From a virus, in IMG/VR virus record IMGVR_UViG_3300049822_000176, positions 1 through 64,000 of that record: DNA of 64,000 nt; one strand, 5' to 3'. Below are positions 1-64,000 of this stretch, piece after piece. Each line of letters starts with the position of its first letter. The first letter of the stretch is position 1. The translations under genes and the position numbers were made by a program. Below the pieces are notes generated by a model, which ran no database searches, was not told the DNA's origin, and saw only the letters and a list, made by a program, of their open reading frames with translations.

Positions 1-237
1 GGGGGTGGTCCAGGCGCGCACGTCGAGTTGCCCGTCGAACCGCTTACGGGCGGTTCCGGGCTGCTCCTTGGGGCCGTCGCTGATCCGCTGCACCATCTCG
101 CCGTAGATCCAGTTCAGGAAGCGGTGGGCTGGGAGGCCGGCGGGGTCGATTCCTGCGGCGGCTGCGTGTCCGTCGAGCTCGTGCCAGATTCCGGGCTCGG
201 TGGCCCATCCGATGAGGGCTGCGACGGCTGGGTAGGG
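1..237 (-). CDS. tail assembly chaperone -1 frame (gpT-like) extension, partial, runs off window start
   Basis: The frame -1 relative to 114..590 reads ...AVAALIGWATEPGIWHELDGHAAAAGIDPAGLPAHRFLNWIYGEMVQRISDGPKEQPGTARKRFDGQLDVRAWTTP. It is protein-like and open to nt 1. This fits the G/GT chaperone arrangement that precedes a tape-measure gene. Confidence 0.5.
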
Positions 238-590
238 CGCAGGCCGTAGGCCTCCAGCAGCCATATGACGACGTCGGCCATCTGGTCGTCGTCGATCGGG
301 TTGGCCTTGTCTGCCAGCCGCTTCGCGAACCGGTCCCACGATTCGGGGAGGAGCGCGAGTTGCACGGCGGCCTTCAGCAGGTCGTGCGTTTCCTGGTAGC
401 TCTCGACGCGGCCGGTGCGGTTGTAGAGGGTGACGAACTCGGCGTAGACGTCGCCCGGCAGGACGGGTGCCGGCGTGAACGTGTCGCCGTCGATGGTGAA
501 GGCGAGCGACGGGCGGGGGCGGCTGAAGTCCCGGCCCGGGGGTGCGGCGAGCGCCGGGGTGCCGTTCGCGTGTGTGAGGAGCTCGGTCAT
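114..590 (-). CDS. tail assembly chaperone (gpG-like)
   Basis: 158 aa from ATG 590, the last part of track ORF 114..1685: MTELLTHANG...LAFTIDGDTFTP...DDQMADVVIWLLEAYGLRP. Size, position after the neck genes and an overlapping -1 frame fit a chaperone. The S/T/P-rich tail is the out-of-frame reading of the gpT frame. Confidence 0.65.
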   Translation of the reverse strand: MTELLTHANGTPALAAPPGRDFSRPRPSLAFTIDGDTFTPAPVLPGDVYAEFVTLYNRTGRVESYQETHDLLKAAVQLALLPESWDRFAKRLADKANPIDDDQMADVVIWLLEAYGLRPTQPSQPSSDGPPSPESGTSSTDTQPPQESTPPASQPTAS

Positions 591-597
591 GGTGGGG

Positions 598-630
598 ACG
601 GTAGGCACCCCCGGCCCATGATCATTCCGG
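598..630 (-). promoter_or_regulatory. conserved late element copy A (CCGGAATGATC-N12-TGCCTACCGT), 7 nt upstream of ATG 590
   Basis: The minus strand reads ccggaatgatcatgggccgggggtgcctaccgt, then ccccacc, then ATG. Geometry is the same as the copy at 20362..20394. Confidence 0.5.
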
Positions 631-634
631 GCGG

Positions 635-1024
635 TCAGAGAGCGAACCTGAGCGCATCCCTGAGGAACTCGTTCGGTCGATTTCCCGGATGGTTGACGTA
701 CTTCGCGTACACCACCCGGCCGTCTACCGTGAACCGCAGCACGCCGCCCGGTCGGCGCGGAGAGATCCGGTGGGGGCGAGTTCCCAGGGTCACGAAGAGC
801 GCTGCTGGGTGATTGACTGTGATGACGCCTTCGAAGTCGCGTCCCGCGCTGCGGATCTGTGCGCGGATCGTCGCCCCCATGCTGCCGGGGGCGCTCCGTA
901 CCGCCTCCGCCTCCACGCGCAGGAGACGGCGTGTCATGTCGCGGTACACGAGCCCGCCGGGCAGGCGCAGCATCCGCTGCACCCTTGTGCGGTCCAGGTT
1001 GAAACTCGTCGACACAGAAAACAC
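635..1024 (-). CDS. HK97 gp10-like neck/tail-completion protein
   Basis: 129 aa with a GTG start. ...VITVNHPAALFVTLGTRPHRISP...VVYAKYVNHPG resembles the HK97 gp10 family. It lies immediately upstream of the chaperone gene. Confidence 0.65.
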   Translation of the reverse strand: MFSVSTSFNLDRTRVQRMLRLPGGLVYRDMTRRLLRVEAEAVRSAPGSMGATIRAQIRSAGRDFEGVITVNHPAALFVTLGTRPHRISPRRPGGVLRFTVDGRVVYAKYVNHPGNRPNEFLRDALRFAL

Positions 1025-1033
1025 CCGGGCCCC

Positions 1034-1540
1034 CTAGTTTCGGGCCAGCGAGACGACGGCGCGCAGCTCGTTGCCGACGCAGCCGCCGGACGGACCCTGC
1101 GAGGTAAGCGGGCGCAGGATGAAGTCGGCGATCTCCCGGTCCCGGTTCATCTGGCACAGCTTCACCGACACCGCACGGAGCATTTCGTAGGCGTCGCGCA
1201 GCACTTCCTGAGCGGACGTGTCCAGTTCGGCCGTGGTCGGCGCGGTCATCGGATCGTCCGGGTTCGGTGCGCAGCGGACCACTTGGATGATGACCTCGGC
1301 CGCTTCCCATGGCGCATCGCAGGCGTTGCCGACGCGGCGCGTGAGCGGGTCGGGGAAGGTCTCGGTGAGGTAGATGGTGCCGACGGATACGGCGAGGAGA
1401 CCGCAGTCGCATTCGTCCCAGGCGATCAGGCCGGGCACCACGGAGTGTCGGTCGGGTTTCGTGGTCAGCTCGGCGTAGACCGCCTGCTCCAGAGTGGAGG
1501 CGACCGTGTACCACTTGAGCTCGCCCGTGATCATCGGCAT
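1034..1540 (-). CDS. virion neck/connector-region protein (hypothetical)
   Basis: 168 aa from ATG 1540 (MPMITGELKWYTVAST...), 2 nt after the upstream stop. Placed by synteny between an adaptor-like and a gp10-like gene. Confidence 0.55.
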   Translation of the reverse strand: MPMITGELKWYTVASTLEQAVYAELTTKPDRHSVVPGLIAWDECDCGLLAVSVGTIYLTETFPDPLTRRVGNACDAPWEAAEVIIQVVRCAPNPDDPMTAPTTAELDTSAQEVLRDAYEMLRAVSVKLCQMNRDREIADFILRPLTSQGPSGGCVGNELRAVVSLARN

Positions 1541-1542
1541 GG

Positions 1543-2382
1543 TCAGGTCCCCGCTCTGCGTACCGTCGGCCGGTCCACGCTGTACACCCGCGAGCGTTGC
1601 CGCAGCCCGCCCGGATTCCACGTCGCCACGAACATGTCCACCAGATACAGCCCGGTACGCCCCTGCCGGAACAGGGCGCCCACATCCGGATACGAGATCG
1701 TCACACCCTGCCGCACCAACTGCTGCAACCCCGCCGGAAGCTTGCAATCCCCGCCGTCCGCGGCCTTCGCGATCTCACACGCCAACTGGCCCATCGCCAG
1801 CGCAGCACCATCCGGGACGACCTCGCCGAACGTAGCCGTCACCGACCACGTATCAACCTCGCTGTCGTCCTTGGACAGGTCGTTGCAGCGCGGCCACCTG
1901 CCGCCGTCCGTGCGGACCACGATCCGGTTGTTGTCCAACCGGTACGCGCCGGACACCATCGGCGTCCCGTCGATTTTCACTTCGATGATCTGATGCACGG
2001 GCGCGGGCAGTACGAACTCGCTGACGTCGCTGCACGAGCAACTCCCCGGGCATGAGCCGCACGTCAGGTTGAACCACACCCCGCCGATCAGCGCGGGCTG
2101 CGGATAGGAGTGGGCAGACCAGGAGGGGCCGAAGTCGTCGAAGAACGACCCGTCATCACACGACCGCGCGCACGGCCTCAGCGTCACGTTGCACAACCCG
2201 AACCGCATCCCCGTCAACGCCCACAGCGTGTCCGTCGCCATGCTCACGGCGAGCCCCGTCACCGCAGGATTCAGCGTCGACACTTCACACGTCCACGACA
2301 CCGGCCACGGCGAACACGGCCCGAAGTCCGCACCCCCGCCAGGGCTGACACCACTAGCAGGCGTCGGATTGATCACCGGCAC
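1543..2382 (-). CDS. Cys-rich virion structural protein (possible head-tail adaptor)
   Basis: 279 aa, GTG start preceded by AAGGAG, tightly packed in the structural operon. The functional call rests on position only. Confidence 0.5.
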   Translation of the reverse strand: MPVINPTPASGVSPGGGADFGPCSPWPVSWTCEVSTLNPAVTGLAVSMATDTLWALTGMRFGLCNVTLRPCARSCDDGSFFDDFGPSWSAHSYPQPALIGGVWFNLTCGSCPGSCSCSDVSEFVLPAPVHQIIEVKIDGTPMVSGAYRLDNNRIVVRTDGGRWPRCNDLSKDDSEVDTWSVTATFGEVVPDGAALAMGQLACEIAKAADGGDCKLPAGLQQLVRQGVTISYPDVGALFRQGRTGLYLVDMFVATWNPGGLRQRSRVYSVDRPTVRRAGT

Positions 2383-2393
2383 AAGGCGTCTCC

Positions 2394-3575
2394 TTACGGT
2401 GTCGGGAACTTACCCGCGCGCACGAAGACTGCCTGCGCGGGATTGGACAGATCGGTAGCTGTCTTGACCACGGCGATGTACCCGACCAGACCCCCGTTGC
2501 CTTCCACGAAGTACGGGTTGACCGTGTAATTGTTCCCGGCGCCGATGGCCGCCACGGCAGCGGAGAGACTGGCATACGTGGACTGCCCGTAGGTGATGAC
2601 CGTCTGGAACGGCGGATCGTTGGCGAACTGCCACACGCGCAGGATCTGTGACTGGTTGGCGCCCCCGCCTACGGGGGTGAGCACACCGCCGTTGTCGTAG
2701 TTGGCCACGTCCACCACGGTGGTGATGGCGGGAGCCACCGTCGTGTTCTGCAGGATCTGAATGAACTGCACCGGGGCCTGCGCCTGTGTCGCCACCACAT
2801 GCGGGTTGTTGGTGAGCACGTTGTTGTCGTAGTGGTTGAACGACCTGGCGAAAATGGTGCCGGCGCTCTGGTTGAGCTGAAGGTTCGCCCCGTTCGGGGA
2901 GATCACGCCTCCGCTGATGACGAACGCCCCCAGCGCTTCCATCAGGTCGTGGAGTTGTCCCACCGGGTTGGCGAGGACCACGGGTACCGACTGGGACACT
3001 CCGATCACGCCACCCGTGTGCGCGGTCACCCCCAGCAGGATATGGGTACGCCGCTGGCTCACGTCCGGCTTGGCCGCTTGCTGGATCACGGCTCCGGTGG
3101 AATCGATCAGCCAGTAGGTGACCGCGCGCGCGAGTGCGGCCGCGTCCATCGGGACGGTCTGGTCCTGCGTTTTCACCCGAGTGATGACCGGCTCGGACTG
3201 ATCGCCCGCCATGTAGTCGACGATGTATCCGTCCATCGCGCCGATGTCCACCGACGACGGCACGAGGGCGTTCGGGGTCAGCTCCCCACCCGAGGCGACG
3301 CCCGTGGACAAGTCGGCCTGTTCCTGCGACATTCCCACCGTCACACCGAACGTCTCGGTGTCCAGGTGCACCCAGTACTCGCCGGGCTCCGCCCAGAATG
3401 ACAGCACGCCCGTACCGTTGGTGCTCGTCGGGTTCGCCAGCGGCACAGTGCCGGAGGCGTCTGTGTAGAGCGTTGCGAGGGTGCTGGAGTTCTTGGGGAA
3501 GATGCTGGAGGCCACGTTCGCGGCCAGCACCCCGCTGGGGAACCAGAAAGTGTCTGTGTAGTGGGCGAGCGCCAT
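2394..3575 (-). CDS. virion structural protein, function unclear (fibre/decoration-like)
   Basis: 393 aa with ATG 3575. T/N/G/V-rich beta-type composition (…NGANLQLNQSAGTIFARSF…), located in the head-to-neck block. Confidence 0.55.
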   Translation of the reverse strand: MALAHYTDTFWFPSGVLAANVASSIFPKNSSTLATLYTDASGTVPLANPTSTNGTGVLSFWAEPGEYWVHLDTETFGVTVGMSQEQADLSTGVASGGELTPNALVPSSVDIGAMDGYIVDYMAGDQSEPVITRVKTQDQTVPMDAAALARAVTYWLIDSTGAVIQQAAKPDVSQRRTHILLGVTAHTGGVIGVSQSVPVVLANPVGQLHDLMEALGAFVISGGVISPNGANLQLNQSAGTIFARSFNHYDNNVLTNNPHVVATQAQAPVQFIQILQNTTVAPAITTVVDVANYDNGGVLTPVGGGANQSQILRVWQFANDPPFQTVITYGQSTYASLSAAVAAIGAGNNYTVNPYFVEGNGGLVGYIAVVKTATDLSNPAQAVFVRAGKFPTP

Positions 3576-3593
3576 CGGGTTCCCCTGGCGTGG

Positions 3594-4271
3594 TTATGCG
3601 GCGAGTGTGGTCGGGTCACAGGCCACGGTCGGGGGTGCGGTCGTCGTCACATTCCACACCCAGTGCTCGTCGGTTTCGATGCTCGCCCCGGCCGGGAGGT
3701 AGTCGTCGCCGACGAGGGTGTCCCACGTTGCTGCTGCGCCCTGCGTCTCGGACGTGAACTGGAAGATGGTGCGGCCGTTCTCGACGGTCTGTGAGCCGAT
3801 CTTCGTTGCGCCGACGTTCGGCCACGCATGGTAGATGTACCGCTGGTTCCCGGACGCGTCGCACGCCCCGGACCCTGCGACTTCCTGCCACACCTCGAGC
3901 GAGTACCGGTTGGTGGGGTTGCCTCCGGCGACAGCGAAGCCGGTGCCGGTGGTGGGGCTGCCGGTGGTGAGTTCGCGGGCGGAGATGATGTAGGCGATCG
4001 CGGACACGTTCACCTCGCACATCTGCACCGTCAACCCCATGCGCTTCAACGTGGGGTCGTCTTTCTGGTTGACGCACGCCTCACCGGATGCGGTCCGCTC
4101 GAAGAACTCTTGCCCGTCTTCGTAGTCCGGTTCCATCTGGACCTGGACGAATCCGGAGCTCACGGCGACCATGCCGGGAGTGCCGGTGACGGGGATCCCG
4201 CACGCGTTCAAAGCGATGATCCGCATGTGCGTGCCCTTGATCGGAGTCACGCACGTCGACGTAGCTGCCAT
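3594..4271 (-). CDS. virion structural protein (tail-tube-like or capsid accessory; uncertain)
   Basis: 225 aa, AGGAG before ATG 4271. The beta-rich sequence (RYSLEVWQE, RYIYHAWPNVG, TIFQFTSET) recalls major tail/tube proteins, but the gene sits before the connector genes. Confidence 0.5.
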   Translation of the reverse strand: MAATSTCVTPIKGTHMRIIALNACGIPVTGTPGMVAVSSGFVQVQMEPDYEDGQEFFERTASGEACVNQKDDPTLKRMGLTVQMCEVNVSAIAYIISARELTTGSPTTGTGFAVAGGNPTNRYSLEVWQEVAGSGACDASGNQRYIYHAWPNVGATKIGSQTVENGRTIFQFTSETQGAAATWDTLVGDDYLPAGASIETDEHWVWNVTTTAPPTVACDPTTLAA

Positions 4272-4283
4272 AGTGATCTACTC

Positions 4284-5162
4284 CTATTCGGTGGGCACGC
4301 CCAGGGTGATGTGCGCGGCCAGTAGGCAGCACTCGAACCCAATCAGGTAGGTCCGCTCGGCCAGCATCCGGATCGTGTTCGAGGTCCGGTCCAGGGAGTC
4401 CCGCAGCCGCGACACATACGGATCGGAGCGGTACCCCCACGCCGCGCCCGTCGCATAAATCCAGGCGGTGCCGTCCGCGGCGTCGGTCCCGTCGGGGGCA
4501 CTGCCCGTGTAGCCGGTCCCGGCCACGATCAGGTTTCCCGCCGGCGTGACGAGACGTCCGTCGACGAGGGCGGCGAGGTTCCAGGCGGCGAGGGTGGGCA
4601 GGGCGCTGCGGGGGACGTGGATGATGCCTTGTCCGGCGTAGCAGTCGGCGAGCTGCTGTTCGAGGATGCCGAGGGCATGGACGACGTCCGCGCCGCCGGT
4701 GACGAGGGGGGTGGCGACGGTCTGCAGGACGATGTCCCCGTCGCTGCTTTCGGTGTCTGCTGCGAGGTGAGGGAACACGACCGGCTGGCCGCCCGCGACA
4801 CCGGTCCAGAACGCGGTTTCGACCTGTGTCTGCTCGACGCGCGCCAACGCGTCCGAGGCGACCGTCTCAGCGTCGGCGACGCCGACGGGCGAACACTCGA
4901 ACTCGGCATACACCGTGAACGGCAGCGCCCCCCGCAGCTGCTGCTCCACGTTCGCGGTCTTCGCCGGAGGCGTGGGAGGGGCGCCGGTGCCGGTGACGGA
5001 CAGGCATTCGTCGTAGGTGGTGTCGCCGGTCGGGCAGCGTTCCACCCAGGTGATGCCCTGCTGCCAGTGCGGGCCGCCCACGGTCGGGTGCTGGACGGTG
5101 TCCCACAGCCCGTAGGGGAGAGGGGTGAACACTGCTGGCAGGTCGACGAGTTGGCGGGCCAT
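4284..5162 (-). CDS. structural protein with HK97-capsid-like sequence features
   Basis: 292 aa. VETAFWTGVAGGQP, GIIHVPRSALPTL, DGRLVTPAGNLIVAGTGY and AERTYLIGFE resemble conserved blocks of HK97-family capsid proteins. This is from recollection and has not been searched. Confidence 0.45.
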   Translation of the reverse strand: MARQLVDLPAVFTPLPYGLWDTVQHPTVGGPHWQQGITWVERCPTGDTTYDECLSVTGTGAPPTPPAKTANVEQQLRGALPFTVYAEFECSPVGVADAETVASDALARVEQTQVETAFWTGVAGGQPVVFPHLAADTESSDGDIVLQTVATPLVTGGADVVHALGILEQQLADCYAGQGIIHVPRSALPTLAAWNLAALVDGRLVTPAGNLIVAGTGYTGSAPDGTDAADGTAWIYATGAAWGYRSDPYVSRLRDSLDRTSNTIRMLAERTYLIGFECCLLAAHITLGVPTE

Positions 5163-5204
5163 CGGCGCTCACCCCTTTCCCTGGGTTGGTGTCACGGTCA
5201 GGCG

Positions 5205-6965
5205 TCAGACGCGGACAGTGCCGGTGAGGAGAGCCGACGTGGAGCCGTTGACGTTGAAGCCGACGCGGTAACGGCGCGACTCGTGGCCGACGCGGGCGAT
5301 GAGGTGGGCTTCCTCGGACCAGGCGGCGGTGTGGTCGTTGGTCTCGTTGAGAACCGAGTCGCGGACGACGCCGAGGTCGAGGCTCATGCCGTTTCCGTGG
5401 AGGAACGTGCCCGCCGGGTACATCAGGAAGTCGACGGTGGTCGGCCACGCGGTCATCGCGGTCGCGTTGCCGAACTGGCTCGCGCCGCGGACCTGCCAGT
5501 CGTCGACCCACTGCGGGCGGACGTTGCGGGCCAGGAAGTACGAGTCGATCTCCGCGTTGCCGACGGCGAGGAGTTCGACGCCCGCCTTCCACGCGAGGTC
5601 GGCGCGGATGACTTCCCGCACCCACTGCGGGAGGACGATCTCGAGGACGTCGTCGATGCACATGCCGTACCGCTCGCGGGTGTCGACGGCGGCAAGGGCG
5701 GCGGCGTTGAAGATGCGGGGGGCTGCCGCGTCGGTGGCCGCGCCGCCGCTGATGGTGATCGCGGCGGTGGACAGGGTCAGCATTTGCGCGATCAGGTTGG
5801 CGTTGACGGCGTGGTCGTGCGCGGCCATCAGCAGTTTCAGCGTGTTCGCGGTCGCCTCGGGGTAGGCGTCGTTGGCGAGGTTGCCCGCGGTGAGGCAGAT
5901 GCCGTACACGTCGAGGCGGGCCTCGTCGAAGTCGGGGCACGGCACCCGCAGGCACGGCTTCGTCGGGGAGCCGGTTGCGGCGGCGATGTCGTCGGCTTCG
6001 GTCCACAGCCACGGCACCGATGTCACGCTGAGGGTTTCGGCGAACGGGGCGAACGCGATGGAGTCGACGGCGTCCGCGAGGGACGGCGACACGGGGAACT
6101 GGACGCCGCCGCGGGTGACACCGAACGTCGGCAGGTCGATCATGCCCGAGCTGCAGGCGATGTTGAAGAAGTCGTAGCGGATCTCGCTGGGTGCGCACCA
6201 TCCGCCGGCCGCGACGAGGGCTTCGGCGTCGCCGTCGCGGGAGGTGAGGAGACGGAACAGTCCCTCGACCTGGCGGGCGGGGGTGTGGTCGTCGACGGTG
6301 TGGGCGAACTCGTTGCGGATGGACGCGACGAGCTGGTGGTTCGGGTTGCCGCGGGTGACCGGCATGCTCTTGGCCTTGCGGGCGACGACGTCGGCGACGG
6401 ACGCGAGGTTGGACAGCTCGCCGCCGTGGGCGACGCCGGGGATGTCGACGGACGCGGTGACGGCGAGACGCTTCTCCGGCATCTTCGGCGCCGGGGCGTG
6501 CTGCGCGGTCTCGGCGAGCGATGCGGTCGCGCGGCGGGCGATCTCACCGGGGCGAACGCTGCTGCCGCGGCGGTCCATCATGAAGCTGGCCAGTGCCGCG
6601 GTGACGCCCTGCGCGGTGGCCTCGGCGATGGCGCCGGTGTCGACTGCTGCGGGGGCCTGGGAGTTGGTGTCCGCTGCGGTCTGTCCGTGGACGCGTTCCC
6701 TGAGGGCGGCGAGCTGCTCGCCGACGCGGGTGCGCTGGAGCTCGGAGTTGGCCTGGGCGCGGACCTCGCGGACGCGGAGTTCGGCGCGGATGCGGTCGAG
6801 GTCGTCGGCGAGGCGCATCGCGTACTGGAGGGTCTCGGGGTCGACGTTGTCGATGGCTTCGACGCGGTCGAACTCTGCGGCTCCTCGGCTTTCGAGGTCG
6901 CTGAGTTCGGTGTCGCTGGAGAGGGTCAGGTCCGGCGGGGCGTTGAAGAGCTCTTCGGCTGCCAC
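5205..6965 (-). CDS. major capsid protein with N-terminal scaffold-like coiled-coil domain
   Basis: 586 aa, GTG start with GGAGGA RBS. About 150 aa of charged coiled coil at the N terminus, then ...ALVAAGGWCAPSEIRYDFF... as seen in actinophage capsid proteins. It follows the protease gene. Confidence 0.8.
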   Translation of the reverse strand: MAAEELFNAPPDLTLSSDTELSDLESRGAAEFDRVEAIDNVDPETLQYAMRLADDLDRIRAELRVREVRAQANSELQRTRVGEQLAALRERVHGQTAADTNSQAPAAVDTGAIAEATAQGVTAALASFMMDRRGSSVRPGEIARRATASLAETAQHAPAPKMPEKRLAVTASVDIPGVAHGGELSNLASVADVVARKAKSMPVTRGNPNHQLVASIRNEFAHTVDDHTPARQVEGLFRLLTSRDGDAEALVAAGGWCAPSEIRYDFFNIACSSGMIDLPTFGVTRGGVQFPVSPSLADAVDSIAFAPFAETLSVTSVPWLWTEADDIAAATGSPTKPCLRVPCPDFDEARLDVYGICLTAGNLANDAYPEATANTLKLLMAAHDHAVNANLIAQMLTLSTAAITISGGAATDAAAPRIFNAAALAAVDTRERYGMCIDDVLEIVLPQWVREVIRADLAWKAGVELLAVGNAEIDSYFLARNVRPQWVDDWQVRGASQFGNATAMTAWPTTVDFLMYPAGTFLHGNGMSLDLGVVRDSVLNETNDHTAAWSEEAHLIARVGHESRRYRVGFNVNGSTSALLTGTVRV

Positions 6966-6980
6966 GTTGTTCCTCCGTGG

Positions 6981-7017
6981 TCAAAGGGTGGTTTGCGGGC
7001 TCGTCAACGCCCTTTGA
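6981..7017 (-). promoter_or_regulatory. inverted repeat (TCAAAGGG/CCCTTTGA, 21-nt loop) just upstream of the capsid gene RBS
   Basis: Read directly from the sequence. It lies in the 194-nt lower-GC spacer, which also holds TTGACT-N17-CTATGC on the minus strand (7032..7060). Confidence 0.3.
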
Positions 7018-7159
7018 TCACGGAGGCTAGCGCATAGCACACGCACTGGCAAAGAGTCAATTCTCTTTACCGGTGCGGTAAACATAATGGTCAGACGCTT
7101 GGAGGGGGCGGCGGCGGGGGTGCCGGACGACGCCTCTTATTGCAACTGCACATTCCCAT

Positions 7160-10100
7160 TCACCCCCTTCCCGGGTGGACTCGGCGCGACAGCATACGCA
7201 TCACGATCCGGACCGCGTCCCGCTCCACCTCCGCCTGCGAACGACCCCACGCCACCGTCGGACGACCAGCCGCCACCAGCGCCTGCGGAGCACCCGACGC
7301 CACCCGCGCCCGCATCTTCGGCACCGGGAACCCCGGCACGTTCACCCCAAGCAGACCCACCAGCCTGAGCTGTCCGCCGATCCGCCGCCAGTCCCCCGAC
7401 ACCTGACCCGCCGCCTGCAGCTCATACACCTTCAGCGGATCCGCGCCCGGCCGGATCGCCCCCGCCACCCAGATACCGTGCGCGTCGTTGCCGACGGCCA
7501 CATCCGCGACCGCCGCGCCGGTGTTGTCGTAGTGCTCCGCCGCCGGAGACGCCCCGTAGTGCAGCGGCGCATGCCCCGTGCCGACCGTGATCTGACCGAC
7601 CGCCACCCGCGACCCGTCCGCGCACACCACCTCACCCGTGCGGTAGTACGGGTGCGCGTCCTCGTGCGGCGGCTGCACACACACATCCTCCTGCCCGATG
7701 TGACACGACCCCCACTGCGCGGCATGCCCGTAGATGCGGCCGTCGTCCGTCACCGTGATCGGCGTCGGCAGCGACAACCCCGGATCCGAGAACCAGGCAG
7801 CCGGCGGCCGGAACACCCCAGCCGCCGCAGCGGTCACCGGGTGCAGGGCACGGAACGGCTCCGGCTCCTGCCCGGCGTCCCGCAGATGCGCGGCGACGTG
7901 GTCGTACACGCCACGCCGGTCCGCGTCCGGAATGCTGGCACCGCCGCGCGCGCCGTGCAGCGCGCCGATCGCCGCGGAGCACGCGGCGAGGTTCGCCGCA
8001 CCCGCGTTGCCGTCCGCTGAGATTTCGTGGTGCAGGAACTTCGCCGCCGACTTGGGGAGTTCGCCGTCCTCCACCTGCCCGCCGTCGTACCAGGCATACG
8101 CGGCACGCGCCTTGGCCAGCGTCAGCGGGCCGTCGAGGCGCTTCTCGTTCGCGGCCGCGTCCCACGGCCCGTCCGTGGTGGCGGTGGTGTGGGTGCCGAC
8201 CGCGCCCAGCTCCTGCACGGTGAGCGCCTGAAGTTCCTGCTCGGTGACCGGCTGCCCGCCGGCGACGACCGCGCCGGCTTCGTCGAGGAGGGCGATGTAC
8301 GCCTCGGCGAACGCGGGGATGTCGACGAGGGTGGCGGCGCGGATTCGGCCGCCGTGGAAGATGACTTTTTCGGGCTGCGCGAACAGCATCTCGAACGGGT
8401 CGTCGTCTTCGCCGTCGCTGGTGCCGGCGTTGACGTCTTCGGGCCACACGAACTCGACGTCGGCGTCGGCGATGGAGTCGGCGTCGATGCTGACGCCGCG
8501 CAGGAACTTTCCTTCGATTTTGGCGTGGACGCGGCGGCCGTCGTCGTCGGACAGATCGAGGACGCCTTCGCCCATGATGAGGCTGCCGTCGCGCCAGACT
8601 TTGTCGATACGGCCGACGTTCACGGCGATCGTGCGGGCCTCGCCGCCGTGGGAGTCTTCCTTGTTCCAGCGCAGGGGGACGGGGAGTTCGGCCCAGGTGA
8701 GGGCGTCGGGGGCGAACTCGCGGCCGTCGCCGGTGACGATGCCCTCGACGGCGAGGGGGCCGCGCCAGGGTGCGGTCTTGCCGGTGTAGTCCATGTTCTC
8801 GTCGCCGTCGTCGGCGGGCATGTCGCCTGGCACGTCGGCTTCGTTGAGCATGGCGGCCTGCCGGTCGGCCTCCTCCTGGGTGGCGTAGCAGCCTTCCACC
8901 TCTTGGGTTTCTTCGTTGACGACGGCCCACGGCGTGTCGGCACCGCAGTCCGGGTTGTCCTGCATCGTGCGGTACACGGTGCCTCCCTGCTCGTGTTGGG
9001 TCGGGGGGATTGTGGCCGCACTCGCCGCCAAGATCATTCCGGCTGCTGCCTGCTCGTCGGGCTGCGGCCACACCGTGACGAGCGTCCCCCGGCAGCGCGC
9101 ACCGCCCAGACAGCCGGTGTAGCCGCCCGTCGGGTACGCCTTCCGCGCCGCCGTCAGCTCGGTGTACTTCGTGCCGTCGATGTCCCGGCACGGCTTGCAC
9201 GAGTTCTTGTCGAGCGCCTCGCTGGCCGTATATGTGGCGGGCGGGGCGACGGCGAGGACAGCCATGCGGCCCTCGTTCTGCGCCGCGGTCATCGCCGCAC
9301 CCACTTGCTCCTCCAGCTGCGCCCCCGAGAGGTCGGCAAGATGCGCGTCGACTTGCGCGGCGACCTGCTCCGCCGTTCCGGAGCCCCACACCCGCATCGC
9401 CTGCCGCGCCGCCGACTGCACGAGCCCCACACCGAGAACACGGGCGGCGGTACGGCCGATCTGCCGCAGCCGATCCCGGATCGCCGCCGCGGTGAGCGCC
9501 TCGTCGTCGAGCGACCAGTCGGGGACGGTCACGCCTTGCGCTTCGGCTTCGGCCTGCTGCTGGTCGCCTGCCTCCCGCGCGTAGGCGATCATGCGGGCGA
9601 TGAGGAGACGCGCCCCATCCGCGGTGTCGACCGTGAACGAGTTGAGGCGGTCGAGGTCGTCGGCTTCCGCCGCAGCCTGCACCGCGGCCGTGATCTCCTC
9701 GCGTTGCGCGGTCTGCACGTCCGCCCACGCGGTGACGGTGGCGTCCACGGCGTCCCGCCACGCCTTGTCCATCTGCGCGAAGTCGACGCGGGAGGCGAGT
9801 TCGAGTTCGGTTGGCTGGCGGCGCAGCGGCCCGGCCGCCGCGGTCACCGTGTCGCTCAGGGGGATGTCGGTGTAGTCGCCTGCGAACTCCACCCTCACCC
9901 GGTCGAAGGTGACAAGGCCGAGCCGCTCCTCCAGGGCGATGATGAGGTCGAGCTCCGCCGAATACGCTGCACAAACATGGGCGACCCAGGGCGTGTGCGG
10001 GGCCGGGAGCTCGACATCGATCGGAGCGGCGAGCAGTGCCTCTTCGGCCATGCCCTGCGCTGCCTCCAGCGACTGGCCATGCTCGGGGTCATCGCCGACG

Positions 10101-10393
10101 GACCACACCCACGACGGCTCGTCGCCGTTGCCGTTCCAGTGAGCAGCCCCGAAGATCTTCGACGTGATCGGCGGCATCCCCTCAGCGAGCATGCGCACCG
10201 AGTCCACGATCGCGGCGCGCGCAGTCTCGTCGAAGTCGGCGCCCTTGCCGAGGTAGCGCAGCGTCAGGTGCAGCTGGTCGGCCGTCTCGCCGCCCTCGAT
10301 CGCCAGCCGGGTCGCGTCCTCGACTGTGGGCATCAGCGCGATCATCGCGCCCGACAGGTGCGAGCCGTCAGCGGCTGCGGTGAGCGAACCCAT
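7160..10393 (-). CDS. polyprotein: 2H-phosphoesterase (LigT-like) domain + MuF-like minor capsid domain + capsid maturation protease
   Basis: 1077 aa.
- The N terminus has HLTLRYLGK and a second H-x-[C/T]-x block (VAHVCAAY).
- The middle ...CKPCRDIDGTKY...GGYTGCLGGARCRGTL is the MuF C-terminal signature.
- The C-terminal half (APWRGPLAVEGIVTGDGREF...; ...GRIYGHAAQWGSCHIG...) is protease-like.
- An alternative start exists at 10345. Confidence 0.8.
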   Translation of the reverse strand: MGSLTAAADGSHLSGAMIALMPTVEDATRLAIEGGETADQLHLTLRYLGKGADFDETARAAIVDSVRMLAEGMPPITSKIFGAAHWNGNGDEPSWVWSVGDDPEHGQSLEAAQGMAEEALLAAPIDVELPAPHTPWVAHVCAAYSAELDLIIALEERLGLVTFDRVRVEFAGDYTDIPLSDTVTAAAGPLRRQPTELELASRVDFAQMDKAWRDAVDATVTAWADVQTAQREEITAAVQAAAEADDLDRLNSFTVDTADGARLLIARMIAYAREAGDQQQAEAEAQGVTVPDWSLDDEALTAAAIRDRLRQIGRTAARVLGVGLVQSAARQAMRVWGSGTAEQVAAQVDAHLADLSGAQLEEQVGAAMTAAQNEGRMAVLAVAPPATYTASEALDKNSCKPCRDIDGTKYTELTAARKAYPTGGYTGCLGGARCRGTLVTVWPQPDEQAAAGMILAASAATIPPTQHEQGGTVYRTMQDNPDCGADTPWAVVNEETQEVEGCYATQEEADRQAAMLNEADVPGDMPADDGDENMDYTGKTAPWRGPLAVEGIVTGDGREFAPDALTWAELPVPLRWNKEDSHGGEARTIAVNVGRIDKVWRDGSLIMGEGVLDLSDDDGRRVHAKIEGKFLRGVSIDADSIADADVEFVWPEDVNAGTSDGEDDDPFEMLFAQPEKVIFHGGRIRAATLVDIPAFAEAYIALLDEAGAVVAGGQPVTEQELQALTVQELGAVGTHTTATTDGPWDAAANEKRLDGPLTLAKARAAYAWYDGGQVEDGELPKSAAKFLHHEISADGNAGAANLAACSAAIGALHGARGGASIPDADRRGVYDHVAAHLRDAGQEPEPFRALHPVTAAAAGVFRPPAAWFSDPGLSLPTPITVTDDGRIYGHAAQWGSCHIGQEDVCVQPPHEDAHPYYRTGEVVCADGSRVAVGQITVGTGHAPLHYGASPAAEHYDNTGAAVADVAVGNDAHGIWVAGAIRPGADPLKVYELQAAGQVSGDWRRIGGQLRLVGLLGVNVPGFPVPKMRARVASGAPQALVAAGRPTVAWGRSQAEVERDAVRIVMRMLSRRVHPGRG
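9009..9042 (-). promoter_or_regulatory. conserved late element copy B inside the polyprotein gene, followed by GGGAGG and in-frame GTG 8977
   Basis: The minus strand reads ccggaatgatcttggcggcgagtgcggccacaat. It sits at the MuF/protease domain boundary. Confidence 0.4.
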
Positions 10394-12170
10394 TGCTGCT
10401 CCGAGAGATCGTCGTCAGAAAGCCGGTCGTATCCAAATGCGGGGAAAGCTGCCCGATCGTCAGCTGCCCGAACACACTCAGCCGCGCCTCATACACACCC
10501 GACGTCCCCGGCCGTGTCGCCGTCGCCAGCTTCACCGCCGCATGCGTGAACGGACACGAGTAGGCGTGCTGCGCGCACAGGCTCGGGTGCAGCAACTCCG
10601 GCGGGCGGCCCGTCGAGAACCGGACCGCATGCAGGGCGTTCGCCTGACGCGCCATCCGCGCAGCCCGCTCCTCAGCCGCCGCAGCCTGCGCCGCCCCGTC
10701 CACCGGCGGCGGAGCGCCGGACGCATCCGGCGGCGTCCGATCCTCCGCCGGCTCGTCCGACGCCGGCGTGCCGGCTTCTCCTGGTGGTGCGGCGGCCACG
10801 GGCTGAATGGTGATCTGGTCGCCCGTGAGCTCCGACAGCGCGGACCCGGCACCAGAGGGAAGGGTCTTGATGATGACCTTGAGGCCCTGTTCCTTCAGCT
10901 CCTCCGCTGTCGGCTTGTCCGTCTCGTCGAAACCGGTCTCGCGGCGGAGGGCGTCGCCGTTGATCTCCAGCCGGTCGTACAGCTGGATGGCGTCGTCGGA
11001 GCGGTCGGGGCGCAGGGTCAGTTCGGACATGTCGTACCAGACAACCCAGTTCGCCCAGTCCTCTACGCGGGAGGCCCTGAGGCGCGGCTGAAGGTAGCCG
11101 GTGGTGAGGGCCGCGGAGATGAGTTCGGCGTCGGGTGCGACGTTGACTTTCAGTGATGTCTCGTCGACTGCCCACGCGTTCCAGTGGTTGAGGTCGCCCA
11201 TCCCCAACAGGACTTCGGGGGGCACGTTGAGCTGCGAGGCCAGGCGCTTGATCGCGGAGTCCCGCTTCTCGATGATCTTCTCGTCGATCTTCAGGGTGAA
11301 GTCGATGTGGCGGATCTTCTCGACGTACTCGCCCGGCACCCGGATGGGCATCGGCAGCACGCCCGATGCCGTCCCCGGCTGACTGATCGCCGTGCGCCCG
11401 TTCTCGATCCACTCCTCCATGAACGGGTCCGCGGCGTCAGCGAACTCTTCCCGCACGGGGAAGGTGATCTCGTCGGGGAAGATGACCACTCCGGCCGACG
11501 CGAGGCGCGACAGGTACTGGGCTTGAATGTGCCGGTTGACGAGCTCCAGTTCCCGCATCGTCGAGCGGGCTGCGCGGGCCGGGCTGTCGGCGATGTGGTG
11601 GTAGCGCTTGTTCGGCCGCCATACCCGGATCGGCGCCATGGAGTCGGCGGCGAGGGGCCGCCAGTTCGTTCCGGTGCGGGGACTGTTCTCGTCGATGACT
11701 TCGTAGTGGCCGCGCGCTGCCTGGACTTCGTCGATGGAGCGGACGGACCATTGCTCGATGCCGTTGATGTTCTCGACGATCAGATAGCCCTCGCCGGGGA
11801 CTGCGAGTTGTGTGCCGAGTCCGGCCATGATCTGGGCTTGTCCGGCGACGCCTCCGGCGAACTGCGTCATGAGGTCGACGGCGGTTCCGGCGTCGGTGCG
11901 GACTGGTTCATCGGTGCCGGGCTCCAGCTTCGCGGCGTAGAAGCGGACGCGGGAGAGCATGTTGGCTTCCCAGTCGGCGGCGTACCGGAATTCACCGAGG
12001 GTGTCGTAGTACTCCCAGGCTTCGTTTTGCCAGGCGTCGGGGGTGCGGATGAGTTCGGTGCGGGGGCTGGTGACCGGTGCGGCGGCGGCGGTGACGGCCT
12101 GGGGTTGGGGGTTCGGTGTGGGGCGTGCAGGCACAGGGCCGCGCCGTGTGAATGCGTGGTACCAGGCCAC
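10368..12170 (-). CDS. portal protein
   Basis: 600 aa, GTG start with AGGAGG 5 nt upstream. Its size and its position between terL and the MuF/protease gene fit a portal. The central sequence is portal-like and the tail is acidic/Pro-rich. Confidence 0.8.
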   Translation of the reverse strand: MAWYHAFTRRGPVPARPTPNPQPQAVTAAAAPVTSPRTELIRTPDAWQNEAWEYYDTLGEFRYAADWEANMLSRVRFYAAKLEPGTDEPVRTDAGTAVDLMTQFAGGVAGQAQIMAGLGTQLAVPGEGYLIVENINGIEQWSVRSIDEVQAARGHYEVIDENSPRTGTNWRPLAADSMAPIRVWRPNKRYHHIADSPARAARSTMRELELVNRHIQAQYLSRLASAGVVIFPDEITFPVREEFADAADPFMEEWIENGRTAISQPGTASGVLPMPIRVPGEYVEKIRHIDFTLKIDEKIIEKRDSAIKRLASQLNVPPEVLLGMGDLNHWNAWAVDETSLKVNVAPDAELISAALTTGYLQPRLRASRVEDWANWVVWYDMSELTLRPDRSDDAIQLYDRLEINGDALRRETGFDETDKPTAEELKEQGLKVIIKTLPSGAGSALSELTGDQITIQPVAAAPPGEAGTPASDEPAEDRTPPDASGAPPPVDGAAQAAAAEERAARMARQANALHAVRFSTGRPPELLHPSLCAQHAYSCPFTHAAVKLATATRPGTSGVYEARLSVFGQLTIGQLSPHLDTTGFLTTISRSSNGFAHRSR

Positions 12171-12200
12171 GTGTGCCTCCTGCTCGCTGGTCTGCGGCGC

Positions 12201-12233
12201 AGGGTAGACACGACCCAGGGAAGATCATTCCGG
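12201..12233 (-). promoter_or_regulatory. conserved late element copy C upstream of portal gene
   Basis: The minus strand reads ccggaatgatcttccctgggtcgtgtctaccct, 30 nt before GTG 12170. Confidence 0.5.
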
Positions 12234-12359
12234 GTGTGGGAAGGGGCCGCCTGCGGAACACCGGGCGCAGGCGGCCCCACTCCATCACCAGGGCCCCAAG
12301 CCAGGACCCTGCCCACAGACCGCACAGTACGCGCTGCTACGCCCACTCCTGTCCGGCGA

Positions 12360-12740
12360 TCAGTCGAGCATCCCCAGCGCGCGAGCCACATGCGGCGGCA
12401 TCTGCCGCTCCGCCGTCCTACGCACGGTCTGACTCACCTCATCGATGTCATAGTCAGTTTCAAGTGATCCGCCAGTGACCTCATAGGGGACAGGGTCATC
12501 CCGGCCCAAGTCGTGTCGGTAGGTGATGTAGTCGCGCAGTCGGAACACCGAGGCCGAAGTCTCAAGGAGCGCCCACGCCAGTTCTTCTGGTGTGTGAGTC
12601 AGCAGATGATTGATCACGTCTGCGTCGGTGTGCAGCTTGTCGGCGCAGTTCAACGAGGCCGGGCATCCGCCGTCCACGCCGCACCGGTAGTCGTTCAGCT
12701 CGGTGGCTTCGGTCAGCGGGTCTACGGCGTCAGATTCCAT
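12360..12740 (-). CDS. hypothetical protein
   Basis: 126 aa, acidic. TACAAT (12747..12752 on the minus strand) lies 6 nt upstream of ATG 12740. Confidence 0.6.
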   Translation of the reverse strand: MESDAVDPLTEATELNDYRCGVDGGCPASLNCADKLHTDADVINHLLTHTPEELAWALLETSASVFRLRDYITYRHDLGRDDPVPYEVTGGSLETDYDIDEVSQTVRRTAERQMPPHVARALGMLD

Positions 12741-12769
12741 GCGTCGATTGTATTAACCAGACCGGTGGC

Positions 12770-13192
12770 CTACGCCCACTCCTGTCCGGCCACCAACGCA
12801 CCCGCACCCCACACCGCAACCCACACCAACAACGGCAACGGCAAACCCACCACCGCCCACACCCCGCCCGTCACCCCCGCCGCAATCCAACCCGACGCAC
12901 ACCACGGGCACGAGATCAACTCGGCCAGCCAGAACGGCGAACGCCGCCACCGGCGCACATACCGCTGCCGCAGATCGTCGTCCGGGTCATATGACCACGT
13001 CTCCCGGATGATGGCCTGCGCAGACGGCGACGCCTCGACGTAGCGTTCATGCTCGGCAAGGGTGAGCTCACGCCACCCCCCAGCCAACCGGTCACGCGCC
13101 CACAGCACCGGAGGGAACGTGTCCTCCACCACCAACTTCGTCAGCCGGTACACGGCCAGCGACATCACGAGGAGCAGCAACCACACGCTCAT
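12770..13192 (-). CDS. DUF1360-like membrane protein
   Basis: 140 aa. N-terminal TM segment, CPWCASGW motif and C-terminal TM segments as in the DUF1360 family. The start overlaps the upstream stop. Confidence 0.65.
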   Translation of the reverse strand: MSVWLLLLVMSLAVYRLTKLVVEDTFPPVLWARDRLAGGWRELTLAEHERYVEASPSAQAIIRETWSYDPDDDLRQRYVRRWRRSPFWLAELISCPWCASGWIAAGVTGGVWAVVGLPLPLLVWVAVWGAGALVAGQEWA

Positions 13193-13437
13193 GCCGTCCC
13201 CTCCAGCGCCGCGCTCAGTCGGTCACGCAGCAAAGCCACGTTGTCCCGATCCAACAGCACGTCCTTCGTCGAGCCGTCGCACTCGATACCGAGGCGCACC
13301 TTGTCGTGGAAGGCCGTCACGGACACATCGACAACAGCCGTGGCGCTGCCGTGGCCCTCGTAGTGGGCTGCCGCGCCGTCTTCCGGGACACCCACGATGT
13401 CCGGGCCATCGCCGCCAACCGTCGTCCAGATGCTCAT
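13189..13437 (-). CDS. hypothetical protein
   Basis: 82 aa from ATG 13437 (MSIWTTVGGDGP...), 5 nt after the terL stop. Confidence 0.55.
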   Translation of the reverse strand: MSIWTTVGGDGPDIVGVPEDGAAAHYEGHGSATAVVDVSVTAFHDKVRLGIECDGSTKDVLLDRDNVALLRDRLSAALEGTA

Positions 13438-13442
13438 GCCGG

Positions 13443-14868
13443 TCACCGTAGCCGCCCGCCGAGGATCTGCTTTCTGGCCAGACCACCACCCAACGAACCC
13501 GTGCCGCGCGCAGCCGTCCCCACCAACTTGAGCTGCCACGCCGGCCACACCATCGCGTCGAGTCGATCAGGTGACCAGCCGAGTTCCGGATACCAAGTCG
13601 CGAGCTGGTCCTCCAGTTCGGGGAACACGCCGGCCATATGCCACCGCCCCTGCGCTGCGAGGGCGGCGACGGGCTGCGCGCGCACCACCTTCCCTCGCGT
13701 CGCCGTCACCGTGCGGATCGGGATGTCCACACCGAGCGCCTCCGCCGCCGTCCGCAGCGTCGCCACGGCCATAGCCCCGCCATAGTTGATCTCACACGTG
13801 ATCTCATCGGCTTCCCAGTCGACCGCCGCCTGCACCGCACGACGCCCCCACTGATCCGGCGACAGCTTGCACGACCGGTCATCGAGGACGAAGCCGTGGT
13901 GCTGCGGCCGCTCTTGCGCCTGAGCGCGCACGAGGAGTGCATCTTCGCGGCCCAGCGGCGAACCCGGCAACGCGCTCGGCAGCAGGAGCCCCGACTTCCC
14001 CACGACGACAATGCCCTGCTCCCCGGCCCCGCCCGACGGGTCGACACCGACGGAAATCCTGGTGAGCTCCGGTACCTCGTCGGGCCGGACACGGGTCGCT
14101 TCAAGTGTGGCGCGCGTCCACAGGGCGTCGGTGGCTTCGTCGATGAGCCGGCCTTGGAGTTCCTGCGCGCCGATGTCGGTGCCGGCGTAGGCGTCTTCGA
14201 GGGCGTCCTTCACGGACTGCTCGAGGTGCGGGTTGTCGTACATCGTGGCGTGCGTGTGGACGATGCCGGGGATGTCCCCGCTCAGCATGCGTTTCAGGAG
14301 CGGGCGCGGCTTCGGGGTGGTCGCGGCAATCCAGTGCGGGTGGGGTCCGGAGCGCAGACCGAACCGGAGCTGGTCGTAGGTCTGCTCCATGTACCGCCAC
14401 GTCGCGAACTCCTCCATGACCGCAAGGCACGAGTTGCCCGCCGCGCGCAGTCGCTCCACGTCCTCGGGGGTGTGGGCCCCGAGCAGCTTCGCCTGCGACC
14501 CGTTCGGCCAGCGGATGACGGTACCGCCGGGGGCCTGCACGAGGCGGGCGCCGGGGTCGGCGTTGCGGATGCCGCCGGGCCCTTCGTACATGGAGGTGAC
14601 GCCGTCGCCGATGGTGGGCGCAATGATCGCGATCCAGTGCGGTACGGGGCCGGGGAGGCAGGGGGGTCCGTCGACGTGCTGGCGGACGTACTCGGCGCAG
14701 GCTTTCGACTTGCCGGCTCCTCGGTAATCGACCGGCCATCAAAAGCCAGCCGGTCCAATCACCTCCCGGGGGGATCTGGTGGGGTTGTGGTTGCCAGCGC
14801 GGCTTGAGGTGGGCGGCGAGGAGTTCGGCGGCGCGTTGCGCTACGCGGGCCTTGTCCTCTGCGGTCAT
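13443..14868 (-). pseudogene. terminase large subunit, reading frame broken at 14725..14738 (needs a +1 shift)
   Basis: - The N-terminal frame (ATG 14868) reads MTAEDKARV...PPGGDWTGWLLMAGR, then junk.
- The next frame reads (stop)WPVDYRGAGKSKACAEYV...MYEGPGG..., with the P-loop and the nuclease half running to 13443.
- No start codon lies upstream of the P-loop in the second frame. Confidence 0.8.
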
Positions 14869-14875
14869 GCTTCGG

Positions 14876-14908
14876 ATTGTGACGGTTGTTGGGCGAGGTG
14901 TTGTCCGG
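14876..14908 (-). promoter_or_regulatory. degenerate late element copy F (CCGGA-N22-CACAAT), 7 nt upstream of terL ATG
   Basis: The minus strand reads ccggacaacacctcgcccaacaaccgtcacaat, then ccgaagc, then ATG. The CCGGA-to-CACAAT spacing matches copy E. Confidence 0.35.
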
Positions 14909-14911
14909 AGG

Positions 14912-15496
14912 TCAGCGGCGGCGGGCGTCTCCTCGGTTGGGGAGTCCGGCGGAGTTCAGGCCGTGATGGTGCCATGTCCAGCTGCGGCGGGGGAGGTGGA
15001 CGATGTGGGCTCCGGCGGCAACGCAGCCGAGGGTGAAGGCGTAGTCCTCGCCGGACACCTGGGTGTTCGGGTCGCGGGTGAAGCCGACCTGTTTGGCGAG
15101 TTCGGTTCGGACGAGGATGGTGATGGTTGTGCTGTTGGGGCAGGTGGGGTCGAAGGTGCGGCCGTAGAACATGGGGAATGGGTCGGTGCCTCCGTGCACG
15201 CGGAACCACGGGTACACGTAGTCGGCGCCGGTCTCGGACGCGTGGGCGAGGAGGTGTTCGATGTGGTCGGGGTCCATCTCGTCGTCGCTGTCGAGGAACG
15301 CGGTCCACTCTGTCTGGACGAGGTGGAGGCCGTGGGCGCGGGTGATGGCCGCGCCGAGGTGGTGGATGTCCTCGGCGAGGATGTGTTCGACGGGCACGGT
15401 CTGCGCGCGGACTGAGCGGGCGCACCGGTCGAGCATTCCGTTCGCGCGCCGCTGCTCATGGAACGGCGTCACGACCGTGACACCTGGCTTGATCAC
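14912..15496 (-). CDS. glycosyltransferase family 2 (small GT-A)
   Basis: 194 aa. VTVVTPFHEQ... and a DSDDEMD (DxD) motif. The start overlaps the upstream stop. Confidence 0.7.
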   Translation of the reverse strand: MIKPGVTVVTPFHEQRRANGMLDRCARSVRAQTVPVEHILAEDIHHLGAAITRAHGLHLVQTEWTAFLDSDDEMDPDHIEHLLAHASETGADYVYPWFRVHGGTDPFPMFYGRTFDPTCPNSTTITILVRTELAKQVGFTRDPNTQVSGEDYAFTLGCVAAGAHIVHLPRRSWTWHHHGLNSAGLPNRGDARRR

Positions 15497-16065
15497 CGCG
15501 TTTGCTCCGCGCGCTCAGCGAGCCATCGCCGGACAACCTGGTTGTGGCGGGCGTCTGCGAGCGCGTCATGCTCACTGCCCTCCTGCTTGGGGAGTTCGCC
15601 CCAGGCGATGCCGAGGCGGCGGGCTTCCTGCTGGATGTCGTGGGTGAACATCGGCACGCCCGGCGGCAGATCCACCATCAGCCCCCACAGCCAGCAGAGG
15701 CGGACGTGGTCGTAGGCGCCGTAGTTCGCCCACAGTTCGACGTCGTCGGTGGACTGGATGAACGCGGCGACTTCGCGGGCGATCTGCGCCTGCGGCTTCA
15801 CGCGCGGGTCGGCGTAGTGGAACAGCCAGCGTTTCGACATGCTGTTCCGCATGTCGCCGTGACCCTTTGGGAGGTGCGGTACGACGTTCTTCATCAGCCA
15901 CTTGTGGCGTCGGATGCGTCGCACGGGCATGTCCCGGTTGGCCGCGTAGTACTCGCGGCCGTCGTCGGCGACGAGCGCGATGCTGATCAGCTCGATCGTG
16001 TACCGCTTCCGCAGCCAGCCCGTCCGGTACTCGATGAACTCCAGGTCGTAGTCGATCGCGCTCAC
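15493..16065 (-). CDS. Rv2179c-like DEDDh 3'-5' exoribonuclease
   Basis: 190 aa from GTG 16065 (GTGA overlap). IDYDLEFIE...ISIALVADDGREYYA...WANYGAYDHV...SEHDALADA matches the exonuclease motifs of that family. Confidence 0.65.
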   Translation of the reverse strand: MSAIDYDLEFIEYRTGWLRKRYTIELISIALVADDGREYYAANRDMPVRRIRRHKWLMKNVVPHLPKGHGDMRNSMSKRWLFHYADPRVKPQAQIAREVAAFIQSTDDVELWANYGAYDHVRLCWLWGLMVDLPPGVPMFTHDIQQEARRLGIAWGELPKQEGSEHDALADARHNQVVRRWLAERAEQTR

Positions 16066-16502
16066 CGGGGCGTGCCCTTCCAGAGGATCTCGTTGTCGCC
16101 CTGGATCAGCAGCTCGTGCGTGGTCCAGTACTTGATCCCGTAGTCCGCATTCGCCGCGAACGACCCGTCGAAGTAGTGGAACGACGGGATGCACCAGAAG
16201 GAGACGTGCGTCGGGTCCGCGAACGCGTGCCACGTCCCCGACAGGGCGTTCGGCACCCGGATCTCGAACACGCCACCCGGGCGCAGCACCCGGTGCGCTT
16301 CGTTCATCACGTCGATCCGCGGCTGCCCGGCCGGAATGTGCTCCATCACATGCGACGCCCGGATCGCGTCAATGCTGCCGTCCGCTGCAGGCCACGGGAC
16401 TTGCTGTGCTTGCCGCTGCCATTCGCCGCGCCCGTGGGCGGGGTCGAGGTTGATCCACCCGGCCTGGACGAGGTGACCGCCACCGATCTCTATGCTCGTC
16501 AT
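16062..16502 (-). CDS. class I SAM-dependent methyltransferase
   Basis: 146 aa from ATG 16502 (ATGA overlap). IGGG...NLD...SIDAIRASHVMEHI...VLRPGGVFEI is Methyltransf_11-like. Confidence 0.7.
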   Translation of the reverse strand: MTSIEIGGGHLVQAGWINLDPAHGRGEWQRQAQQVPWPAADGSIDAIRASHVMEHIPAGQPRIDVMNEAHRVLRPGGVFEIRVPNALSGTWHAFADPTHVSFWCIPSFHYFDGSFAANADYGIKYWTTHELLIQGDNEILWKGTPR

Positions 16503-17170
16503 CCGTGCCTCGCACTTCCTTGATAGGCCAGCCACGGCGTGGCCAGATGATTCCCCGGCAACGCCTGCGGGCGCAGCCCCATGTTCCGTAGCGCGAACGG
16601 CTGGGAGATCTGATCCTGGAACGACCAGGCGTGGGTCTCCGCGACCCAGCCCGCACCCAGCTCCCGCACCGCATCGGTGTGCCGGCGCGCGATCACGCCG
16701 GTCGCCCACAACCCCCAGCCCTCCGGATGCCCGGCCGCCCGATACGAGTCGGCCTGCTGGAGTACCGGCTCTCCCGCATACTTAGACAGCCCGGCCGACT
16801 CCTTCGCCTCCGCGTACAGGCAGTCCCGCCACGGATGGACGAACTGGGCGATCGGCTCGACGTCCGTCAGCCCGGCCGTGGCCTCGACGGCGAACCGGTC
16901 GGAGACCACCCGGAACGACGCATCCACCCACAAGCTGACGGGTGCGCTGGTGTACTTCCATGGCTCGTACTTGGGGTGCTTCGCCGCCCGGTTCGGATGC
17001 ACGCCCGGCCGCGGCTCGTACACCAGCGTCCAGCCCTGTGCGGCTTCGGCGTCGGGCGGAGTCCCGTCGTGGACGCAGATCCATTCGACGTCCACGCCGG
17101 CCTGCGGGAGGACCGGCTTCAGCTCGTCGTACCCGTCGTAGATCGCGGTGATCAGCGCAACTTGGCTCAT
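16499..17170 (-). CDS. DUF616-type glycosyltransferase-like protein
   Basis: 223 aa from ATG 17170. VALITAIYDGYDEL...NRAAKHPK...LWVDASFRVV...VHPWRDCLYAEA...FQDQISQPFAL follows the DUF616 pattern. Confidence 0.65.
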   Translation of the reverse strand: MSQVALITAIYDGYDELKPVLPQAGVDVEWICVHDGTPPDAEAAQGWTLVYEPRPGVHPNRAAKHPKYEPWKYTSAPVSLWVDASFRVVSDRFAVEATAGLTDVEPIAQFVHPWRDCLYAEAKESAGLSKYAGEPVLQQADSYRAAGHPEGWGLWATGVIARRHTDAVRELGAGWVAETHAWSFQDQISQPFALRNMGLRPQALPGNHLATPWLAYQGSARHG

Positions 17171-17982
17171 GCCGGAGACCGATACCACTCCACCGTCGCC
17201 GCCACACGCGCCCAGTCGTGTTCCGGCTTCCAGTCCAGCCGATCCCACCCATCCCCCGCGGCGACGATTCGCGTCGGGGTTTCACCCGTCCGCATCGGGA
17301 GATGCTCCACCCCCGCCGAAGATCCCGTCTCCTCCAGCACGAACGCGGCCAGCTCGTTCACCGTGACCGCCACCCCCGTGCCCGCGTCGAGGGTGACGTC
17401 GTCGCCGTGACCGGTCGCCTCCACCAGCATGCGTGCCACGTCGTCGGTGTGGACGAGGTCCATGGTCTGCTCGCCGTCGCCCCACACCGGGAGCGGGCGG
17501 CCCTCCCACGCGGCGCGCGCGAAGGTGGGCAGGATCTTCTGCGGGTGGCCGGGACCCCACTTCTGGCCGGGGCCGTAGGCGTTGAACGCGCGGACGTGGG
17601 AGACGGGGATGCCGTAGGCGGTGTGCCAGGCCGTCGCGAGACGGTCGGCGCAGACTTTCGTCGCCGTGTACACGGAGGGGAACACGGGCGGCATGGTGAT
17701 GCCGACGTATCCGGCGCCGTGCTCTTCGCACCAGCGGAGGATCCGCAGGGTGCCGATGACGTTGGCGTGGACGGCGGACTCCGGCGCGTCGAACAGCTCC
17801 GACGTGCCGAGCATCCCCGCGAGATGGATGACGGTGTCCGCGCCGGCCAGATGGGAGAGGTCGCCGAGGATGTCGTTGCCGTGCGCCCGGTCGAACGACC
17901 ACGCCTCATGGCCGGCGTTCTCGGCGGCGTGGATGGTGGCCTGTCCGAGGAAGCCGGACCCGCCGGTGACTGCGATCTTCAC
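17167..17982 (-). CDS. NAD-dependent sugar epimerase/reductase (extended SDR)
   Basis: 271 aa from GTG 17982 with AGGAG upstream. It has GGSGFLG (the Rossmann motif) and YTATK (YxxxK). Confidence 0.8.
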   Translation of the reverse strand: MKIAVTGGSGFLGQATIHAAENAGHEAWSFDRAHGNDILGDLSHLAGADTVIHLAGMLGTSELFDAPESAVHANVIGTLRILRWCEEHGAGYVGITMPPVFPSVYTATKVCADRLATAWHTAYGIPVSHVRAFNAYGPGQKWGPGHPQKILPTFARAAWEGRPLPVWGDGEQTMDLVHTDDVARMLVEATGHGDDVTLDAGTGVAVTVNELAAFVLEETGSSAGVEHLPMRTGETPTRIVAAGDGWDRLDWKPEHDWARVAATVEWYRSPA

Positions 17983-17995
17983 TGGTGTCTCCTGT

Positions 17996-18673
17996 TCACC
18001 ACGGGGTGCGGCCCCACTTGATGCGGAAGGTCTCCCGGTCGCGGCCTGCCTGCTCGCGGAGCTCGGGCCGCTCCTGCGTCGAGATGTTGGGGCAGCGGTG
18101 CTCCACCGGGATCCCGGGCACGAGGAGCGCGCCGCCCTGCTCGCGGGCCGTCCAGTCGGCCGAGTCGTCGCCGTACCACCAGGCGAGGTCCTCGTCGAAG
18201 CGCTGGCCGTGCTCGCCGCGCAGCATGAAGGCGTAGCCGGTGATCCGCTGCCGCAGATCGATCGGCTCGGCTTTCGTGTGCAGGATCTGCCGGCGGCCGC
18301 CGTGCTGGTCGGGGTAGGCGAGGACGGCCGTGGTGGCGCGCATCGCCTTCGACAGCGTGCTGATCCAGCCCGGAGGGACGGTGACGTCGGAGTTGAGGAC
18401 GGCGATATCCCACGCCTCCGCGCGCGCAAGGTGGGCGCCGGCGTCGGCGAGGGCCAGGCCGACGTTCCACAAGGTAGAGATGTTCGGCGGGTCGATGGGC
18501 ACGCGGGCGACCGCGACCTTCCCGTGCCAAGGGTCGGGGTCGATGGCCGGCGAGGACAGGTTGTCGATGACGATGACCCGGTCGACCTGGTCGATCACGG
18601 AGTTGATGCAGTCGGCGAGCATGTCATGCCGATCACGGGCGGGGACGACCGCCACCCGATGCACGGCGCTCAC
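17996..18673 (-). CDS. glycosyltransferase family 2-like
   Basis: 225 aa from GTG 18673 (GTGA overlap). VAVVPARDRHDMLADCINSVIDQVDRVIVIDN... is a GT-A-like N terminus. Confidence 0.6.
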   Translation of the reverse strand: MSAVHRVAVVPARDRHDMLADCINSVIDQVDRVIVIDNLSSPAIDPDPWHGKVAVARVPIDPPNISTLWNVGLALADAGAHLARAEAWDIAVLNSDVTVPPGWISTLSKAMRATTAVLAYPDQHGGRRQILHTKAEPIDLRQRITGYAFMLRGEHGQRFDEDLAWWYGDDSADWTAREQGGALLVPGIPVEHRCPNISTQERPELREQAGRDRETFRIKWGRTPW

Positions 18674-19332
18674 GCGGTGGCCGCCTGGGTGTGCAGGGCC
18701 GCCCGCAGTAGCGAGTCCGGAGTGCCCATGTCCGACCACACCCCAGGCACTTCGCGCACGTCCATCAGGCCGCGCCGCAGGTACCAGTTGTTGACGTCGG
18801 TGATCTCCAGCTCGCCCCGCGGTGACGGCACCAGCGTCCGCACCACGTCGAACACCCGGTCGTCGTACACGTACAAGCCGGTGACCGCGAGATCCGACAC
18901 CGGGTCCTTCGGCTTCTCCACGATCCGCCTCACCCCAGCATCGAAGATCCCGAACGCTTCCGGCCGGTCCGTCCGGCTCGTATAGATCGCCGGGCCGCCC
19001 GGCATGGTGAAGTCGGCGGAGAAATAGTTGTCGCCGAGGATCACGGGGAACAGGCCGCCGACGTAGCCCTCCGCGAGGGCGAGCGCGCCCGCGATGCCGT
19101 CGGGCTGCTCCTGCACCCGGTAGGTGAACCCGGAGCCGAGGAGCTGCGCGAACCCGCCGACCTGCTCGCCGCCGGTGATGATGAGGATGTCCGTCACGCC
19201 CATCGTCCGGAGCGTGGCGATGGGGTGGTAGATCATCGGCCGGTCGTAGACGGGCAGCAGATGCTTGTTCACGACCCGCGTCGTATCGCCGAGGCGGGTG
19301 CCTCGGCCGCCCGCGAGGATGACGCCCCTCAC
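18670..19332 (-). CDS. rmlA: glucose-1-phosphate thymidylyltransferase-like nucleotidyltransferase (short form)
   Basis: 220 aa from GTG 19332 (GTGA overlap). GVILAGGRGTRLG...NKHLLPVYDRPMIYHPI is the RmlA signature. Confidence 0.75.
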   Translation of the reverse strand: MRGVILAGGRGTRLGDTTRVVNKHLLPVYDRPMIYHPIATLRTMGVTDILIITGGEQVGGFAQLLGSGFTYRVQEQPDGIAGALALAEGYVGGLFPVILGDNYFSADFTMPGGPAIYTSRTDRPEAFGIFDAGVRRIVEKPKDPVSDLAVTGLYVYDDRVFDVVRTLVPSPRGELEITDVNNWYLRRGLMDVREVPGVWSDMGTPDSLLRAALHTQAATA

Positions 19333-20354
19333 GACTGCACCAGCATGTTCAGCCACGCCGGGCGCGCCGTGTACCAGTCGACGATGTCTGTAAGGGTTTC
19401 CTCCAGCGATCGGGACGGCCGCCAGCCTGCGTCGGCGAGCTTGCGGCCGTCGAGGGCGTACCGCAGGTCGTGACCGGGCCGCGACGCGTGGAACGACACC
19501 AGCTCGTACTTCAGGGGCTTGCCGATGATGTCGGCGATGATCTGCGCGACCTCCAGGTTGGAGCGTTCCTCACCGACGATGTGCCACAGCGACGGCCGGT
19601 CGTCGTCGGGGTAGCGCTGCGGTTCCGTGTGCTGGAGGAGGTGCAGCCACGCCCCGGCGAAGTCGCGGGTGTCGATCCAGTACCGGGAGCCAGGGATGCC
19701 GTCGGGGCTGGAGTAGATCGGCACGGTCTCCCCGGCAAGGACCTTGCGGATCACCGTCGGCACGAGCTTCTCCGGGCCTTGGCCGGGGCCGATCAAATTC
19801 ATGGTGCGGGTGAGGACGACCGGCAGGCCGTAGGTGCGCCACCACGCGGTCGCGAGAGACGACTGTGCGGCCTTCGACGCGGCATACGGGTTGGACGGGA
19901 TGATGGGGTCCCATTCGCGGTGCGCATAGCCTGCGGGGGCCGGCCCGTACACCTCGTCGGTGTCCATGTGGAGGAACACCTTGGGCTGGACTTGGCGGGC
20001 GTATTCCAGCAGGTTGACCATGAGTTCGGTGTTGTTGCGGACGAAGCGGGCGGGGTCGGCGATGGATTCCTCGACGCCGCTGTTGGAGGCGATGTTGAGG
20101 ATGTAGTCGACGGGTCCGATGTCGTCGATGAGGGTGGCGGGCATGGGTGTGGCGAGGTCGTGCATGACGGTGGTGACGCGGTGGTTCCATGCGCCGGGTT
20201 CGGGGGCTTGGTCGAGGGCGTCGGCGAGGCGTTGGGAGTTGCCGTGGTGGCGGAGTGTCCAGGGGCAGACGATGTCGGCGTCGGTGTGGGTGAGGAAGTG
20301 GGCGAGGACGTGGGAGCCGACGAATCCCGCGGCCCCGGTGAGGAGGATGCGCAT
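19329..20354 (-). CDS. rmlB: dTDP-glucose 4,6-dehydratase
   Basis: 341 aa. It has TGAAGFVGSH, DTDEVYG and YAASK motifs, and is the first gene of the cassette. Confidence 0.8.
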   Translation of the reverse strand: MRILLTGAAGFVGSHVLAHFLTHTDADIVCPWTLRHHGNSQRLADALDQAPEPGAWNHRVTTVMHDLATPMPATLIDDIGPVDYILNIASNSGVEESIADPARFVRNNTELMVNLLEYARQVQPKVFLHMDTDEVYGPAPAGYAHREWDPIIPSNPYAASKAAQSSLATAWWRTYGLPVVLTRTMNLIGPGQGPEKLVPTVIRKVLAGETVPIYSSPDGIPGSRYWIDTRDFAGAWLHLLQHTEPQRYPDDDRPSLWHIVGEERSNLEVAQIIADIIGKPLKYELVSFHASRPGHDLRYALDGRKLADAGWRPSRSLEETLTDIVDWYTARPAWLNMLVQS

Positions 20355-20361
20355 GCGGGGG

Positions 20362-20394
20362 ACGGTAGACAGCCGCCCGTGAAGATCATTCCGG
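20362..20394 (-). promoter_or_regulatory. conserved late element copy D, 7 nt upstream of rmlB-like ATG
   Basis: The minus strand reads ccggaatgatcttcacgggcggctgtctaccgt, then cccccgc, then ATG 20354. It starts 2 nt after the terS stop. Confidence 0.5.
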
Positions 20395-20395
20395 G

Positions 20396-20950
20396 TCAGG
20401 TGGTACCGCTGCTGCCCGCGCCCAACAGGTGCTGGTGTGCTGCGCCGAGCGCTAGCCTGCGCTGCTCGTGATCCAAGTCCAGGGCGTCCAACGCCGCCGA
20501 CAACGCGGCCGCCACCAGCTCGCCCTCCAGGTCTAGGCGGCGTTCCAGGGCGACCATCACGCCCGCGTCGACAGCCTGTTTCGCGGTGACGGCGGCGAGC
20601 CTGCGCTCGTCGCGGGACTGCTTCAGCCAGCCCACCACATCCCGCGGCGGGTTCAGGGGATCACCACCCTCCGCGATGTGTTCCCTCAGGCGTTCGGTGA
20701 TGATCGTGTCGACGTAGGCGGCCCGGTTCGTCGCGGTACGCACCAGTCCGAGGAGCGCCTCGTGGGGGGTGATGTTCTGCTCGGCGGCGATCTCTTGTGC
20801 CATGGCCCAGGCCTCTTCGACTTGTGGGTGTTTGCCGCGGTGCCAGACGCAGGCGCCGAGGCCGGGATGCTGGGTGCCTTGGCCGGCGCGGTGGGAGCAC
20901 ATGCGGCCGTTGGCCTGGCGGGTGGGGCAGCGCGCCGGGTAGACGGTCAT
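20396..20950 (-). CDS. terminase small subunit (zinc-ribbon type), putative
   Basis: 184 aa. N-terminal C-x..-C...GTQHPGLGACVWHRG motif and a helical C-terminal half, as in actinophage small terminases. It heads the packaging genes. Confidence 0.55.
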   Translation of the reverse strand: MTVYPARCPTRQANGRMCSHRAGQGTQHPGLGACVWHRGKHPQVEEAWAMAQEIAAEQNITPHEALLGLVRTATNRAAYVDTIITERLREHIAEGGDPLNPPRDVVGWLKQSRDERRLAAVTAKQAVDAGVMVALERRLDLEGELVAAALSAALDALDLDHEQRRLALGAAHQHLLGAGSSGTT

Positions 20951-20956
20951 GGGTGG

Positions 20957-20989
20957 ATTGTGGCCCGGCCAGGTCCGGTGATCTTCCGG
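20957..20989 (-). promoter_or_regulatory. late element copy E (CCGGAAGATC variant ... CACAAT), 6 nt upstream of terS ATG
   Basis: The minus strand reads ccggaagatcaccggacctggccgggccacaat, then ccaccc, then ATG 20950. Confidence 0.4.
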
Positions 20990-21000
20990 TGGACGCGTGT

Positions 21001-21033
21001 GTGGCCCTATCCCGGGTGTCGGGGTAGGGCCAC
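21001..21033 (-). terminator. imperfect 14-bp hairpin between the 296-aa gene and terS
   Basis: gtggccctatcccg / cggggtagggccac (13 of 14 paired) with a 5-nt loop, read directly. Confidence 0.4.
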
Positions 21034-21055
21034 AGGCGGGCGGGGTGGGGTTGGT

Positions 21056-21946
21056 CTACTCGTCGGCGTGGTGTCCGGTCCATTCGACGCCGGAGACGAC
21101 GCCGGTGCGTGCAGTGCCGACGAAGGTGGGGGCCCAGCCGTCGGCGATGAACTTGGCGGCCGTGGCCTGCGGTACCCAGCGGTCGCCGCGCGCCGGGTCG
21201 GACATCCACGCTGCGAGTTCGTCGGCCGTCCGGAAGACGGGGCTGATCGGGGAGCCTTCGGTCACGGTTTCCCACAGTTGCCAGCCGTCGCCTTTCGGTG
21301 GGTCGGTGGGCTCCCATGCTTCGGCGTCGGCACGCTGCCCGGGGTAGGTCTCGATGGTGGCGTGGCCGTCGCAGGTCTGGCAGGTGGGGTTGACGCCTTC
21401 GCGTTCGCAGCGGGCGCTGACGGCGACGCTGGCGTTGATGGCGTCGTGGCCGAAGCCGGTCAGGGACCACTCGTTGACCTGTGCAGCAGTCGGAACGACG
21501 GCAGGCTCCTTGGGCTGCCAGCCGTTCTCGCGGGTCCACGTGTGGGTGAAGTCGTGGAGGCGTCCGGCCTCGACGAGGGCGTCGACGTCGTCTTGGGAGA
21601 GGTGGTGCAGCCAGCCGGTGTTGAAGTGGTCGGCGAGGCGTTGGGCTTCGCGGGCGATGGCCGTCTCACCTTTGCCGTAGTAGTCGGGTGCGTCGGTGAT
21701 GTTGCGTTCGGCGCGGGCCCGGATGGCGGGGGTGTCGGCGCGCCATGGGGTGGAGCCGGTGCTGGTCGGGTCGAAGGGGATCTTGCCGTACCAGAGGTCG
21801 TGCAGGTTCTCTGCTTGCGGGGAGTAGCCGGTCTTGCAGTTGGGGCAGGGCTGGCCGTCGAGGGTGTCGGGGCTGAGGAAGCCTTCCCAGATTTTGTTGA
21901 GGGGCCAGTCGAAGTCGGCGGGTACTCGGCGGATTTCGCGTCCCAT
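21056..21946 (-). CDS. hypothetical protein (Cys-containing, conserved-looking)
   Basis: 296 aa, AAGGAGAG before ATG 21946, with a protein-like W/D-rich sequence. Confidence 0.65.
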   Translation of the reverse strand: MGREIRRVPADFDWPLNKIWEGFLSPDTLDGQPCPNCKTGYSPQAENLHDLWYGKIPFDPTSTGSTPWRADTPAIRARAERNITDAPDYYGKGETAIAREAQRLADHFNTGWLHHLSQDDVDALVEAGRLHDFTHTWTRENGWQPKEPAVVPTAAQVNEWSLTGFGHDAINASVAVSARCEREGVNPTCQTCDGHATIETYPGQRADAEAWEPTDPPKGDGWQLWETVTEGSPISPVFRTADELAAWMSDPARGDRWVPQATAAKFIADGWAPTFVGTARTGVVSGVEWTGHHADE

Positions 21947-22042
21947 GCGGGCTCTCCTTGCGGGCGGTGGCGGGTTCGAGGCTACGGCGGCAGGCGGTGG
22001 TGGTGTGCCCGGTCTCGCGACAACGACAGGGCGGGGGCGGGG

Positions 22043-22471
22043 TCAGGCGCGGCGGGAGCGCTGCTCGTAGGCGTTCCGGTACGGCTGTTCGTGCTTGCGG
22101 ACTTCTTCGGCGATCTTCTCCGCGAGTTGCGCGCCGACCAGCCCCCGGAACCGCTCGGCTTCCTGCATGTCGATGGCGACGCTGTACTTGCTGTACAGCA
22201 GGGATTCCGGGTCGGGGCCGATGCCGTAGGTGAGGTCGGCTTCGATGGTGTCGTCGTCGGGGCCGGGCCGCAGGTCGATGTTGTAGACGCGGGCCTCCTT
22301 GCCGTCCATGTCGGGGTCGGTGAACTCGGCGAAGCCGCTCATGCCGTCACGGGTGATGTGCGGGGGTGTGCCGGGGTAGCCGTAGTGGAGGGGCTGGAGT
22401 TCGAAGCCGAGCCCGCACGCTTCGAGGGCGGTGGCGGCTTCGAGGATGGCGTGGGCTTGACGCAGGCGCAT
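22043..22471 (-). CDS. hypothetical protein
   Basis: 142 aa ORF-track frame with balanced composition. Confidence 0.6.
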   Translation of the reverse strand: MRLRQAHAILEAATALEACGLGFELQPLHYGYPGTPPHITRDGMSGFAEFTDPDMDGKEARVYNIDLRPGPDDDTIEADLTYGIGPDPESLLYSKYSVAIDMQEAERFRGLVGAQLAEKIAEEVRKHEQPYRNAYEQRSRRA

Positions 22472-22503
22472 GGGTCATCCTGTCGTGAGGGTGCGGGCGG
22501 GGG

Positions 22504-22638
22504 TCACGCGTCGTTCATGCGGCGAATCTGGCGGAGGGCGGCCCGCCGGACACCGTGGTCGAAGCGGGTCCAGCCGTGACGGCGCAGGCGAGCCTCGGCG
22601 AGGATGCGGCGGGCTTCCTCGGGGATCGGGTCGGACAT
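22504..22638 (-). CDS. small hypothetical protein (44 aa)
   Basis: Below the track size cutoff. ATG 22638 is preceded by AGGAG. It translates as MSDPIPEEARRILAEARLRRHGWTRFDHGVRRAALRQIRRMNDA. Confidence 0.45.
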   Translation of the reverse strand: MSDPIPEEARRILAEARLRRHGWTRFDHGVRRAALRQIRRMNDA

Positions 22639-22699
22639 TCGGGGACTCCTAGGCGTTGGGGCGGCGGGCTGGTTCGTCTGCTGCGCCGTGGAGTTGGTC

Positions 22700-23083
22700 T
22701 CAGGCCGCCTCCTGGTACGAGGAGGCGAGCAGGTGGCGGGTGCCCTTGTAAGCCTGGAGGCCGGCGTAGAGGGCGGGGTCGATGGGGCCGTAGGCGTAGA
22801 CGTGGTTCCACTTGCCGGTGGTGCGGTGCTGCGCCCACACCCGGATGGGGCTGCCGCCGTGCGTCTCGCGGTAGGCCTTGGCGACGTGCCGGCCGAGCCA
22901 GGAGATCTTGCCGTCGGGGAGATCGCTTCCGCCGATGCGGGTGAGGAAGCCGGTGATGAGGATGAGCCGGCCCTGCTCGACGGCTGCGGCGACGAGGCCG
23001 CTGAGGGTGCGGTAGGCGAGGGCTTTGGGGGTGGCGGCTGCGGCGTAGAGGCCGTTGCGGCGGGTGCGGGTGATGGCGTTCAT
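22700..23083 (-). CDS. hypothetical protein, first gene of the leftward late-side operon
   Basis: 127 aa. Its start faces the divergent control region 23084..23210. Confidence 0.6.
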   Translation of the reverse strand: MNAITRTRRNGLYAAAATPKALAYRTLSGLVAAAVEQGRLILITGFLTRIGGSDLPDGKISWLGRHVAKAYRETHGGSPIRVWAQHRTTGKWNHVYAYGPIDPALYAGLQAYKGTRHLLASSYQEAA

Positions 23084-23099
23084 GTGGTCCCCCTCGTTC

Positions 23100-23167
23100 G
23101 ACTGCCAACTTTGTTGACGTCTTCAGTGTGGCAGAGGCGGGGCGAGACTGCAACATAGTTGGCAGTC
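23100..23167. promoter_or_regulatory. operator-like inverted repeats in divergent intergenic region
   Basis: GACTGCCAACT (23100..23110) and its exact complement AGTTGGCAGTC (23157..23167). A third half-site AGTTGGC lies at 23180..23186, and TTGACG at 23114..23119. Confidence 0.45.
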
Positions 23168-23210
23168 ATTCGTCTAGAAAGTTGGCGGCGGTCCGTGAGA
23201 CCATGCCCCT

Positions 23211-23576
23211 ATGACGCCGAACATCAGCCCCTCCGACGCGGCCGCTCACATCCGCAAGCTCGACCGGGCCACCGCCGCACACGAGAAGACCCGCACCGCC
23301 CTCGACAACGCCATCGCCGAAGCGCGCACGGCCGGGCTCCCGCTTACGACCATCTCGGAGCACACCCCGTACAGCCGAGAATGGGCGCGGAAGATCGCCA
23401 AACGGGTCGACGCCGAACGCTGCAACGCCGTAGGCGACGCGATCAACAGCACCGGCACCGAGCGCTGCCACCTGCCCGCAGGTCATGAGGGCCGTCACTA
23501 CGACAAGGACGGCATCACGACTTGGCCCAACCGCGCCCCAGAGCGCCCGCAGTCCAGCGAGGAGACCACCCGATGA
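23211..23576 (+). CDS. hypothetical protein with HTH-like N-terminal half
   Basis: 121 aa, first of four plus-strand genes joined by ATGA overlaps. Confidence 0.6.
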   Translation: MTPNISPSDAAAHIRKLDRATAAHEKTRTALDNAIAEARTAGLPLTTISEHTPYSREWARKIAKRVDAERCNAVGDAINSTGTERCHLPAGHEGRHYDKDGITTWPNRAPERPQSSEETTR

Positions 23577-23797
23577 GCGAGCGCAGGCAACTGAACGTCA
23601 GCGCCTACCCCGAGACCGGGGAGGTGCGCCTGTCCGCCTCCTTGCTCCCCGAGGAAGCGCGCCACGGTGCCTACGTGCGGGGTCTCAGTGCCAAGGGTGC
23701 CCGAGCTCTCGCGGCCGAGCTGCTTCAGGCTGCGGACGAGGTCGACCCGCACGCCAGCGCGAGCCCAGTGCGCCCGGACGAGGAGCGAGACGCATGA
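23573..23797 (+). CDS. hypothetical protein
   Basis: 74 aa from ATG 23573 (ATGA overlap): MSERRQLNVSAYPETGEV... Confidence 0.55.
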   Translation: MSERRQLNVSAYPETGEVRLSASLLPEEARHGAYVRGLSAKGARALAAELLQAADEVDPHASASPVRPDEERDA

Positions 23798-23994
23798 GCC
23801 CGCCCGACGGCATGTCCGACGGCGAGTTCATGGCCGCGATGCGTGACGCCCCGCAGCTGCCCCATGTCCGCATCGAGACCGATGAGGGCATAGAGATCAT
23901 GTTCTACGGGTCAGGCCCCGGACTGTCCGACGGCGGGACCCTGTTCATTCCGCACGGCGCAATCCCGACACGCCCGGACGAGGAGCAGACATGA
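23794..23994 (+). CDS. hypothetical protein
   Basis: 66 aa from ATG 23794 (ATGA overlap): MSPPDGMSDGEFMAAMRD... Confidence 0.55.
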   Translation: MSPPDGMSDGEFMAAMRDAPQLPHVRIETDEGIEIMFYGSGPGLSDGGTLFIPHGAIPTRPDEEQT

Positions 23995-24206
23995 GCGACG
24001 ACCTGGTCGCCTTCCTCAAGGCACACACCAATCGGGACCTGCAGACCGCCCGCACGGTGGGAGCCCTGCGGTGCGTCAACGACTCGCTCGCTCGCCTCGC
24101 CACGATCGAGAAGCACCAGGACAACCCCGTCATCCTGCGAGCGCTAGCTGACCGCTACGGCGGCTACCACGTCGGCTGGGAACGCGGTGACCAGCCCACG
24201 GCATGA
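23991..24206 (+). CDS. hypothetical protein
   Basis: 71 aa (ATGA overlap): MSDDLVAFLKAHTNRDLQTART... Confidence 0.6.
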   Translation: MSDDLVAFLKAHTNRDLQTARTVGALRCVNDSLARLATIEKHQDNPVILRALADRYGGYHVGWERGDQPTA

Positions 24207-24210
24207 CGAA

Positions 24211-24240
24211 GGCCCCGCCCGGTCCGACCGGTGCGGGGCC
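24211..24240. terminator. bidirectional stem-loop between convergent genes
   Basis: ggccccgc-ccggtc-c-gaccgg-t-gcggggcc: a 14-bp interrupted stem (8+6 bp, one unpaired T on the 3' arm) closed by a 1-nt loop, placed between stops 24206 (+) and 24255 (-). Confidence 0.6.
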
Positions 24241-24254
24241 GCTGCACATACGGG

Positions 24255-24650
24255 TCAGTACGCGCCGACCTCCCGCAGTTCGTCCTGCACCCCGGGCAGA
24301 TACGTCGGGCAGTACGCCTTCACCGCAGCCACCACCAGCCCGTAAGCGTCCGCCTTGGCCGTACCCCACTCGATGCCGTTCGGGTACAGGTCGTCCTGCC
24401 CGAGCAGCCATTCCACACTGTGGCCTCCGCCGAGGCCGGCGCACCACTGCGGCGGGAAGATCAGCAGCTCATCGTCGGTCGGCGACCCGTTGAACGTCAC
24501 CTCCCGCGCATCCGCCAGATACAGGGCGGCCTTGCTGACCGGCGACGACGCGGACGCGGACGGCTTGTCGCTGCCGCTGTCCGAGCTGGAGCAGCCGGCG
24601 AGCACGAGACCCGCCACGAACAGCACGACGACGGTGGCGGTGTGGCGCAT
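24255..24650 (-). CDS. secreted lipoprotein (moron)
   Basis: 131 aa from ATG 24650. The signal peptide MRHTATVVVLFVAGLVLAGC has an L-A-G-C lipobox. The mature part has two Cys. The gene has its own upstream spacer of 166 nt. Confidence 0.7.
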   Translation of the reverse strand: MRHTATVVVLFVAGLVLAGCSSSDSGSDKPSASASSPVSKAALYLADAREVTFNGSPTDDELLIFPPQWCAGLGGGHSVEWLLGQDDLYPNGIEWGTAKADAYGLVVAAVKAYCPTYLPGVQDELREVGAY

Positions 24651-24816
24651 GGGTCCCCCAGGTGTGTGATGCCCGGGATCGTAGCCGCAGCCGCCGACAC
24701 CAGGGGGAGGAAACAGCGAAGCCCCTGCCGGCGGGGGACGACGGACAGGGGCTCCACAGGCATCCGGTACGGAGCAGCCCGGCTGCTGTGAGCAGTCTTC
24801 CAGCACTGTCAAACAG

Positions 24817-25065
24817 TCAGCGGCCCCAGCAGTTCGACAGCAACAACGCCAGCAGAAACAGCAGCGCCCACGGCCACCCAGCCGGCAGAGGCCCGTCTCC
24901 CCGGGCGGTCGCGTGGACCTGCCTGATGCCGTCTCCAGCGTCCGGCCTGAGACCTCCATGCGCAGCACGACGGTGCTCAACAAGCTCATCCTCGGCGTCG
25001 TCACGGCGCTCCCACTGCTGCGCCGACACAGCGCTACAGGCCCGGCATTCGTAGATCCACGGCAT
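24817..25065 (-). CDS. small protein with C-terminal TM segment
   Basis: 82 aa. The start shares 1 nt with the upstream stop (TGATG). The C terminus reads WPWALLFLLALLLS. Confidence 0.5.
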   Translation of the reverse strand: MPWIYECRACSAVSAQQWERRDDAEDELVEHRRAAHGGLRPDAGDGIRQVHATARGDGPLPAGWPWALLFLLALLLSNCWGR

Positions 25066-25844
25066 CAGGCGCCCCCTCTCGGCAGCAGCCTACGGAAGGG
25101 CCTACGCGGCATAGCTACGCCCTGCCTACGCTTTCCTACGTCGCTGGTCAGAGCGTCGCTACAGGGGTCGCTACGGGCCTGAGAAGGGGCTGGAGAGGCG
25201 GTCGGGGGGAGGGCCTCGTGCCAGGCCAGCAGGTCGGCCCGATGCACCCCCTCGTTCACCCTCCCCGCAGCATCCCGAACAGAGGCCCGAACGGGCACCT
25301 GCAGGGCGGCCAGCTTGGCGCGCACCGCGGCCCTGTCCACGGGCTGTTCCGGGGCGGTGGCGTTAAGGTGCGCGGCGACCGTCTTGAGGTGCGTTCCGGG
25401 GGCGTCTCCGAGGAGCTGCCACAGGACGATGACGAGGGGGTCGACGGTGGGGATTTCGTCAGCCTCGACGGGCTCCTCGCGCGGGGCTCGGCCGCGCTTC
25501 TCGATGCGGTCGGCGGCCCGCTCCAGGTGCTCGCGGGGCATGAACGCCAGGACAGCCAGCAGCCACACCGCGGGGACCAGGACGGCCACCCACCCGCCGT
25601 AGAAGCCGACCGCCCACACGGCGCCGATGTGGACGGCCAGCGCGGTGCCGGCGCCGAAGCGGCCGGCGATCCACTGTGCGGGGCCTGCAATGCCGACGAC
25701 GACGGCCCCTACAGCACTGACAGGGGGTGACGAGGGCGGCGGTTCGGTCTCCTCGCCCATGTCGGCGACGACATCCTCAGGCTCCTCGACGACCTCCTCG
25801 GGCTCGGATTCGGGGGCGGGTTTCCGCAGGCTGAAGTAGCTCAT
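25065..25844 (-). CDS. membrane protein (acidic N terminus, 3-4 TM, soluble C-terminal domain)
   Basis: 259 aa from ATG 25844 (ATGA overlap): MSYFSLRKPAPESEPEEV... Confidence 0.6.
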   Translation of the reverse strand: MSYFSLRKPAPESEPEEVVEEPEDVVADMGEETEPPPSSPPVSAVGAVVVGIAGPAQWIAGRFGAGTALAVHIGAVWAVGFYGGWVAVLVPAVWLLAVLAFMPREHLERAADRIEKRGRAPREEPVEADEIPTVDPLVIVLWQLLGDAPGTHLKTVAAHLNATAPEQPVDRAAVRAKLAALQVPVRASVRDAAGRVNEGVHRADLLAWHEALPPTASPAPSQARSDPCSDALTSDVGKRRQGVAMPRRPFRRLLPRGGA

Positions 25845-26245
25845 GCCAGATTCGTTCCGAGGTGCGCAATGCTGTCGGACAGGTACGACCAGGTGCCGCC
25901 CGCACCCGCGGCGATGTACCAGAACGCGATACCGAGCAGGCCGACCTGCTTCGTCGTCAGCTTCTTGAACAGGATGAACACCGCGAGGGCGAGCGCAAGG
26001 GCCGGCATGGTCAGGCCGGGCACCACTCCCCTGGCCGTATCGATCATGCTGCCGACGAAGTCCGGGACGATCCCGAAGATGCCGCCCGCCGCCTTGTACG
26101 CAGACCCGGCGAGCATCGCCAGGATCAGCGTCGGCCACCAGCCGAGCGGCTTCAGCTGGCCGCCTGCGGGGATGCCGACGAGGAGCAGCACAGTGAGGAC
26201 GACTGCCAAGCCGACGGGGCCGAGGTTGCCGAACACGCTGTTCAC
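25841..26245 (-). CDS. polytopic membrane protein
   Basis: 134 aa from GTG 26245 (VNSVFGNLGPVGLAVVL...), with about four hydrophobic segments. Confidence 0.55.
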   Translation of the reverse strand: MNSVFGNLGPVGLAVVLTVLLLVGIPAGGQLKPLGWWPTLILAMLAGSAYKAAGGIFGIVPDFVGSMIDTARGVVPGLTMPALALALAVFILFKKLTTKQVGLLGIAFWYIAAGAGGTWSYLSDSIAHLGTNLA

Positions 26246-26255
26246 GAGGGGTTCC

Positions 26256-26906
26256 TTACGGGTGCGGGGCGTACAGGAGCACGCCGACGACGGTGGAGGT
26301 AACAGGCACTGCGGCGAGCCACGCGACCGGTTTCCACCAGTGGCGGGTACGCCGGTAGACGAGGACCGTTCCGGCTGCGGCGCCGTACCAGAACACGGCC
26401 TGCGGGCCGACGAGTCCCGTGCGGTCGATCCAGGCGGTGACGTAGGTGGCATAGCCGACGAGGCCCGTTGACCAGCCGAGATAGGCGGCGGAAGCGTGAT
26501 AGCCGAGCCACTTCAGCCGGTACGGGACGCGGTCCCAGGCGTCGGTGAGGGACTGCCGAGGCGACGGCGGCCGGGTGTCCCATGCGGCCTGCGCGCCGCC
26601 CGGCTTCGGGCGCCTGGACTTGCGCTTGGCCTTGCGGCCAGGCTTCGTCCGAGGCTTCTTCGGCTTCGCCTCGGCGGGTGCGGCCTCAGGTTCCTCGACG
26701 GCCGGCTCAGGCTCGGGTTCAGGCTGAGGCGTCTCCTCCTCGACGGGTTCCGGCTGGGCTTCGAGGAGATCGTCAAGCCAGTCCCGCGGCCGGGCGGCCG
26801 GCTTCGGGGGAACCGTCGGCTTCGGCGGGACGGCGTCGGGGCCGACCTGATGGGCGACGAGGAGGGCACGGATACGGAGCTCGTCCGCTCCGGGTGTCTG
26901 ATTCAC
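26256..26906 (-). CDS. membrane protein with Pro/Glu/Lys-rich N-terminal half
   Basis: 216 aa, with C-terminal TM segments (YLGWSTGLVGYATYV..., AAVPVTSTVVGVLLY). Confidence 0.6.
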   Translation of the reverse strand: MNQTPGADELRIRALLVAHQVGPDAVPPKPTVPPKPAARPRDWLDDLLEAQPEPVEEETPQPEPEPEPAVEEPEAAPAEAKPKKPRTKPGRKAKRKSRRPKPGGAQAAWDTRPPSPRQSLTDAWDRVPYRLKWLGYHASAAYLGWSTGLVGYATYVTAWIDRTGLVGPQAVFWYGAAAGTVLVYRRTRHWWKPVAWLAAVPVTSTVVGVLLYAPHP

Positions 26907-26928
26907 GGGTACGTCCCTTCTGCGAGGG

Positions 26929-28278
26929 TCAGGCGGACTTCGACTTCTGCGCGTCGGCGTACAGCCGCTGGGCGGTGACGAGCCGGTCGTAGGCGGTGGT
27001 CTGCTTCAGGCCGAAGCGCTCCTGAACCCACTTCAGGGAGACCGCTTCGGGGTTGCTGGCTTCGACCATGCGGGCGAGGACTTCGGCGACTTCGGTCTGC
27101 TTCTTCGCGCGGGGCCCGGTGATGGGCGAAACCGAAATCGAAGCGGCATCCGAAGTGCCGGTCTTCTTGGAGGCTGAAGCCGAAGCTGCTGCTTCGACGG
27201 CAATGCGCTGGGCACGCTCGCGGGCCTGCTGCTCCCGGGCCTGGCGTTCGGCTTCAGACTGGAGGCGTGCCTGCTCAGCGGCCCGGCGCTGCTGGTTCAG
27301 TTCGGCTTCGGCTTCGGCCTCGCGCTGGGCTCGGACGATCTCAGCGAGCTTCGCTTCGGTTTCGGCTACGAGGATGCGGGCCGCTTCGGCTTCGCGCCGC
27401 CGGCTGGCTTCGGCTTCGGCCCTGGCGCGCGCTTCGGCCGCTTCGGCTTCGGCGATTTCAGCCCGCCGCTTCGCTTCGACTTCAGCGGTTCGCAGGGCGG
27501 CCTGATGCTGCGCTTCGGCTTCCGCTTCCGCTTTCACCCTGGCTTCGGCCGCGCGCTTCGCTTCGGCTTCGGCCAGCTTCGCGGCCTCCCGCTCCGGGAG
27601 TTCGACGGCCTCCCGGATGCTCATGCCGTCCTTGGCGAGGGACAGCACCAGCACCTGCTCTGCGGTCGCCTTCCGCCGCCACGACCAACGCCCATGCTCC
27701 TTACGGAGCTGGGCTACGTAGATGCGGCGCTCCCGCTCGAGGTCGAGAACGGTGTCCCAGGTGCGGATGCCCCACAGGCGCTGGCGCCGCCACAGGATGA
27801 ACGTGCCGGCCGGGTTGAGGAACCAGCGGGCGACGTTCGGGCCTTCGAGGTGCTTGTCCGCGGTGATGTCGGCGATGCGGCCGATGGCATGCCGTGCGGC
27901 TTCGACGGCGATGACGAAGAGGATCGGGATGGTGCCGTGCATGCCGGTGCCGACGGGGTCGGGCCACGCGGTGACGGCGTTGAAAGCAATGGTGGCTGCG
28001 GTCAGACCCCACGCGGTGTAGCGCAGGAGAGGGAAGGCGATGCGCCGCCAGGTGAGGAGGAGGTCGAGGGCGAGGAAGGCGATGATGCCGGCGTCGACGG
28101 CGACGGGGAAGGCGTGGGCGAACTGGCCGAAGCCTTTTGTGGCGGCGAGTCGGGTGACGGCCGTGTAGGAGCCGACGAAGCCGAGGGTGGCGATGGTGAG
28201 GACGGCGCCGACGACGATCCCGGTGAGGATCTTCTGGGTGCGGGTGAGGGGCTGGAGGGGATTCCCCGGCGTGGTCAC
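26929..28278 (-). CDS. DUF2637-like membrane protein with long Ala/Glu/Arg coiled coil and C-terminal HTH-like end
   Basis: 449 aa from GTG 28278 (GTGA overlap). Four N-terminal TM helices (AFPVAVDAGIIAFLALDLLL...) are typical of DUF2637, followed by an AEAEAKRAAEARVKAEAEAE-type repeat region. Confidence 0.65.
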   Translation of the reverse strand: MTTPGNPLQPLTRTQKILTGIVVGAVLTIATLGFVGSYTAVTRLAATKGFGQFAHAFPVAVDAGIIAFLALDLLLTWRRIAFPLLRYTAWGLTAATIAFNAVTAWPDPVGTGMHGTIPILFVIAVEAARHAIGRIADITADKHLEGPNVARWFLNPAGTFILWRRQRLWGIRTWDTVLDLERERRIYVAQLRKEHGRWSWRRKATAEQVLVLSLAKDGMSIREAVELPEREAAKLAEAEAKRAAEARVKAEAEAEAQHQAALRTAEVEAKRRAEIAEAEAAEARARAEAEASRRREAEAARILVAETEAKLAEIVRAQREAEAEAELNQQRRAAEQARLQSEAERQAREQQARERAQRIAVEAAASASASKKTGTSDAASISVSPITGPRAKKQTEVAEVLARMVEASNPEAVSLKWVQERFGLKQTTAYDRLVTAQRLYADAQKSKSA

Positions 28279-28436
28279 TTCGTCTGGTCCTTCCGGACGG
28301 GGCGGTGGGAGCGCCAGGCGTAGGCGGCGAGGAGAGCGCAGACGAGGGCGGGTGTCCACAGTCCGTTGGCCGCGGCGAACACGGCGAGGACGGTGAAGCC
28401 GTACCGGGCCAACGGGGTGCGGAAGTCGCGGCGCAT
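28275..28436 (-). CDS. small two-TM membrane protein (53 aa)
   Basis: Below the track cutoff. ATG 28436 is preceded by AAGGAG. It reads MRRDFRTPLARYGFTVLAVFAAANGLWTPALVCALLAAYAWRSHRPVRKDQTK. Confidence 0.5.
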   Translation of the reverse strand: MRRDFRTPLARYGFTVLAVFAAANGLWTPALVCALLAAYAWRSHRPVRKDQTK

Positions 28437-28505
28437 CTGCTGCTCCTTGGGGCGGAGGCCGGCCCCTCGCGGGGGGAGTTTCGCGAGGGGCCGGGGTCTG
28501 GTGGG

Positions 28506-28697
28506 TTATTGCCGGTAGCGGCCGCGGCGTGCCCGTTCGGCTTGGCGGTCCTGGTCTTCCCAGGCTTGGCCGGCGCGGTCGGCTTGGCGGGCTCCGCTGG
28601 TTTTGCTGCGGAAGAACCGTCCGGCTGAGCCGGTGACCGAGGTTCCGGCGGCGGGGTAGTGGCGGCTGGTTTGGTCGCGGCGGAAGGGCCAGGCCAT
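28506..28697 (-). CDS. small basic hypothetical protein
   Basis: 63 aa. The ATG shares 1 nt with the upstream TAA (TAATG). Confidence 0.4.
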   Translation of the reverse strand: MAWPFRRDQTSRHYPAAGTSVTGSAGRFFRSKTSGARQADRAGQAWEDQDRQAERARRGRYRQ

Positions 28698-28828
28698 TAC
28701 CGGTTGCTTTCGCCGTGGAGGATGCCGTCGCGTTGGCCGGGGCCGCCTTGGGCTGCGTGCTGGCGTGCGGCGGTTTGGGCGGCGGTGTAGTCGGTGACGG
28801 CGGGGTTGGGGTGCGGCTGGTCGCTCAC
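28697..28828 (-). CDS. micro-ORF (43 aa, P/Q/A-rich), uncertain
   Basis: GTG 28828 overlaps the upstream TGA (GTGA). It is part of a chain of coupled micro-ORFs. Confidence 0.3.
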   Translation of the reverse strand: MSDQPHPNPAVTDYTAAQTAARQHAAQGGPGQRDGILHGESNR

Positions 28829-28950
28829 AGGGAGCCTCCGGGGGTGCGGCGGGGGAGGCTGTCGTCGGGGTGTGGGCGGGGTGCGGGTATGGGGAGGGGT
28901 TGTTGCGGGTTGCCGGTGGGGCGTGTGTGTTCGGGCTGCTGGCCGCTCAT
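28825..28950 (-). CDS. micro-ORF (41 aa, P-rich), uncertain
   Basis: ATG 28950 overlaps the upstream TGA (ATGA). Confidence 0.3.
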   Translation of the reverse strand: MSGQQPEHTRPTGNPQQPLPIPAPRPHPDDSLPRRTPGGSL

Positions 28951-29090
28951 GACTGGGCCGCCTGCTGCTGGCGCGGGTGGGTGGCGAACGCCTGCTCGAG
29001 GCGTTGCAGGGCGGCGGCGGCCGGGGGCGGGAGCTCTTGCGTGGGGGTGGGTTGTTGCGGGGTGGTGTCGGTACGCTCTTGCACAGTCAT
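28947..29090 (-). CDS. micro-ORF (47 aa), first gene of the membrane-protein operon, uncertain
   Basis: ATG 29090 is preceded by CAGGAGCG. It reads MTVQERTDTTPQQPTPTQELPPPAAAALQRLEQAFATHPRQQQAAQS. Confidence 0.35.
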   Translation of the reverse strand: MTVQERTDTTPQQPTPTQELPPPAAAALQRLEQAFATHPRQQQAAQS

Positions 29091-29117
29091 CGCTCCTGTT
29101 AGGGCAGGGGTGGTGGT

Positions 29118-29151
29118 GGCCCCGACCGAGGGTGAGATCTCGGTCGGGGCC
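29118..29151. promoter_or_regulatory. 13-bp perfect inverted repeat in divergent control region
   Basis: ggccccgaccgag / ctcggtcggggcc with an 8-nt loop. Confidence 0.4.
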
Positions 29152-29180
29152 GTACTTGTTGGTGCCGTTCCAGAGTGCAC

Positions 29181-29207
29181 GATCTGCTTTACAACGTCAA
29201 GCAGATC
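29181..29207. promoter_or_regulatory. 9-bp inverted repeat (GATCTGCTT/AAGCAGATC) abutting the RBS of the HTH gene
   Basis: Read directly. GGGAGG follows at 29209..29214 and GTG at 29223. Confidence 0.45.
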
Positions 29208-29222
29208 AGGGAGGATGTTGCC

Positions 29223-29717
29223 GTGCCCAAGAGCCCTGAACCAGAGGGGAGCCCGCGCTTGATGACCACCACCGAGATCGCGGCGGAGCACGGGGTCAGC
29301 CGTCAGACGATCCACACGTACCGGCGGACTGGCGTCTTCCCTTCCCCTGTCGAGGGCGAGGGCAGCACGCGGCCACGCTTCCGCGAGGACGAGGTGGCCG
29401 CGTTCTTTAAGGCGAACCCCAAGCAGCCACGCAAGAAGCGGCGCTACCCGCCCGAGCAGCAAGGAGATCCCATGACCGCCCGCGCAGACCTGTACGCGTT
29501 CGCGATGCAGGGCAAGCCGCATTCGCCGGACAACTCGGAGAAGGCATCCGAGAGGATCGACGCCTTCCGGGCGGCTGTCCTCCGTCAGGCTGCCGATGCG
29601 CTGGACGAGTCCGAGACGCTGCGGGATCTGACGGACGACCACATGCACGACGTGAACGCTGCGGCGAACGAGCTGCGCCGCATGGCCGACGAGCCGCCGC
29701 AGCCCGAGGAGGTCTAA
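29223..29717 (+). CDS. excisionase/MerR-type HTH DNA-binding protein with extra C-terminal domain
   Basis: MTTTEIAAEHGVSRQTIHTYRRTGVFPSP...RFREDEVAAFF is the excisionase-family HTH pattern. Start choices are 29175, 29223 and 29262. It is divergent from the 29090 operon. Confidence 0.65.
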   Translation: MPKSPEPEGSPRLMTTTEIAAEHGVSRQTIHTYRRTGVFPSPVEGEGSTRPRFREDEVAAFFKANPKQPRKKRRYPPEQQGDPMTARADLYAFAMQGKPHSPDNSEKASERIDAFRAAVLRQAADALDESETLRDLTDDHMHDVNAAANELRRMADEPPQPEEV

Positions 29718-29741
29718 CGTCCGTAGCCCCCGCATACAGCT

Positions 29742-29769
29742 GGCCCCCGCCGACGTATCGGCGGGGGCC
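29742..29769. terminator. bidirectional terminator hairpin (12-bp stem, CGTA loop)
   Basis: ggcccccgccga-cgta-tcggcgggggcc, between convergent stops 29717 (+) and 29854 (-). Confidence 0.6.
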
Positions 29770-29853
29770 TTCGCTGTGCATCACCGGGGTTCCAGCCCGT
29801 GCCGCCTGTGTGCCAGCTGGAACACGGGCGGCAGGTTCATGCTCGCAGGCGTG

Positions 29854-30501
29854 TCAAACGGTGGGCGGACGGGGCGGGTCGTTCGGTTCTGTTTCTGGTG
29901 CGGCGGGCGAACAACTTCCGCCGGTCGCTTCGGCCGCTACCTCGGTGATCTTGTCGTGCAGGTCGGGTTGGTCGGCGGCGAGTTGCCGCCCGCACTGTGC
30001 GCCCTTCAACCAGGTGCGGACGTCGCCGGTGGTGATGGCCTGCTGGTTTCGGTCGGCGATGTTGCAGCATTCGGCGACGAACGCGAGCGCGTCTTGGGCG
30101 CGGTACAGGTCTGTGGCGAGTTCGGCGGCGAGGTCGCGGGCTTCCTCGGCGATCAGCTCGGGAACGTCGGTCGCTGCCGGCTCGGTGTCGAGGGCGGCGG
30201 CGAGTCGTTCGTTGGCGGTGGTGAGGCCGGGGTAGTTGCGGCAGATCCAGGCCGCTGCTTCTCGGACCCTTGCGACAACGGCTTCGGCTTGTTCGGCGCG
30301 GTCGCGCATGGTGGTCCAGTCGCAACGGAGGCGGTCGGCTTCCCGGCCGTACTGGTCGCGTTCCTTCTCGGTGCTGCTGTGGGTGGCGTACCAGGCGGCG
30401 GCGGTTTCGCTGTCGGCTGCGGCTTGTCGTGCGCGTTCGAGGGCGGCGCGTTCGAGGTCGGGGTCGACGGGGCGGGCGGTGTAGCGGTGCTGGTCGGTCA
30501 T
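29854..30501 (-). CDS. hypothetical protein (last gene of early operon)
   Basis: 215 aa from ATG 30501 (ATGA overlap): MTDQHRYTARPVDPDLERAALE... Confidence 0.6.
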   Translation of the reverse strand: MTDQHRYTARPVDPDLERAALERARQAAADSETAAAWYATHSSTEKERDQYGREADRLRCDWTTMRDRAEQAEAVVARVREAAAWICRNYPGLTTANERLAAALDTEPAATDVPELIAEEARDLAAELATDLYRAQDALAFVAECCNIADRNQQAITTGDVRTWLKGAQCGRQLAADQPDLHDKITEVAAEATGGSCSPAAPETEPNDPPRPPTV

Positions 30502-31130
30502 GGGGTGGGCTCCGGGGTGTCGAGGGCGGTGTGGATGCGGTCGATGGCGTGGACGATGCCGCGTTCGCGGTCGGTGTGGGGTTGGCCGTCGGCGAGGACG
30601 GCGGCACGACGCAGCTGGTCGCAGGCGTCCCGGGCGCGGGTGAGGGCGGCTTCGGCGCGGTCGCCGCGTTCCTGCCACGTGTGCCGTTCGGCGGCCATCT
30701 GCTGCCGCTGCTCGAGGGCGAGGCGGGCGGCTTCGTCGGCCCGGTCGGCGCGCTGTATGGCGGCGACGCGGTCCTTCTCGTTGACGGCGAGTTCGTCGTG
30801 CCAGCGGTCCCGGTCGGCTTCGGCCGTCTTGGCGCGCTTGCTGACGGCCCGGACCCAGTCTGCGAGGCGCTCCACCTCGGCAGCCTGCTCGTCCCGCTGT
30901 TTCTCTGCCGTGTCGGCGCGCTGTTTCTGCTGCTCCCAGTCGTCGACGGTGGGTGCTGCGTCGCCGCGTCCGCAGTCGGGGCAGTAGCCGCGCGCCACCT
31001 GGCGGAGGGCGGCGAACGCGTCCAGCTCGGGCTTCAGCGCCGCGTACACGGCGCGGGCTACGTCGTCGGGGTAGCCGGCGGCCGTGTCGTGGAGGACGCC
31101 GGTGATGCGGGCGAGGATCGGGTCGGTCAT
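30498..31130 (-). CDS. hypothetical coiled-coil protein
   Basis: 210 aa with a CPDCG motif and a long charged helical region. Confidence 0.6.
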   Translation of the reverse strand: MTDPILARITGVLHDTAAGYPDDVARAVYAALKPELDAFAALRQVARGYCPDCGRGDAAPTVDDWEQQKQRADTAEKQRDEQAAEVERLADWVRAVSKRAKTAEADRDRWHDELAVNEKDRVAAIQRADRADEAARLALEQRQQMAAERHTWQERGDRAEAALTRARDACDQLRRAAVLADGQPHTDRERGIVHAIDRIHTALDTPEPTP

Positions 31131-31300
31131 CGCTGCTTCTTCCGTCGGGCGCGTGCGAGGGCGCGGCGGGTGGCGCGGTTGGGTGTGGGGTTGGGGGCGT
31201 TGAGGTCGATGACGGTTTCGGTGCGGACGAGGGTGGTGTCCCAGGTGACGCCGGGTGTGCCGGCGTGTTCGCCGCGCGGGCTACTCGACGGGCCGGTCAC
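31127..31300 (-). CDS. small hypothetical protein (57 aa)
   Basis: GTG 31300 in a GTGA overlap, with a basic C terminus (RRALARARRKKQR). Confidence 0.4.
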   Translation of the reverse strand: MTGPSSSPRGEHAGTPGVTWDTTLVRTETVIDLNAPNPTPNRATRRALARARRKKQR

Positions 31301-31749
31301 GGCTGCTCGCTGGTGTCGTTGAGGCGTCCTCGGATCCACTCGGCGTCGGACTCGGCGACGTGCGCGCCTGCCGACCGGCAGACGATGATCTGCATGGGCT
31401 GCCCGTCGCCGTCCCGCTCTGGGCTGAGGAACGCGCCCCAGGTCTGGCCGTGGTCGGGCGGGGTGTGGCCGTCGGGGCAGTGCGGGCAGCCAGGCACGAG
31501 CGCGTAGCCGGGTGCTTCCTCGATGGCGCGGAGCACGGTGAGCGGGTCGTCGTGGGCCTGGGGGTCGATCATGTCGGCTGCGTCCCGGTAGTAGATCCGG
31601 GTGAGGCCTGACTTCCGGCCGCGCGCCGACTCGCCACGGATGTGCTCGGCGAGCTGGTGGGCGTGGACGGTGAGGATGCCGTCGATGACGTCTTCGGGGA
31701 TGCCGTGGTCGGTGAGCATCTGACGGGCGTCTAGGGGCTTCTCGGTCAT
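31297..31749 (-). CDS. hypothetical protein
   Basis: 150 aa from ATG 31749 (MTEKPLDARQMLTDHGIPED...), with a CPHCPDGH motif. Confidence 0.6.
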   Translation of the reverse strand: MTEKPLDARQMLTDHGIPEDVIDGILTVHAHQLAEHIRGESARGRKSGLTRIYYRDAADMIDPQAHDDPLTVLRAIEEAPGYALVPGCPHCPDGHTPPDHGQTWGAFLSPERDGDGQPMQIIVCRSAGAHVAESDAEWIRGRLNDTSEQP

Positions 31750-31928
31750 GTGCTGCTCCGGGTGTGGTGTCGGCTGCGTGCGTGGAGGTAGAGGAGGCTG
31801 GGTGCAGGCCACGCCACGACGGCAACGAGCCACCAGGGCCAGTCGTTGGCGGCGAGCCAGCCGGCTGTGGTGAGGGTGGCGAGGGTGAGGGCGCGGCAGG
31901 TACGGGCGACGGCGAGATCGGGGGTCAC
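31746..31928 (-). CDS. small membrane protein (60 aa)
   Basis: GTG 31928 in a GTGA overlap, with two hydrophobic segments (WPWWLVAVVAW). Confidence 0.45.
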   Translation of the reverse strand: MTPDLAVARTCRALTLATLTTAGWLAANDWPWWLVAVVAWPAPSLLYLHARSRHHTRSST

Positions 31929-32284
31929 GACGGGCCGCCGAGGAGCTGCGCCGGGGTGTAGCCGCTGCCCTGCAAAGGGACACGGTTGCGGCGACCGAGG
32001 GCCGCGAACCACTCGATGCGGGTACGCCCGTCGACGATGGACTCGCGCATCCACTCGTGGCGGCCCTCAGGTGTGGTGGCGGGTGACGATTCGACGACGG
32101 TGATGAGCGCTTCGAGGCGGTCGGCTGCGCGCCGCGGGTAGCGGAATGTGGGCCGGGTGAGGCCGTAGTGGACGGTCATGAGGCTGACGTCGGTGAGGTT
32201 CGCGATCAGACCCCAGTCGAAGCCGGAGATGGCGTGCAGGTGTTGGAGGCGGTCAGCGGTCGTGGGTTCGTCGGCGGGGGTCAT
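31925..32284 (-). CDS. hypothetical protein
   Basis: 119 aa ORF-track frame. Confidence 0.55.
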   Translation of the reverse strand: MTPADEPTTADRLQHLHAISGFDWGLIANLTDVSLMTVHYGLTRPTFRYPRRAADRLEALITVVESSPATTPEGRHEWMRESIVDGRTRIEWFAALGRRNRVPLQGSGYTPAQLLGGPS

Positions 32285-32337
32285 GTTGCTCCTTGTGCTG
32301 GTTGGGGGTGCGTGGTGCGAGCCCCCGAAGACGCGGG

Positions 32338-32670
32338 TCAGGCTTCGGTTCCGCAGGTGCGGCAGGCGAACCCGGCGGGCGGATGGTCCATGCAGGCGAA
32401 GCAGGCGGGCGCGGTGAGGAGCTGCTCCGGCCTCAGGCCGAACACGGTCGCGAGGACGACGAGGTCGTCGACGATGACGGCGACGGCTGGCGCGTGTGGG
32501 TCGCGGCCTCGTTCGAGGCGGCCGATGGTGGCGAACCCGATGGGTTTGCCTGCGGCTTTGGTGAGGCGTTCGAGGTGGCGTTGGGACCAGCCGTGTGCGG
32601 TGCGGAGGGCGTGGATGCGGGCTCCGACGATGCGGGAGGTGGGGAGGTCTTCGGCGAGACGGGGTGGCAT
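32338..32670 (-). CDS. XRE-family HTH protein with C-terminal CxxC...CxxC
   Basis: 110 aa from ATG 32670. GARIHALRTAHGWSQRHLERL is the HTH, and the C-terminal end reads ...PACFACMDHPPAGFACRTCG. Confidence 0.65.
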   Translation of the reverse strand: MPPRLAEDLPTSRIVGARIHALRTAHGWSQRHLERLTKAAGKPIGFATIGRLERGRDPHAPAVAVIVDDLVVLATVFGLRPEQLLTAPACFACMDHPPAGFACRTCGTEA

Positions 32671-32821
32671 CAGGTGGCTTCCTTTCGTGTCGGCGGCTCT
32701 GAGCGCCTCTGTGCGGGTTCGGCGTCCGGAGCGACGCTGGAGCGGAGATCGGGCGCGAGAGGGGCCTTCAGAGGCCGTCTCGGGCCTGCTGTGGCCCGAC
32801 GGGACAGCCGCCGCCACGCCC

Positions 32822-33058
32822 TCACGCCTTCGTCTCCTCGGTGAACTCGATGACGATCTCCTCGTCGCGGACGTGGAACCGGAGCGCGTCGTCGTGGAGC
32901 GGCTGCTCCTTCGGGATCCCGTGGTGCCTGCGGTAGTCCAGCTCGGCCGCCGCCCACGCTTTGCCGATCTCGGCTGCTGCGGCACCCCACGGTTCGGCGG
33001 CGGGCACGATCCAACGGCGGATGGTGCGGGTCACGGTCTCGGACGTGAACTCAGCCAC
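32822..33058 (-). CDS. hypothetical protein
   Basis: 78 aa ORF-track frame. Confidence 0.55.
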   Translation of the reverse strand: MAEFTSETVTRTIRRWIVPAAEPWGAAAAEIGKAWAAAELDYRRHHGIPKEQPLHDDALRFHVRDEEIVIEFTEETKA

Positions 33059-33263
33059 GGGGCGTCTCCCTCGCGGTTGCGGCGGCGGCGTAGTCGAGGG
33101 TGCGCTGATCGTCCTCCGCCCTGAACGCGGCGTAGAAGTAGTGCCCGACGGGCGGGAACGACCGCGGGCTGTCGGGCCACTCGGCTAGGGCGGCGTCGGT
33201 CTCGTACTCGGCGGCGATCGTCTCGATGGAGAACCCGCAGGCATTCAGCTGGCGCTCGTTCAC
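33051..33263 (-). CDS. hypothetical protein (70 aa)
   Basis: GTG 33263 in a GTGA overlap: VNERQLNACGFSIETIAAEYE... Confidence 0.5.
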   Translation of the reverse strand: MNERQLNACGFSIETIAAEYETDAALAEWPDSPRSFPPVGHYFYAAFRAEDDQRTLDYAAAATARETPRG

Positions 33264-34114
33264 AGGGCGTCGAACCCCCGGCAGACGAGGTTGCTGGTGC
33301 TGTCGGGGTCGCAGGCGTCGCAGAGAAGTCGGCCGCTGACGGTGATGTGCTCGGCGCGGGTGTGGCTGCAGACGCAGACGGCGCGCGTCCCCGTCTCGTC
33401 CTGCGGTTCGGCGGACCCCACCGGCAGAACGGCAGGCGCGTCCGTCCAACCGGGGGCGTCGTGCCGGTTGCTGCACGGCTCACAGCGGTGGTCGCCGTCG
33501 TGTCCGGACGGCAGCGTGCACCAGCAGTCGCCGGGCCAGCCTGTCGGCGGTTCGGCGCTGCACCTCTCCGCCTCGTCGATAGCGGGCTGGTCGCCGACCC
33601 ATGAGGTCCACTCGTTGCCGTCTTGCCGCGTGTTGCGGTGGTAGCCGAGGTGCCCGGACGGCTCGGTACACGGGTAGCCATCGGAGCTGCGGTGCCCACA
33701 GGTGCCGGGCTCGGACGGCCTGTCGTCCTGTGTGTCGCCGTCGTGCGCCTCGGCAGCCAGACGACGCAGCAAGGCGGCAGCGTCCCGCCACGCGTGCTGT
33801 CCGGCCAGCGCAGCCTCGACCGGGTCCAGCGCCTCCAGCCGCGCGGCGGCTTCGGTGAGGGCGGCGGCACGACCAGCAGACGCAGACAGCACGGCCAGCA
33901 CCGCATCAGCAATCTCGCCCGGCGTTGCGTCGCCAAGACGCTCGCCGCCGGGAGGGGACCGGAACAGCCCGGCGATCCGGTCGCGCAGTCCGACCGGGCA
34001 GTCGTCCGCGTGGTCCGGCGGGTACAGCTGGAACGTCGACAGGTGGATGACGCCGCGGGTGCGCTCGTCATGGCGGCAGCGTCGGCAGTCGGCCGGCGTC
34101 TCGGGCTGGGTCAT
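33260..34114 (-). CDS. Cys/His-rich hypothetical protein
   Basis: 284 aa from ATG 34114 (MTQPETPADCRRCRHDE...), with multiple C/H clusters. Confidence 0.6.
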   Translation of the reverse strand: MTQPETPADCRRCRHDERTRGVIHLSTFQLYPPDHADDCPVGLRDRIAGLFRSPPGGERLGDATPGEIADAVLAVLSASAGRAAALTEAAARLEALDPVEAALAGQHAWRDAAALLRRLAAEAHDGDTQDDRPSEPGTCGHRSSDGYPCTEPSGHLGYHRNTRQDGNEWTSWVGDQPAIDEAERCSAEPPTGWPGDCWCTLPSGHDGDHRCEPCSNRHDAPGWTDAPAVLPVGSAEPQDETGTRAVCVCSHTRAEHITVSGRLLCDACDPDSTSNLVCRGFDAL

Positions 34115-34212
34115 GGGGTTCCTTCCGGTGGTGGGTGCGCCGGCCGCGGGCGGGCCGGCGGGTAGGTTGATGCGTGGCTCGGCCGGGTTGCTGCCGGCCG
34201 AGCCGACTGACG

Positions 34213-34848
34213 TCACGAGACGGGGCGGGCGGCGTGGTGCGCGGTGTACGGCTTGCCGCAGTGCTTGCAGTTCGCGAGCCGCCGCTTGGCGTCGCTGACG
34301 CCCTGGTATTCCTTCTCGAAGCCGGGGCATCCGCGCTCCAGGACGTCGGCGTCCCGCTCCAACGTGGCCGCCGCGTCGTCGGCCCAGTCGCCGCTGTAGG
34401 TGTCGCGAACGAACTCGGCGCAGCGGCGCATGATGCGGGCGTCGTTCTGGGCGAGTGCCGCGCTGGTGTCGTCCTTCGGGGCGTCGACCGCGTGCGTGGC
34501 CTGCTGGAGCAGGTACAGGGCTCCGAGGGCGTTGCTGCCGGGGTCGTCGAGGTCGTAGCAGAGGGCGGCCAGGGCGGCGCGGGCGTGGACGGCGGGGCCT
34601 TCCAGCTCGGTGACGCGGGCGGTGAGGCGGCGGACCTCGGCGAACAGGGCGGCGATGTCTTCCGGGGCGTTCTCGATGAACTCCCCGTTGCGGGATGTCT
34701 GCGTCGGCTCCCACACGTCGGCGATCGTTTCGCCGGTGAGCGGGGCGACGATCGTGTCCGCGTCGGTGAGATGCCACGGCCCCTTGGTGGCGGCGTTGTG
34801 GCGGGCTTCGATGTCGTCGATCTGCTGCCGTTCGGGTGTCTGGTTCAT
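34213..34848 (-). CDS. Ead/Ea22-like hypothetical protein
   Basis: 211 aa, AGGAGA RBS. IEARHNAATKGPW is the motif I associate with Ead/Ea22-like phage proteins. Confidence 0.55.
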   Translation of the reverse strand: MNQTPERQQIDDIEARHNAATKGPWHLTDADTIVAPLTGETIADVWEPTQTSRNGEFIENAPEDIAALFAEVRRLTARVTELEGPAVHARAALAALCYDLDDPGSNALGALYLLQQATHAVDAPKDDTSAALAQNDARIMRRCAEFVRDTYSGDWADDAAATLERDADVLERGCPGFEKEYQGVSDAKRRLANCKHCGKPYTAHHAARPVS

Positions 34849-34874
34849 GCTGTTTTCTCCTGGTGTGATGGGCG

Positions 34875-34902
34875 GACGGTGCAGGTCAGACGGTGCAGGT
34901 CA
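34875..34902. repeat. 14-bp perfect tandem duplication (GACGGTGCAGGTCA x2)
   Basis: Read directly. The second unit contains the stop codon of 34900..35292. Confidence 0.9.
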
Positions 34903-35292
34903 GACGGGGGTGGAGGCGGTGGGCCAGCTGACGGTCGCGTCGGCGCAGTGGTCGCCGTCGTGTCCGGCTACGAGGCCGCACGTGACGTCGTCGTTGACGG
35001 CGTGACAGGTGTCGTCGTCGGGGTCGCGGTCCGGGGTGAGGCGGGCGGGGCAGAAGCGGGTGACGGATTCCCCGGCGAGGTCGACGGTCATGAACGCGCC
35101 GACGGTCAGGTCGCGGTTGGCGTGGAAGAAGCAGTCGGCGAGTTCGGGGCGGCCCTTCTCGGCGAGCGCGGGCGTCAGGTAGGGGATGGCGTGCTTGGTG
35201 ATGGTTTCGATGGCGGCGGCCCGGTCGGTGAAGTCAACGGTGAGCGGGGGGACGTTCCAGGCGGGGCCGAACTCGATCAGGTAGGTGGTCAT
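34900..35292 (-). CDS. hypothetical protein
   Basis: 130 aa ORF-track frame. Confidence 0.6.
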   Translation of the reverse strand: MTTYLIEFGPAWNVPPLTVDFTDRAAAIETITKHAIPYLTPALAEKGRPELADCFFHANRDLTVGAFMTVDLAGESVTRFCPARLTPDRDPDDDTCHAVNDDVTCGLVAGHDGDHCADATVSWPTASTPV

Positions 35293-35347
35293 CGGGTTCC
35301 TTCGGGTGTGGTGTCGGGCGCGGGACTGATCACAGGCGGCGGGCGGG

Positions 35348-35653
35348 TTAGGCGGGGGCGGGGGTGCCGCTGCCGGGGCAGGGGTTGTCGTGTGCGCCGT
35401 GTCGGCGGATGCGGCCGGTTTGGGTGGTGAGGTGTTTCAGGCCGCAGCAGGGGCACGGGGTGCGGGGCTTTGTGCTGGGTGCGCGTCGGGGGTAGGCGAG
35501 GGGCACGTACAGGCCCCATCCGCTGGACATGAGGTATTCGCCGGCGCGTTCGGCGGCACCGTGTGGGGTTTGCTGGTCGGCGGGGGTGGTGAGGCGGTAG
35601 TCGTCGAGGGCGGCGGCGATGACGGCGACCGCCGCGTCGGGGATGCCGGTCAC
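35348..35653 (-). CDS. hypothetical protein
   Basis: 101 aa from GTG 35653 (GTGA overlap), with a CPCCG...CPG motif. Confidence 0.5.
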   Translation of the reverse strand: MTGIPDAAVAVIAAALDDYRLTTPADQQTPHGAAERAGEYLMSSGWGLYVPLAYPRRAPSTKPRTPCPCCGLKHLTTQTGRIRRHGAHDNPCPGSGTPAPA

Positions 35654-36405
35654 CGGGTCTCCTCGTCGGGGAAGAGGCTGGGCTGCGGGCTGGTGTTGCC
35701 GCGGGCTTCCCACTGCTGCCGGTACCGCTCGACTTCGCCGGCGCACTCCTGTCGGGCGTGGAAGACGGCGGAGTGGTCGGGCATGTCGGGCCGCCACAGG
35801 TTGGGGCCGGGGAAGCGGGCGGCCTGTTGGCGGGTGGTGACGTATTCGCCGCAGCCGAGGCAGTGGCCGGGCGGGATGTCCATGAGGACGTCGGCGCGTG
35901 CGGCCTGCTGGTCGGCTTCCCGTTCGTTCAGTTCATGCGGGCAGGGCGGGAGTTCCCCGCAGGCGGAGCAGATCGCATAGTGCTCGGGCAGCACCTGCCA
36001 CGAGAAGTGGTACGGGCCGATGAGGTGGACCGGCTTCTCGTGCGGCTTCCCGTCCGGGGCGAGCACGACCACCATGGGGCGGCTGGACCAAGTGGCTTTC
36101 TCCGGTCGGTCGCCACGGCCCCAGCGCTCCCACGCCGCGACGGCTTCGGCGAACCCCTTCTCGTACTCGTCGTCCCACAGGTCGAGCGGGCGTTCCGCGG
36201 TCTCGATGACGCGCCAGGGCTGCCGGTCGTAGACGACGAGGACGCCCGGCTTGAGCTGGACGTAGTTGGCGAGGATCCGCTTGTCGTGGATGCGTTCTTC
36301 CTGGCGTCGCATGGCGGACGACGGTTCGCCGATGCGGTTGAGGGCGGTGAGGGGCGGGTGGAATCCGCCGTGCTTCGTGTGCTCTCGCGGGTACCAGCGG
36401 GTCAT
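35650..36405 (-). CDS. hypothetical protein
   Basis: 251 aa from ATG 36405 (ATGA overlap): MTRWYPREHTKHGGFHPP... Confidence 0.6.
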   Translation of the reverse strand: MTRWYPREHTKHGGFHPPLTALNRIGEPSSAMRRQEERIHDKRILANYVQLKPGVLVVYDRQPWRVIETAERPLDLWDDEYEKGFAEAVAAWERWGRGDRPEKATWSSRPMVVVLAPDGKPHEKPVHLIGPYHFSWQVLPEHYAICSACGELPPCPHELNEREADQQAARADVLMDIPPGHCLGCGEYVTTRQQAARFPGPNLWRPDMPDHSAVFHARQECAGEVERYRQQWEARGNTSPQPSLFPDEETR

Positions 36406-36569
36406 CGGGTGGCCCCCTTCTGTGTGATCTTGGTGAGGTGCCACCAGCCGCAGCGGCATTCGTAGGGGCGGAGGTGGCGGCCGACGGTGATCACGGCGTG
36501 GCGTCCGGCGTGGTCGGCAGCAGCGCGGGTGGCGTACCGATCCTTGGCCGGAGTCGGGCAGGTGGTCAT
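36402..36569 (-). CDS. small hypothetical protein (55 aa)
   Basis: ATG 36569 in an ATGA overlap, with a C-x-C...WWH motif. Confidence 0.45.
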   Translation of the reverse strand: MTTCPTPAKDRYATRAAADHAGRHAVITVGRHLRPYECRCGWWHLTKITQKGATR

Positions 36570-36718
36570 CGGTTGGGCTCCTTCACGGTGTGGGCTGTGA
36601 TGCGGGCGTCGTGGGATTGGACTTGGATGCGGCGGCCTTTCGGGCTCGTACACCGGCGGCCAGGCGGGGCGTGACACCACGGACAGGAGATGGCCCACTC
36701 GGGCGGGTCGCCGGTCAC
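36566..36718 (-). CDS. small zinc-finger-like protein (50 aa)
   Basis: GTG 36718 in a GTGA overlap, with a CPWCHAPPGRRC motif. Confidence 0.45.
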   Translation of the reverse strand: MTGDPPEWAISCPWCHAPPGRRCTSPKGRRIQVQSHDARITAHTVKEPNR

Positions 36719-37464
36719 GCGGGGTCCTCGACGATCTCGGCGTCGGGAATGTCGGCGGCTTCGGCTTGCTGGCGGGCGAAGAACGCGGCGGCGCGGGCTT
36801 TGATCGCCTGCTCCTGCGTGACGCGCTGCTCCACCGTCACTTCCGGAACACCCTGTGCGGCCCTCAGGCGGGCGCTGTGCGGCTTCGGGCGGGGTTTCCC
36901 CATCGGCTGCTTCTCGGATCCGCCAGGCGTCTTGCACGGGCGCCCTATGGCCGCGTGGCAGGCGGGGCAGACGACGCCGAGCGGGCCGGCGCGGCGGACG
37001 GAGTCGACTGCGGCCTCTTCGTCGGAGGTCGGGACGGTGCGGTTGCCTTCCCAGCCGCGGGCCTCCAGCTCCTCCATGAACTCGCGGGCCGGGCCGCCCT
37101 CGAGTGCGAGCCGGCCGGAGGGCGCAGCGACACGGCCCGAGGCGATCGCCTGAACCTGGCCGCGGTAGCGGGCGATGAACTCGGCTGGCGTCTCGTCCCC
37201 GATCGGCTCGTACTGGAAGTTCTCCAGACGGGCGGACCGGATCTTCGAGCGGAGCGTGCGGACGTGGTGCGGAAGGATCCACAGCTTGCCGTCGGGGTCC
37301 TTCGGGGCGGTCGTGTAGTAGGCGGCGACGGCGGCCTTGGTGTCGCCGTCGAGCGGGATGTCGTTGAGGGCTGCGGCCCATGCCAGTGCGGCACCCTGGC
37401 TGGGCTTGCGGTTGTCGAATGCCGCGCAGTGGCCGAGCAGTTCGGCTGCCTCTCGTGGATTCAT
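36715..37464 (-). CDS. hypothetical protein with CPACHAAIGRPC zinc-finger-like motif
   Basis: 249 aa. It is downstream of and coupled to the initiator-like gene. Confidence 0.6.
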   Translation of the reverse strand: MNPREAAELLGHCAAFDNRKPSQGAALAWAAALNDIPLDGDTKAAVAAYYTTAPKDPDGKLWILPHHVRTLRSKIRSARLENFQYEPIGDETPAEFIARYRGQVQAIASGRVAAPSGRLALEGGPAREFMEELEARGWEGNRTVPTSDEEAAVDSVRRAGPLGVVCPACHAAIGRPCKTPGGSEKQPMGKPRPKPHSARLRAAQGVPEVTVEQRVTQEQAIKARAAAFFARQQAEAADIPDAEIVEDPA

Positions 37465-38660
37465 GCGGAGTCCTCGGAGTGGGTGTCGTAGTCGGCGAGG
37501 GATGCGGCGACGGCGCCCCAGCCGGCGAGGTTGGTGTCGGTGCCGGGCAGCGGCTGGCCGGAGGCGATGTCGACGACGGTGCCGCCCTGGTAGGTGCCGC
37601 GGATCTTGGAGAAGGCGAACTGGAGACTGTTCGCGGTGACCGGCTTGCTCGTCTCACCGAGCTGCTCTACGGCGCGCCACAGCTCGGCGGGGTCGGTCTG
37701 GTTGGCGAGGGCGTCGGCGATCGTGGTTCGCACTTGGCGGCGCTTGTAGGAGTTGCCGCGGGCGAAGCGGTCGAGGAAGGCGTCGGTCATCCGGTCGGCG
37801 ATGGGCCTCTCGCCCGTCTGCACGACGGCGGGTTCGCTGGCTCGACCGGTGGGGGGTAGGGGGGTGTTCCCTTCCCTTCCTTTCCCTTCCTTTCCCTTCC
37901 CTTCCGTCAGTGAATGGTTCAGTGAATAAATGTCGCCGTCGGTAGCGAACAGGGACTCACTCATCAACGGAGCGTTAGATTCCTTCACTGAGTCATTCAC
38001 TGAACCGTTCACGGAAATGTCGTGCGCGTTCACTGAACGGTTCAGTGCGTCATCCACGGACGCCTCGATCCCGGCAAGACTGCTCGGCGGAACGAACTCC
38101 TCACCATCCGGCGCGCCCCGGCGGCTCTTGTGGCACGCCGCATGCGTGGCCCGGACGTTCGACGGGTGGTCGCTCCCGCCGGCCAGCTGCGGGCGGATGT
38201 GGTCGATCGCAAGGTTGTGGTCGTCGTTCACGACAGGCAGCCGCGGGATGTCGAAGCCGCAGAGCTGGCAGACCCAGCCGTCGCGGCGGGCGTACATGTC
38301 GCGGACTTTGTAGCTGCCCAGCGCGGGCGGCGGAAGCTTGGACTTCTGCGGCCGGTTGATTCGCTGGTGCTTGCGGAAGTTCACGACGACGGCCATCTGC
38401 TGGCGGGCCACGCCGCCGATGTATGGGAAGAGCAGGCCGGCGTCGGCGAGCAGGCCCATGAGGTGCTCGACGTACTTGAGGGTGACGTCGTCGTCGTACA
38501 TGAACGTCTGCGCCTTGATGTACGACGGCGTCCAGCGGAGCAGGCCTTCGTCGTCGGCCATGTTGAACGTGGAGATGAAGAGCAGCCGCGCATCGCGAGG
38601 CAGCAGCCCGACGACCTCGTCCTCCCACAGCTCAGGCTTCACAGTGCGGATGCGCGGCAT
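37461..38660 (-). CDS. replication-initiator-like DNA-binding protein with internal HNH nuclease motif
   Basis: 399 aa.
- The N terminus MPRIRTVKPELWEDE...LLFISTFNMADDEG is a pattern I associate with phage/ICE replication organiser proteins.
- DHIRPQLAGGSDHPSNVRATHAACH is the HNH motif.
- The low-complexity linker is encoded by the iteron cluster. Confidence 0.55.
   Translation of the reverse strand: MPRIRTVKPELWEDEVVGLLPRDARLLFISTFNMADDEGLLRWTPSYIKAQTFMYDDDVTLKYVEHLMGLLADAGLLFPYIGGVARQQMAVVVNFRKHQRINRPQKSKLPPPALGSYKVRDMYARRDGWVCQLCGFDIPRLPVVNDDHNLAIDHIRPQLAGGSDHPSNVRATHAACHKSRRGAPDGEEFVPPSSLAGIEASVDDALNRSVNAHDISVNGSVNDSVKESNAPLMSESLFATDGDIYSLNHSLTEGKGKEGKGREGNTPLPPTGRASEPAVVQTGERPIADRMTDAFLDRFARGNSYKRRQVRTTIADALANQTDPAELWRAVEQLGETSKPVTANSLQFAFSKIRGTYQGGTVVDIASGQPLPGTDTNLAGWGAVAASLADYDTHSEDSA
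37867..37905. repeat. 39-nt pure polypyrimidine (plus strand) CCCTTCC/TTTCCCTTCC tract
   Basis: ttcccttcccttcctttcccttcctttcccttcccttcc, read directly. It encodes EGKGKEGKGREGN in the initiator-like gene. Confidence 0.9.
37907..38047. repeat. iteron-like cluster: about 7 copies of TTCACTGA / TCAGTGAA in both orientations
   Basis: - Copies at 37907, 37919, 37984, 37996 and 38029.
- A variant at 38008.
- A partial copy at 38042 that forms the palindrome CACTGAACGGTTCAGTG.
- The local GC content is visibly lower. Confidence 0.8.
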
Positions 38661-38729
38661 TGAAGATTCCTTACGCTCGTGCGTGTCGGTAAGAAGGGCG
38701 GGCCCGTCTGTCGACGGCCCCGCAGCGGG

Positions 38730-40199
38730 CTATTGGCTGGCGAGCGGGTACTGGTCGAGCCACTGCATGCCGGGTGCGGTCCGCAGGTTGGGCTTGAGGT
38801 GGACGCGGCAGCCGGCGTCGAGTGCCTGGACAACGGTCCGGGCGACCCATTCGAAGGGCGGCGCGAACGCGGGGACGTGGCCGTCGGGCTGCCGGGTCTC
38901 GGTCTGCGCGCCGATGACGACCCAGTCGAAGACGGACAGGTCGGTGAACTCGAGCGGTTCACGGAGCGGTTCGAGGGACAGCCACTTGACGGCGACGCCG
39001 TCGATCTTCCGGAAGGCGTCTTCGGCGATGCGGACGCGCTTCTGTTCGTCGACCGACGTGCCGACCCATGCGCCGGGCGGCATGTCCAGGCCGACGTATC
39101 GGGCGGGGAACTTCGTCAGGGTGATGTACTGCCACTGCGGGTTGGCGCACATGGAGGCGTGGACCTTGCCGATCCACTCGTCGGGGACCCAGCGGCCGTA
39201 CAGGTCGGCCATGGAACAGACGAACACCCGCTGGTAGGCCGGGTCATCGCGGCGGGCGGCGGGGATGGCCGTGTTCGCGGGGGCGTCGAGACGCTCGTGG
39301 TGGAACAGTGGGGTGAAGCCGGCCGGGTAGGCGCTGCTGTAGCGCTCGTCGGTGGCGATGGCGCGGGCGTAGCAGTAGGTGCAGCCGTGCAGGCATCCGG
39401 TTACGGGGTTCCAGGACCAGGCGGCCCATGAGATTCCGGCGCCCTTGGTCTCGTTGAAGGTGGCCTTGGCCTGCGGCTCGGGGTACTTGACCTCTTCACC
39501 GGTGTGGGTGCGAAGAGTGAGGAAGGTACGGGTGGGCTTCGGTACCGGCTCGGGCTTGGGCATCGCGGCGAGGCGCTGCTTGCGCTCACGGTCGGCGCGG
39601 TCGAGGGCGATCTCTCCAGCGCGGACCTTGGCGGCGAGATCGGGCGCATCACGGACGACAGCCTTCGCCTGTTGGACCGCGCGGCCGGACGCGCCGACGA
39701 CCTTTGCCGCGCGCTCGTCCGATCGCTGCTGACGTCGAGCCTGCGGCTCAATCCACTCGCCAGCCGTGCGCAGATCTGCGCGCGTTGTATCAGCAGAAGG
39801 CGACGGTCCGGGCGGTCGATGTGACGCGTTGTGATTGCCGACCGGGGCGCCCTTCGGCTGGGCAGCGGCGTAGTACCGCTCGTACTCCAGCGCCATCAGT
39901 GCGCGTTGCCCTGCGTTGAGTTGGCGACGGGCCATGTTCTTCGACACGATCAGGTCGAGGATCATCGGCTCTGTGTAGTGCGTACCGAGCCGCTCGTAGA
40001 CCTGATCTGAGCCTGCGGCCTCACAGGCCCGGTATCGGTTGCGTCCGTCGATCAGCACGGTGCCGTCGTGGTTCAGGATGATCGGCTCGCGCAGACCGTT
40101 CTTCTTCACGTCCATGACGAGCTGACCGAACTCGTCTCCGTCGATCAGCGGAAACGCGTCCGCGAACGGGTGGACCTCGAATTCTCCGAGACGTGCCAT
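38730..40199 (-). CDS. ParB-like nuclease domain fused to DUF5131 (phage Gp37/Gp68 family, three-Cys motif)
   Basis: 489 aa from ATG 40199.
- The N terminus ...PIILNHDGTVLIDGRNRYRA is ParB/Srx-like.
- The C-terminal half reads WSWNPVTGCLHGCTYCYA...VFVCSMADLYG...ITLTKFP...WVGTSV...KWLSLEPL...DWVVIGA, which follows the PF07505 pattern. Confidence 0.75.
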   Translation of the reverse strand: MARLGEFEVHPFADAFPLIDGDEFGQLVMDVKKNGLREPIILNHDGTVLIDGRNRYRACEAAGSDQVYERLGTHYTEPMILDLIVSKNMARRQLNAGQRALMALEYERYYAAAQPKGAPVGNHNASHRPPGPSPSADTTRADLRTAGEWIEPQARRQQRSDERAAKVVGASGRAVQQAKAVVRDAPDLAAKVRAGEIALDRADRERKQRLAAMPKPEPVPKPTRTFLTLRTHTGEEVKYPEPQAKATFNETKGAGISWAAWSWNPVTGCLHGCTYCYARAIATDERYSSAYPAGFTPLFHHERLDAPANTAIPAARRDDPAYQRVFVCSMADLYGRWVPDEWIGKVHASMCANPQWQYITLTKFPARYVGLDMPPGAWVGTSVDEQKRVRIAEDAFRKIDGVAVKWLSLEPLREPLEFTDLSVFDWVVIGAQTETRQPDGHVPAFAPPFEWVARTVVQALDAGCRVHLKPNLRTAPGMQWLDQYPLASQ

Positions 40200-40462
40200 C
40201 AGTCGGCCTTTCCGTGGATGTCGCAGTGGCAGCGATGGCACACGGCGAGCAGGTTGGTGGGGACGTCGAACGCACCCCACGGCGGATAGCGCAGGTGGTG
40301 AGGCTCAGTCGGCGGCCGGTCGCCGCAGCGCTCGCATCGGCCGCCGGCTCGCTCGAACGCCGCCTTCCTGACCGCGAGGAACCGCGGGTGACGCAGGTAC
40401 TCGGCGTAGGAGCGGTACGGCTTGTCGATGCCGGGCTGCGGCGGCGCGTAGTGGCGAGTCAC
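40199..40462 (-). CDS. small HNH-type nuclease-like protein
   Basis: 87 aa from GTG 40462 (GTGA overlap): GGRCERCG...PHHLRYPPWG...LLAVCHRCHCDIH. Confidence 0.55.
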   Translation of the reverse strand: MTRHYAPPQPGIDKPYRSYAEYLRHPRFLAVRKAAFERAGGRCERCGDRPPTEPHHLRYPPWGAFDVPTNLLAVCHRCHCDIHGKAD

Positions 40463-41445
40463 GCCACGTCGTCCAAGCCGAAGAGCGTCAGGTCGCCACC
40501 GTCGTCCGGGAGGTCGCCGGGCTTCGGCGCGACCGGGCGCGGGATCATCGCGAGCCGCTGCTCGCTGCTCGCCGCCATCCACTCGCGCTCACGGCCGCGG
40601 ATCTGCTCCAGCTCCGACTTCTGAAGGAACAGGCGCAGCAGGAGGTCATCAAACTGGTGGGGCTCCTGCCGCCACCAGGCGATGCTCACGGACCGGTTGC
40701 AGTTCTTGGCGCTCTTCTTGGCGGCTTGATCGGTCTTGGCGCGCCACTCCTTGGAGGTGGCCACCAGGTAGGCCCACTGCGCTTCGTCCCGGTCGAGTGC
40801 GGCAAGCGAGAGGTCCCGGTACTCGGGCATGGCTTGTTGCTGCTCGCGGACGGTGGCGAACCAGTTGATGCGGTCGGTGATGGGGCCGCGCTTGATGCCG
40901 CCGGGGTTGCAGCCCATCGTCGACAGGCAGCGGGAGAGCCACGTCTTGGTGGCGATCTCGGCGGCAAAGGTGGGGCGCATGGCCCACTCGGTGATGGCGT
41001 TGGGGTCGTTGACGACGAACACGGCCGTGTCGCGGTCGATGTCGGTGACGTCGGCGTTGGCGCCGCTGCGGTTGTACGCCGTCACGGCCGACTCGCTGCC
41101 CGGGTGAGTCCACGTGCCCGGCCCTTCCGCGGTGTAGCCGAGGGCCGGAAGGTAGATGCCCAGGTTGCTGAGGAGACGGTCGTATGTGGCGGGCTGGATC
41201 TCGTGCAGGCGGACATGCACGGGTACCGGGCACTGAGATGCGTGGTAAGCGAGGATGCCGGGCGAGCAGGCGCGATGCCACATTTTTCCGGGGATGAGTG
41301 CGGCGTCGCCTGCGGTGAGGTCGTACCAGGTGCCGCGTTGGGCGCCGAGGTGGGCGATGGCTCCGGCCTCTTGCCCGACGATGCTCCACGTGTAGTCGTG
41401 CTTGATGGGTGTGCGCCAGCTGCGGCCGACGTTGGGCTTTGCCAT
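40459..41445 (-). CDS. TcmP-like (three-Cys-motif partner) methyltransferase-fold protein, putative
   Basis: 328 aa from ATG 41445 with GAGGAG RBS. WYDLTAGDAA, CSPGILA, VRLHEIQPATYDRLLSNL and VFVVNDPN resemble the TcmP/TIGR04474 pattern. This is from recollection. Confidence 0.5.
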   Translation of the reverse strand: MAKPNVGRSWRTPIKHDYTWSIVGQEAGAIAHLGAQRGTWYDLTAGDAALIPGKMWHRACSPGILAYHASQCPVPVHVRLHEIQPATYDRLLSNLGIYLPALGYTAEGPGTWTHPGSESAVTAYNRSGANADVTDIDRDTAVFVVNDPNAITEWAMRPTFAAEIATKTWLSRCLSTMGCNPGGIKRGPITDRINWFATVREQQQAMPEYRDLSLAALDRDEAQWAYLVATSKEWRAKTDQAAKKSAKNCNRSVSIAWWRQEPHQFDDLLLRLFLQKSELEQIRGREREWMAASSEQRLAMIPRPVAPKPGDLPDDGGDLTLFGLDDVA

Positions 41446-41551
41446 TGAGGGTCTCCTCTGCTTTTGAACATGGCTGGTTAGGGCGTCTTGGCAGCGCTGG
41501 CCTCGCACTGCCATACTACTTTAAAGGTTGGAAAGAATGGAAGGATTGGTA

Positions 41552-41884
41552 ATGACTTACACTCTGTTCATGCCTGCTGACCAGCGCATTCAGATCGCAG
41601 ATGACGGCGTCGCCGAGGTCCCGATGACCCACGCCCGGGCCGCGCTGACCGCACTCATCCGCGAGGTCAGCTGGGGCAAGCGCCCCGGCGCCTTCACGGA
41701 ACGCGGTAGCCGGGTCGCCGTGGTGATCCCGACCGAGGAATATGAGGGGCTCGCCGTACTTCGCGAACTCCGGAAGTACGTGGAGGAGCTGGAGGCCGGC
41801 ACCGCGCCAGACCACGCGCACAAGGCGCGCATCCTTGGCGAGGCCCTGGCCTTGGCGACGCGTCGCGCGCTTGATTCGTCCTGA
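41552..41884 (+). CDS. Phd/YefM-family antitoxin-like protein, no adjacent toxin
   Basis: 110 aa (alternative starts at 41528 and 41537). ...VPMTHARAALTALIREV...AFTERGSRVAVVIPTEEYEGL is the Phd/YefM N-terminal fold pattern. It is the only plus-strand gene between 29.8 and 54.3 kb. Confidence 0.65.
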   Translation: MTYTLFMPADQRIQIADDGVAEVPMTHARAALTALIREVSWGKRPGAFTERGSRVAVVIPTEEYEGLAVLRELRKYVEELEAGTAPDHAHKARILGEALALATRRALDSS

Positions 41885-41939
41885 CACGTCTCCTCCTCTC
41901 CTTCGGCCTCGCTTCGGCGGGGCCTTCGTCACGCGCGGG

Positions 41940-42080
41940 CTACTGGCCTGGGGCGCGGGTCTTCCGGGGTATGCGGCGGTCGCAGCGGATGGGGTCGGCG
42001 CATTGGGGTTTGCCGTCCCACCAGGTGGGTTTGCCTTGGGTGGGCTGTCGGCACCACTGGCAGATGGGGCGGGCGGTCAT
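41940..42080 (-). CDS. small zinc-ribbon-like protein (46 aa)
   Basis: ATG 42080 in an ATGA overlap: MTARPICQWCRQPTQGKPTWWDGKPQCADPIRCDRR... Confidence 0.45.
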   Translation of the reverse strand: MTARPICQWCRQPTQGKPTWWDGKPQCADPIRCDRRIPRKTRAPGQ

Positions 42081-42409
42081 GCGATCCGGCCGGCTTGTGC
42101 TGCGCGTGTGCCGCGCCAGGTGCGGACTCCGGAGTGGTGGGAGGTGGGCCGGTCGGAGCAGGCCCATCCGGCGGTGCGGACGTAGCCCTGCTCTTTCAGC
42201 AAGGTCATGAGCCGGCCCCAGTGGGCTTGGGGGTTGGGCGGGTCGGGGAGGCGGTGTGCGTCGGCGATCTCGTAGCAGGTGAAGGTGCGGCCCGAAGCGG
42301 CGGCGTCTACGAACTTGGGCCAGACTTCGGCGTGCCAGGTTTCGTAGTCGTCGGCTTGTGGTCGGGGTTCGGGCAGGGTGCCGTCGAGGGTCGGTTGCAC
42401 GGGTGTCAT
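42077..42409 (-). CDS. hypothetical protein
   Basis: 110 aa ORF-track frame. Confidence 0.6.
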   Translation of the reverse strand: MTPVQPTLDGTLPEPRPQADDYETWHAEVWPKFVDAAASGRTFTCYEIADAHRLPDPPNPQAHWGRLMTLLKEQGYVRTAGWACSDRPTSHHSGVRTWRGTRAAQAGRIA

Positions 42410-42430
42410 CGCGGGTCTCCTCCAGGGCGG

Positions 42431-42619
42431 TCAGGTGGTTTGGGCCTTGGCGGCGGAGACGACGGTGACGATGAGCCACAGCGACAGCCACACGGCGAGC
42501 CAGAGCCGCGCCCACAGGGGCGTGTGTCCGGTGATCGCGATGTAGGCGGCGGGCGGGATCTCCAGGGCGAGGCCGAGGAGACGGCCGCCGGTGCTGGTCT
42601 TCTGGCGGGTGGTGGTCAC
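42431..42619 (-). CDS. small membrane protein
   Basis: 62 aa with two hydrophobic segments. Confidence 0.5.
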   Translation of the reverse strand: MTTTRQKTSTGGRLLGLALEIPPAAYIAITGHTPLWARLWLAVWLSLWLIVTVVSAAKAQTT

Positions 42620-42710
42620 GGGGTGCCTTTCGGGTCGAGGGGTTCCGGGCCGGGTGTGGGGGCACCCGGCCCGGGTGGCAGCCGTGGGGGAACGGCCGCC
42701 GGAAGGGTGG

Positions 42711-42854
42711 TCAGTCGGCGTAGGTCATGCGGCGGTCGTAACCACGGCACTCGCAGTCGCAGTTGTGGGAGCGCTCGCAGGGGCACGGCTCGCAGCAGTA
42801 GTGCGTTCCGCAGTCACGGCAGTGCGAGCCGTTGCAGTCCTCGCAGCGGTCCAT
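42711..42854 (-). CDS. Cys-rich micro-protein (47 aa, 11 Cys)
   Basis: Below the track cutoff. The ATG shares 1 nt with the upstream TGA. It reads MDRCEDCNGSHCRDCGTHYCCEPCPCERSHNCDCECRGYDRRMTYAD. Confidence 0.5.
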   Translation of the reverse strand: MDRCEDCNGSHCRDCGTHYCCEPCPCERSHNCDCECRGYDRRMTYAD

Positions 42855-43117
42855 CAGACGGCGCTCCCGGCGTGCGTGGGGCAGAAGTCGTCGCCGTCGT
42901 CCGTGTACTCCCAGCCCTCGTTCTGCACGAGGTGGGTGCGGGCGACGTCCAGGCGTTCCCCGGGGCTCATCTCGGCGCTGACCATGTACTCGCCGGTGTT
43001 CTCGACACCGCAGTGGTCGCAGAACACGGTGATACGGGTGGGGTAGCGGGGGTCGTCCATGTCGCGGACGATCGCGTTGACCTCGTCGGGGGTGAGGGTG
43101 TTGGGCTGGTCGGTCAT
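42854..43117 (-). CDS. hypothetical protein
   Basis: 87 aa ORF-track frame with a CDHCG...CPTH motif. Confidence 0.6.
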   Translation of the reverse strand: MTDQPNTLTPDEVNAIVRDMDDPRYPTRITVFCDHCGVENTGEYMVSAEMSPGERLDVARTHLVQNEGWEYTDDGDDFCPTHAGSAV

Positions 43118-43179
43118 CGTGGTCTCCTTGTCCCAGCCCCGCCGGTTTCCGCCCGGCGGGGCGTTGTCGTGTGGGCGGG

Positions 43180-43509
43180 TCAGCGGTAGTTGTGGATCAG
43201 CAGCCAGGCGGGTGCCGGATGGTCTGCGTACTCGAGGCGGACGGCGACGTCGTGGAGGGCCGTGTCCCAGGCGGTCGTCTCGTCGGTCTTGGCGAGGGAG
43301 TCGGCGGTGAGACGGACGACGGTGTTCTCGTCGGCGCTGGTGTAGCGGGTGACGAGGAGCAGCCGGTCGTAGTCGCCCATGACGATGTGGCCGACGCTGT
43401 CCTTGAGCAGGTCGGGGCCGTCACCGATGACCTTGTCGAGCTGGTCGATGTCGGTGTCGGCGGGGATCTCGAATCCGTAGGCGAGAGCGACGGAGTGGTA
43501 GAGGCCCAT
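43180..43509 (-). CDS. hypothetical protein
   Basis: 109 aa from ATG 43509: MGLYHSVALAYGFEIPADTD... Confidence 0.6.
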   Translation of the reverse strand: MGLYHSVALAYGFEIPADTDIDQLDKVIGDGPDLLKDSVGHIVMGDYDRLLLVTRYTSADENTVVRLTADSLAKTDETTAWDTALHDVAVRLEYADHPAPAWLLIHNYR

Positions 43510-43688
43510 CAGGTGTCCTTCCTGGCCGGGCATTGGTCCCGGTGTGTGTGGGTGGGGTCGGAGGTGACGAGGTCGATGACCCGGTGTTTGCCGGTGGCTC
43601 GGCGGTGGGCGAGGCACCAGCCGCACAGCCAGTCCGCGACCGGAACCTGACCTGCACGCACATGCAGCCCGCCGAGCCACGCGGTCAC
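43509..43688 (-). CDS. small hypothetical protein (59 aa)
   Basis: GTG 43688 in a GTGA overlap, with a WLCGWCLAH motif. Confidence 0.4.
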   Translation of the reverse strand: MTAWLGGLHVRAGQVPVADWLCGWCLAHRRATGKHRVIDLVTSDPTHTHRDQCPARKDT

Positions 43689-44251
43689 CGCGGAACCAGG
43701 ACCTTCGTCGTGCCCGTGCGGCGCAGCCGGTTGTCGGCGTCCGTGTTCGCCTGACGGCACGGCTGACAGATCGGCGTCTTCTCCCGCACGTGCTTCTGAT
43801 AGCCGGACCGCGTCCCGCACTTGGCGGGCTCCCGCTTCTCCCGTGCCTGCCGGTACTCGGCCGACCGTGCGGTGTGCGCGGCGCGGCAGGCGTCGTCGAT
43901 GGGCTCGCCGAGCTTGGAGTGCCGGTCGTATGCGGACGCGGTCCCGCACTCGGCGCGCGGCCGGCCGCCCTTGCGGGGCGGGACCGTTTCGCCGTCGGCG
44001 ACTCGGCGCCGCAGCATGGCGCGGCGTTCGGCTTCCGACTTGCCGCCCCACACGCCCCACTCCTGGCCGGAGTCGAGGGCCCACGCGAGGCACACCGCCC
44101 GGACCGGGCAGCCAGCGCACACCGACTTGGCGAGCTCGACGCCCGCCGTGCTCGTCTCGAACATCAGGTCCGCGTCGTCACGGCAGGCCGCACTGTCACG
44201 CCAGTCCGGTGCGCGTCGGGTGTCGGGGACAGCCCCGGTGTACGCGGTCAT
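43685..44251 (-). CDS. WhiB-like (Wbl) Fe-S transcription factor with C-terminal repeat extension
   Basis: 188 aa. AACRDDADLMF...CAGCPVRAVCLAWAL...WGVWGG is the Wbl signature. It is followed by two CGT-x-SGY-x-H...C-x2-C repeats. Confidence 0.8.
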   Translation of the reverse strand: MTAYTGAVPDTRRAPDWRDSAACRDDADLMFETSTAGVELAKSVCAGCPVRAVCLAWALDSGQEWGVWGGKSEAERRAMLRRRVADGETVPPRKGGRPRAECGTASAYDRHSKLGEPIDDACRAAHTARSAEYRQAREKREPAKCGTRSGYQKHVREKTPICQPCRQANTDADNRLRRTGTTKVLVPR

Positions 44252-45036
44252 GCGGCGCTCCTCTGCTGGCGCAGGATTCCGGTCACGGTGGAGAAGGCCA
44301 TCCCGAGCCGAGCGGCGATCTCATCGGCGGGGACGTTGAAGCCAGCCAGATGCTCGACTTCCTGACGGCGCAGCTCAGCGAGCGCGTTCCGCTTCACGTC
44401 GTGTTCGTCGTGCACGTCCTGCGGTTGGGCGTGCGGGTCGTCGATGTCGTCCCACGCCATCGGCCCATGCCAGCCCCGCGACGCGGCCATCGTGCGGGCC
44501 TGCTCGGCGAACCGGGTGCGCGGCGCCGGATGCTGCGACAGCTCCCGGTAGGCGCTGGCTACGGCATTCGCGGTTGCGAGGCGGACGGTTTCCCAGCGGC
44601 CGTCGACGATCTCGTACAGGCCGCGGTTGATGATGTGGCTGCGGCGGGCGATGTCGGGCAGGGTGTGGCCGAGGGTCATGAGGGCTTGGAGGCGGCGGCG
44701 GGTTCCGGTCGCGTTGACGAAGCCGCGTGAGATCGGCGGTGTCTGGTCGAGGCGGATGTTGAGGATGGCTGCGGCTGTGGTCCTTTGGACGCCTTTGAAC
44801 CGGCCGGACAGGACGATGGAGATGGTGGCCTGGTGGAGGCCGCTGGCGGCGGCGATCTGGTCTTGGGTCCAGCCGCGGGCGATGAGGCGTTCGAGGTGGG
44901 TTCGCGGTTGGGTGGCGTCGATGCGTCGGGGGATGTTGTTGGAGCGTTCGTAGGCTCGGCGGATGCGGAAGCTGGTGCAGGGTTTGCAGTCGCATTTCGC
45001 GGCGATGGCGCGGGTGTAGGTGCCGTGGGCGCTCAT
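44248..45036 (-). CDS. multi-HTH DNA-binding regulator
   Basis: 262 aa with three HTH-like segments, including a C-terminal ADEIAARLGMAFSTVTGILRQ (sigma region 4/LuxR-like). Confidence 0.6.
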   Translation of the reverse strand: MSAHGTYTRAIAAKCDCKPCTSFRIRRAYERSNNIPRRIDATQPRTHLERLIARGWTQDQIAAASGLHQATISIVLSGRFKGVQRTTAAAILNIRLDQTPPISRGFVNATGTRRRLQALMTLGHTLPDIARRSHIINRGLYEIVDGRWETVRLATANAVASAYRELSQHPAPRTRFAEQARTMAASRGWHGPMAWDDIDDPHAQPQDVHDEHDVKRNALAELRRQEVEHLAGFNVPADEIAARLGMAFSTVTGILRQQRSAA

Positions 45037-46445
45037 ACGGCGACCCCCGCGCGTGCAGCCAACAGCGGGAGAGCCGCCGCAGCCTGGACGGAGACGACGC
45101 CGTTACCGAGGGCCTTCAGCATCGCCCTCCGCGACAGGCCCGGAACGCCCGTCACATGCCCGTCGTCGAGGCCCTGCATCCACTCGACGAACAGCGGCGC
45201 CAGGCGCCCGTTCTCGTCGACCGGGGCTGGCGCGGCGCGGCCTGTCACTTGTTCCCACCGGTGGATGGCGGGGGCGTAGCGGCCCCAAGATGCTCGATCA
45301 CATCCGCAATCGACGGCTGATGCCCCCCCGCCCGTCGTTTCGCCGGGTGCTGCGTGCCGCCGTTCGTCGCGAGGTTCGCTGTGGGTGTCGGCAGCAGTGA
45401 GGGTGCCGACGGCGGTGCGGAGGTCGGGTCCTCCGTTACCGTGCTGCCCCCCCCGTTTGAGTCCGAGGTTCGCGGCGTGGGCAGTAGCGGAGTCCCGAGC
45501 GGCAGCACCACTTGCGACAGCGGCGGCCGGAAGCCTTCGCTCGCCCGCCGGCCCGGCGTGCCCGTATCGCTCGCGCGTGGGGTCGGCAGGAGATGCGCCA
45601 CCGTCGCCGACAGGGCGAGGTCGCCCTTCGAGCCGCGCTGGTTCGGGCCGCCCTGGTTCGGGCCGCCCTTCTCCCCGTCCGACGCCCTGGGCGTCGGAAG
45701 CAGCTTCGCCAGCGAGTCCAGCGACGGCCGAACGGCCGCGTCCGCTGACGGCGACTGGTTGTTCCCATACGGTGTCGCGGTCGGGGTGGGCAGCATCCGC
45801 AGCGTCTCGTGCAGGCCGTCCTTGCCGCCCGTCTTCCAGTCCCGGGCTCGGGGCGTGGGCAGGCCAGGCGAGGATGAAGACCCGGCGGCGTTTGTGGCAG
45901 GCACCGACAGCGGACGCGTCCAGACTCGTCCACTCCGCATCGAACCCGAGGCCGGCCAGGTCTGCGAGTACGGCTCCGAGTGCCCGCAGAGGAGGTTCAT
46001 CTCCGGGGTCTCCCAGACACCACGGGCACGGTTCCACGTAGCCATCGGCAGGGGAGGAGAGAAGTCCGGGCACATTCTCGATCACCACCAGGGAGGGTCG
46101 AAGGATGGAAATGGTGCGGGCGCAGTGGCGCCACAGGCCGGAGCGGTTGCCGTCGAGGAGCCCGGCGCGCTGGCCGGCGACGGATACGTCCTGGCAGGGG
46201 AAGCCCATGGTCAGAACGTCGATGGGTGGGACCTGGTCCCAGTCGATGGCGGTGACGTCGCCGAGGTTGGGCACGTTGGGGTAGTGGTGGGCGAGGATCG
46301 CGGCGGCCCCGGGGTCGTTGTCTGCGACCCATACGAGTTCGCCGCCGAACACGCGCTGCACGGCGTCGTCGAGGCCGCCGTAGCCGGTGCAGACGGAGCC
46401 GATGCGTACAGCCGGCCGACCGCTTGGGTGGCGGGTGTCAGGCAT
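45033..46445 (-). CDS. DNA (cytosine-5) methyltransferase; central target-recognition part appears out of frame
   Basis: Motifs seen are CTGYGGLD (I), GFPCQDVS (IV), ENVPGL (VI), HKRRRVFILA (VIII) and LKALGNGVV (X). The stretch from about 45290 to 45845 is R/G/A/P junk in this frame. The +1 frame (track ORF 45245..46075) carries six LLPTPxxxD-type repeats. Confidence 0.75.
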   Translation of the reverse strand: MPDTRHPSGRPAVRIGSVCTGYGGLDDAVQRVFGGELVWVADNDPGAAAILAHHYPNVPNLGDVTAIDWDQVPPIDVLTMGFPCQDVSVAGQRAGLLDGNRSGLWRHCARTISILRPSLVVIENVPGLLSSPADGYVEPCPWCLGDPGDEPPLRALGAVLADLAGLGFDAEWTSLDASAVGACHKRRRVFILAWPAHAPSPGLEDGRQGRPARDAADAAHPDRDTVWEQPVAVSGRGRSAVAGLAGEAASDAQGVGRGEGRPEPGRPEPARLEGRPRPVGDGGASPADPTRERYGHAGPAGERRLPAAAVASGAAARDSATAHAANLGLKRGGQHGNGGPDLRTAVGTLTAADTHSEPRDERRHAAPGETTGGGASAVDCGCDRASWGRYAPAIHRWEQVTGRAAPAPVDENGRLAPLFVEWMQGLDDGHVTGVPGLSRRAMLKALGNGVVSVQAAAALPLLAARAGVAV

Positions 46446-46623
46446 TGCCGCGCTCCTTGGGTGCGGGCATGTGGGCCCAGGTGGCACGGACCTTCTTGTC
46501 GTTGGCGTAGTTCTCGACGGTGGTGAGGCCGCGTGCGATGTCGGCGCGGCGTGTGCGGTACGCGGCGACCGCAAAGAGGGTGATGCCGAGGAGGCACCAT
46601 CCGGCGACGACGATGACGGTCAC
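46438..46623 (-). CDS. small membrane protein (61 aa)
   Basis: GTG 46623 in a GTGA overlap: VTVIVVAGWCLLGITLFAVAAY... Confidence 0.45.
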   Translation of the reverse strand: MTVIVVAGWCLLGITLFAVAAYRTRRADIARGLTTVENYANDKKVRATWAHMPAPKERGNA

Positions 46624-46850
46624 AGGACGCCTCCCCAGGTGGTGGTGACGGTGATGTGCTGGCCGCAGCCTGGGCACGGGACGGCGAGTTCTTGCGCGGG
46701 GATCAACTCGTAGGCGGGCACCCACTCGACGACCGGCTCCGGGCGGCTGGGTGCGGGTTCGCCGCCGGTCACAGCCCAGCGGACGAGGAGGACCGCGGCG
46801 ACGAACGTGAGGGCTTCGACGGCGAGGCCGGCGTGCGCGGTGCCGGTCAT
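46620..46850 (-). CDS. small membrane protein (76 aa) with CPGCG motif
   Basis: ATG 46850 in an ATGA overlap. Confidence 0.5.
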   Translation of the reverse strand: MTGTAHAGLAVEALTFVAAVLLVRWAVTGGEPAPSRPEPVVEWVPAYELIPAQELAVPCPGCGQHITVTTTWGGVL

Positions 46851-47248
46851 GTCGTGGCCTGCTTCGGGTCCTGGTAGCCGGGCTGCCAGCTGCTCGAGTC
46901 GACCGGCCGCGCGCCGGCGAGTCCGACGGCGTTGTCGTACTGCTTCTGCAGCTGATCTGCGCGTCGCTTCTCCCGCTTCAGCTCCGCCCGCAGCTGTCCG
47001 GCGAGGCTGTCGGAGGCGTCGGCTCGAGCGGCGGCAAGGTCTTCGGTGAGGCGTGTGTTGACGAGGGACACGGCGGTGTACTTCTCGTCGAGGTCCGTGT
47101 ACTGGTGGAGGATCCGTTCCCGGTTGAAGACCGCGGTCTCCATGTTCTTGATCGCCTTGTTGCGTTGGGTACGGAGTCGGGCGGTTTCCGCGCGGGCGGC
47201 AGCAAGGTCGTCCTCGTGGCGGCGGCGGGAGATGAAGGGAAGCCTCAT
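46847..47248 (-). CDS. coiled-coil hypothetical protein
   Basis: 133 aa from ATG 47248 (ATGA overlap). Confidence 0.55.
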   Translation of the reverse strand: MRLPFISRRRHEDDLAAARAETARLRTQRNKAIKNMETAVFNRERILHQYTDLDEKYTAVSLVNTRLTEDLAAARADASDSLAGQLRAELKREKRRADQLQKQYDNAVGLAGARPVDSSSWQPGYQDPKQATT

Positions 47249-47955
47249 GCGGCACCGCCTGCCAGGCACAGCGGCCACGACCCGTCGATGACCGCGGTCG
47301 GGTCCTTCTGCCTCAGGTAGTCCTGGAAGGAGGCGGCCTGCTCCGCAGCCCACACGGTCTGTGCCTTGTGCAAGCCGTCGAGGTCGAGTTCCGCAAGGCG
47401 TGGATACCGGCTGCCCAGACGCCACGCGACCCGGCATGCGGCGATCGCGTCGGCGTCCGCGGAGTGCGCGCCGTCGAGGGGCACGTCATAGTGCGCGCAC
47501 AGGTCAGTGAGGGTCCGCTTCCCCGGCCGGTACGTGTCGACCTGCTTGTCGAGAACGCGGGGATCGATCACCCGTAGGCGGCCCTCTTCGTAGTCCGCCA
47601 GCGGGAACACGCGATGCCGTCGGGCCTCACGATCCAGCATGGTCAGATCGAACGGCGCGTTCATCGCCACGATCGGGATGCCGGAGTTGAGGGCCTGCGC
47701 GAGGGCTTGGACGACCTGCTGAACGACCTCGCCCGCGGGCTGCCCTTCCGCCTTCGCCTGCTCGGTCGTGACGCCGTGCACTGCTGCGGCGGCTTCCGGG
47801 ATGTCGACGCCGGGGTTGGCGAGCCAGGTCGTCGACTGGGTGGGGTGCTTGCCGCCGCACAGGACGACGCACGCGGTGACGATGCGATCGGTCTCGACGT
47901 CGACGCCGGTGGTCTCCAGGTCGAATCCGCAGAGACGGCCGAGATGCCAGCTCAT
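47245..47955 (-). CDS. DnaQ-like (DEDDh) 3'-5' exonuclease
   Basis: 236 aa with GFDLETTG (ExoI), NAPFDL (ExoII) and HSADADA (ExoIII). Confidence 0.8.
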   Translation of the reverse strand: MSWHLGRLCGFDLETTGVDVETDRIVTACVVLCGGKHPTQSTTWLANPGVDIPEAAAAVHGVTTEQAKAEGQPAGEVVQQVVQALAQALNSGIPIVAMNAPFDLTMLDREARRHRVFPLADYEEGRLRVIDPRVLDKQVDTYRPGKRTLTDLCAHYDVPLDGAHSADADAIAACRVAWRLGSRYPRLAELDLDGLHKAQTVWAAEQAASFQDYLRQKDPTAVIDGSWPLCLAGGAA

Positions 47956-48046
47956 GTGGTTCTCCGTTCAGGGGTTGGTGTGGTGTGCTGTGGGGTGGCC
48001 GACCCGCCTGATTTCGGCGGGCGGGTCGGCCACCACTTCGGAAGGG

Positions 48047-48928
48047 CTACTGGCCGGAACCGGGCTGTGCCGCGGCCGGCCACTGCGCCGGGGCGTGGTC
48101 CTCGTCGACGAACTCGCCCTCAATCGGGCCGTCCTCCTCGCCGTCGTCGCCGTCGTCCGGGAGGTCGGCGGAAGGCTGCGGCAGCGGCGGCGCGAACCCG
48201 GCCGGAAGTTCAGCGGCAACCTCGGCCTGTGCACGCATCTGCTCGCGCATGTACTCGGCGCTGGTGGGCACCCACTTGGCGAGGCGACGCGCGGCGGTCT
48301 TCAACCACATCGCTTCCTCGTTGGTGTTCCACGGGGAGAAGTCGCTGTTGCGGCCGTCGGACTTGGCCTTGGCGTCCATGACCTGCTGCCGGTTGAGGAT
48401 GACGACCTTCGACGTGGCGCCGTCCTTCATGACGGCGTAGGCGTACACGCCGACGAGATCTCCGCGCTCGCCGCTGAACCAGTTCACGTCGTGCACGGGT
48501 CGTTCGTCACGGCCGATGACGTACCGGAACGTGTCGTTGGCTCGGACCGTCTCGACGACCACCGACGACACAGCGCCCGCGCGGTAGATCAGTTCGACGA
48601 TGCCTTGGTAGCCGACGATGCCCTTGATGATTTTCTGGCCGCGGTGGGCTTTCGACTTGCGGGGCGTCAGGTAGAACTGCTCGGTGCCCGGCTCCAGGCC
48701 GAGACGGGCCGCGGTCTTCAGCTCCCGCAGGAACACGCCGACGTCGTTCTGTGCGGCCTGCTCGAGGTCGCGGTTGCCGCGGATGGCACCGACTGCGAGA
48801 CGCACCCACATGTCGGCGTTGACGTGGGAGGGGACAAGCGCGGCGTATTCGGCCTTGTACTGCTCGACCATCGCGCCGGGGCTGTTGTCGCGGACGGCGA
48901 CGGCGTTGGAGACGGTGTTGTCGGTCAT
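48047..48928 (-). CDS. recT: RecT-family single-strand annealing protein
   Basis: 293 aa from ATG 48928 (ATGA overlap). LKTAARLGLEPGTEQFYLTP...GIVGYQGIVELIYRAG is RecT-like, with an acidic tail. Confidence 0.75.
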   Translation of the reverse strand: MTDNTVSNAVAVRDNSPGAMVEQYKAEYAALVPSHVNADMWVRLAVGAIRGNRDLEQAAQNDVGVFLRELKTAARLGLEPGTEQFYLTPRKSKAHRGQKIIKGIVGYQGIVELIYRAGAVSSVVVETVRANDTFRYVIGRDERPVHDVNWFSGERGDLVGVYAYAVMKDGATSKVVILNRQQVMDAKAKSDGRNSDFSPWNTNEEAMWLKTAARRLAKWVPTSAEYMREQMRAQAEVAAELPAGFAPPLPQPSADLPDDGDDGEEDGPIEGEFVDEDHAPAQWPAAAQPGSGQ

Positions 48929-49824
48929 CGGGCGTTCCTTCGGGTACGGGCCGGCATGAGGGAGTAGGTGGATCCGTTGCGGACCTGGCGGGTGGCGATC
49001 CGGGCGCGTTCGCACACAGCGCGCTGCCCGGTACCAATCGCGTCGAGGAGCAGGCCCTTGCAGGCAGTCAGCTCGTCCTCCGCCGCCCACGCCGCGTCCT
49101 GCGCCGCATAGAAGCGGTCACGCAGCAGCGTGGTGATCTCGACATCGATCGGGTCGAGACCCTCGGGGATCTCTCGGATCGCCTGATAGGTGGCGGAGTG
49201 GCCGTCGATGTCCGGACGGTTGTTGCGGGCGAGGTCGTCCATGAAGCGGGCGCCGGCCTCACGCAGGAGCAGGGCTTCGTCCGCGTCGTAGTCGACGGCG
49301 TACTCGCGGTATTCCGACCCGGCGATCAGTACGCCCACCCAGCAGCGGCGGGTGCCGGTGACGTCCATGTAGTGGAGGCACTGGGCGCGGTAGTGGACGG
49401 GGATTTGGTCGGTGCCCTCCTCGCCCCAGCCTTCGCTGTCGCGGGCGGTCTTCGCTTCGAAGAGGTCCGGTCCGGCGTGACGGTCGGGGTTGGCGATCTG
49501 CCACGGCCGGTCGGGGTGGCAGTAGGTGGGTGCGGGTGTGACGTCGAGGTCGGGGTGTTCGCGGGCGAAGCGGCGGCAGATGGCGGGCTCGTGTTCCTTG
49601 CCCCAGTACATTTCCTCGGATTCTTCGACGGGGGCGATGAGGTTCTTCTTGCGGTGCCAGAGGGAGAACGCCGACTCGTAGGGGGAGAGACCGAGGACGG
49701 CGGCGATCTCGCTGCCGCCGATGCCGTTGGCGCGGGCGGCGTGCCAGTCGTCGGAGCCGGGCTCGAAGTGGCCCAGGACGACCGGGCCGGCGGCCGGGGC
49801 TTCGGTCTGCACGGTGGCGGTCAC
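48925..49824 (-). CDS. YqaJ-type (lambda Exo-like) recombination exonuclease
   Basis: 299 aa. GIGGSEIAAVLGLSPYESAFSLWHRK is the typical YqaJ N-terminal motif. It is paired with recT. Confidence 0.75.
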   Translation of the reverse strand: MTATVQTEAPAAGPVVLGHFEPGSDDWHAARANGIGGSEIAAVLGLSPYESAFSLWHRKKNLIAPVEESEEMYWGKEHEPAICRRFAREHPDLDVTPAPTYCHPDRPWQIANPDRHAGPDLFEAKTARDSEGWGEEGTDQIPVHYRAQCLHYMDVTGTRRCWVGVLIAGSEYREYAVDYDADEALLLREAGARFMDDLARNNRPDIDGHSATYQAIREIPEGLDPIDVEITTLLRDRFYAAQDAAWAAEDELTACKGLLLDAIGTGQRAVCERARIATRQVRNGSTYSLMPARTRRNAR

Positions 49825-50108
49825 CGGGCACCGCCGACGTAGCGGGCGTACACGCGGTACTCGCCGAACAGGGTGCGGGCTTCGGCTTCGTAGCCTCCGT
49901 CGGTGAACCCAGGCTTGAGGGAACGCCGAATCAGGTAGGCGGTCTGGCCCGCCATTCCTGGCGTTGCGTACCTGCCGAGGAGGGCCCAGACGCGCGGCCG
50001 TTCACGAAGTGCGGCGGCGAACGCGGTGAGGGACTCGGCCCGGCACAGCGGGTGCGGTGCGGGCTCTTCGAAGCGGACCGCGATCACGGGCGGTGCTGCG
50101 GCAGTCAT
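49821..50108 (-). CDS. hypothetical protein
   Basis: 95 aa from ATG 50108, which shares 1 nt with the upstream stop. Confidence 0.5.
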   Translation of the reverse strand: MTAAAPPVIAVRFEEPAPHPLCRAESLTAFAAALRERPRVWALLGRYATPGMAGQTAYLIRRSLKPGFTDGGYEAEARTLFGEYRVYARYVGGAR

Positions 50109-50308
50109 CAGCTGTCCTTTCGGTGGCAGGGGCAGGGGCAGGGCAGCCACGCGAGAGCGGCGACCGTGGCGAAGCAGCCGGCTCCGATACAGGCGGCGGT
50201 CGCGCCGGTTGGGCTGGAGATGGGGAGGAGGGACGCCGCCCACGTCACGCTGGTGGCGATGACGAACACAGCGATCACGTAGACGGCCTGGAGGAGGCGG
50301 TACCTCAC
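50108..50308 (-). CDS. small membrane protein (66 aa) with CPCPCH tail
   Basis: GTG 50308 in a GTGA overlap. Confidence 0.4.
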   Translation of the reverse strand: MRYRLLQAVYVIAVFVIATSVTWAASLLPISSPTGATAACIGAGCFATVAALAWLPCPCPCHRKDS

Positions 50309-50568
50309 TGGCCACCGCCCACGGCCACGTACCGGCGGTTGTTCTGCGCGCCGTGCTCCTGCACGAACCCGCGCCGGGTGAGGTGTTGGAGGTCTTTGCG
50401 GGCTGTGGTCCGGCACACGCCCCAGCCGCGTTCGCGGTAGAGGCGGGCAACCTCGCCGGTCTTCCACACCCCGCCGTCCTCGCGGAGCACGGTGAGGAGG
50501 TTTTGGTGCCGCTGGTTTTCGACGGACACCCGCTGCCGGTCAACGAGAACCTTCATCGCCGCACTCAC
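50305..50568 (-). CDS. winged-helix DNA-binding protein
   Basis: 87 aa. ...TGEVARLYRERGWGVCRTTARKDLQHLTRRGFV is wHTH-like. Confidence 0.55.
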   Translation of the reverse strand: MSAAMKVLVDRQRVSVENQRHQNLLTVLREDGGVWKTGEVARLYRERGWGVCRTTARKDLQHLTRRGFVQEHGAQNNRRYVAVGGGQ

Positions 50569-51350
50569 GAACCGTCACCCGTCTCGGTCCAGCCGCCGTG
50601 CTGCCAGTCGTCCGGGTCGAGGGCGATGGCGTACCAGTGATGGACGCCATCGACGCCGTAGACGGGGGCGAACTTCCAGCCGAGCGCCCGCCGCTCACCG
50701 GTACCGGGGCCAGCGCTGATGATGTCGCACCGGAACTTCAATGTGCCGCTGGCGTAGACGTGGCCCGGCCGGAAGAAGTCCGCCGGGGCGTCGGAGAGTT
50801 CGTCCTTGACCAGGCCGGACCGTTCGATCACCGCGGTAGCCGCGGCAAGGTATTGCGACACCAGCAGCAGCGCGCCCGACAGATCGTCAGTCAGCCGCCA
50901 CTCGCCGATACGCGCCCCCAGGACGTGCAGTTCGTGCCGCCCGGCCGCGCCTTTCAGCCAGATCAGTTCGCGCGGCGACAGCGGGTCGCCCGTACCCTGC
51001 CGAATCTCTGCGATCCGCTGATCGGCCGGGATGGATGCGGGGCACCAGGTGGGGTGCGCGGTCTCGTCGCAGGAGCAGACGCGCTCGGCGTAGATCGTTG
51101 CCGCGCGTTCCGGGTTGGCGATCCCATCCAAGCCGTCCTCGGCCAGCTCGGGGTTCTCTTCGACGAACTTGTCCGCCGCCGCGTCTCCGGCCGAGTAGCG
51201 CAGCAGGAACAGGAAGTCCGACAGTGCCTTCGCGCGTACCTCGGCCGCGTGCGCGTCCAGCATCTCCTCAGCGACGGCCTTTGCTTGCGTGTCGTCCGCG
51301 CTGGGCACCGCCCACCACAGACGCTCAGCAATCCGCTCCCGGGCGTTCAC
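50565..51350 (-). CDS. hypothetical protein
   Basis: 261 aa from GTG 51350 (GTGA overlap). Confidence 0.55.
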   Translation of the reverse strand: MNARERIAERLWWAVPSADDTQAKAVAEEMLDAHAAEVRAKALSDFLFLLRYSAGDAAADKFVEENPELAEDGLDGIANPERAATIYAERVCSCDETAHPTWCPASIPADQRIAEIRQGTGDPLSPRELIWLKGAAGRHELHVLGARIGEWRLTDDLSGALLLVSQYLAAATAVIERSGLVKDELSDAPADFFRPGHVYASGTLKFRCDIISAGPGTGERRALGWKFAPVYGVDGVHHWYAIALDPDDWQHGGWTETGDGS

Positions 51351-51679
51351 ACCGCACCGCCAGGGGTCTGCTCGGCGTCCGCGTTCAGCAGGGCCACCAG
51401 GTACGCGGCCACGTCCGCCGAGTAGGTGTCGAACTGCGGCCACGGGCAGCAGTCGTAGACGCCGTCCTCGTCGCGGATCGGACCGCCCGGATAGTCGTCG
51501 ATCATGTGGAGGGCGTCGCTGCGCTCACCCGCACACACGGGAGCGACACCGGTCGGGGACTCGCTGTCAGTGATGACCACCCGCCACCTCGGGTGATCGA
51601 CACCCGTGTCCTGCCGAAGGATCTTGGCGACCTCGGCACGCGCCTTCACGAGGGCCGCGTTCGTCGACTGGGCGTTCAT
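51347..51679 (-). CDS. hypothetical protein
   Basis: 110 aa ORF-track frame with an ATGA-type overlap. Confidence 0.6.
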   Translation of the reverse strand: MNAQSTNAALVKARAEVAKILRQDTGVDHPRWRVVITDSESPTGVAPVCAGERSDALHMIDDYPGGPIRDEDGVYDCCPWPQFDTYSADVAAYLVALLNADAEQTPGGAV

Positions 51680-52065
51680 GCGGTCCTCCTCGCGGGCTGC
51701 GTGGGGACCCGACGGAGCGGGTTGAACCGGCCCAACTTGTCGGCCACCCGCATCGCCTCCGTCACCAGACGGCGAGTGGTCGTCGCGTCGATCTCGATGC
51801 GGGCCGTGTCCATCGACGCCACGCCTTCCACGTCCTCCACGGCGGCGTCCAGTTCGCCCTCCGTGCGCGGGCCCTGCACCACCTCCGCGAGATAGTCGAG
51901 CCGGGCGATCACGTCGTCACGGGTGTCGGGGTCCCCCCACCCGGCGACCAGCTGCACGAGCGTGTCCGTGCGGATCTGGTCGACGCGGAGCAGGCCCTTC
52001 AGGTGATCGGGGCGAAGCTCGAAGCTGAGATCCGGGTTCGTCGACGTGGGTTCGATGCGCTTCAC
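51676..52065 (-). CDS. hypothetical protein
   Basis: 129 aa ORF-track frame. Confidence 0.6.
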   Translation of the reverse strand: MKRIEPTSTNPDLSFELRPDHLKGLLRVDQIRTDTLVQLVAGWGDPDTRDDVIARLDYLAEVVQGPRTEGELDAAVEDVEGVASMDTARIEIDATTTRRLVTEAMRVADKLGRFNPLRRVPTQPARRTA

Positions 52066-52367
52066 GAAAGCGCTCCCTTCGGGGAAGTCGTGAGGAGAAG
52101 AACGAGAGCCGCCGTGTCCCGGCAGGCATCACCCGCAGCCGTCTTCAGGCGCGGCCAAGCGAGGAGCAGCCAGCAGCCGGACGGAGTGGCCAACACCCGA
52201 TCCACCGGCCGCGACAACAGCAGCCGACGTGCGGCCGGCCGGGGGTCGAAGTCGCACGGGTCCGCGTCCACTAGCAGGAAGAACGGGACCGAGCACGCCT
52301 CGAACACCGCGACGGCCAGGCACAGCATCTGCAACCAATCCGCGAGCGACGGCGGTTGGCCGCTCAC
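52062..52367 (-). CDS. membrane protein
   Basis: 101 aa with hydrophobic segments (MLCLAVAVFEACSVPFFLLV, CWLLLAW). Confidence 0.5.
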   Translation of the reverse strand: MSGQPPSLADWLQMLCLAVAVFEACSVPFFLLVDADPCDFDPRPAARRLLLSRPVDRVLATPSGCWLLLAWPRLKTAAGDACRDTAALVLLLTTSPKGALS

Positions 52368-52819
52368 GAGGTGGCCCCATGCGCACGAACCGCGTGACGG
52401 TGAAGCTCTTCCTCCGCCGACCCGTCATCCACATGCCAGACCGACGTCTCCCAGCCGCACGTCTTGCACCGGCAGGACACCTTGGCGCTCTGCGTGTGCA
52501 CCGACCGCCAGTACGAGCCACCGCCGAACGGGTCCGTCTCCGAGGTGTAGCCGTGGCAGTCGGAGGCCTCGCACTGGTACGGGTCGAAGACCGGAGCGAA
52601 CGGACGCCACTCGTCATCCACCGGGCACCGGCACACGGCCTTACGGGCATTCCGGCGGGCCAGCATGCGGGCCTTGATCTGCGCTTCCGTCGGCCGCTCC
52701 CAGGCGTGCATGCCGCGTCCGGGCAGGTACATCCGGCCGTGAGGCCCCGGGAATCCGCACCAGCGGCAGCCGAACGGAGTCGGCGGACGACCATCAGGCC
52801 AGCGGACGTAGCCGGTCAC
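52364..52819 (-). CDS. Cys-rich hypothetical protein
   Basis: 151 aa with CRWCG and CRCKTCGW motifs. Confidence 0.6.
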   Translation of the reverse strand: MTGYVRWPDGRPPTPFGCRWCGFPGPHGRMYLPGRGMHAWERPTEAQIKARMLARRNARKAVCRCPVDDEWRPFAPVFDPYQCEASDCHGYTSETDPFGGGSYWRSVHTQSAKVSCRCKTCGWETSVWHVDDGSAEEELHRHAVRAHGATS

Positions 52820-53226
52820 AGCGCGCCACCCAGCTCGGGCAGGTCGTGACCCAGCCGATACGGGTGGTACAGCGGCGAATCATGCGGGTCCTCCAGCGAC
52901 CGGCGATCCACCCGCACCGCCTGCGACGGCGCGAGCCTTACTGTGACCCCGTCAAACTCCGACCCATCCAGCCGATGCCCCGCGCCCGGTGTCCGCCACT
53001 CCGCGCACACCTTCTCCACTGCCGCCAACACCTCGCGGTCCGGCACCTCGGGATCCGACTGCCACCGGCCCATCGCCGCCGACACCAGATCAGCGAGGAA
53101 CCCGTGCAGGTCGTGGTCCGACATCACGTGCGCCCACGGCAACGCCAGCGGCACCGGGCCTGCGGGCATCGGCAGCGCACCCAGCTCGCGCACCGCATCC
53201 TCGACCGTCTCGATCGGCTCACTCAT
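52816..53226 (-). CDS. hypothetical protein
   Basis: 136 aa ORF-track frame. Confidence 0.6.
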   Translation of the reverse strand: MSEPIETVEDAVRELGALPMPAGPVPLALPWAHVMSDHDLHGFLADLVSAAMGRWQSDPEVPDREVLAAVEKVCAEWRTPGAGHRLDGSEFDGVTVRLAPSQAVRVDRRSLEDPHDSPLYHPYRLGHDLPELGGAL

Positions 53227-53627
53227 GACCGGACCGCCTGACGGATCCAGTCCATGACCAGCTCGCCCGCCGGAACCGGCACCGACACATGCACCAGCAC
53301 CGCCGACCCGTCCTCACGCGGCTCCGTGCGCGTGTGCAGCGTCCACAACTCCACACCCTCAAACTCCGGGCTCACATGAACCTCGCCCCCGAGAGCGCGC
53401 AGCCACTCACCGAGGTCGTCGACATCCGCGACCATCACATGCACCGACCCCGCCCGCGGGATCCGCACCGGAGCCGGCAGACTCGCGCGGTCGATCAGGC
53501 AGTCAACGGTGAACGCGTTGCGGTTCTGCGCCAGCGCGCGCGCCTTCTCCGCGTCCGGCAGCGGCGCTTTCGGCAGGGTCATCACCAGCGTGGTGTGACC
53601 GGGAAGGCCAGTAGGGGTCATACTCAT
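53223..53627 (-). CDS. hypothetical protein
   Basis: 134 aa from ATG 53627 with AAGGAG RBS. Confidence 0.6.
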   Translation of the reverse strand: MSMTPTGLPGHTTLVMTLPKAPLPDAEKARALAQNRNAFTVDCLIDRASLPAPVRIPRAGSVHVMVADVDDLGEWLRALGGEVHVSPEFEGVELWTLHTRTEPREDGSAVLVHVSVPVPAGELVMDWIRQAVRS

Positions 53628-53717
53628 TGCGATCCACTCCTTGCTTTGCTTCGGTGGGTCTGGGCTCGTCACCGGGGGCGTCCGGGGCGGGCCCGCTTTC
53701 GTTCGGGCGGTGGAGTC

Positions 53718-53981
53718 TCAGCCCGTCGGGGCGAGCTCCTGCGCGTCTTCGGTCGACCACGACCGTGCGTCCGTCGCGTTCTGGGTGTGCCAGGCCTGGC
53801 ACTTCGCCAGGTCGTATCGGCGTCCCTGGCCGGCGAACGGCTCGTCCGGCATGCCGGCCTTCCGCCACTGGTCGATCTGCCAGGTGGAGACGCCGTAGTA
53901 CGTCTCGATCTCGCGCTGGGTGAGCAGGGGAACGAGCCCGGCCGGGAGGGGGACGCGGCGCTCATGCTTCGTTCGCTGCAT
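53718..53981 (-). CDS. excisionase/AlpA-like HTH protein
   Basis: 87 aa. LLTQREIETYYGVSTWQIDQWRKAGMP is an Xis-type HTH. It is the second gene of the early operon. Confidence 0.6.
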   Translation of the reverse strand: MQRTKHERRVPLPAGLVPLLTQREIETYYGVSTWQIDQWRKAGMPDEPFAGQGRRYDLAKCQAWHTQNATDARSWSTEDAQELAPTG

Positions 53982-54348
53982 CAGACCTTGACCTTTCTAC
54001 TGTTGAAGTTGAATCTGGGGGCGTGAAAAACGGGGGGTCGAAGAGGTCCTGGAGGGGGGCGTTCGTGCGCCGGTGGAGTGCTACGGCGACGACCCAGGCT
54101 GTGGTCCACTCGCAGCGGTCGCGAGCGCTCTTGCCGCGAGAGGTGAGGCGGCCGACGGTGGAGGCGCTGACGCCTTTGCCGTCGGGGTCCACGTCCTTCG
54201 TCGCCTCGGCGAGTTCCTCGATGGTGAGGTGGGCTCGGTCCATGGCTTCTCTGAGTGGCTTGCCTTCGCCCTTGCGGGTGAGTTTCGGCATGTGTTCCCC
54301 GTACCAGGTGGTGGTGGGTTCGTCCCGTTCTCCGAGGCGATGAAACAT
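53962..54348 (-). CDS. Cro-like HTH regulator (first early gene)
   Basis: 128 aa (alternative start ATG 54291). LTIEELAEATKDVDPDGKGVSASTVGRL is the HTH. It is divergent from the repressor gene, and an operator repeat abuts ATG 54348. Confidence 0.6.
   Translation of the reverse strand: MFHRLGERDEPTTTWYGEHMPKLTRKGEGKPLREAMDRAHLTIEELAEATKDVDPDGKGVSASTVGRLTSRGKSARDRCEWTTAWVVAVALHRRTNAPLQDLFDPPFFTPPDSTSTVERSRSDAANEA
53995..54015. promoter_or_regulatory. operator repeat O1 (TTCTACTGTTGAAGTTGAATC)
   Basis: A 21-bp direct repeat of 54349..54369 (19 of 21 identical). It lies 14 nt upstream of ATG 53981, inside the 3' end of the Cro-like gene. Confidence 0.5.
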
Positions 54349-54369
54349 TTCTACAGTTGAAGTTGAACC
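54349..54369. promoter_or_regulatory. operator repeat O2 (TTCTACAGTTGAAGTTGAACC)
   Basis: It lies immediately upstream of ATG 54348. Confidence 0.55.
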
Positions 54370-54373
54370 CTGT

Positions 54374-54413
54374 CAACGGGAAGTGCCGAGAAGTACTGAG
54401 AAGCTTCCCGTTG
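54374..54413. promoter_or_regulatory. 10-bp inverted repeat (CAACGGGAAG/CTTCCCGTTG) with 20-nt loop
   Basis: Read directly in the switch region. The loop holds a GAGAAG direct repeat. Confidence 0.4.
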
Positions 54414-54508
54414 GTGATGGCTGAGCGTAGGGTCTCCGGTGCGGGTAGTGAACCGCATATGCCACTACGCGTAACGCCGCCGTCGCGCGCCGCACACCTT
54501 TGCGCCAC

Positions 54509-54539
54509 GCTTCTACTTTCGCTTGCTTAAAGTAGAAGC
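54509..54539. promoter_or_regulatory. palindromic operator (GCTTCTACTTT-N9-AAAGTAGAAGC) at the repressor gene start
   Basis: An 11-bp perfect inverted repeat sharing the TTCTAC core with O1 and O2. Confidence 0.55.
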
Positions 54540-54927
54540 GGCAGGGCAGTCTAGGCGCGTGGAGACCGAAGGTAACCCCCCAGTCGAGGACTTCGCGCAG
54601 GCGCTCGCTGCCCTCAAGGACGAATACGGGGTCAACGACAGCGACATCGCGAAGGCCGTCGGCGTCTCCTCGGCAGCCGTCGGCACCTGGGTGCACCGGC
54701 AGAAGAAGCCCCGCCGCGCCTCGGTCGTCGCCCTCGCGAAGGCCTTCCCGAAGTTCACCGAGGACCGCCTGTTCAGCGCGCTCGGCCGGGAGACTCCCGG
54801 CCCCATCAGCGCCAGCAGGGAAGAGGCCCTCTTCGAGCTGTTCCGTGAACTGACCGTGGAGCAGCAGGAGATGAAAGAGATCGAGATGCGCGCGCTCGCG
54901 GAGCGCAACCGTTCCAAGTTCTCGTGA
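54523..54927 (+). CDS. CI-like XRE-family repressor
   Basis: 134 aa from TTG 54523, or GTG 54559. DSDIAKAVGVSSAAVGTWVHRQKKP is the HTH. It is divergent from the Cro-like gene and upstream of the integrase. Confidence 0.7.
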   Translation: MLKVEAAGQSRRVETEGNPPVEDFAQALAALKDEYGVNDSDIAKAVGVSSAAVGTWVHRQKKPRRASVVALAKAFPKFTEDRLFSALGRETPGPISASREEALFELFRELTVEQQEMKEIEMRALAERNRSKFS

Positions 54928-55089
54928 GTCTCCGTTAGACCGCCTATCTCACTCCAAGTGAGATCGCGGCAACCATTTGTTCAACATCGGTCGCATATAT
55001 CTCCGCATGGGGGTACGGTCGTCCCCACGGCCGATGCCCTCCCCCTCGGCCGCAGGAACCCGCCCAGCCTGCGATTCCGGGGGTCACGC

Positions 55090-55335
55090 ATGTGCGTCCG
55101 CATCCGCTTCACAGCCCACTCCACTGCGCCGATCTACGACGGCGCTGGGCTGATCACCCTTCCTGCATCCATCGCCACTTCACGCAGGGTCACCGCCGTC
55201 CGTGCGGTTCTCTCTGAACTTCACGTCATTCAACCCGAGTTGGGTGCAGTCTGCTGGTGCGGGGAGACGATTCTTCTCCTCCCCGCAGTACCTCAGCAGC
55301 GAAGGAGCGAGCAGGTGGTGAAGCATGGGGCGTAG
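55090..55335 (+). CDS. small hypothetical protein overlapping the integrase start
   Basis: 81 aa from ATG 55090 (MCVRIRFTAHSTAPIYDG...). Its end overlaps the integrase ATG by 11 nt. Confidence 0.4.
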   Translation: MCVRIRFTAHSTAPIYDGAGLITLPASIATSRRVTAVRAVLSELHVIQPELGAVCWCGETILLLPAVPQQRRSEQVVKHGA

Positions 55336-56611
55336 CGCCTCGAACAATCCGCGGCAGATCCGCGTGAAGACATGCGGATGCCAGGACTGCATGACCACAT
55401 ACCCGCCCGAGAACGGGAACCCCGAGCGTCGCCGACGCCGGGACTGCGCCGGTCCGTGGCAGGCCCGATACCGGGACCCGTCAGGGAAGCAGAAAGCGAA
55501 GAACTTCCCCATCGCAGCCGGCGGGAAGAAGGCGGCCGAGGCGTTCCTCGACAAGACGCGGACGAAGGTTCGCGAGCGGACGTATGGGGACCCCAAGCGC
55601 GGCGAGATCACTCTCGCCGACTGGTGGGAGAAGTGGTGGGAAGCCCAGCCCGATCGGGCCGTCACGACGACGAACAGGAAGCTGTCCAACTGGAACGCCC
55701 ACATCAAGCCCAAGTGGGGCCAGTGGCGGCTGTGCGACCTGGAGTACATCGAGCTCCAGGCGTGGCTCACGAAGGAGGTGAAGGGCTATCACACCCGGAA
55801 GAAGGTGTGCGAGGTCCTCAACCAGATGCTGCGGGCCGCGGTGAAGGACGGCCGACGTATCCCCTTCAACCCGGCCGCAGACCTCGAGGTCGGCGAGGCT
55901 CCGGCCAAGCACCCAGATGATTTGCGGCCGCCGACGCGTGAGCAGGTCGCGCTCATCGTGGAGCAGTTGCCGATGTACTACCGGCCGTTGGTGGTGTTCC
56001 TGGAGAACACGGGGATGCGGTGGGGTGAGGCGACGGGGCTTCGGTGGGAGAACGTGGACCTCGAGGCTCAGCACCTCAAGGTGAAGGAAGTGCTCAGCGA
56101 GGACGACGGGAAGTTGTTCCGGAAGGCGGCGCCCAAGAGCGTGGCCGGTTTCCGGACTGTGCCGGTGACGCCTCAAGCGGCCGACGCGGTGCGGACGATG
56201 GCGGCTCGGTGGCGGCCGGCGGAGTCGGTGACGCCCATCGGCGATGACCCCTACGATCTGGTGCCGGCCGAGCTGGTGTTCCGGGGGCCGCAGGGCGGCG
56301 TGCTGACGCGGCACAACTTTCGTCGTGTGTGGGTGCCGGCCATTCAGGAGGCGGGCCTGGCACGGCAGGTGAAGAACCCGGAGACGGGTCGTATGGAGTG
56401 GTGGCCGCGGGTGCACGACTTGAGGCATGTGTTTGCGACGTGGTTGAAGGATCTGGGGATTCCGGAGAAGGATGCGCAGGCGGTCATGGGTCATGAGCGT
56501 GGGTCGAAGGTGACGTGGATTTACCAGCATGCGCCGGAGGATGTGGCGGCGAAGGTGCGGGCTCGGATGGCGCCGGAGTCGGAGGGTGTTCGAGTGCTGA
56601 GGGCGGTGTGA
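55325..56611 (+). CDS. int: tyrosine integrase
   Basis: 428 aa. It has an N-terminal SAM-like domain and the C-terminal motifs ...GMRWGEATGLRWENVDL..., HDLRHVFATWL and MGHERGSKVTWIYQH (R..HxxR..Y). Confidence 0.85.
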   Translation: MGRSASNNPRQIRVKTCGCQDCMTTYPPENGNPERRRRRDCAGPWQARYRDPSGKQKAKNFPIAAGGKKAAEAFLDKTRTKVRERTYGDPKRGEITLADWWEKWWEAQPDRAVTTTNRKLSNWNAHIKPKWGQWRLCDLEYIELQAWLTKEVKGYHTRKKVCEVLNQMLRAAVKDGRRIPFNPAADLEVGEAPAKHPDDLRPPTREQVALIVEQLPMYYRPLVVFLENTGMRWGEATGLRWENVDLEAQHLKVKEVLSEDDGKLFRKAAPKSVAGFRTVPVTPQAADAVRTMAARWRPAESVTPIGDDPYDLVPAELVFRGPQGGVLTRHNFRRVWVPAIQEAGLARQVKNPETGRMEWWPRVHDLRHVFATWLKDLGIPEKDAQAVMGHERGSKVTWIYQHAPEDVAAKVRARMAPESEGVRVLRAV

Positions 56612-56617
56612 CGGGGT

Positions 56618-56648
56618 GGAGTCCACGCGGAGTCCACATGGAGTCCAC
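56618..56648 (+). repeat. three direct GGAGTCCAC repeats at 11-nt phasing (arm-type integrase sites, int-proximal arm)
   Basis: Copies start at 56618, 56629 and 56640, read directly. Confidence 0.7.
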
Positions 56649-56676
56649 AACGCCCCCTTGAAGGTTCGGGGGCGTT
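56649..56676 (+). terminator. hairpin after integrase (AACGCCCCC / GGGGGCGTT)
   Basis: 9-bp stem with a 10-nt loop, followed by CTCGTTGCTT. Confidence 0.5.
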
Positions 56677-56762
56677 CTCGTTGCTTCCTGTTTCCGCAGG
56701 TCAGGGGAACTCTCGGAAGTTCGCGTAACTCCTCGGAAGTTCGTGACTGTCGGTCACGTTCT

Positions 56763-56804
56763 CTCCTAAAGCGGGTGTCGCAGGTTCGAATCCTGCCGGG
56801 GGCA
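56763..56804 (+). other. attP core: 3' half of a tRNA-Arg(CCU)-like sequence (not a complete tRNA)
   Basis: ctCCTaa-agcgg-gtgtc-gcagg-ttcgaat-cctgc-cgggggc-a. In order these are the anticodon loop, 3' anticodon stem, variable loop, T arm, 3' acceptor strand and discriminator. No matching 5' half (GCCCCCG...) lies upstream. Confidence 0.7.
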
Positions 56805-56833
56805 CAGCTTGCATAGCGGGTCAGAGTGGGTGC

Positions 56834-56864
56834 AGGCCCCTCGTTCTATTCGAACGGGGGGCCT
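56834..56864. terminator. hairpin in attP distal arm (AGGCCCC-T-CGTTC...GAACG-G-GGGGCCT)
   Basis: Read directly. It could equally be a protein-bending or binding site. Confidence 0.35.
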
Positions 56865-56875
56865 GTTCCATGATC

Positions 56876-56895
56876 AGAGTCCACATGGAGTCCAC
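56876..56895 (+). repeat. two direct (A/G)GAGTCCAC repeats at 11-nt phasing (distal arm)
   Basis: Copies start at 56876 and 56887. GAGTCCACATGGAGTCCACA is identical to 56630..56649. Confidence 0.7.
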
Positions 56896-57065
56896 ACACC
56901 CACGTGATCTTTCTGCAGCTCACCCATACGAGGGACTGGACTGCGTTCAAACAGCACGTAGAGTGGCCCGCACGAGAGGGGCAGGCGTGCTCCCCACACG
57001 CGCCTGAGACGTGCTTCTCGTAGGCCTGCACGGTGCCCCTGGGGAGGACGGCCCGGCAGGCAGAG

Positions 57066-57094
57066 GGCCCCCATCGGTGATATCGGTGGGGGCC
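57066..57094 (+). terminator. stem-loop GGCCCCCA...TGGGGGCC followed by TTCTTG
   Basis: 8-bp stem with a 13-nt loop, in the ORF-free region. Confidence 0.4.
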
Positions 57095-57113
57095 TTCTTG
57101 CGTACAAGGTAGA

Positions 57114-57143
57114 CCGCCCCGACACCTGATGGTGTCGGGGCGG
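57114..57143. terminator. 13-bp perfect hairpin CCGCCCCGACACC-TGAT-GGTGTCGGGGCGG
   Basis: Read directly in the ORF-free region. Confidence 0.5.
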
Positions 57144-57303
57144 GACGCTTTGACCGAGTCTTAGCGTCTAACGGCCGAAGGGCGGAGACGTGTACGCCCG
57201 CCGGCCGCTTCGGTCCCGCGCGGCCTGCATCACCCGATCCGGCGCGCGGCGTCTGTCCAGTTAACCTCAGCCAAGATCATTAAATTTGCCTGGCTGGTGG
57301 GGT

Positions 57304-57349
57304 GAGCGGCCTGCCGTCGGCAACGGGGAGCCGATACGGCAGGCCGCTC
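57304..57349 (-). terminator. 14-bp perfect hairpin downstream of the 57391..57848 operon
   Basis: GAGCGGCCTGCCGT...ACGGCAGGCCGCTC with an 18-nt loop. An A/T-rich tract follows on the minus strand. Confidence 0.55.
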
Positions 57350-57390
57350 GTGCCCGGGGCCCGCAACAGGGGGGTGCGGGGGCCGGGCAG

Positions 57391-57534
57391 TCAGTGGGGT
57401 ATTGGTGCCGGTTTCGGCTGGCGCGGGGTCTGGTGGTAGTAGACGGTGGGGCGGGCTCCGGACATCGAGTCGGGGATGACCGTCTCGTAGGGCTCGCCGG
57501 GCTGGATCGGCTTGCCGCAGCGGGCGCAGATCAT
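57391..57534 (-). CDS. small zinc-ribbon-like protein (47 aa)
   Basis: ATG 57534 in an ATGA overlap: MICARCGKPIQPGEPYETVIPDS... Confidence 0.45.
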   Translation of the reverse strand: MICARCGKPIQPGEPYETVIPDSMSGARPTVYYHQTPRQPKPAPIPH

Positions 57535-57848
57535 CGGTACTCCCGCATCAAAGCGCGGAGTGCGACGCCGGTTTCGCAGCGGTCGACGTCGTCGACGCAC
57601 GGTTCGCATGTGGGCGCGTGGTCCATCAGGGTGAGGTAGGCCTGCTGGTGGACGCACTTGCGGCAGGCGCGGGGGAATGCGGTGATGCCGTCGGTGCGGC
57701 GTTCCCCGAGGTTTACGGCGGTCGCTGTGTCGAGGATGGTCTCGCACCACACGCAGGTCGCGCCGCGTACCTGGGACGCGAGCAGTCCGCTGAGGGTGGG
57801 CAGGTCCAGTAGGGCTAGTGCGGTCATCTGTTCGGTGTTCATGGGCAT
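57531..57848 (-). CDS. Cys-rich hypothetical protein
   Basis: 105 aa from ATG 57848 with GGAGAA RBS (MPMNTEQMTALALLD...), with CVWCE, CRKC and CEPC motifs. Confidence 0.55.
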   Translation of the reverse strand: MPMNTEQMTALALLDLPTLSGLLASQVRGATCVWCETILDTATAVNLGERRTDGITAFPRACRKCVHQQAYLTLMDHAPTCEPCVDDVDRCETGVALRALMREYR

Positions 57849-57927
57849 CGTCGCTTTCTCCGACCCGACTCGGTGAAGGACCACCATCCTGTGGCGTGCA
57901 ATTGCGCGAAGGCCATGTAACGGCTAC

Positions 57928-58998
57928 ATGGCGTGGGCGTATGGTCGCTCCATGAGTCGTCGGGAACTCTGGGCGGACGGCCGCCTGCGTGCAGCGTGGG
58001 CAGGCCGTGACTGGCCCACGCTCATCCGCCGGTACCGGGCCCTGGCGGGCATCTCACAGCAGCGCTTCGGTGAACTGGTGGGGATGGACCAGGGCTACGT
58101 GTCACGCCTCGAGCACGGGCGGGCGCGGGTGACCAGTGAAACGGTCGTCGCCCGGTTCGTGGAAGGACTCGGCGTGCCAGGAGAACTCGGCGGCGTGCGC
58201 ACCACAGACGGCGGGCAGGAGTGGGGGCCGGGGGCGGAGCTTCGGGAGCGGATCGCTCACGCTCACACCAGCGGCCGCACCGACCTGCGGACCGCGGAAT
58301 GGATCGGCCGGGTCCTCGCCGAACACCGGCGCGCGGAGGATGAGGTCGGCGGGCGGGCACTGTGGCCCATCGTCCGTTCCCAGTTGGACACGGTCACCCA
58401 GCTCATCCCCCACGCCGCCGGTGAGACCGCGGACCGGCTCATGCTGCTCGCCGCCGAGCACGCGCACTGGCTGTCGTGGGTGGCGTGGCAGGAGTCGAAG
58501 CGCGGGCCGGCGCTCGCGTGGATTGATCTCGCGCACGGGTGGGCTGTCGATGGGGGGCATGCGGATATGGCGTCGTGGGCGCAGCGGGTGCGTGCTCACT
58601 ACAGCCTCACGGGTGGGGATCCGGTGCGCGCCCTGCGGACGGCGGAGGCTGCACGGTATGTGGGGTCGCGTCCGTTGTCGCCTGCGGCGGAGTCTGTCGC
58701 GGTGCATCAGGCGGCGATGGCTGCTGCGGCGTGTTCGGAGCGGGGCCTGGCGAAGCGGTGGGCGGACGAGGCGCACGAGTTGGCGTTGCGGGTTCCCGCG
58801 GTGGAGGAGCGGCCGGGTTGGCTGTACTGGCTGGATCCGGCGCGGGCAGCGCTGCAGCGGGCGGACGCCTCGTATGCGTGCCGGGATTGGGCGGATGCTG
58901 CGGCCCGGTTTGAGGCGGTGTTGCCTGCGCTGGCCGGGTATCCGCGGGATCACGCCTATTTTCAGGCCCGGTTTGAGGATGCCCGGCAGCGGGCTTAG
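57928..58998 (+). CDS. XRE-family HTH regulator with long helical-repeat (TPR-like) C-terminal domain
   Basis: 356 aa (alternative start ATG 57952). LAGISQQRFGELVGMDQGYVSRLEHGR is the HTH. About 230 aa of Ala/Trp/Arg-rich helical repeats follow. Confidence 0.7.
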   Translation: MAWAYGRSMSRRELWADGRLRAAWAGRDWPTLIRRYRALAGISQQRFGELVGMDQGYVSRLEHGRARVTSETVVARFVEGLGVPGELGGVRTTDGGQEWGPGAELRERIAHAHTSGRTDLRTAEWIGRVLAEHRRAEDEVGGRALWPIVRSQLDTVTQLIPHAAGETADRLMLLAAEHAHWLSWVAWQESKRGPALAWIDLAHGWAVDGGHADMASWAQRVRAHYSLTGGDPVRALRTAEAARYVGSRPLSPAAESVAVHQAAMAAAACSERGLAKRWADEAHELALRVPAVEERPGWLYWLDPARAALQRADASYACRDWADAAARFEAVLPALAGYPRDHAYFQARFEDARQRA

Positions 58999-59234
58999 GC
59001 GAGGGTGCAGCGCAGGATGATCGGCTGTTCCCCGTCGGCGAGACGCGCAGCGATGGCGGCTTCCACCTCATGCCGGGGGGGCCCGGTGCTGATGTCCTGC
59101 CCGCTGACGGTGGTCACCTGTTCGGGGTCGGACAGGTCGAACTCTTCCTCGCGGAGGATCAGGTCGGCCGGCTCGTAGTCGTCGGGGCCGACTCCGGGGG
59201 GCAGGATGCGGTATCTCACGAGGTAGCGGGTCAT
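58995..59234 (-). CDS. hypothetical protein
   Basis: 79 aa from ATG 59234 (MTRYLVRYRILPPGVGPDDYEP...), convergent with the regulator. Confidence 0.5.
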   Translation of the reverse strand: MTRYLVRYRILPPGVGPDDYEPADLILREEEFDLSDPEQVTTVSGQDISTGPPRHEVEAAIAARLADGEQPIILRCTLA

Positions 59235-59392
59235 GGTCGTTTCTGCTCCCGACAGTAGGGCGCCCCGGGTGTCGGGACCCGGGGCGATGGGGTTGAGCAT
59301 AGTGGGGGTGGGTGCGGGCTGTCTGCGGTGCCGGTCGGGATTCGGCCGGGTGGGGGTGAGTGGATGGGTGTGCGGATCATTAGGCTGAGGGC

Positions 59393-59575
59393 ATGCCCCC
59401 CACTCTTGCGGCCTGTGGTCGTGTGCGTCCTGCTGCGGTCGTGAATGAGTCGATCCGTGCGCTTGTTGTGGGTGCGGCGGGCAGGGAGTGGCGGCAGGCG
59501 GAGCGGGCGTTGTATGGGCTGTTGTTGGAGGAGTGGGAGGCCGCGATGCGGGGTGAGGTGGTGGAGGCGGCGTAG
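59393..59575 (+). CDS. small hypothetical protein
   Basis: 60 aa ORF-track frame. Confidence 0.4.
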   Translation: MPPTLAACGRVRPAAVVNESIRALVVGAAGREWRQAERALYGLLLEEWEAAMRGEVVEAA

Positions 59576-59578
59576 ATG

Positions 59579-59621
59579 CTATGCACCCCTGCATTGACAT
59601 TGCCTATGCGGGGGTGCATAG
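59579..59621 (+). promoter_or_regulatory. promoter-like TTGACA (59594..59599) enclosed by an 11-bp inverted repeat (CTATGCACCCC/GGGGTGCATAG)
   Basis: CATAGT lies 17 nt downstream of TTGACA and falls inside the right repeat arm. It is upstream of ATG 59665. Confidence 0.5.
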
Positions 59622-59664
59622 TTCTTGGTGTAGGGACAACCCAACCAGCCACCAGGGGGAAACC

Positions 59665-60159
59665 ATGTTCGACGAATTCGGCCAGCGCTACCGCGACAAC
59701 GAGGGCAGCACCTTCATCGTCATCGAACCCCGCACCGCCGACGAACGCCACGCCCTCCTCATGGAGGACTTCGAAATCCTCACCAACCCCGACGACTTCG
59801 AGTGGGCCGCCTCCCACATCACCGACCAGCACATCAACCAGCCCGTCCGCATCGAGGACAACCCAGAGATGACCCGCATCGTCCGCAAGCGTGCCGACGA
59901 AGAGCAGGTCAAGGCGGACATCATGGCCCGGGTGCCCGGCAACGAGTACCGCCGGTTCTTCAACGCCATGCACGACGTCCGGTCATGCAGCAAAGCCATC
60001 GCCGACGCACAGGGGACGGTCGCCCGCTACTCCGCGATCCGCGCCCGGGAGCTGCAGAAGATGGTCGACATCATCGGCAGCCAGACCGCCGTGGCCCGCC
60101 TCCTCGGCATGAACCAGTCCACCCTCAGCCGCGCACTCCGCCCCCGCACCGCCGACTGA
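59665..60159 (+). CDS. DNA-binding protein with C-terminal HTH
   Basis: 164 aa from ATG 59665 with GGGGGA RBS. The C terminus reads GSQTAVARLLGMNQSTLSRAL. Confidence 0.6.
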   Translation: MFDEFGQRYRDNEGSTFIVIEPRTADERHALLMEDFEILTNPDDFEWAASHITDQHINQPVRIEDNPEMTRIVRKRADEEQVKADIMARVPGNEYRRFFNAMHDVRSCSKAIADAQGTVARYSAIRARELQKMVDIIGSQTAVARLLGMNQSTLSRALRPRTAD

Positions 60160-60187
60160 CAACACAGCGGCCGAGGCGGCGTAGGCC

Positions 60188-60820
60188 TCACGCGTACTGG
60201 CGGCGCTGCGGATCCAACGCCAACGCCTGCGGCGACCGACCATCACCACCATCCGGAACGGGAACGTCGTCACGGCGACACACCAACGCATCCGGGTCAT
60301 AGGCAGGAACCTGCAAGCTGTAGCCGGTCGGGCAGGCCGGCCCGGGTGGCCCCTGCTCGCCGTCGTCGCCCGGCACGCCCTGCGGACCAGCCGGACCCGG
60401 TGCACCCTGCGGTCCCGTCGCGCCGGCCGGCCCCGTCGCGCCTACCGGGCCCGGTTTCCCGGACGGCCCGGGACTGCCCGGGATCCCGTTCTTGCCGGGG
60501 GTACCTGGCGGTCCGGGTGGTCCGGGGATCGGCACCGGGACTTCGGCTCGCGCCGGGAGGTCCTCCACGGCCGTCGTCGGATCGGGGGCGACTGGCTCTG
60601 CGCCTTCCGCCTGGACCTGCGCCCGCAAGGCCCGCACGTCACCGGCGAGCGTCGACACGGCAGCCCCCCGCAGGTTCGCTTCCTCCTCGAGGCGGTCGGC
60701 GAGTTCGGCGCGGTCGACCATCAGCCATGCCACCGCTGCTGCGCCGCCTGCGCACAGCAGGACAGCGATCGTCCACAGTCCGTGGCGGGCCCGGTACAAG
60801 ACGCCCTGCGTTCGTGTCAC
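60188..60820 (-). CDS. membrane-anchored collagen-repeat protein
   Basis: 210 aa from GTG 60820 (GTGA overlap). It has an N-terminal TM segment ([21 protein letters not shown]), a coiled coil, about 20 G-X-Y triplets and a Cys-containing C terminus. Confidence 0.7.
60338..60523 (-). repeat. G-X-Y collagen-like triplet repeat coding region
   Basis: [62 protein letters not shown]. Confidence 0.85.
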
Positions 60821-61083
60821 GGTGTGCCCCCCAGTTGCTGCACCAGCAGTCGCAGCCGCGCGTTCTCCAGCTCGAGGAGGTCGGCTCGCTGCTCGGCCTT
60901 CGCCTGGTCGGCTTCCGCCTTGTCGCGCTCCGCGACGAGGCGCTGCGTCAGGCTGTCGTATCCCGTCACCGCGCTGGCCTCCCTGGCCGCCCTGGTTGCG
61001 CCGCGGTTGCCGTACATGGCGGCCGCTGCGGCCAGGGGTCCGGCGATCAGAGCGCCGATCGCCGTCACCATGGCCGCGTCCAC
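60817..61083 (-). CDS. membrane plus coiled-coil protein
   Basis: 88 aa with an N-terminal TM segment ([20 protein letters not shown]) and a leucine-rich coiled coil. Confidence 0.55.
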
Positions 61084-61293
61084 GCCGCCACCTCCCCGAC
61101 GCGTTCATGGGGCAGGTCAAACCGCCTGGGTGGTGTGGGGGTGTGGCGTCATCGGGATCCTCCCGTGTGGTGTGGGTCCTTTTCAGCGGGAGTGTGGCAT
61201 GTGGGGCGGCCGGTTCTTTCCGGCCGTGGTGGCTGTTTGACTCCTTCCGCATACTGGTATTCAGCCGACCGGGCAAGTGAATGCGAGGTTGTC

Positions 61294-61539
61294 ATGGAGC
61301 AGATCGTGCAGCGGCGACCCGGGCGTCCCCGCGACCCCCAAGTGGCGGCCCGCGACGAAACCGTGTATCGGCTCATCGCTGCTGGCACCGGATCCCGCAG
61401 TGACCTCGCCGCCGCAACCGGCCTCGACCGGGCCACCGTGCAGCTCTCCTGCCAGCGCCTGCACCGGGCGGGCCGCATCCGTAAATGTTTGGCGGACACC
61501 GTCATCTGGTTGGTCGCCGACGGCACGCCCTGCCCCTGA
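61294..61539 (+). CDS. winged-helix (MarR-like) DNA-binding protein
   Basis: 81 aa from ATG 61294: ...VYRLIAAGTGSRSDLAAATGLDRATVQLSCQRLHRAGRI. Confidence 0.6.
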   Translation: MEQIVQRRPGRPRDPQVAARDETVYRLIAAGTGSRSDLAAATGLDRATVQLSCQRLHRAGRIRKCLADTVIWLVADGTPCP

Positions 61540-61549
61540 GGAGACGGCC

Positions 61550-61963
61550 ATGTCGGAGTTCCTCGAGCAGCGGATCGTTGCTGCGATCGTCATCAGTGCC
61601 GAGTCCACCGCGTGGCAGGAAGACGCCCCGTGTGCGACCGCGTCTTTCGATTTCGTGCCCGACGTGGAGACCGATGACGGTGTGGTCGAGGCGCAGCAGT
61701 GGTGCCGTGCCTGCCCGGTCCGCACCACGTGTCTGGCGTGGGCGATGGTCCACGGCGCGGAAGGCTACTGGGGCGGAACCACCACCTACCAGCGCAACCA
61801 GCTGCGGCGGGTCCGTACCCGCGCGAAGTGCCCCCTCTGTCTGGGGACGGCACTGGTGTACGAGGACCCGCACGAACTGTGCCTCGGGTGTGGGGTGTCG
61901 TGGGTGCGGGACGTGCGTGAACAGCCGATCGCCGCTACACCACTACCCGCGCCCGCCGCGTAG
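61550..61963 (+). CDS. WhiB-like (Wbl) protein with C-terminal zinc-ribbon extension
   Basis: 137 aa from ATG 61550 with GAGGAGA RBS. APCATAS...WCRACPVRTTCLAWAM...GYWGG is the Wbl signature, followed by CPLCLG...CLGCG. Confidence 0.75.
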   Translation: MSEFLEQRIVAAIVISAESTAWQEDAPCATASFDFVPDVETDDGVVEAQQWCRACPVRTTCLAWAMVHGAEGYWGGTTTYQRNQLRRVRTRAKCPLCLGTALVYEDPHELCLGCGVSWVRDVREQPIAATPLPAPAA

Positions 61964-61997
61964 TCTGCGGTCACCACCATCAAGCACCGGAGGCATC

Positions 61998-62267
61998 ATG
62001 GGCATGTCCACGCACGTCGAAGGGTTCGTTCCGCCGGACGGGCAATGGCAGCAGATGAAGGCCGTATGGGACGCCTGCGCCGCGGCCGGAATCGACCCGC
62101 CCTCCGAGGTGGATGAGTTCTTCGACGGGCAGGAGCCTGACCCGAATGGCCAAGAGGTCGAGATCCCGCATCAGGACTGGCAGAACGGTCACAGTCAAGG
62201 AGTCGAGATCAAGACCGAGGACATTCCCAAGAACGTCAAGGTGATCCGCTTCTACAACTCGTGGTGA
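61998..62267 (+). CDS. hypothetical protein
   Basis: 89 aa from ATG 61998 with GGAGG RBS: MGMSTHVEGFVPPDGQWQQMKAVWD... Confidence 0.55.
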   Translation: MGMSTHVEGFVPPDGQWQQMKAVWDACAAAGIDPPSEVDEFFDGQEPDPNGQEVEIPHQDWQNGHSQGVEIKTEDIPKNVKVIRFYNSW

Positions 62268-62273
62268 GCGGCC

Positions 62274-63323
62274 CTACGCCGGGACCGCCGTCCGGGGCGT
62301 AGCGTGTTGCAGGTCGTGGGCGTGCTGCCAAGCCTCCGCCCACCTCCATGCATGCAGGGACAGCCGTAGCTGTTCGGCGACCGCGCGCCCCGCCTCCGAC
62401 AACTCCTGCCGCAACCCGGCCGAATCCCGCAGTCGCTTCAACTCCCGATACCAAGACCGCGGCCGATCCGCCAGGACGCCCGCGCCCATCGCATGCAGCC
62501 GCTTGTACTCGGCGCGAGGGCTTGCCACCCACGGCACACCACAAGCGGACATCTCGAGCGGCTTGAGCCACGACTTCGCGCCGTTGAAGCGGGTGTCCGC
62601 CAGCGGGGCAATCCCGACCCCCAACGAGGCAACCGCGGACGGCCACTGTTCGATCGGCACCCCGCCACCCGCAGGATCCTGCCCGAGCCCGAACGCCTTC
62701 CCCGCACCCGACGGGTCGCCCCGCATCACGAACTGCGCGCCCTCATCCACCAGTCGCGCCACCGCCCCGCCCACCACCTCCGGATCGTTCGGGTGCGAGT
62801 GGAACGAGCCCGGCCAACCCACCACATCCGAATCGACACGGGGCAGACCGTAGTAGTGATCCGGCAGATAGTTCGGCAACACCACCCCCCTACCGTGCCG
62901 GGCATACACGCCCAACAGAGCAGGCGTCGACACCGTCACCAGCGTCGCATCCCTGCACGCCCGCTGCAGGTTGTGCCACGAGTGGACGCCGCGGCCCGGC
63001 CGGTGCATCGCCCATGCCGGGTTCGACGGATGAATCGACGACAGGTCATCGTCGACGTCCACGACGACGGCGACGCCTTTCGCCCGCAGGATGCTCACGG
63101 CCTGCGCCATGTAGGCGTGCGTGACCCGCTGCAGCACGACCACGTCCACATCGTCGATGAGGACGTCACGGACCGTGTCGCGTTCCATGACCAAGCGCAC
63201 CGCACGATGGCCCTGGGCGACGACCCGCACGTCATGCCCGGCCGCCGCACACTGCTCGCCGGGCCAGATGATGCGGAGGCTGCCACAGCCCCAGGCGTCA
63301 GAGGGGTAGGCGCGGACCTTCAC
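62274..63323 (-). CDS. GT-B fold glycosyltransferase (GT1/GT4-like)
   Basis: 349 aa with a two-Rossmann-like layout and a C-terminal ...GIAPLADTRFNGAKSWLKPLEMSACGVPWVAS motif region. Confidence 0.6.
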   Translation of the reverse strand: MKVRAYPSDAWGCGSLRIIWPGEQCAAAGHDVRVVAQGHRAVRLVMERDTVRDVLIDDVDVVVLQRVTHAYMAQAVSILRAKGVAVVVDVDDDLSSIHPSNPAWAMHRPGRGVHSWHNLQRACRDATLVTVSTPALLGVYARHGRGVVLPNYLPDHYYGLPRVDSDVVGWPGSFHSHPNDPEVVGGAVARLVDEGAQFVMRGDPSGAGKAFGLGQDPAGGGVPIEQWPSAVASLGVGIAPLADTRFNGAKSWLKPLEMSACGVPWVASPRAEYKRLHAMGAGVLADRPRSWYRELKRLRDSAGLRQELSEAGRAVAEQLRLSLHAWRWAEAWQHAHDLQHATPRTAVPA

Positions 63324-63553
63324 TCGCTGCCGGCCTTCCGGGTCCGCCGCACCACCGGCCGCGACTCCTCATCCGCGGTCGCCGTGGGCGCGGTGGGTGT
63401 GGCGGTGAGACGGTCCACGATCGCGCGGAGCGCGGCCACCTCCTTCTCCAGCGCGGCCAGCCGGCCCGCATCCTCGACAGCCGGCGCAGGCGTTGCGGCG
63501 GCGGCGAGTTCCTCGCGGGCGAGGTGACGGATTCGTGCGTCAAGAGCACTCAT
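63320..63553 (-). CDS. coiled-coil hypothetical protein
   Basis: 77 aa from ATG 63553 (ATGA overlap): MSALDARIRHLAREELAAAA... Confidence 0.5.
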   Translation of the reverse strand: MSALDARIRHLAREELAAAATPAPAVEDAGRLAALEKEVAALRAIVDRLTATPTAPTATADEESRPVVRRTRKAGSE

Positions 63554-63732
63554 GCCTGCGTCTCCTTCTTGTTCGGGACAGCCCACGTCAGACCCAGCGT
63601 CGCCAGGACCGCGGCGACCGCTGTGAGGGCTTCCTGTGTGGTGATCTGGTTGTCGGCCAGCGCCGTTCCCAGCGATGCGGCGCCCGCGGCTACGCCGGCG
63701 ACGATGGCCTTCGCGTACTTCGACACCTGCAT
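63550..63732 (-). CDS. small two-TM membrane protein (holin-like)
   Basis: 60 aa: MQVSKYAKAIVAGVAAGAASLG...ALTAVAAVLATLGLTWAV. Confidence 0.5.
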   Translation of the reverse strand: MQVSKYAKAIVAGVAAGAASLGTALADNQITTQEALTAVAAVLATLGLTWAVPNKKETQA

Positions 63733-63734
63733 GG

Positions 63735-63845
63735 TCAGGACTCCTTCTTGCCGTTCGCGCTCGATGCTCCAGCCGGTCCCTTCGGCGGGGTGCCGGGGCG
63801 GACGCCCTTCATCTGCTCGCGCTGCTGTGGGGTGGGATAACCCAT
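63735..63845 (-). CDS. micro-ORF (36 aa), uncertain
   Basis: MGYPTPQQREQMKGVRPGTPPKGPAGASSANGKKES. It shows the same CATGGTCA junction pattern as the neighbouring genes. Confidence 0.3.
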   Translation of the reverse strand: MGYPTPQQREQMKGVRPGTPPKGPAGASSANGKKES

Positions 63846-63847
63846 GG

Positions 63848-64000
63848 TCAGGACCCCTTGGTCTTCTGGGCGGCGGCGAGTTCGGCGACGGTTTTCTGTG
63901 TGTCGCGGACGCGGCGGATCAGGTCGGCGAAGAGGGTGCGGCCGGACCAGTAGTGGCCGGGGTGGTTGACGTCGGGGCTGTAGTCGGCGGCGTCGGTCGG
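63848..64000 (-). CDS. C-terminal end of an upstream gene, partial at window edge
   Basis: It reads ...PTDAADYSPDVNHPGHYWSGRTLFADLIRRVRDTQKTVAELAAAQKTKGS-stop and is open to nt 64000. Confidence 0.5.
   Translation of the reverse strand, partial: PTDAADYSPDVNHPGHYWSGRTLFADLIRRVRDTQKTVAELAAAQKTKGS

What the first reader, a model, noticed from the sequence alone, without database searches (positions are those of the whole stretch)
38730..41445. TcmP-like + HNH + ParB-DUF5131 trio with its own promoter in the early region: candidate uncharacterised DNA-directed system
Three translationally coupled genes start from an AT-richer promoter region at 41446..41551.

- A 328-aa protein has SAM-methyltransferase-like blocks (WYDLTAGDAA, VFVVNDPN). 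I read it as the three-Cys-motif partner protein TcmP.
- An 87-aa HNH-type protein follows.
- A 489-aa fusion joins a ParB/Srx-like nuclease domain (LIDGRNRYRA) to a DUF5131 (phage Gp37/Gp68, PF07505) domain with the WNPVTGC-x3-GC-x-YCYA cysteine motif.

DUF5131 and TcmP are known only as a co-occurring pair of unknown function. The ParB-type DNA-handling domain, the embedded HNH, and the position directly upstream of the replication-initiator gene and its iterons point to an activity on phage or host DNA. That could be modification, nicking or an anti-restriction function.
Basis: partly seen in the sequence, partly recalled or inferred. Interest (0 to 1): 0.75.

Follow-up and report, generated by a model that had tools for sequence, protein, structure and literature searches.

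The report
Phage radical-SAM and methyltransferase-like gene pair
A temperate actinobacterial phage starts its DNA-replication operon with a conserved, uncharacterised cassette (a methyltransferase-like protein, a small HNH nuclease and a ParB-tethered radical-SAM enzyme) that most likely modifies DNA chemically, though nobody has tested what it does.

Summary
Three overlapping minus-strand genes (328, 87 and 489 aa) follow a 106-bp intergenic region of 51% GC.

- **Fusion protein:** it carries a firm DUF5131 (PF07505) radical-SAM domain. Its ParB N-domain is weaker but consistent.
- **Middle gene:** it encodes an intact HNH.
- **328-aa protein:** it matches no Pfam, NCBIfam, PHROGs or PADLOC model, so it fails TcmP's curated model. 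It folds as a class I methyltransferase. A 75-sequence profile of its family aligns with true TcmP (hhalign 77%, E=2e-5). 19 of 75 relatives touch TIGR04474, and the profile hits a bona fide Streptomyces TcmP. It is a divergent TcmP-superfamily branch.
- **Conservation:** in 25 of 25 related loci the gene sits directly before ParB-DUF5131. HNH is present in 17 of 25. Natural fusions (MT+ParB+DUF5131, MT+DUF5131, MT+HNH) show the parts work together.
- **Context:** the cassette heads replication operons. In one locus it lies between a primase-helicase and a DNA polymerase.
- **Defence link:** canonical TcmP/DUF5131 pairs are PADLOC candidate defence systems PDC-M30 and PDC-M41.

My best reading is replication-coupled DNA modification, which is inferred, not shown. 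This is a new variant of a known, uncharacterised pair and is moderately interesting.

The parts
41446..41551 (.). Divergent intergenic and promoter region (106 bp, 51% GC). By eye it holds a minus-strand -35 TTCCAT (41542-41537), an 18-nt spacer and a -10 TAGTAT (41518-41513). An inverted repeat TGGCAGCGC/GCACTGCCA lies at 41489-41513.
   Evidence: - Composition.
- Sequence.
- Inverted repeat.
- The block is conserved in viral contigs L024, L026, L027, L030 and L031, with partly compensatory changes in the repeat.
- The only consensus sigma-70 hit is on the + strand, at 41488-41517.
40459..41445 (-). 328-aa TcmP-superfamily protein with a class I (Rossmann) methyltransferase fold. Its conserved motifs are K15-H16, D42-L-T-A-G46-D, S61-P62-G, E82 and D147-P148-N149. 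It ends in a disordered C-terminal tail, ..DLTLFGLDDVA.
   Evidence: - No Pfam, NCBIfam, PHROGs or PADLOC hit.
- AF2 pLDDT 86.
- Foldseek top hits are RlmJ/DUF519, E=3e-7.
- Family profile against TcmP profile: 76.9%, E=2.1e-5.
- 19 of 75 family members hit TIGR04474.
- The profile hits the TcmP of pSCO1.
40199..40462 (-). 87-aa stand-alone HNH (beta-beta-alpha-Me) nuclease with CxxC...CxxC zinc ligands and a PHH..N..H motif. It overlaps both neighbouring genes.
   Evidence: - PHROGs HNH families, down to 4.7e-10.
- IscB HNH region, 4e-5.
- Pfam PF01844, 0.023, below cut-off.
- Overlaps.
- Present in 17 of 25 related loci and fused to the MT-like protein in P0089.
38730..40199 (-). 489-aa fusion protein. 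The N-terminal part is a ParB/Srx domain (about aa 18-99, box LIDGRNRYRA at 40026-40055). A helical linker follows. The C-terminal part is a DUF5131 radical-SAM domain (Pfam match aa 255-432, CX3CX2C at 39366-39413).
   Evidence: - PF07505, 8.4e-33.
- TIGR04471, 7e-16, and SPL-like Rv2578c/PA0069 families, about 5e-6 around the Cys motif.
- ParB: PHROGs 2e-7, PF02195 0.006, PDB ParB 7bnr 1e-3 aligning GRNRYRA with GERRWRA.
- More than 2600 homologues, some carrying PF02195.
41552..41884 (+). Divergently transcribed 110-aa Phd/YefM-like gene, a possible regulator of the shared control region. It is a conserved neighbour, not part of the enzyme cassette.
   Evidence: - TIGR01552, 24.3 bits, above the 20.8 cut-off.
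- Pfam PF02604, 4e-5, below cut-off.
- GC3 is 0.81, against 0.70 for the antisense ORF.
- Conserved, divergent, in L024, L026, L027, L030 and L031.
37461..38660 (-). Downstream operon member: a 399-aa replication initiator with an internal HNH domain. Iteron-like repeats (TCACTGAACGGTTCAGTG, 4 copies, 37907-38047) lie inside the gene.
   Evidence: - phrog_5718, 6e-173, plus replication-initiation PHROGs.
- PF01844, 4e-6.
- Repeats.
- No terminator-like site in the 69-bp gap after the fusion gene.

Best explanation
**What it is**

The locus is a two-enzyme, SAM-using nucleic-acid modification cassette. It is carried as the first genes of the phage's replication operon.

**Components (shown)**
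- A divergent TcmP-superfamily protein with a class I methyltransferase fold. Its SAM-binding-type motifs are retained.
- A DUF5131 radical-SAM enzyme with the three-Cys CX3CX2C motif. It is tethered to a ParB/Srx N-domain.
- The two are obligate partners, sometimes fused into one polypeptide.
- A small HNH nuclease is an accessory in about two thirds of loci.

**How it most likely works (inferred)**
1. The cassette is transcribed early, together with the initiator.
2. The ParB domain brings the radical-SAM enzyme onto DNA.
3. The methyltransferase-like partner binds or methylates the target base.
4. Together the two install a covalent modification on replicating phage DNA. This shields the DNA from host restriction.
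5. The HNH may nick or degrade unmodified DNA.
6. The partner's conserved C-terminal peptide (..LFxL(D/E)..A) may dock it to the sliding clamp or to its partner.
For: **Identity of the parts:**

**Functional coupling**
- The gene pair is adjacent in 25 of 25 independent loci (12 genomes, 1 plasmid and 13 viral contigs, of which one is a duplicate). Partner identity in these loci falls to about 30%.
- Rosetta-stone fusions exist: P0303 (MT+ParB+DUF5131), P0345 (MT+DUF5131) and P0089 (MT+HNH).
- Start and stop codons overlap in the window.

**DNA and replication context**
- The window is a temperate phage (capsid, portal, terminase, RecT, integrase).
- The cassette is followed by the initiator gene and its internal iterons.
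- In L018 the cassette sits, with overlapping codons, between a D5-like primase-helicase and a family-A DNA polymerase. In L011 a DnaB helicase follows.
- Solo DUF5131 genes in mycobacteriophages sit among DNA methylases, an HNH and replication initiators.

**Chemistry leads**
- DUF5131 is a radical-SAM subgroup. It is placed in megacluster 5, the same megacluster as spore photoproduct lyase (PMC9477430).
- It has local similarity to SPL-like Rv2578c/PA0069 families.
- The HNH is conserved at 59-83% identity while the MT-like partner drops to about 40%. This argues for a retained component.
- Tail motif: 70 of 89 long-tailed members carry it, against about 4 expected by shuffling.
Against: - No experiment or publication shows any activity for DUF5131 or TcmP.
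- Canonical TcmP/DUF5131 pairs are catalogued as candidate anti-phage defence systems (PDC-M30, PDC-M41). They occur as two-gene cassettes next to integrases and IS elements on plasmids.
- The partner's catalytic-site motif is D-P-N, not the (D/N)PP(Y/F/W) of amino-methyltransferases (established knowledge). Methyl transfer is therefore not assured.
- Its closest solved folds are RNA methyltransferases (RlmJ, Trm1, TYW4), so an RNA substrate is not excluded.
- The ParB assignment is below Pfam's cut-off for this protein.
- The clamp-binding idea rests only on motif resemblance, recalled from memory.
- The substrate, the chemistry and the anti-restriction benefit are all inferred.
Confidence: 0.4

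Rival explanations
1. The cassette is a prophage-borne anti-phage defence or superinfection-exclusion system, a ParB-fused variant of PADLOC candidates PDC-M30 and PDC-M41. It would mark or attack incoming foreign DNA, with HNH and/or the ParB 'nuclease' domain as effector. It would benefit the lysogen.
For: - The DUF5131 domain hits PDC-M41B and PDC-M30B at about 1e-30. True TcmP hits PDC-M30A and PDC-M41A.
- TcmP/DUF5131 cassettes lie beside integrases, IS elements and a large DNA methyltransferase on plasmids.
- A TcmP gene lies two locus tags from the Hna defence helicase gene in S. meliloti (SMa2243 and SMa2245) and is listed next to it among genes up-regulated with NolR (PMC12445080).
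- Some chromosomal copies lie next to a STAND NTPase.
- The cassette has its own promoter and a conserved divergent small regulator-like gene.
Against: - The cassette is co-oriented with, and translationally and transcriptionally contiguous with, the lytic replication genes. Lysogeny-expressed morons are not usually arranged like this.
- In L018 it is wedged between primase-helicase and polymerase genes.
- The PDC systems are only candidates. The two papers that mention PDC-M30 do so once each, and I did not read those passages. No validation study turned up.
- The window's 328-aa protein hits no PADLOC model.
Confidence: 0.2
2. The cassette is a DNA repair or lesion-processing module. The DUF5131 radical-SAM enzyme would reverse or process a DNA lesion, as spore photoproduct lyase does, on incoming or replicating phage DNA. 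ParB would provide DNA binding and HNH would provide incision.
For: - DUF5131 is grouped in the same radical-SAM megacluster as spore photoproduct lyase (PMC9477430).
- It shows local similarity to SPL-like Rv2578c/PA0069 families.
- It often occurs without any TcmP-like partner in actinophage early regions near RecE/RecT.
Against: - The similarity to SPL-like families covers only the Cys-motif region, at E of about 1e-5 to 1e-6 and far below the curated cut-offs.
- An obligate methyltransferase-fold partner, even fused to it, is not expected for a lyase.
- No PDB relative could be found to test active-site residues.
Confidence: 0.1
3. The cassette is an RNA-directed modification module (tRNA or rRNA) used for host takeover or translation tuning. 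The methyltransferase-like partner would act as its nearest structural relatives do.
For: - The best solved-structure matches of the 328-aa model are the rRNA m6A methyltransferase RlmJ, tRNA Trm1 and TYW4.
- The TcmP model also matches Trm1 and TYW4.
- One family member weakly hits Taw2.
- Radical-SAM plus methyltransferase-fold pairs are typical of wybutosine-type tRNA pathways (established knowledge).
Against: - TM-scores are modest (0.4-0.5).
- No sequence-level link to RlmJ was found.
- The ParB N-domain, the HNH, the replication-module context and the wHTH of canonical TcmP all point to DNA.
Confidence: 0.1
4. The middle HNH gene is a selfish free-standing homing endonuclease that lodged between the two partner genes. 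It is not a working part of the system, which is then only a pair.
For: - HNH is absent from 8 of 25 loci that keep the pair intact.
- Free-standing HNH genes are common intergenic invaders in phages (established knowledge).
- The downstream initiator carries its own HNH domain.
Against: - When present, the HNH is always at the same position.
- It diverges along with the cassette: 59-83% identity, tracking DUF5131 and less divergent than the MT partner.
- It is translationally coupled to both neighbours.
- It occurs fused in-frame to the MT-like protein (P0089).
Confidence: 0.15

Closest known systems
TcmP (TIGR04474) plus DUF5131/'phage Gp37/Gp68' (PF07505) gene pair, listed in PADLOC-DB as candidate systems PDC-M30 and PDC-M41
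   Same: - A methyltransferase-fold partner is encoded next to a three-Cys radical-SAM DUF5131 protein. The genes often overlap and lie on mobile DNA.
- The partner families share the N-terminal Lys, the D-L-x-x-G-[DE]-G motif, the S-P motif and the D-P motif, in register.
   Different: - The window's partner fails the TIGR04474, PADLOC and Pfam models.
- It lacks the GMT-like wHTH found in canonical TcmP and instead has a helical end plus a disordered motif-bearing tail.
- Its DUF5131 belongs to a distinct clade. The clade has CX3CX2C where canonical proteins have CX6-7CX2C, and 'GAQT..PDG..' where they have 'GGESG'. It also carries an N-terminal ParB domain.
- An HNH is often inserted between the two genes.
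- It is embedded in phage replication operons rather than in stand-alone cassettes.
ParB-domain/DNA-methyltransferase fusions and orphan methyltransferases of phages (anti-restriction self-modification)
   Same: - A ParB/Srx N-domain is joined to a SAM-dependent DNA-modifying enzyme.
- It lies in the early/replication region of temperate actinophages. Examples are the DNA methylases beside DUF5131 in prophiGD53-3 and Phayonce.
   Different: - Here the ParB domain is fused to a radical-SAM enzyme, not to a methyltransferase.
- The methyltransferase-like protein is separate and has a D-P-N site instead of (D/N)PP(Y/F/W).
RlmJ / DUF519 (23S rRNA m6A2030 methyltransferase)
   Same: It is the closest solved fold: Foldseek E=3e-7, TM 0.42-0.54. 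The order of motifs is similar (N-terminal K-H helix, D..AG.G, S-P, acidic residue after beta-2, D-P-x). This comparison is from memory of RlmJ and from reading the rlmJ sequence.
   Different: - No significant sequence or profile relationship was found.
- RlmJ acts alone on rRNA and has DPPY.
Radical SAM mobile pair (TIGR04471 with TIGR04470) and SPL-like Rv2578c/PA0069 radical-SAM proteins
   Same: They are small radical-SAM enzymes on mobile elements. The best NCBIfam hit of the DUF5131 domain is TIGR04471, at 7e-16.
   Different: - The score (58 bits) is far below the 355-bit cut-off.
- The partner here is a methyltransferase-fold protein, not a second radical-SAM enzyme.

Membership tests
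TcmP (NCBIfam TIGR04474, three-Cys-motif partner protein) | Scores at or above the curated cut-off (53 bits) against TIGR04474 | tested here: not met
   - The window protein has no hit at E<=0.01.
- None of its 47 close homologues hits at E<=10.
- 19 of 75 distant family members hit. The best E-value among them was 2.2e-9 (its bit score was not printed), and the scores I saw (17-21 bits) are below cut-off.
- True TcmPs score 111-156 bits.
TcmP (NCBIfam TIGR04474, three-Cys-motif partner protein) | Encoded next to a PF07505 (three-Cys) gene | tested here: met
   It is adjacent, with at most an HNH between, in the window and in 25 of 25 related loci. It is fused to DUF5131 in P0303 and P0345.
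TcmP (NCBIfam TIGR04474, three-Cys-motif partner protein) | Homologous core (profile-level similarity with shared conserved residues) | tested here: met
   - hhalign of A3 against A2: 76.9%, E=2.1e-5, 209 columns, in register. The shallower A1 alignment gave only 1.6%.
- The A3 HMM hits the pSCO1 TcmP at E=4.4e-8 in a small database.
- Both models are class I methyltransferase folds that share the unusual hits Trm1, TYW4, GRAS and HNMT.
DUF5131 / phage Gp37-Gp68 (Pfam PF07505) | Scores above the gathering threshold (28.9 bits) and has the three conserved Cys residues | tested here: met
   It scores 114.3 bits, E=8.4e-33. C269, C273 and C276 fall in the invariant W-N-P-x-x-G-C...C-x-x-C-Y-A block.
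Radical SAM superfamily | CX3CX2C cluster-binding motif, and an experimentally shown [4Fe-4S] cluster with SAM cleavage | tested here: inconclusive
   - The motif is present with canonical spacing.
- DUF5131 is listed as a radical-SAM subgroup (PMC9477430).
- PF04055 itself is not hit for the window protein. Fused relatives reach only 0.0017-0.17.
- The biochemistry cannot be tested with these tools.
ParB/Srx N-terminal domain (Pfam PF02195) | Scores above the gathering threshold (26.3 bits), with an arginine-rich GxxRxxA box | tested here: inconclusive
   - 17 bits, E=0.006, below cut-off.
- PHROGs ParB-like families reach 2e-7.
- PDB ParB 7bnr reaches 1e-3, with GRNRYRA aligned to GERRWRA.
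- Several 70-78% identical homologues carry a precomputed PF02195 hit.
HNH endonuclease (Pfam PF01844) | Beta-beta-alpha-Me motif with catalytic His, Asn and His, and model score above the cut-off | tested here: inconclusive
   - Pfam gives 15.2 bits against a 21.4 cut-off.
- Thirteen PHROGs families hit (12 annotated as HNH or HNH-containing), down to 4.7e-10. The IscB HNH region hits at 4e-5.
- The CxxC..PHH..N..CxxCxxxH residues are present.
PADLOC candidate defence systems PDC-M30 and PDC-M41 | Both components (A = TcmP-type, B = DUF5131-type) match the system's models | tested here: not met
   Component B is matched at about 1e-30. The 328-aa protein matches no A model at E<=0.01.
RlmJ / DUF519 methyltransferases | Sequence or profile homology to RlmJ, with a DPPY catalytic motif | tested here: not met
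   The similarity is at fold level only. hhalign against E. coli RlmJ gives 0.3%. A profile search against PDB sequences is negative. The motif here is D-P-N.

The most novel reading that the evidence does not exclude
The ParB-tethered DUF5131 radical-SAM enzyme and its TcmP-like partner install a previously unknown, radical-chemistry-derived base modification on phage DNA as it is replicated. The partner's C-terminal peptide recruits it to the sliding clamp. The HNH removes unmodified DNA. The same chemistry would then underlie the bacterial PDC-M30 and PDC-M41 candidates. That would make TcmP/DUF5131 a new family of DNA-modification systems used on both sides of the phage-host conflict.
Probability: 0.2. 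Interest if true: 0.85.

Novelty: new variant of a known kind. Interest (0 to 1): 0.55.

Why it matters
- **Scale of the unknown.** DUF5131 and TcmP are large families with no assigned activity. The fusion has more than 2600 relatives and the partner has about 300 clusters at 50% identity. They occur on phages, plasmids and defence islands.
- **What this locus adds.** It supplies the strongest contextual clues so far. The clues are an obligate methyltransferase-fold partner missed by all current models, natural three-domain fusions, a DNA-targeting ParB domain, and placement at the head of replication operons.
- **Why it is useful.** These clues make the function directly testable in a tractable Streptomyces phage.
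- **If the function is DNA modification.** It would add radical-SAM chemistry to the repertoire of phage anti-restriction. It would also explain two orphan 'candidate defence' entries.

Tried and rejected
- **Direct model searches of the 328-aa protein.** Pfam, NCBIfam, PHROGs and PADLOC gave nothing. tblastn against GenBank phages gave nothing.
- **Shallow profile comparisons.** hhalign with one TcmP sequence gave 0.1%. With the shallow A1 alignment it gave 1.6%. Both were uninformative until a diverse alignment was built.
- **RlmJ homology.** There was no profile support against the E. coli rlmJ product. Profile searches of the partner, TcmP and DUF5131 alignments against PDB sequences found only chance hits. 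I therefore rejected RlmJ membership and kept only the fold resemblance.
- **Near-identical DNA in phage records.** None was found.
- **Literature.**
  - DUF5131, TcmP and Gp37Gp68 searches returned only listings.
  - PDC-M30 is mentioned once each in two papers, which I did not open.
  - 'GMT-like wHTH' could not be linked to Gamma-Mobile-Trio elements, which contain no methyltransferase.
  - The radical-SAM defence system Ophion has different components: a radical-SAM enzyme with a PHP phosphatase and a phosphoribosyl transferase.
- **Promoter scan.** The consensus scan did not find a minus-strand site. The one I propose was found by eye and is supported by conservation only.
- **Viral-contig search.** The search for related loci with the diverse alignment failed because it had no conserved stretch. 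I used A1 instead.
- **RNA searches.** Rfam and tRNA scans of the window were empty.

Full report
**Setting**

The window is 69% GC. It encodes a temperate siphovirus-type actinobacterial phage or prophage. Most genes lie on the minus strand:
- major head protein (5205-6965)
- portal (10368-12170)
- large terminase (13443-14591)
- RecT (48047-49090)
- a + strand integrase (55325-56611)

No near-identical DNA exists in GenBank phage records. A 100% identical copy of the fusion protein occurs in JGI metagenome contigs (P0366). IMG/VR contigs of 37-67 kb carry the same region at about 80% protein identity.

**Checking the observation**

- The sequence shows ...GTG GCG TGA with the HNH GTG start overlapping the stop (GTGA). 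It also shows ...GAC TGATG GCA for the HNH stop and fusion start. Translational coupling is therefore plausible.
- ATG 41445 is preceded by AGAGGAG at the right distance. It matches the N-termini of homologues. The longer 351-aa frame is therefore not used.
- The HNH frame is open for 127 aa. Divergent loci match only from about residue 37-54, and an MT-HNH fusion protein joins at the same point. This supports the 87-aa gene.
- All quoted motifs are present.

The stretch 41446-41551 is 106 bp of 51% GC. It separates the cassette from a divergently transcribed + strand gene (41552-41884). That gene is Phd/YefM-like, scoring 24.3 bits on TIGR01552 against a 20.8 cut-off. Its GC3 is 0.81, against 0.70 for the antisense ORF. 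A promoter for the minus-strand genes must therefore lie in this stretch.

- The consensus scan found only a + strand site.
- By eye there is a TTCCAT-18 nt-TAGTAT arrangement on the minus strand.
- An inverted repeat TGGCAGCGC/GCACTGCCA lies immediately downstream.
- The whole block (CCAATCTTTAAAGTAG[T/C]ATGGC...) is conserved in five related viral contigs that also keep the divergent gene. The repeat shows partly compensatory changes.
- No terminator-like site separates the fusion gene from the initiator gene 69 bp downstream. The cassette therefore heads a longer replication operon rather than forming a three-gene unit.

**What the parts are: the fusion protein and the HNH**

- *DUF5131 domain.* Residues 255-432 match PF07505 at E=8.4e-33 and phrog_2045 at 2e-42. 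The domain also matches TIGR04471 (radical SAM mobile pair A) at 7e-16. Around the Cys motif only, it matches the SPL-like Rv2578c and PA0069 radical-SAM families at about 5e-6. All of these are far below their cut-offs.
- *Radical-SAM status.* DUF5131 is a recognised radical-SAM subgroup. It is placed in the same megacluster as spore photoproduct lyase (PMC9477430).
- *A distinct clade.* An alignment with canonical DUF5131 proteins shows the invariant W-N-P-x-x-G-C...C-x-x-C-Y-A block. It also shows that the ParB-fused proteins form their own clade. They have CX3CX2C where canonical proteins have CX6-7CX2C. They have 'VIGAQT..QPDG..' where canonical proteins have 'VIvGGESG'.
- *ParB N-domain.* This is weaker evidence: PF02195 E=0.006, below cut-off; PHROGs ParB-like families at 2e-7; solved ParB structures at about 1e-3, with GRNRYRA aligned to the GERRWRA box. 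Several homologues carry a precomputed PF02195 hit, and JGI names them gp37/ParB-like.
- *HNH.* The 87-aa protein has the CxxC...PHH...N...CxxCxxxH residues. It hits thirteen PHROGs families, twelve of them HNH-type, down to 5e-10.

**What the parts are: the 328-aa protein**

This protein is the crux. It hits nothing in Pfam, NCBIfam, PHROGs or PADLOC. None of 47 homologues hits TIGR04474, even at E<=10.

Structure shows what kind of protein it is. Its AlphaFold model is confident (pLDDT 86, pTM 0.86) and is a class I Rossmann methyltransferase. The closest solved structures are RlmJ/DUF519 (E=3e-7, TM 0.42-0.54), followed by Trm1, TYW4, GRAS domains and histamine methyltransferase.

To test the TcmP link I took a bona fide TcmP from a Hymenobacter plasmid, where it overlaps a DUF5131 gene. 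It scores 111.5 bits on TIGR04474. I built a TcmP alignment from it.

| Test | Result |
|---|---|
| Shallow family alignment (A1) against TcmP alignment | 1.6% probability, but in register |
| Exhaustive profile search for the family | 299 clusters at 50% identity |
| 75-sequence alignment (A3) against TcmP alignment | 76.9%, E=2.1e-5, 209 columns |
| A3 members hitting TIGR04474 | 19 of 75, best E=2.2e-9; the scores seen (17-21 bits) are below cut-off |
| A3 HMM against the TcmP of S. collinus pSCO1 (121.7 bits on TIGR04474) | E=4.4e-8 in a small database |

- The A3 alignment matches the invariant Lys of the N-terminal helix, D-L-x-x-G-[DE]-G, the S-P motif and the D-P motif.
- The TcmP model is also a class I methyltransferase, and it shares the unusual Trm1, TYW4, GRAS and HNMT hits.

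The protein is therefore a divergent branch of the TcmP superfamily that current models do not capture. It lacks the GMT-like wHTH seen in many TcmPs. Sequence-level homology to RlmJ could not be shown.

**Conservation and coupling**

I examined 12 genome loci, one Streptomyces plasmid and 13 IMG/VR contigs. One locus is a duplicate, leaving 25 distinct loci.

- In every locus the partner gene is immediately followed by ParB-DUF5131 (by a DUF5131 fusion with a different N-terminal region in L005). The partner's identity falls to about 30%. The DUF5131 domain stays at 70-95% in most loci and drops to 41-58% in the two most distant.
- The HNH lies between them in 17 of 25 loci, always at the same place. 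Its identity (59-83%) tracks DUF5131 rather than looking like a recent insertion.
- Three natural fusions tie the parts together:
  - P0303: partner + ParB + DUF5131
  - P0345: partner + DUF5131, without ParB
  - P0089: partner + HNH
- Flanking genes are otherwise poorly conserved. Where they can be identified, they are replication genes:
  - the initiator, with internal iteron-like repeats, in the window and in L024, L026, L030 and L031
  - a DnaB helicase in L011
  - in L018, a D5-like primase-helicase upstream and a family-A DNA polymerase downstream, all with overlapping codons
- Solo DUF5131 genes in mycobacteriophages sit among DNA methylases, an HNH and replication initiators. They have no TcmP-like gene nearby.

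**Relation to what is known**

No paper in the library assigns a function to DUF5131 or TcmP.

- PADLOC-DB models PDC-M30A and PDC-M41A match true TcmP. PDC-M30B and PDC-M41B match DUF5131, including the window's domain at about 1e-30. The canonical pair is thus already catalogued as a candidate defence system.
- I found PDC-M30 mentioned once each in two papers. I did not read those passages and found no validation study.
- On plasmids of Pseudomonas (pCAR1), Streptomyces (pSCO1), Deinococcus and Hymenobacter, the canonical pair is a compact cassette next to integrases, IS elements or a large DNA methyltransferase.
- In S. meliloti, a TcmP gene (SMa2243) lies two locus tags from the Hna defence helicase gene (SMa2245). 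The two are listed next to each other among genes up-regulated with NolR.

**Most likely mechanism**

*Shown.* There are two SAM-type enzymes: a methyltransferase-fold partner and a three-Cys radical-SAM protein. They are obligatorily co-encoded and sometimes fused. The radical-SAM enzyme carries a ParB-type domain. An intact HNH is a frequent accessory. The cassette is co-transcribed in orientation, and probably in fact, with replication genes.

*Inferred.* The substrate is DNA. The ParB domain loads the enzyme on DNA. The pair installs a covalent modification on replicating phage DNA that protects it from host restriction. The HNH may act on unmodified DNA.

*Why I prefer this to the defence reading.* The cassette is wedged into lytic replication modules rather than sitting as a lysogeny-expressed moron. 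The defence catalogue entry, the D-P-N site (not a classical amino-methyltransferase motif) and the RNA-methyltransferase fold neighbours keep my confidence at about 0.4.

**An extra clue**

Family members with long C-termini share a disordered tail (pLDDT<50 for 311-328). It ends in ..[x]LFx[LIVF](D/E)..A.

- 70 of 89 long-tailed members carry the motif, against about 4 expected from shuffled tails.
- 77 of 89 end in Ala.
- The motif resembles sliding-clamp-binding peptides (QL[SD]LF type, from memory). It could equally be a partner-docking peptide, because the fused forms lack it. This is a lead, not a finding.

**Verdict**

The TcmP label holds only at superfamily level, and the function is still unknown. 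This is a new variant of a known but uncharacterised pair. The variant features are the ParB fusion, the frequent HNH, placement in the replication operon and a partner invisible to current models. Interest is moderate (0.55). It is a well-defined and widespread experimental target, not yet a surprise.

Noticed in passing
window 40462-40494 (C-terminus of the 328-aa protein); family members P0001-P0120 and P0217-P0365: The protein ends in a disordered C-terminal tail with a conserved short motif, ..LFx[LIVF](D/E)..A. The motif is present in 70 of 89 long-tailed family members, against about 4 in shuffled tails, and 77 of 89 end in Ala. It resembles beta-clamp-binding peptides or a partner-docking peptide. 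Fused forms lack it.
   Followed up: partly
window 41489-41513 and 41513-41542; aligned with L024, L026, L027, L030 and L031 (about 5885-6006): An inverted repeat TGGCAGCGC-N7-GCACTGCCA lies just downstream of a TAGTAT -10-like box in the divergent intergenic region. The block is conserved across five related viral contigs, with partly compensatory changes. It is a candidate operator or 5'-leader hairpin.
   Followed up: partly
window 41552-41884 (+): A solitary Phd/YefM-antitoxin-like gene is transcribed divergently from the cassette, with no obvious toxin gene after it. A terminator-like hairpin lies at 42013-42029. The gene is conserved in the same position in related phages. It may be a regulator of the replication operon rather than an antitoxin.
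   Followed up: partly
window 37907-38047 and 37867-37905 (inside gene 37461-38660): Four copies of an 18-nt iteron-like repeat (TCACTGAACGGTTCAGTG) and a (TTCCC)x8 run lie inside the initiator gene. This suggests a lambda-O-style origin within the gene. The initiator also carries an internal HNH domain (PF01844, 4e-6).
   Followed up: partly
P0435 (826 aa homologue of the fusion protein): A ParB-DUF5131 homologue carries a LAGLIDADG (PF14528) insertion, which suggests an intein within the DUF5131 protein.
   Followed up: no
L018 2936-9784 (Pseudonocardiaceae MAG contig): Four genes form an overlapping array: a D5-like primase-helicase, the TcmP-like gene, ParB-DUF5131 and a family-A DNA polymerase. 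This is the tightest replication-module context found for the pair.
   Followed up: partly
L005 5431-6786 (Streptomyces sp. NBC_01238 plasmid); L006 4000-6828 (M. intracellulare plasmid): Close DUF5131 relatives (73-77% identity) occur with other N-terminal partners. L005 has a non-ParB N-terminal region (weak DUF3102) and keeps the MT-like gene and HNH upstream. L006 has an unfused DUF5131 preceded by two wHTH/PadR-like proteins and no TcmP-like gene.
   Followed up: no
window 7160-10393 (-): This 1077-aa ORF combines PHROG matches to an RNA ligase (N-terminus), portal-associated families and head-maturation-protease families. It is an unusual large head-module fusion protein.
   Followed up: no
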